Shown here piece by piece: positions 1 to 15,291 of a DNA stretch of 15,291 nucleotides. The notes beneath the pieces were generated by a model. The model ran no database searches. It worked only from the letters and a program-made list of their open reading frames with translations, and was not told the origin of the DNA. This DNA comes from Bacteriovoracaceae bacterium (lineage in GTDB: Bacteria > Bdellovibrionota > Bacteriovoracia > Bacteriovoracales > Bacteriovoracaceae), in contig JBMYPC010000074.1 of assembly GCA_049599895.1 (NCBI GenBank), positions 1 to 15,291 of the forward strand, read 5' to 3'. Within the stretch, counting starts at the first letter, position 1. Each line of letters starts with the position of its first letter. A program made the translations under genes and the position numbers.

Positions 1-64
1 AGTTGGTTAGAGCATCTCCCTTTTAAGGAGAGGGTCCTGTGTTCGAGTCACAGCGAGATCACCA
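1..64 (+). tRNA. tRNA-Lys (anticodon TTT), 5' end outside window
   Basis: Anticodon arm TCTCC-CTTTTAA-GGAGA, T arm CTGTG-TTCGAGT-CACAG, ends ACCA at 61-64. Confidence 0.95.
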
Positions 65-110
65 ACTGTTTAAAAATCTAGTCCCAACGACTAAAAGCAA
101 ACTCAAATTT

Positions 111-188
111 GCTCCCATCGTCTAGTCTGGCCTAGGACACCGCCTTTTCACGGCGGTAACAGGGGTTCGAATCCCCTTGGGAGTGCCA
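111..188 (+). tRNA. tRNA-Glu (anticodon TTC)
   Basis: Acceptor GCTCCCA/TGGGAGT, anticodon arm CCGCC-TTTTCAC-GGCGG (TTC at 147-149), T arm AGGGG-TTCGAAT-CCCCT, encoded CCA. Confidence 0.97.
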
Positions 189-348
189 TATTTGACCCCG
201 AAAAGTTAACTTAAGTGTTTAATTTTTCGGGGTTTTATTTTTTGTGCTCGATAAAGTCGGGGTCACTGGGGTCGTGTCAGTCGGCAAGGGTTCGGACTTT
301 ACTTTCGACTGCTCACTTTTCCATTTTTACATTCATGTGTGAATGGGT
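178..348 (+). repeat. 171-bp direct repeat, copy 1 (attL-like; begins in tRNA-Glu 3' end)
   Basis: Identical by eye to 3958..4128; flanks diverge at 177/3957 and 349/4129. Confidence 0.95.
195..243 (+). terminator. Intrinsic terminator after the tRNA pair
   Basis: 15-bp stem ACCCCGAAAAGTTAA / TTAATTTTTCGGGGT (one G-U pair), 9-nt loop, followed by TTTATTTTTT. Confidence 0.8.
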
Positions 349-862
349 TGTAATGGCCAATTAATTTCCCCATACAGGCGCATTTCTTGTCAATATATCG
401 AATTGTTCCATTACTTCCAAAGCAAGCTTCGACGTATTCTCTAGGGAACCTTTTATGAGCATCCTTAACTCTTAAATTGTGAATTGTAGTTTTAGAAAAA
501 CGTAAGACTTTGTTTATCTCCTTTCTAATTTCTACTAGGTCCTCCCTTGGCAATCCTCCGAGTGGCATATCCTTCTTCCTCACTGGCATGTGGACCTTAC
601 TTCTAAATTGTTTTTCTATTGAATTTCCAGAGTGGTAATCCCTTACTTCTTTTAAAGGTAGACCGTCAGGGGTAGATTTCACCATAAGGGCCAATTCCTG
701 AATTTCGGTTAATTTGTCCTCCGGTACCCTTCCCCTTGAAAACCACTTCTCCATGGCCGAGCTAGAAACCTCCAAAACACCGGCCCAATCCTTCCTAGAA
801 AATCCCTTCATTAGATTCTCTAACTCCTTTCTGGTGACTTCCTTGACCCTTTTTCTGGACAT
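299..862 (-). CDS. Protein with N-terminal Cro/XRE-like helix-turn-helix and uncharacterised Cys/His-containing C-terminus
   Basis: SRKDWAGVLEVSSSAMEKWFSRGRVP fits the HTH pattern. ATG at 862 is preceded by AGGTGG; the ORF track starts at GTG 871. Confidence 0.65.
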   Translation of the reverse strand: MSRKRVKEVTRKELENLMKGFSRKDWAGVLEVSSSAMEKWFSRGRVPEDKLTEIQELALMVKSTPDGLPLKEVRDYHSGNSIEKQFRSKVHMPVRKKDMPLGGLPREDLVEIRKEINKVLRFSKTTIHNLRVKDAHKRFPREYVEACFGSNGTIRYIDKKCACMGKLIGHYNPFTHECKNGKVSSRK

Positions 863-957
863 TGTGACCACCTATACAGCCTATTCTAGTTTTATAGGTC
901 TGTATCGGCAATAAAGTCTGGACCTAAAGGGCCCCGAGTCCTTCACTCTCATATTTC

Positions 958-982
958 AGTCGTTATAATTTATTTATAGTCG
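958..982 (+). repeat. 25-bp direct repeat, copy 1
   Basis: AGTCGTTATAATTTATTTATAGTCG, 23/25 identical to 3852..3876. Confidence 0.9.
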
Positions 983-985
983 CCT

Positions 986-1375
986 CTATTGTTTTTTCGG
1001 AAAAAGCTTTTTCGGAGGATTGTCTTTATGTGAAAAACGAGGAATGAGAGCATCAGCAACAATTTTACCGTCTTTAACAAAAACTAATAAATAGTATTCA
1101 TCATATAAAACTTGTGTGAATTCATCACATTTATAATAGCAGGAAAAATCAACTCCATCTCGGTCCTTTAGAATCTCATATGGAAAAATCACATATGCAT
1201 AATCATATCTATCGTCAGCAACCAAAGAATCTTTTCTAATATCAAAGTTACCAAACTCCTCACTCCAATCAACTACACCAGAAGAACAATAGTAAATTTT
1301 TCCAAACAGAATAAGGGCGAAAAGCAGCAAAGCAGCGACTATTACCTGAATTGTTCTAAGAAATATCTTTTTCAT
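986..1375 (-). CDS. Small N-terminally membrane-anchored protein (candidate immunity protein)
   Basis: 129 aa; hydrophobic segment IQVIVAALLLFALILFG; start overlaps the upstream stop (ATGA, 1372-1375). Confidence 0.65.
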   Translation of the reverse strand: MKKIFLRTIQVIVAALLLFALILFGKIYYCSSGVVDWSEEFGNFDIRKDSLVADDRYDYAYVIFPYEILKDRDGVDFSCYYKCDEFTQVLYDEYYLLVFVKDGKIVADALIPRFSHKDNPPKKLFPKKQ

Positions 1376-1977
1376 TTTTTATTAATTCTAAACCGCTTAT
1401 CTTTAATTAAACGTTCAAATTCTTTAATAATGTCTTGATCAAAGTTGGCCGATTCTTTTAACTTTTCACCTGCTTTTAAACCTAAAGAATTATTATGATA
1501 GTCCATATCAATAGATTCCTTTGTTCTTTTTGATGTTTGCTCGTGAGCATCAAGAAATTCTTTTGCTCTTTCAACTCCTATCTCTTTTGCTGAATAAGCA
1601 GACCATATAAAGTGCCTAAAAGCATCAGCTTCATTGTCTTGAGCAGGGTCTCCTGGATATCTTTTTTGCATTAAATTGATGGCCTTACGAGACGTTTTAT
1701 ACATCTTATACGCATCATATGGGTGTTTAAGTATTAAATCTAATTCTGCATCAGTTATTCTGACTTTTTTGTCGTAAGTCTTCAGTAGATCCATGAGCTT
1801 TCGATTACGATAGTCTTTATAGTAGTTTTCATCGTACTTAGAAGAAATTGCTAATCGTTGTCCTTTTGTTGGTAAAAATACTAAAAGAGAGGGTTTGAAT
1901 ATTGCGCTTTTTATTGACTCAGGAACATAGATTTTAATATTGACACTACTATAGCCACCATTTGAAGTTAACTTCAT
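1372..1977 (-). CDS. DUF6973-like (Wnt-related lipocone) domain protein; probably the 3' half of a frameshifted gene starting at 2684
   Basis: Motifs NEADAFRHFIWSA, G...A..FLDAHE and MDYHNNSLG. ATG at 1977 overlaps the upstream TGA; the ORF track extends to 2007. Confidence 0.7.
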   Translation of the reverse strand: MKLTSNGGYSSVNIKIYVPESIKSAIFKPSLLVFLPTKGQRLAISSKYDENYYKDYRNRKLMDLLKTYDKKVRITDAELDLILKHPYDAYKMYKTSRKAINLMQKRYPGDPAQDNEADAFRHFIWSAYSAKEIGVERAKEFLDAHEQTSKRTKESIDMDYHNNSLGLKAGEKLKESANFDQDIIKEFERLIKDKRFRINKK

Positions 1978-2684
1978 ATATAATAACCATCTTCCGTCAA
2001 AACCCACACCGGCTCGACTACTTTAGCTCTGCTGGAGGATGGTGCAAAAATTGACTCCAACTCTCTATAATCACTTTGGTATTCTCTAAAGCTATCTTTT
2101 AAACTTTTATACTGACCAATAACCTTTTGTACTTCTGAAGGTAGAAAATCGTTGGCAAAATTCTTGAATTGATTTTCAATAAATCTATTTCCAAAACGAC
2201 TCCCCGACAATAACCCCCATATTAGAGTTTGAGTATCTTCTCTTGATATTTGTTTGATATGATAGCTCTTTAATATTTTAGGAAGCCAGCTTCTGGACTT
2301 TAAATCTAATTTTCCCGGATAAGCTCCATCCCCTTTCAGGCCACGCTCTTCACCTCCATGAATACAAAAACTCTGGAGATTAAACTCATACGATTTACCT
2401 GGGGATAATCTCAACTCTCCCGAATTCTCTAACTCTCCAAGTTGTTTTAAAGTTTCCCTTCTTAGAATAGAGGCTATCTTCAAAGATTCTAAATCGCTTG
2501 CTTCATCTAGATCACTTATAATTTTTTTGAATATGTTGTAATGGCTCTGAAAACCCTGGGGCCTACTAGACTCTCTAGACTTCCAATAAGCATGATTAAA
2601 CTTTGTCTTCACGGGACCCGCTGTTGAACAAGAAAGCAACAAAATAAGTGGGAACAAAATGATGATAAGCTTATTACGCTTCAA
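1974..2684 (-). CDS. Lipoprotein with thioester-domain-like motifs; probably the 5' half of a frameshifted gene
   Basis: Signal peptide with lipobox LLSC (Cys19); SFCIH and TQTLIW motifs; TTG start overlaps the fic stop. Confidence 0.65.
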   Translation of the reverse strand: MKRNKLIIILFPLILLLSCSTAGPVKTKFNHAYWKSRESSRPQGFQSHYNIFKKIISDLDEASDLESLKIASILRRETLKQLGELENSGELRLSPGKSYEFNLQSFCIHGGEERGLKGDGAYPGKLDLKSRSWLPKILKSYHIKQISREDTQTLIWGLLSGSRFGNRFIENQFKNFANDFLPSEVQKVIGQYKSLKDSFREYQSDYRELESIFAPSSSRAKVVEPVWVLTEDGYYI

Positions 2685-3724
2685 TACTTACCTCTTTTAA
2701 TAACCTTCCAACTTGCTCCTCGTCCCTTTCCTTCCAATTTAACAATGTTATTCCTTTTAAACTCTGTTAAAACTTTCTTTATCAATTGATTGCTAACAGA
2801 GGGGCACAACCGTTCAATTTCTTTTAGTGAAAATGGCCCAACCTGTGAGAGAATAATTTTTTTTACAACATCAGTCTTCCCACCTCTTGACTCTACTAAT
2901 GGTGCCTTCTCTACTTTTTCACTCAATTCGTTATATGCTCTTCGTATATGAGAGACAAAAAACATCATCCAAGGAAAAGGATCGTGATTACCCTCATGCC
3001 AATCTTGAGAGGATTTTTTCAACACTGAGTAATAGTCCTCTTTTTGCTCTTCAACAATCCTTTCTAGGCTAATATATTTACCAATCTCGTAATTGTTTTG
3101 ATACAGAAGTAGAATTGTTAATAGTCTTGAAACTCTGCCATTGCCATCTCGAAAAGGGTGAATACATAAAAAATCTAATATTGTATTTGCGACAATCCCT
3201 AAGTCAGGACCATCTTGCTGAGAAATACAATGGCGGTATTTTAAGCACATCTGCTCGATTGCATTTGGTGTTTTTTCTGCAGAGACAGGAACAAAGCGGA
3301 CAACCCTTTCTCCATTTGGAAATATTTCTATAATCTCATTATTCTTTTTTTTAAATTTTCCAGCATCTCCACTAGAGTTTTCTTGGCAAAATAAATGGAG
3401 CCTCAAAAGAGTTTCTGAATTAATCTCAACTTTTTTATAGTTTTTATGAATCCAAGAAAGAGCATTTTTATATCCTAAAACCTCTTCTTCGGGTCGATCA
3501 ATAGGACGGACTTTTCCAGATAATAGGGGAAGTAATCTATCTTTTTCAACTTCAACTCCCTCAATCCTATTAGACGATTCTGCACTTTGAATAATGGCAA
3601 TTTCACGAAGAGCACCCATGGCCTCAGGTCGTGTTTTGTGCCACAAATCTTGCTTCCCTTTGGCCTCCATACACTGTCCAATAAGCCAAACAACGCCCTC
3701 AGGATATTTTAGTTCATTACTCAT
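2681..3724 (-). CDS. Fic-family protein (AMPylase) with N-terminal inhibitory motif and C-terminal winged HTH
   Basis: Canonical HPFRDGNGRVSR; inhibitory SNRIEG; C-terminal FSLKEIERLCPSVSNQLIKKVL...GKGRGASW; GGAG RBS upstream. Confidence 0.95.
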   Translation of the reverse strand: MSNELKYPEGVVWLIGQCMEAKGKQDLWHKTRPEAMGALREIAIIQSAESSNRIEGVEVEKDRLLPLLSGKVRPIDRPEEEVLGYKNALSWIHKNYKKVEINSETLLRLHLFCQENSSGDAGKFKKKNNEIIEIFPNGERVVRFVPVSAEKTPNAIEQMCLKYRHCISQQDGPDLGIVANTILDFLCIHPFRDGNGRVSRLLTILLLYQNNYEIGKYISLERIVEEQKEDYYSVLKKSSQDWHEGNHDPFPWMMFFVSHIRRAYNELSEKVEKAPLVESRGGKTDVVKKIILSQVGPFSLKEIERLCPSVSNQLIKKVLTEFKRNNIVKLEGKGRGASWKVIKRGKY

Positions 3725-3765
3725 ATTTCAAAGCTCCATTTCTAGACACTATAATTGCACAAAAG

Positions 3766-3810
3766 GTAGCTAATTAGTAGCCTACTATTTGTTAAGAGTA
3801 GCTATTTAGT
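3766..3810. promoter_or_regulatory. Candidate operator upstream of fic (13-bp direct repeats plus short palindrome)
   Basis: GTAGCTAATTAGT 3766..3778, GTAGCTATTTAGT 3798..3810, AGTAG-C-CTACT 3776..3786. Confidence 0.4.
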
Positions 3811-3851
3811 CCAGACTATACTTTCTTTTCTTCTCTGTTCTTACTCACTTT

Positions 3852-3876
3852 AGTCGTTATAATTATTTTATAGTCG
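3852..3876 (+). repeat. 25-bp direct repeat, copy 2
   Basis: AGTCGTTATAATTATTTTATAGTCG, 23/25 identical to 958..982. Confidence 0.9.
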
Positions 3877-3940
3877 GCATACATACCAGACTATATCGAG
3901 ATCTCAAATAGATAGCTCTCTAAATATTGAATATCTCTAC

Positions 3941-3981
3941 TCGGGGTCAAAAAAGGCTGGGAGTGCCATATTTGACCCCGA
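3941..3981. other. attP-like palindromic recombination site with 7-bp core
   Basis: TCGGGGTCAAAAAAGGC-TGGGAGT-GCCATATTTGACCCCGA; arms 15/17 complementary; core equals the tRNA-Glu 3' acceptor strand. Confidence 0.7.
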
Positions 3982-4128
3982 AAAGTTAACTTAAGTGTTT
4001 AATTTTTCGGGGTTTTATTTTTTGTGCTCGATAAAGTCGGGGTCACTGGGGTCGTGTCAGTCGGCAAGGGTTCGGACTTTACTTTCGACTGCTCACTTTT
4101 CCATTTTTACATTCATGTGTGAATGGGT
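3958..4128 (+). repeat. 171-bp direct repeat, copy 2 (tRNA 3' fragment, terminator, last 50 nt of HTH gene)
   Basis: Identical to 178..348 at offset 3,780. Confidence 0.95.
3975..4023 (+). terminator. Duplicate of the post-tRNA terminator hairpin
   Basis: Same stem-loop and T tract as 195..243. Confidence 0.7.
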
Positions 4129-4420
4129 AAACTTCTCAAACACACTTGCTCCCGCTTTTCGTGACACTAAACTAGAAGAAGACAATAACTTTGGATATGG
4201 TGCTCATTGGTGGCTGAATGTCGATATTCCTAAAAAGAAAGAAGTTCGCCCCTTTCCTATGCTCTCTGAAAAAGTTCTCTTAGGCCTAGGTCACCATGGA
4301 CAAATGCTTATTGTTCTTCCCACCCTCAATGCAGTTATCGTAAGAAATGGATCTGATAAAATAGAAAAGATTGATCGTAATATCTTTTTTAGTCTTTTCT
4401 TAAAAGGAGTAAGGCAATGA
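4121..4420 (+). pseudogene. C-terminal fragment of a beta-lactamase-family serine hydrolase (5' truncated)
   Basis: EWV..S...YGAHWWLN...GLGHHGQMLIVLPTLNAVIVRNG is typical of the family C-terminus. No SxxK; the upstream in-frame sequence is repeat DNA. Confidence 0.8.
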
Positions 4421-4695
4421 AGTATCTCTCGCTTCTTATTCTCCTTTCACTGAACTCAAGCTGTTTTCATATTGCCAAGGCCTTGCCCTCAAACTTTGCA
4501 AAAGAATACTGCTCCTGCCGCTTTGTAATGAATCAGACTGATGAGTATTGTGAAGACTATGTAACCCTTGAACAACTTCAGGTAGGAAGTTACGAGGTGG
4601 ACGAGGAAAGAAAAATTGTTCGCGCGAGATGGTTAGGAGTTGAAAGTGAGGCCATGCACTACTCAAAGTTTAGTGGATGTGGCCTTAGTCGATAG
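4417..4695 (+). CDS. Small lipoprotein with AKxxCSCxFV motif, commonly associated with beta-lactamase-like serine hydrolases
   Basis: Signal peptide ending SSC; AKEYCSCRFV and terminal SGC; AAGGAG RBS; ATGA overlap with the hydrolase stop. Confidence 0.75.
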   Translation: MKYLSLLILLSLNSSCFHIAKALPSNFAKEYCSCRFVMNQTDEYCEDYVTLEQLQVGSYEVDEERKIVRARWLGVESEAMHYSKFSGCGLSR

Positions 4696-5308
4696 AAACT
4701 TCCTGATTAACTGTTTTAATTCTTTTTCTCAATCCCTGAATAAATCTTAAAGGCCATTTCTTTTGAATTAAGTTCATAAGCCAAGTAGGAATCCAGCCTT
4801 TCATATCCCCATGAAATTCAAAGTTTATTTCTGTGAGATCTGGCGCTTTTTGAGTCAGGATGAGATTTAAGGTTTTAACATCCGCTTGAACATGGGAATT
4901 GTCTTTAAGAGAATTGTCCTCAATTGATTTTCCCGATAACAGATAGGAGCCATCTGAAATCTTTTGAATTTTCCCTTTTAAAAGAAACTCTCTGTCTGAA
5001 GCAGGCCAAGGAGTTTTGTAGTATTCAGAGAAAATATACTCCTCTTTGCTCAAAGCCTTATGCATTTTTACGTTCTTAAGTTTTGGTGACCACAAGTGTT
5101 TTTTCTTATGATCTCTTAAGATTTTTAATACTTGTTCTAAAGATGCACCCACGAAGCCATACGCCTTAAAAGGCATAATCGCCCCTTTTGTCTGTTTAGT
5201 ATAGATAGTTATTCCATCCTCTTCAGCGACCTTAGTCCACTCATTTGTGAAAGCACAAAAAGGGATAATAAAAACAAGAGCTAAGCTAACATACTGAAAA
5301 CACTTCAC
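4685..5308 (-). CDS. Secreted START-domain (lipid-binding) protein
   Basis: Signal peptide; WTKVAEEDGITIY, TPWPASDREF, DMKGWIPTWLMN; GTG start with AAGGA RBS. Confidence 0.9.
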   Translation of the reverse strand: MKCFQYVSLALVFIIPFCAFTNEWTKVAEEDGITIYTKQTKGAIMPFKAYGFVGASLEQVLKILRDHKKKHLWSPKLKNVKMHKALSKEEYIFSEYYKTPWPASDREFLLKGKIQKISDGSYLLSGKSIEDNSLKDNSHVQADVKTLNLILTQKAPDLTEINFEFHGDMKGWIPTWLMNLIQKKWPLRFIQGLRKRIKTVNQEVSID

Positions 5309-5516
5309 ATTTGGTCCTTTTCCATGAAACCTCCAGAAAAGTTTGGCATATCAAACATGTTATTATCAACAAATTTTTGCTTTGTTTGTGAAAATCTAAC
5401 GATCATTTTCTTTACGCCCCTAGAAGTTTTTCAGGTTTAACCAACTGTAAATAGAGGCGTGATAAATTTTAATGAGTTTAATCATTATTTTATTTGTCTT
5501 TTTTCTGGAGAAAAAA

Positions 5517-7802
5517 ATGCTTCGAGCTTTTTCTGCTTCTAAAAAACTATCATTTCTTTTGATCGTTTGTTCGTTAACTTTTAGCGGTTTTACTTTTGCC
5601 CAACCTCAGTTAGGTACTAATCCTCAGAACTATGTTGAAAGAGCCGTCTTTCAAACATTTTGGGAAAAGATTGATCTCAAAGGAAAAAATAAAGATAGCT
5701 TTCTTGGAATGTTTAGCCTTCTTGCTCAAGGAGAATCATCGATTAAGCACGACACCCTAAAGATTATTGATGGTTCTGGTGGAACTAAAATGATTATGTT
5801 CTCCTATGACAAAAGAGATGGAAACCCAGATACGTTCAAACAATTTATTGAAGATGCTAAGATGATGGCCCTTACAGAAACTGAGTACAAAGTCGTAAAA
5901 GACGATCAAAAACAAAAAGCCGAAGATGCTGCCGCAAAAGCAAAAGAAGCAAAAGATAAGCTTGCTGCTGGAGTTGCTGAGTTTAAGGCCAATGCGATCA
6001 CAACCACTCTCCATGTCCCAAAAGCCGAGTTCAATACAATTGATAAGATTAAAACTCATCTTTATTTTAAAGCCGGCGAATTACCAGCTGAATATGGTGA
6101 AGTTATTGATATGAGCGCTTCAGGTTCGTCAATATTCTTGATTACAAGCCAAGAAAGAATTGAAATCATCCAAGACTACCTCACAAGCCTTACAGCCGAT
6201 GCTTTTCGAGTCCACATTATTGTCCGGGCCATTACCGCTGATCAAAATGATATGTTCAGCTTTGATGCAAATCTAAAAGACCTTGGAATTGGTTCGGCCA
6301 TGATGAGCTATGGTGGAACAGCGGCAGCTGAATCTCTGGCAAGCCTAATTTTTGAAACTGATGATTTCACCAGTGCATTAAGTGTTGAGAAGTCAAAAGG
6401 AAATAGTCTAAGAGTTGCTGAACTCTCTGCAACAGTTGACTGCTCTCAAGAAGAGCTAGTTGAAATGAAGAGCACCGAGTTTAGACCTCAAATTTCGATA
6501 ACAGCCGAAGGTGTTCCCGTCTTTCAAGAGACTGAGGCCGGTGAAAAACTTATTATTAAAGACCTCTCAATTACAAACCTTCACGAGTACCAACATCAAA
6601 TCAAATCTAAAAGACAGGCCCTTAAGGAACTCTATTTCGAAGGTGAAGAAGCAAAAGAGCTTCAAAGACTACAGGATGAGGGTGCCCACCCATCAGTTAT
6701 CTATGAAAAGGCGCAAGAGTTAACAGCCAAGTTTGATAAAATTGTTGAAACGGAATATAAGCCTCTTTTTAAGCAACTTGAAATTCGTTTTAAATATGAA
6801 GTTTCATCTGGTTCTCACACGAGTGAAGTTTCTAGTGGAGAAGCTGTCTCTTCAGGGAGAGGTGAATCCTATAACAAAGGTGAAGCTGTTGTTCGTCATG
6901 GTAAAACTGTTTTCCTTGGTGGGTTTCAAAATGAAATCACAAAAGATAGCCAAAGAAGACTTCCGGTCTTAGGAGATATCCCTGTTTTTGGCTTACTTTT
7001 TGGTAGTACAAGTGAACAAGAGTCCAAAAGTGAAATTGCTTTTACAACCAGTGCGGTTATTGAAAGTCATTACACACAGAAATATCTAAGAAGCAGTTTT
7101 GATCTCGCTCGAAACGCTCTTGAAAAAGGAGTCACTGGAGTCCACCATCCCTGGCGTACTCTTGAAAGTCCTACTCAAGAATGGATTGTTTCTCATGAAA
7201 AAGATGATAATGGACAATATATTGGAGCAGGACAAAGAGTAAAAAAGAAGTTTGAAGGAAGTAAACCAGATCGAGTTTTTGCTGGAGAAGCTTTTGTTAA
7301 GGCAGTCATTGCTCCTTTAAAAGAAGGTGGAGTGATTGGAACTTGGCGAGACCTTGATATCGCGATTGGACACCTGGAGACCATGGACACAAGACCAAAG
7401 GGTGAGCTTTTTGAAGAACTCAAAAACCTTCAAGCGGCTAATCGCCTTGAATATCAAGGAGCAAAAAGAGTCGCTCAACATTTCCCAGGAATTGAAAAAA
7501 TCAATATCGAATCAATGGGAACTGATGGGCTCGATTTTATCGAAAGGCTAACTCTTGCTCAGATACAGATTTGGGTCACCACAGGAGTTTATCTTGAACT
7601 CATCGAAGTTCTTGCAAACGCGAGAGAAGAAGGACGTATTGGTGGTGTTTCAAATAAGAAAAAACATCCCCTGGGATATACTCTTGAAAAAGGTGTTCTT
7701 ACTGAATATATGAGAGAGAAAGTTCTTAATCACACTGGTGAGAAAACGATAAAAAAGAAAAGCTCATCTCGTGAAAGCTTTAAGCCACGATGGAAAAAAT
7801 AA
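5517..7802 (+). CDS. Secretin-family (GspD/PilQ-like) outer-membrane protein, divergent
   Basis: GKTVFLGGF...RRLPVLGDIPVFGLLFGSTS...KSEIAF secretin signature. ATG 5517 follows GGAG and starts a signal peptide ending TFA; the ORF track starts at 5472. Confidence 0.85.
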   Translation: MLRAFSASKKLSFLLIVCSLTFSGFTFAQPQLGTNPQNYVERAVFQTFWEKIDLKGKNKDSFLGMFSLLAQGESSIKHDTLKIIDGSGGTKMIMFSYDKRDGNPDTFKQFIEDAKMMALTETEYKVVKDDQKQKAEDAAAKAKEAKDKLAAGVAEFKANAITTTLHVPKAEFNTIDKIKTHLYFKAGELPAEYGEVIDMSASGSSIFLITSQERIEIIQDYLTSLTADAFRVHIIVRAITADQNDMFSFDANLKDLGIGSAMMSYGGTAAAESLASLIFETDDFTSALSVEKSKGNSLRVAELSATVDCSQEELVEMKSTEFRPQISITAEGVPVFQETEAGEKLIIKDLSITNLHEYQHQIKSKRQALKELYFEGEEAKELQRLQDEGAHPSVIYEKAQELTAKFDKIVETEYKPLFKQLEIRFKYEVSSGSHTSEVSSGEAVSSGRGESYNKGEAVVRHGKTVFLGGFQNEITKDSQRRLPVLGDIPVFGLLFGSTSEQESKSEIAFTTSAVIESHYTQKYLRSSFDLARNALEKGVTGVHHPWRTLESPTQEWIVSHEKDDNGQYIGAGQRVKKKFEGSKPDRVFAGEAFVKAVIAPLKEGGVIGTWRDLDIAIGHLETMDTRPKGELFEELKNLQAANRLEYQGAKRVAQHFPGIEKINIESMGTDGLDFIERLTLAQIQIWVTTGVYLELIEVLANAREEGRIGGVSNKKKHPLGYTLEKGVLTEYMREKVLNHTGEKTIKKKSSSRESFKPRWKK

Positions 7803-7808
7803 AAAAAG

Positions 7809-8963
7809 TTAGTTACCTCGAGAAAGAACTTCTTTAACTGAATCTTCTATTGTTGATTCAATTTCAATGCATCTGTTTAATGCACACATTTGAAGTTTTT
7901 CTCTTAGAGATTGATCTTGCATTATCTTTTCAATTTGAACAAACAGCTCGTGATAATGATGAGGTCTATAAATAAGCCCCGTTTTCTCATTCTCAACAAT
8001 TTCTCCAGCACCGCCAAGTCCCGTTGAAACGACAGGTATATTCGCCTTAAATGCTTCAAGAAGAATCCTTCCAAAAGGTTCTTTTTTTAAGGCACTATGA
8101 ACGAGAAGGTCTGTTTCAGAGAAAATCTTTTTAGGAGACTCAAGTCCCATAAATTGAATCAGTTTCGATTTCTTAAGTTTGAAAAGATCTTTATCATATC
8201 CTTCATGTCCACCTGCTGTTTGATAAATCTGTGCCCCATAGATTCGAACCTCTTCAACGCCAAGGTCAATAAGGCCCTTTTCATAAACATTAACCATATG
8301 AATCAAATCATGAATGCCTTTCCAGGGGGCAAGCATGCTTACACTTGAGATGACTTTAATTTCCTTTGTCTCTTTTTTAGTAATTTTCTCACCAACAGGA
8401 TTATAGATACGCTTCACTCCAACTTTTCTCTTAGTCATCTGAACTAATTCTTGAACAACATCATTTGAGTTTCCAATGAAAGTCAGTTTGAAACTTTCAC
8501 CACTGATCAGTTTCCAAATGATCTTAAAGATTCCTGTGTCTATTGGATAATCTCTAAAATGCCATACAAAATGACCTTTAAATGAAAAGAATCTTGCACA
8601 AAGATAAAACGGAAAAGCGATTTTATTTCCATTGCACCAAAGGAGGTCCTGATCTTTAATAATCCTCCTCAACTTAAAGATAAGAAGCCCTAACTGCATT
8701 AAAACAAATAGGGAAAGTGGATTCTTAATCGATCGAGAGATTTGAAAGAGTGATTTTGGATAACTTAAAGTGAGAATTTTAGCATGAGGGATATTGAGTT
8801 TAATAAAGTTTTCGATCTTATCTGTATCACCTTTATCAAGACTTGGAATAAGAAACTTAATTTCTTCTGACGTTCCTTTAAGGCCTAGCTTTATTTGATG
8901 AATAAAACTTCTTTCAGCGCCACCAAGGTAGGGAGAATTCAGTATAAAAAGCCTCTTTTTCAC
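7809..8963 (-). CDS. GT4 family glycosyltransferase
   Basis: N-terminal GGAERS; PWKG; EPFGRILLEA (E-x7-E). Confidence 0.92.
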   Translation of the reverse strand: MKKRLFILNSPYLGGAERSFIHQIKLGLKGTSEEIKFLIPSLDKGDTDKIENFIKLNIPHAKILTLSYPKSLFQISRSIKNPLSLFVLMQLGLLIFKLRRIIKDQDLLWCNGNKIAFPFYLCARFFSFKGHFVWHFRDYPIDTGIFKIIWKLISGESFKLTFIGNSNDVVQELVQMTKRKVGVKRIYNPVGEKITKKETKEIKVISSVSMLAPWKGIHDLIHMVNVYEKGLIDLGVEEVRIYGAQIYQTAGGHEGYDKDLFKLKKSKLIQFMGLESPKKIFSETDLLVHSALKKEPFGRILLEAFKANIPVVSTGLGGAGEIVENEKTGLIYRPHHYHELFVQIEKIMQDQSLREKLQMCALNRCIEIESTIEDSVKEVLSRGN

Positions 8964-10003
8964 CCAATCTCCCTTAAAAGCATTTTAACGAGATCTTTAT
9001 AACGATCAAGGCCATGTTCCTTTTTCACATGATCAAAGGCATTTTTTGATAAATTCTCATATGAGTTCTTGAGAATTTCCCAAGTATGAGAAACAGTGGT
9101 CCTATCAATTGAATCGAGAACAATTCCATTATATTGATCATGAACATTTTCCGAAAGTCCCCCTGATCGAAAAACCACACCTGGAACCCCGTAACAATTA
9201 CCTTCTAATATTGAAAGCCCAAAGCCTTCATAAAAGCCAAGATGCGAATGATCAAGAGAAAGAAGGAGATTTAAATGAGACTCTTTATAAACTTGCTCTC
9301 TTTTTTCATCAGTCATCTCCTCTAACGAATGAATTGTCAGTTTAGAAGACTTACGAGTTGCCGAAAGCGTCAGCTCCACCTCTTTCTCTGATATTTCCTG
9401 AAGAAGTTCACAAAAAGTAATGACGCCATCAATATTTTTGTGAGGGACATCACGAGCAATACAGCAAACTTTAATGACTTCTTTTTCTAGAGTCTTTTTA
9501 TGAAACTCACTATGAGAAGTCTCAATACAATTGGGAAGAATGATATCTCGTGCATAGTTAGGTCTATAACCTAGAGAACATAATTTTTCATAAGTAAATG
9601 CTGAAATAAAAAAGTTATACTTGGCATTCTCAAGATAATCCAGCTGAGGTCTTTTAAGGAGTCTTTTAACGAATTTCTTTAGAGGATTGGGGGATGTGAA
9701 AAGAATTTCTGAGCCATGAATAAAATTAGCGTAAGGAACATCTGTTTTTGAAAGCTTTAAAAAATACCCACCTAAATAATGGACATTAAAAATCATTTGA
9801 AATTCATCTAACTTTGAAGCCTCAATCTTCCTTTCTTTCCAATTAAGGAGCTCGTAATCGATCTCAAGATCCTTAAAGACTTTCTCAAAGTTTAGTGTAT
9901 AGGAAGTTAGTCCACCAAGTTTGGGAAGATAATCAGAGGTAGTCAGAAGGAACTTAGACGAACTCAACAATCTCTCCAACTTTTTTGATTCGTCCTCTCT
10001 CAC
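8960..10003 (-). CDS. GT4 family glycosyltransferase (start uncertain, possibly TTG near 9970)
   Basis: DYLPKLGGL; HGSE; PHKNID; EGFGLSILEG. Confidence 0.9.
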   Translation of the reverse strand: MREDESKKLERLLSSSKFLLTTSDYLPKLGGLTSYTLNFEKVFKDLEIDYELLNWKERKIEASKLDEFQMIFNVHYLGGYFLKLSKTDVPYANFIHGSEILFTSPNPLKKFVKRLLKRPQLDYLENAKYNFFISAFTYEKLCSLGYRPNYARDIILPNCIETSHSEFHKKTLEKEVIKVCCIARDVPHKNIDGVITFCELLQEISEKEVELTLSATRKSSKLTIHSLEEMTDEKREQVYKESHLNLLLSLDHSHLGFYEGFGLSILEGNCYGVPGVVFRSGGLSENVHDQYNGIVLDSIDRTTVSHTWEILKNSYENLSKNAFDHVKKEHGLDRYKDLVKMLLREIG

Positions 10004-11120
10004 CTCTACTCAGAAGATATTCTGATAAAAGCTTCGCAACCGAATGATGAGAAAAGAGTTTTTCACAGTTCTCCCGTGCACCTTGGCGTAAGTTCTCATC
10101 ATCGAGGGAGTTTATCGCTAAACTTATTTTCTCTTCAAAGTCTTTTTGATTACCTTCTTCGAAAATAAACTTTTCAAAACCTACTGCCTTCATCACTTCA
10201 GGGATGGCACCACTACTCGACCCCACAACAAGGCATCCAGAAGAAGCTGCTTCAATTATGACTCTCCCAAACTGTTCTTTCCAAAATTCCCGAGTAAGTG
10301 ATGGTAAAAGAAGTATGTCGATATCCTGATAGAAGAGATGGGCCTGGTCGTGAGGTAAAGTTCCTATAAAATCGATCTTTTCATCTGCCTTTACCAAACT
10401 ATCTAATGGGCCTCCACCAACAATTTTAATGTCATCATTGGGCCCTAGAAGGCTTGAAGTAAGATTCAGTATCATTGAGATACCTTTTTCTTCAGTGAGT
10501 CTTCCAATGTAGCCTAAAGTTATCTTTCCTTGTTTGCCCCTACCTTTCTCTCTAAACTGAAATTTCTTTTCATTATAGGAAAAGGGTAAATAATAACACT
10601 CTTGCTTAAGATTCTTCCAGGCAACGACGTCCTGAGTTTCACTACAGCATCCCATGATCATTTCGACGTCACGATTATTCATTCTTTCGAAATGCCTTAA
10701 GAAATGAAGTTTTGTCTTTTTGATGTTTTGACAAACCCATAGCCAAATTTGGGTCCTCTTATTTTTAGTAAAAAGCTTAACAAAGCTTAAAACAAATAAT
10801 GAAAGACTCCATGTCTCTTGGGTTAAGATAATTTTTCGATATTCTTTTTTTCTTAAGATATTCCATAGCTGAATCGGACAGAAAAAAGTCAAGCTTCCAT
10901 TTCCTCTAAAATAAGTATTCAAAGCATGAACATCACTAAAAGAAGAATCCACTTGTTCATCAAATTGATACTCAAGATTTTTTATAAGATTGGCCTTCCA
11001 AGTCTTGGGACAAATAATATCAACTTCAATACTCTGGTCACTTGCAAGATTTGACCAAACCTCACGATTTGTATTTACAACTAAAGGATGACCAACGACT
11101 AAAACTTTTACTTTTTGCAT
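9954..11120 (-). CDS. GT4 family glycosyltransferase
   Basis: GYIGRLTEEKG; LPSLTREFWKEQFGRVIIEA; SSSGAIPEV. Confidence 0.93.
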   Translation of the reverse strand: MQKVKVLVVGHPLVVNTNREVWSNLASDQSIEVDIICPKTWKANLIKNLEYQFDEQVDSSFSDVHALNTYFRGNGSLTFFCPIQLWNILRKKEYRKIILTQETWSLSLFVLSFVKLFTKNKRTQIWLWVCQNIKKTKLHFLRHFERMNNRDVEMIMGCCSETQDVVAWKNLKQECYYLPFSYNEKKFQFREKGRGKQGKITLGYIGRLTEEKGISMILNLTSSLLGPNDDIKIVGGGPLDSLVKADEKIDFIGTLPHDQAHLFYQDIDILLLPSLTREFWKEQFGRVIIEAASSGCLVVGSSSGAIPEVMKAVGFEKFIFEEGNQKDFEEKISLAINSLDDENLRQGARENCEKLFSHHSVAKLLSEYLLSRGERGRIKKVGEIVEFV

Positions 11121-12292
11121 AATTCGGTATAGCTCTCTTCTAAGTTCTTCGTCATTTTTTCAATGGAAAACTCATTTCTTATCTTTCTCTCTCCAGAAGT
11201 TCTGAGCTCCTCAAAATTATTATTCTGAGAATGCTTTTCAAGAATCTCTTTAAGAATATTCTCTAATTCAACTTCAGCCCCCTCCTGATGAGAATGAAAA
11301 ATAAAGCCCGTTTTTTTAGAATTTAAGACTTCTCTCACTCCGCCAGCAGCTCCTCCAACAACAAGGCATCCTTGAATCATTGCTTCGGCAACAACCAACC
11401 CAAAAGGCTCGGGAGTCGTTGAAGAATGAATAAAGAGGTCTGAAGCTGCAAAATAAAGTGAGAGTTCGTTAGTAAAGGGATGAAATTCAATGATTCCATC
11501 ATCGACAAGATTTTTTGATTCCGATTTTAATTGTTCGAGGTACAGGATATCACTCTCTCGCTTTGCTTCTCCAACAATAATGAGTTTGCATTTTTTCACA
11601 ATCTCTTTATCTTTCTCATAGAGATTATTTAAAGCTCGAATAGTTAGGTGATAACCTTTCCATGAACAAATTCTTCCCGCTGTTATCATAAGATAATCTC
11701 GGCCCTCAATTAATTGTTCACGCAAGCTTAAAATCCGCTGTTCTTCATGCTCCTCAAAGGGAATTCCATAATGAACAATCCTTTCAAACTTATTCGGCTT
11801 TCTTAAATTCAGAAACTGATGATGAAGATTTTTTAAATACTGAGTATTAAAAAAAAGTGCATCAAATGATGTCGCCGTCGCGAGCTTATCTAATGTTCCT
11901 CCAACAGGGCCATGCTGAAACCAAACTTTTGGAATTCCAGTACTTCCCCCCAAACTCATGGCAATTTGGGAATAAGGCATTGTATTGTTAATAACTGTAA
12001 AATCATGTGCTTTAAAAAAAGACATAAGAAATAAACGAAGTTTTCCCAGACTTTTTATTGAAGTTAACTTAAAAGGAAAAGGGAGCACTGAAACTTCAAT
12101 ACCATGCTCTTTTGCAATTTCAACAAATTCACCTGAGTTAAAAAAAAGAATATGAGGTTTATACTCCCCGTATTTGAGGTGGCCAAGACAAGCATTAAGG
12201 ACAAACCTTTCTGCACCACCAAGATATCCATTCGGTGAGACATAAAGTACCCGTCTTTTTCCCTCAGATTTCAATTCATCAGATTGATTCAT
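11108..12292 (-). CDS. GT4 family glycosyltransferase
   Basis: GGAERF; AGRICSWKG; EPFGLVVAEAM. Confidence 0.93.
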   Translation of the reverse strand: MNQSDELKSEGKRRVLYVSPNGYLGGAERFVLNACLGHLKYGEYKPHILFFNSGEFVEIAKEHGIEVSVLPFPFKLTSIKSLGKLRLFLMSFFKAHDFTVINNTMPYSQIAMSLGGSTGIPKVWFQHGPVGGTLDKLATATSFDALFFNTQYLKNLHHQFLNLRKPNKFERIVHYGIPFEEHEEQRILSLREQLIEGRDYLMITAGRICSWKGYHLTIRALNNLYEKDKEIVKKCKLIIVGEAKRESDILYLEQLKSESKNLVDDGIIEFHPFTNELSLYFAASDLFIHSSTTPEPFGLVVAEAMIQGCLVVGGAAGGVREVLNSKKTGFIFHSHQEGAEVELENILKEILEKHSQNNNFEELRTSGERKIRNEFSIEKMTKNLEESYTELCKK

Positions 12293-12350
12293 AGTCTTTA
12301 TTTTAAGTGATTCTTATAACGATGCGAGCTTTTTTCAAGGAAACTTAGAA

Positions 12351-13553
12351 TTATGAGGCCTTTTTATCATTGATGTCCGCATCGTTGAAATTAATAATAA
12401 GGTCATCCTCTGTAAGTCCATCAGCATCATTCAAAAATTCAATGTGAAAATCGTCAATTTGTGAAGATTCGATCACTCGTACATCTTTTTTTCTTAGATA
12501 CTCAAAGAGGCTTTTAGGATTCATCTCAAGGGTATCAGTTCCCTTCCACTGGTTCTTCCCAACATATAGATAAAGACCAATCAAAGAAAAGGAATAGAAG
12601 AAATAACTCGATACCGGAAAGCTCTTAAGAAACGTTAATGGGAGTGCCAGTGCCACACCATGAAAGATGGCCATGACAGTTCCGACATTATTAATTTTAA
12701 TTTTAAATTCATCTCTTAAAAGATGATGAACGTGCAATTTATCACCACTAAAAAGAGAGCGCTTATTATAAAGTCTTCTCAGAAAGCTTATCCCTGTCTC
12801 AACCATATAAATATTTAAAGGCATCACAGACATCACAAATCTGGCCCCCATCGGATAACCTTCAAGGCGATCAAAGATGAGGCAACCAAGAAAAACATTA
12901 GCAAGACCAATAAAACTTCCACCAATTTCACCCATGTGAACAATTGATGGCAACTTATTAAAAAAGTAAAAAGCGCCAAGTCCAGTAGCAAAGCTTATCA
13001 GAACTGGAAAATAACTATAATCTCCAGCCTGATGGAAAAGATAGGCCACCAGCATAAGATTTGAAATCGTCATTTTAATGGTCAGAGTATCAAGACCATC
13101 CAGGAGATTGGCACCATTCATAGTTCCCAGTGACCAAAACATAAGAACAATAAAAGCAAGAACCTGATAAGAGCTAATAATTTCAAAAGACATTGTCACA
13201 GCAAAGAAAGTCACAGCGACAAATTGAAAGATCAGTTTTGCTATCGGGCGAAGCTCATATTTATCGTCAAGATAACCATAGAGAACGACAATGCCCGCAC
13301 TCACCATCCATCTATGAATAATCCAGTTTGAAGATAGATCGTGCTGAAAAAGAAAATAGACAATTCCAGCAAAGACCCCCATCGCATAAGGGAAGCCTCC
13401 TAGTTGAACAGCATTGGTTGTCGATTTACGAGCAGGCACATAGAGAAAGCTTCTTAAAAGTCTATAAGGATTGTCTGCAGCAATTCGGAGCAGCTTATAT
13501 AGACACAAGCTTACTGCAAAAGTTATTAATCCAGGGGTCAAGTTTTCAAACAC
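12351..13553 (-). CDS. wecA: MraY/WecA/TagO-family undecaprenyl-phosphate sugar-1-phosphate transferase
   Basis: Multi-pass membrane protein; LGG, GYLDDK, NGANLLDGLD, HMGEIG, DKLHVHH motifs; GTG start. Confidence 0.88.
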   Translation of the reverse strand: MFENLTPGLITFAVSLCLYKLLRIAADNPYRLLRSFLYVPARKSTTNAVQLGGFPYAMGVFAGIVYFLFQHDLSSNWIIHRWMVSAGIVVLYGYLDDKYELRPIAKLIFQFVAVTFFAVTMSFEIISSYQVLAFIVLMFWSLGTMNGANLLDGLDTLTIKMTISNLMLVAYLFHQAGDYSYFPVLISFATGLGAFYFFNKLPSIVHMGEIGGSFIGLANVFLGCLIFDRLEGYPMGARFVMSVMPLNIYMVETGISFLRRLYNKRSLFSGDKLHVHHLLRDEFKIKINNVGTVMAIFHGVALALPLTFLKSFPVSSYFFYSFSLIGLYLYVGKNQWKGTDTLEMNPKSLFEYLRKKDVRVIESSQIDDFHIEFLNDADGLTEDDLIINFNDADINDKKAS

Positions 13554-13660
13554 TCTTCAACATCCAATTTGATTGTCTAAGTGGCATCACTTACACCTAG
13601 CTATTCGTCAAAATTGGCATATTGATTTAGGGAAACTTCGAAAGAAAACAGATAATTAGA

Positions 13661-14686
13661 TTATTTTGGGCATAATTCTTGGTAATACTTGTAAAGAGTG
13701 GCAGCAATATTCTGCCAAGAATATTTTTTCGTGTATGCTTGAACAGTTTTATCCGTTATGGAGGCCTTTTCATAACCATCCAACTGAGTCATTAACTCCG
13801 ATAAATGATGAGGGTCAATAAAGGTTGCTGCCTCAGGGAACACCTCTTTTGTAGCACCATTTTTAGTAATAAAAATTGGTGTTCGATTCATTATTGATTC
13901 AAGACCCACCAAAGAAAATGTTTCAAATTGACTCGGAATAAGAGTGGCCTTCGCATTATAATAAAGCGAGCTAAGAACCTTCTTATCTTCAATTCTGCCA
14001 AGAAAAAAAATGTTCTCACTCTTAAACTTCATACAAGATTCATAGTACTGAACATCATTCAATCTCTTATCACCGACAACAACAAGATTATGATTTCCCT
14101 TACTGAAAACTTCTAATAGCCCTATAAGATTTTTGACTTCTGAAAACATTCCCACAAAAAGAAAATACTGATCTGGCAAAGTCTGAACCAGTTGATGATT
14201 GGGATCGGAAAAGTTTAAAAGTGAGCTCTCCTTAAAGTCGAATCCATTGGGAAGAACTCTTAATTTATTGGGATCAACATCATAGGCAAGGCAGAGCCTG
14301 TCTTTTTCAAGATTTGTCGTTGGCAGAATGAGATCTGGATATTTCAAGTTGTAATCAAGGCTGCTTTCGAATTGTCCTTTAAAAATATTTTTTTTGAGGA
14401 TGTTTTTCATTTTTTTCTTAAGGAGGTGACGACTTTCAATTCGAGGCCAGTGGGTTGGTGTGACAACGAGAGGTTTTTTTAGGTCTTTAAAATAACTCCA
14501 AAGATGATGATCAATTGTACTAAAGTGATGAATAACATCACATTCATGCACCTTACTCTTAAATGGGTCAAAGAACTCAACATCAACACCTAACTCTCTA
14601 AGATAGAAAGCAAGCTTTTCCATTATAACCTCTCCCCCTCCAGGAGTTTGAAATGCGAGAGTATAAGTATTAAAGAGTACTTTCAT
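13661..14686 (-). CDS. GT4 family glycosyltransferase
   Basis: PGGGEV; FLFVGMFSEVKN; PSQFETFSLVGLES; YSWQNIA. Confidence 0.92.
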   Translation of the reverse strand: MKVLFNTYTLAFQTPGGGEVIMEKLAFYLRELGVDVEFFDPFKSKVHECDVIHHFSTIDHHLWSYFKDLKKPLVVTPTHWPRIESRHLLKKKMKNILKKNIFKGQFESSLDYNLKYPDLILPTTNLEKDRLCLAYDVDPNKLRVLPNGFDFKESSLLNFSDPNHQLVQTLPDQYFLFVGMFSEVKNLIGLLEVFSKGNHNLVVVGDKRLNDVQYYESCMKFKSENIFFLGRIEDKKVLSSLYYNAKATLIPSQFETFSLVGLESIMNRTPIFITKNGATKEVFPEAATFIDPHHLSELMTQLDGYEKASITDKTVQAYTKKYSWQNIAATLYKYYQELCPK

Positions 14687-15291
14687 ATTTTCTCTTTTAT
14701 GATTTGAATGTAATTCTCAAATTCTGCTTTCTTTTTATCATGATAAGAGGCCATTTCACTACGAACTCTTTCGTAATTTTCTTCAAGATAACTTATTTTA
14801 TTATCGAGTAATTTTGAATCTAATTCAAACTCTTCCGCAGAATGGATCCCATCTGAAGCTCGAATTAAAAACTCTGAAAGACCGACGTCTTGCAAAAACC
14901 TTTCACTCTTAAACTGCTGGTCAATACATATTGAAGGAACACCACTTAAAAATAAAATTAATCCAGCATGAAACCTCATTGTTAAACTAAAATGACTCCC
15001 TTTGAAAACATCCATTATTTCTTGATAAGATTCCCCAATAAACAATGTGACATTAGTTTGTTCTTTGTATTTTTGATGAACTTTCCGTGCAAATTTAGCA
15101 TCTCCACTGGTGCCAAATGGCAATAGGGTTACTTTATAGCCAAGTTCAATGAGTTTAGAGATTGCTTCATGGATAAATTTTATAAGAGCAGTATGCTTCA
15201 TTTCAGCATTGGGCCAAATCTCGGGATTGGTGAAAGTCTCATAAAAGTTAAAAACAACGACTTTTTCTGAACCAACCTCATTGATATTATC
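14683..15291 (-). CDS. Polysaccharide pyruvyl transferase family protein (5' end outside window)
   Basis: TMRFHAGLILFLSGVPSICI...K motif; the frame stays open for 30 more codons from 15201 to the window edge. Confidence 0.85.
   Translation of the reverse strand, partial: DNINEVGSEKVVVFNFYETFTNPEIWPNAEMKHTALIKFIHEAISKLIELGYKVTLLPFGTSGDAKFARKVHQKYKEQTNVTLFIGESYQEIMDVFKGSHFSLTMRFHAGLILFLSGVPSICIDQQFKSERFLQDVGLSEFLIRASDGIHSAEEFELDSKLLDNKISYLEENYERVRSEMASYHDKKKAEFENYIQIIKEKI

Follow-up and report, generated by a model that had tools for sequence, protein, structure and literature searches.

An integrase-less block of 3,780 bp behind a tRNA-Glu gene of a Bacteriovoracaceae bacterium as a likely remnant of a tandem array

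The 3,780-bp block that follows a tRNA-Glu gene in the window (the whole 15,291-nt stretch of DNA analysed) carries no integrase, is present in single copy and is likely to be the remnant of a tandem array of integrated elements cut by two deletions; this reading was given a rough probability of 0.55. The members of the array were likely one larger tyrosine-integrase element or two near-identical sister elements. The locus is most likely an ordinary kind of genome scar, of the CIME or tandem-accretion type, and not a new mobile element. As best read the locus is a well-preserved trace of elements that integrated in tandem at a tRNA hotspot and decayed there; in itself it matters little. Island finders that require an integrase miss such blocks, and a long repeat at a tRNA end together with a missing integrase is by itself no proof of a mini-element mobilised in trans.

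Repeat and attachment site

The tRNA end and the two repeat copies comprise the following features.

1-63: 5'-cut tRNA, anticodon TTT, assigned to Lys by eye, preceding tRNA-Glu
111-188, + strand: tRNA-Glu(TTC), intact, the integration target (ARAGORN)
178-188, + strand: putative att core, comprising the 7-nt 3' strand of the acceptor stem (178-184), the discriminator and CCA
178-348, + strand: repeat copy 1, read as attL core, left (P'-type) arm of the element and 50 nt of a gene end
194-234, + strand: terminator-like hairpin followed by a T run
258-273, + strand: tandem GGGGTC motifs of period 9, putative arm-type sites of an integrase
3941-3981, + strand: attP/attI-like joint, 17-bp inverted arms around a 7-nt spacer (3958-3964) that is the acceptor strand of the tRNA
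3958-4128, + strand: repeat copy 2, read as what is left of a second copy or of a sister element, with a deletion breakpoint at its end

A preliminary description of this DNA had reported a perfect 171-bp repeat that starts in the 3' end of tRNA-Glu and runs 160 nt past the CCA, and sequence comparison confirmed it: positions 178-348 and 3958-4128 are directly repeated with 100% identity (0 differences) at a spacing of 3,780 bp. Since tRNA-Glu occupies 111-188, its final 11 nt (178-188) are the sole tRNA sequence in the repeat, and the other 160 nt lie beyond the gene. Contig C84 overlaps window positions 1-55, and its terminal ORF resembles the ORFs upstream of the tRNA pair in relatives.

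The same description had held that the right end of the element is joined to its own left end, and that finding the 160 nt as fixed host sequence in relatives would speak against this. In the 40 relatives searched, matches to the tRNA-Glu region stopped at query positions 188-196; the 160 nt beyond the CCA was matched by none of them and has features of an element, which together support an attP/attI-like joint at 3957/3958. The hairpin at 194-234 has a predicted fold of -21.1 kcal/mol (z -5.1), and none of 200 shuffled sequences was equally stable; a terminator scan, whose loop and stem rules differ, did not call it. Tandem GGGGTC motifs occur in the genome only at 258-273 and 4038. Tandems of period 10 were seen at all five integrase-bearing tRNA-Glu ends in relatives versus 1 of 13 other ends, and the arm tandems of relatives reappear in the far arm in both cases compared (2/2).

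The arms of the right joint are complementary at 15 of 17 positions. Symmetry of at least 14 matches was found in 7 of 6,540,684 genome windows, and the three with at least 15 are all this locus; the symmetry is thus beyond chance. A 9-nt motif is common to both arms of the element. The right arm is atypical in having a single motif copy 9-17 nt from the core, as against about 130 nt in two relatives. In simple insertions in relatives the shared core measures no more than about 20-26 bp, and host sequence lies beyond attR (both of the two with attR found), whereas the repeated tRNA part is 11 nt here.

Gene content

Five ORFs lie within the unit. The genes and short repeats recognised are listed below; the boundary between the first two is approximate.

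299-516, - strand: 3' remnant of a secreted-enzyme-type gene with a Cys-rich C-terminal module, in frame with the HTH part
517-862, - strand: repressor-like HTH gene, 3'-truncated
955-982, + strand: 28-bp direct repeat copy 1, identical at 25 of 28 positions to 3849-3876
986-1375, - strand: 129-aa gene, candidate immunity or partner protein, no match in Pfam, NCBIfam or PADLOC
1372-2684, - strand: single frameshifted gene, lipoprotein-like conserved N-terminal part and variable C-terminus (DUF6973)
2681-3724, - strand: Fic-domain protein of 347 aa, intact (PF02661, E 4e-14; PADLOC SoFic, E 9e-34)
3849-3876, + strand: 28-bp direct repeat copy 2, inside the only GACTATA motif cluster of the genome

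The 190-aa ORF described previously as an HTH gene is, judging from its protein matches, chimeric: a repressor-like gene is joined to the 3' end of one for a secreted enzyme. Four proteins of 121-147 aa that stand alone match residues 4-113 (profile match E 1e-23), while a Phage_CI_repr match to this part was weak and below cut-off. Residues 126-185 match the C-termini of a trypsin-like protein of 361 aa (P0002, 55% identity) and of a protein of 540 aa (P0005). The repeat does take in the last 50 nt (299-348) of the ORF, as had been stated, but these belong to the fused gene and not to the HTH gene. Words resembling HxLR and LIGH, noticed by eye in the C-terminus of the ORF, had raised the idea of an integrase remnant; this was rejected, as the integrase profile built from relatives had no match there and the region matches secreted enzymes.

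A change of frame at about 1977-1980 splits the gene at 1372-2684 into ORFs of 236 and 211 aa. Other searches gave no long homologues of its two halves, but a genome search gave three, of which two (509 and 492 aa) can be aligned through the frame change; their C-terminus is NlpC/P60 and not DUF6973, for which the present gene gave E 1e-25; a contig of the source run crosses the position without a gap. A paralogue of the 129-aa gene (38% identity) adjoins another DUF6973 ORF on contig C80. Close homologues of the Fic protein occur in 18 of 236 family genomes.

The 28-bp repeats are likely candidates for an operator or promoter element, or for the border of an inner module. A promoter scan gave results near chance (15 versus 10.6 ± 3.1). 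A dif-like identity for the 28-bp repeat was considered and rejected: the pattern had no further site with fewer than three mismatches in the genome, and none at the loci of relatives stood up.

Right flank

The second repeat copy runs directly into host sequence.

4121-4420, + strand: 3'-terminal ~99 codons of a host gene for a serine hydrolase, overlapping the repeat by a few bases
4417-4695, + strand: 92-aa gene with Cys residues in its product, located behind the hydrolase in relatives; marks the return to host DNA

The hydrolase is about 345-410 aa long in most relatives. All 24 homologues compared align by their C-termini, 23 of them from a start at 4112-4124, and the column of codon 4124-4126 is aromatic in every one of the 24 (W in 18). 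A search of the assembly did not find the 5' part of the gene. Similar ORFs of the 92-aa type lie directly downstream of the hydrolase at most of the 24 loci, as judged by eye. We infer that the overlap between hydrolase and repeat is microhomology.

Read support and copy number

The joints at 3957/3958 and 4128/4129 are both present in Logan contigs of the probable source run, which bears out the first junction, singled out earlier for checking. This run may be the source sample, and its support is therefore not independent. The attP/attI-like joint lies inside one continuous contig covering 952-4128; the Logan records leave a gap at 945-951. Depth was 9.0 over the unit and 8.4 over the flank, and at this ratio of 1.07 the unit is present in one copy, not at the twofold coverage that a second full copy would give. 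A run from a second study contained pieces of the cargo and one of the flank with 0 differences and at similar depth. Runs X3 and X4 contained almost nothing of the window, and X2 spans no joint.

Misassembly through circle-derived reads, raised previously as an alternative, is unlikely given that the joints lie in Logan contigs. An artefact of assembly could take the form of a loop unrolled once (the chromosome reading tRNA-repeat-hydrolase, with the unit as a circle or in variable copy number) or of a chimera via circle reads. A graph with a repeat and two exits permits such a path, the 171-bp repeat may exceed the read length, contig ends overlap at k=55, and the left join of tRNA to repeat (177/178) is absent among the Logan matches listed. 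The depth of the unit, close to that of the flank, and its lack of a replication gene stand against this, as does the second study's run. With a normal attR allele Logan record 7 would be interrupted at the core, as would record 8 with an intact hydrolase, yet these records are unbroken at 3,177 and 10,707 nt; neither a normal attR nor an intact flank allele was found among the Logan matches listed. An artefact is regarded as highly improbable.

Search for an integrase and for related elements

The absence of an integrase from the ORFs of the unit, claimed on first inspection, held up: Pfam integrase families had no match among the five ORFs, and a profile of five integrases from tRNA-Glu islands of relatives, run against all six frames of 1-4700, gave a best E of 0.3. 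Relaxase, coupling-protein and replication families, including primases, were likewise absent (Pfam, NCBIfam). The search of the genome for a matching tyrosine integrase, proposed earlier, yielded seven integrase loci in an assembly that is 97% complete, and the tandem arm motif was at none of them. The one integrase related to those of the relatives' tRNA-Glu islands is on contig C10; its match is confined to positions 133-414 of the 420 in the profile, and its arm repeats differ. Four serine-recombinase matches were also present in the genome.

No copy of the unit or of its att site was found elsewhere in the genome or in the collections searched. The pattern of a parent att site had no match in viral contigs; among its matches in genome contigs (18) and metagenome contigs (41), none lay after a tRNA T-arm (assessed partly by eye). 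The att arm pattern was present in 1 of 237 family genomes, which is the source genome itself, and with two mismatches allowed in 10 of 236 relatives, against 11 genomes for a reversed control. Relatives of the HTH gene with its context were found in none of 236 family genomes and none of 42 candidate metagenome stretches, and a further search gave the gene itself and no other. Wider searches gave two weak viral loci and 4 of 400 phylum genomes, with a sister island at none, and only look-alikes below threshold in the ESM Atlas. Neither a parent element nor a homologous island was found, and the lost integrase is therefore something that we infer and do not see.

Origin of the locus

According to the array-remnant reading, a parent element would first have entered tRNA-Glu at the 7-nt strand of its acceptor stem, and a second copy would then have stacked at the same site to give attL - copy 1 - attP/attI - copy 2 - attR. 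A deletion within copy 1, with its joint near 516, would have taken out internal DNA, probably with the integrase, so that the HTH gene now runs into the 3' end of a cargo gene. A further deletion from 4128, at a short microhomology, would have spared little of copy 2 and extended through attR into host DNA as far as the last quarter of the hydrolase; cut in this way into a host gene, the second copy has left no attR. By this course the 3,780-bp unit need never have moved alone. It is probably now fixed, save for a possible RecA-dependent pop-out between the 171-bp repeats. The reading is supported by the anatomy of the joint, the arm-type tandem, the short cores of simple insertions in relatives, the scars of decay, the read evidence and the lack of a helper with matching arms among the seven integrase loci. 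Against it count the atypical right arm, the repeated tRNA part of 11 nt, the failure to find a parent element, the left join missing among the Logan matches listed, and the identity of the repeat copies over 171 bp in a unit with several disabling changes, which mildly favours decay before duplication.

The preliminary description had favoured a non-autonomous mini-element mobilised in trans. An intact, purpose-built element of this kind is not supported, given the unit's own deletion scar, its frameshifted cargo gene, the truncated second copy, the lack of attR, the single-copy depth and the absence of the tandem arm motif from all seven integrase loci; a decayed remnant, which the description had named among the outcomes that would overturn its proposal, fits best, although it was reached here via internal scars and not via a homologous island, of which none was found.

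A role for trans-mobilisation after decay is a possible, tentative alternative: the integrase would have been lost first, a cognate integrase supplied in trans would then have excised the 3,780-bp unit and inserted it again in tandem, and the later deletion at 4128 would have frozen the array. Both att arms are kept in the unit, the repeat copies are identical despite its decay, and mobilisation of decayed elements in trans and in cis has precedent (PMC7563491). Weighing against it are the seven integrase loci without a matching arm motif, the partial match and differing repeats of the C10 integrase, the failure to find the unit or its att elsewhere, a depth that shows no abundant circle, and five ORFs without a replication or relaxase family. 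A bolder version, which we regard as doubtful, would see an integrase-less 3,780-bp cassette that is circularised and stacked at tRNA-Glu by a trans-acting integrase as yet unknown, its compact symmetric att (17-7-17 bp) mimicking the half-site of the tRNA T-arm, its cargo comprising a repressor, a lipoprotein effector with a variable tip and Fic, and the 28-bp pair bracketing an inner cargo module of 2.9 kb. If true, it would provide an att substrate of minimal size and point to an integrase specificity not yet characterised in this marine bacterial family, which we take to be the predatory Bacteriovoracaceae.

It is improbable that the right joint is an ordinary attR, with 189-516 being host DNA or the remnant of an older island and the left copy arising from an illegitimate crossover near 516 between empty and occupied chromosomes. 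The left block does end in a gene unrelated to the HTH gene, a terminator-like hairpin behind a tRNA is a host feature, and the relatives compared are all from outside the genus. However, symmetry at 15/17 positions about the core and a 9-nt motif in both arms are features of an element, and the secreted-enzyme remnant was absent from 200 phylum and 236 family genomes and is therefore not conserved host sequence among those searched. An origin of the symmetric joint from the genome's REP-like hairpins and its one Y1 (HUH) transposase, instead of a tyrosine integrase, is very improbable: GTCAAA...TTTGAC arms do occur in three other hairpins (two on C193, one on C31; one of the three beside a tRNA-Ser 3' copy), but their inner part is 17 nt with a different centre as against 19 nt with the tRNA core here, the first 4.3 kb of the window had no blastn match to the dispersed repeat family, and the tandem arm motif is left unexplained.

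Comparison with known systems

Decayed elements in tandem at att sites have precedent (PMC5704250), as have attP joints between tandem copies (PMC2297512). The locus resembles CIMEs and tandem accretions of the ICESt1/ICESt3 type (PMC5704250, PMC7563491): it lacks genes for integration and transfer (the five ORFs include no integrase, relaxase or coupling-protein family), adjoins the 3' end of its target gene and apparently stands in tandem with a second element, with an internal joint of the attI/attP type between the two. The differences are that attL is present but an attP/attI-type joint, and not an attR with host flank, forms the right site; that just 160 nt of the neighbour remain, identical to the end of the unit; that searches gave no ICE or IME as parent; and that the unit without an integrase is the one next to the tRNA and not the distal one. 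Arrays of SGI1 and SXT in tandem (PMC2297512) similarly have a chromosomal attP joint between head-to-tail copies with identical ends, a joint recognised here by anatomy and contig support only; those arrays consist of complete copies with an integrase (at least two, at about twofold depth), whereas copy 1 is here internally deleted and the second copy is a 171-nt stub at single-copy depth.

Among the tDNA islands of the Islander collection, a tRNA gene and a 3' fragment in the same orientation flank 2-200 kb of cargo, and 125 tandems of two or more were counted among 3,919 islands (PMC4383910). The present locus has such a fragment, of merely 11 nt, at 3958-3968, 3,780 bp from the tRNA gene, but not the tyrosine integrase gene that this class requires. 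Nor does it have the integrase of its own that marks an IME. Phage satellites of the PICI or P4-like kind are defined by integrase and primase or replication genes, families of which none was found in the unit.

A further comparison is with the integrase-bearing tRNA-Glu islands of the family itself (G023, G015 and others). These use the same tRNA, have a terminator-like hairpin and then tandem arm repeats after the CCA, and are small like the present unit, at about 5-6 kb. They carry an integrase of ~400 aa beside attL and a normal attR, both of which the unit lacks; their core of about 20-26 bp starts in the T stem, and their arm repeats have a period of 10 at an offset of 51-52, compared with a period of 9 at an offset of 70 here.

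Repeat structure and the right joint

The assembly comprises 266 contigs at 97% completeness, and the window is contig C74 in its entirety. The preliminary description had claimed a perfect 171-bp repeat running from the tRNA-Glu 3' end and a unit devoid of integrase-like ORFs, and both points hold.

111-188, tRNA-Glu(TTC)
178-348 and 3958-4128, perfect direct repeat of 171 bp
194-234, terminator-like hairpin downstream of the CCA (z -5.1)
3941-3957 and 3965-3981, inverted repeats, 15/17 complementary, flanking a 7-nt spacer at 3958-3964

The repeat begins 11 nt upstream of the tRNA end, these 11 nt being the 7-nt 3' strand of the acceptor stem, the discriminator and the CCA. Five ORFs, every one on the minus strand, lie between the copies. 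None matched an integrase family in a family profile search, and a profile of five integrases from relatives' tRNA-Glu islands detected no integrase in the six frames of 1-4700 (best E 0.3).

Tyrosine recombinase sites typically show a 7-nt overlap with symmetric flanks. The right joint (3957/3958) has a compact 17-7-17 layout; at least 14 matches were found in 7 of 6,540,684 genome windows and at least 15 in three, all of them the right-joint locus, and the tRNA's own 17 nt to the left of the spacer match the joint arms at 7-8/17. Two GGGGTC motifs stand 9 nt apart after the CCA, a tandem located by genome search in the two repeat copies only.

Comparison with tRNA-Glu islands of relatives

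Nineteen tRNA-Glu loci of relatives were compared, 17 of which yielded 18 rows (two came from L017, and L022 and L024 gave no row). A period-10 tandem about 50 nt past the CCA was present in 5/5 rows with an integrase-like ORF vs 1/13 rows without; integrase identity was confirmed by Pfam for the one ORF tested. attR, the far end with its host flank, was found in two of four fetched integrase-bearing regions, at distances of 5.2 and 6.2 kb. In these two regions cores of about 20 and 26 bp are followed by unrelated sequence, and the arm motif recurs about 130 nt upstream of attR in both. Since the relatives' islands show comparable arm motifs, the 160 nt past the CCA resemble an element arm and the joint is arm-core-arm, which bears out the earlier proposal that the right end of the element is joined there to its own left end. 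Compared with the family's islands, the site has a different core length, motif, period and offset, and there is only a single motif copy in its left arm, near the core. Such a joint needs an integrase at some past time.

One relative (G003; L061 1,500-3,900) has two copies of tRNA-Glu with its terminator, separated by 985 bp, and a Fic-like gene follows the second.

Truncated and chimeric genes

From base 4129 onward the sequence is the end of a host gene, matched in 44/120 family genomes. All 24 homologues taken align by their last 73-104 residues, 23 of them beginning at 4112-4124, within the repeat. The W codon at 4124-4126 fits a column that is aromatic in 24/24 homologues, which suggests a microhomology of 5 nt or more. 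Of this hydrolase, the 5' three quarters were not found in the assembly, where only a 22-25% paralogue is present; one homologue gave a weak, below-cut-off score to class C beta-lactamase-like hydrolases. The preliminary description had overlooked this gene end, as well as the chimeric and frameshifted genes described below.

The 190-aa ORF is a chimera. It has seven matches, itself included, among 1.84 billion representatives: residues 4-113 are matched by four HTH proteins of 121-147 aa, and residues 126-185, at 53-57% identity, by two long proteins, of which one has a trypsin-like domain. Separate profiles match the halves at E 1e-23 and 3e-23, the proteins having been recruited by the query and so not being independent. 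The closing motif of the HTH family, read by eye, runs a few codons further in another frame and stops near 517, which would place the fusion near 516. The two long proteins (P0002 and P0005) are unrelated and of secreted type; their residues 286-339 and 481-535, respectively, share with window 317-496 (-) a Cys-rich C-terminal module of about 60 aa without a Pfam family.

A frame change at 1977-1980 splits a single gene into the 236-aa and 211-aa ORFs. Of three long homologues, two (509 and 492 aa) span the frame change, and the alignment of the third ends at that point; the two terminate in NlpC/P60, the window gene in DUF6973. A conserved front and a variable tip, with a small gene downstream, form the pattern of polymorphic effectors, and this lipoprotein-like family is a candidate for such a family. 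Its tips are NlpC/P60 in two members, unnamed in one and DUF6973 in the window; the following members share a conserved N-terminal part and have swapped C-terminal domains.

L170, 1162-2688
L171, 589-2064
L172, 1312-2679

The Fic gene is intact, and its protein bears an N-terminal S-x-x-x-E-G word that we take to be the self-inhibition motif.

Recombinases of the genome and origin of the joint

Seven tyrosine-recombinase matches were found in the genome. Only that on contig C10 is similar to the tRNA-Glu integrases of the family (E 4e-50); the similarity starts at profile position 133, and different repeats lie downstream of this integrase. C13, C28 and C83 have other arm repeats adjoining other tRNA or tmRNA ends, C193 bears a tRNA-Ser end copy, and the recombinases of C19 and C206 seem to be housekeeping ones. 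Searches of the family, phylum, genome, metagenome and viral collections turned up neither a parent nor a sister element, negatives that are weak because these collections included no same-genus genome and assemblies of this kind often lack mobile DNA.

The C10 island (16,000-24,300; L003) adjoins an fpg/mutM-like gene. Besides a 5'-damaged integrase belonging to the family's tRNA-Glu integrase clade, it contains a Fic fragment, a DUF6973-like ORF and a near-duplicate of 351 bp. C13 (35,150 nt; L004) is a circular phage-like contig of 35,095 bp with a 55-nt terminal overlap, a 463-aa integrase and a complete attP at about 13,640-13,770, comprising a tRNA 3'-end copy flanked on either side by tandem arm repeats; its target tRNA was not found in the assembly.

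Elements that have lost integration and transfer genes yet keep their att sites, and tandems joined by a chimeric attI, are described in a review (PMC5704250); 32 cis-mobilizable elements (CIMEs) of that kind were counted across 75 genomes in a survey (PMC7563491). SGI1 arrays with attP joints reach six copies (PMC2297512), and Islander, for which an integrase is required, has 3,919 tDNA islands, with 125 tandems of two or more (PMC4383910). Having no integrase, the locus is neither an Islander island nor an integrative mobilizable element. It would work like a decayed tandem or CIME; with attR gone, it is a candidate CIME.

The simplest source of the right joint would be the element's own integrase gene, lost through the deletion that created the chimeric ORF, while a second deletion would have taken copy 2, attR and host DNA. 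We assign this course, including sister accretion at either att site, a probability of roughly 0.55. Deletion first, followed by excision and restacking in trans, is a less likely alternative: it gains slightly from the identity of the repeat set against the decay of the unit, but requires a helper, and none is seen. The mini integrative element mobilised in trans that was first proposed is partly supported: the arm-core-arm joint stands, and for the mobilisation no helper is seen. That the right joint is an ordinary attR with its left side rearranged is improbable.

Read support and copy number

One sequencing run, possibly the source of the assembly, contains 98% of the sampled words. Contigs assembled from it (Logan) cover the locus as follows.

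319-944, depth 7.0
952-4128, depth 9.83, unbroken across 3957/3958, no differences
4099 onward, 10,707 nt, depth 8.43

Both repeat exits are present as words in the reads, since each of the records that start at 319 and 4099 includes the last 30 nt of the repeat; a 30-letter overlap is one short of the bridging rule for Logan records. Neither a loose end belonging to a normal attR or to an intact hydrolase nor the tRNA-to-repeat join is among the records listed; the tRNA region is tangled with other organisms' tRNAs. An unrolled assembly loop is improbable. Corrected for the doubled repeat, the depth of the unit is 9.0, or 1.07x flank; contig depth is a coarse measure, but this value rules out both a second copy that is fixed and a circle that is abundant. 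In a run of a second study, four cargo pieces (722 nt) and a single flank piece were present without differences, and no joint was covered.

Short repeats and remainder of the contig

An element-specific repeat pair brackets the 2.9-kb cargo.

955-982 and 3849-3876, 28-bp repeats
3814-3895, the genome's sole GACTATA-motif cluster, containing the right 28-bp copy

The GACTATA word also terminates some copies of a dispersed repeat family of about 150 bp; a REP/HUH origin of the joint is the least credible explanation. Members of this family, which have an inner hairpin, include C7 43,360-43,510, C24 10,455-10,605 and C100 5,197-5,470, among others. One Y1 transposase (C53 3,546-3,872) lies about 1.5 kb from a copy.

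The remainder of the contig carries the following.

5472-7802 (+), ORF of 776 aa containing a secretin domain (E 5e-13), its long flanks without assignment
7809-15201 (-), run of ORFs, read by eye as, presumably, glycosyltransferase and polysaccharide-synthesis genes
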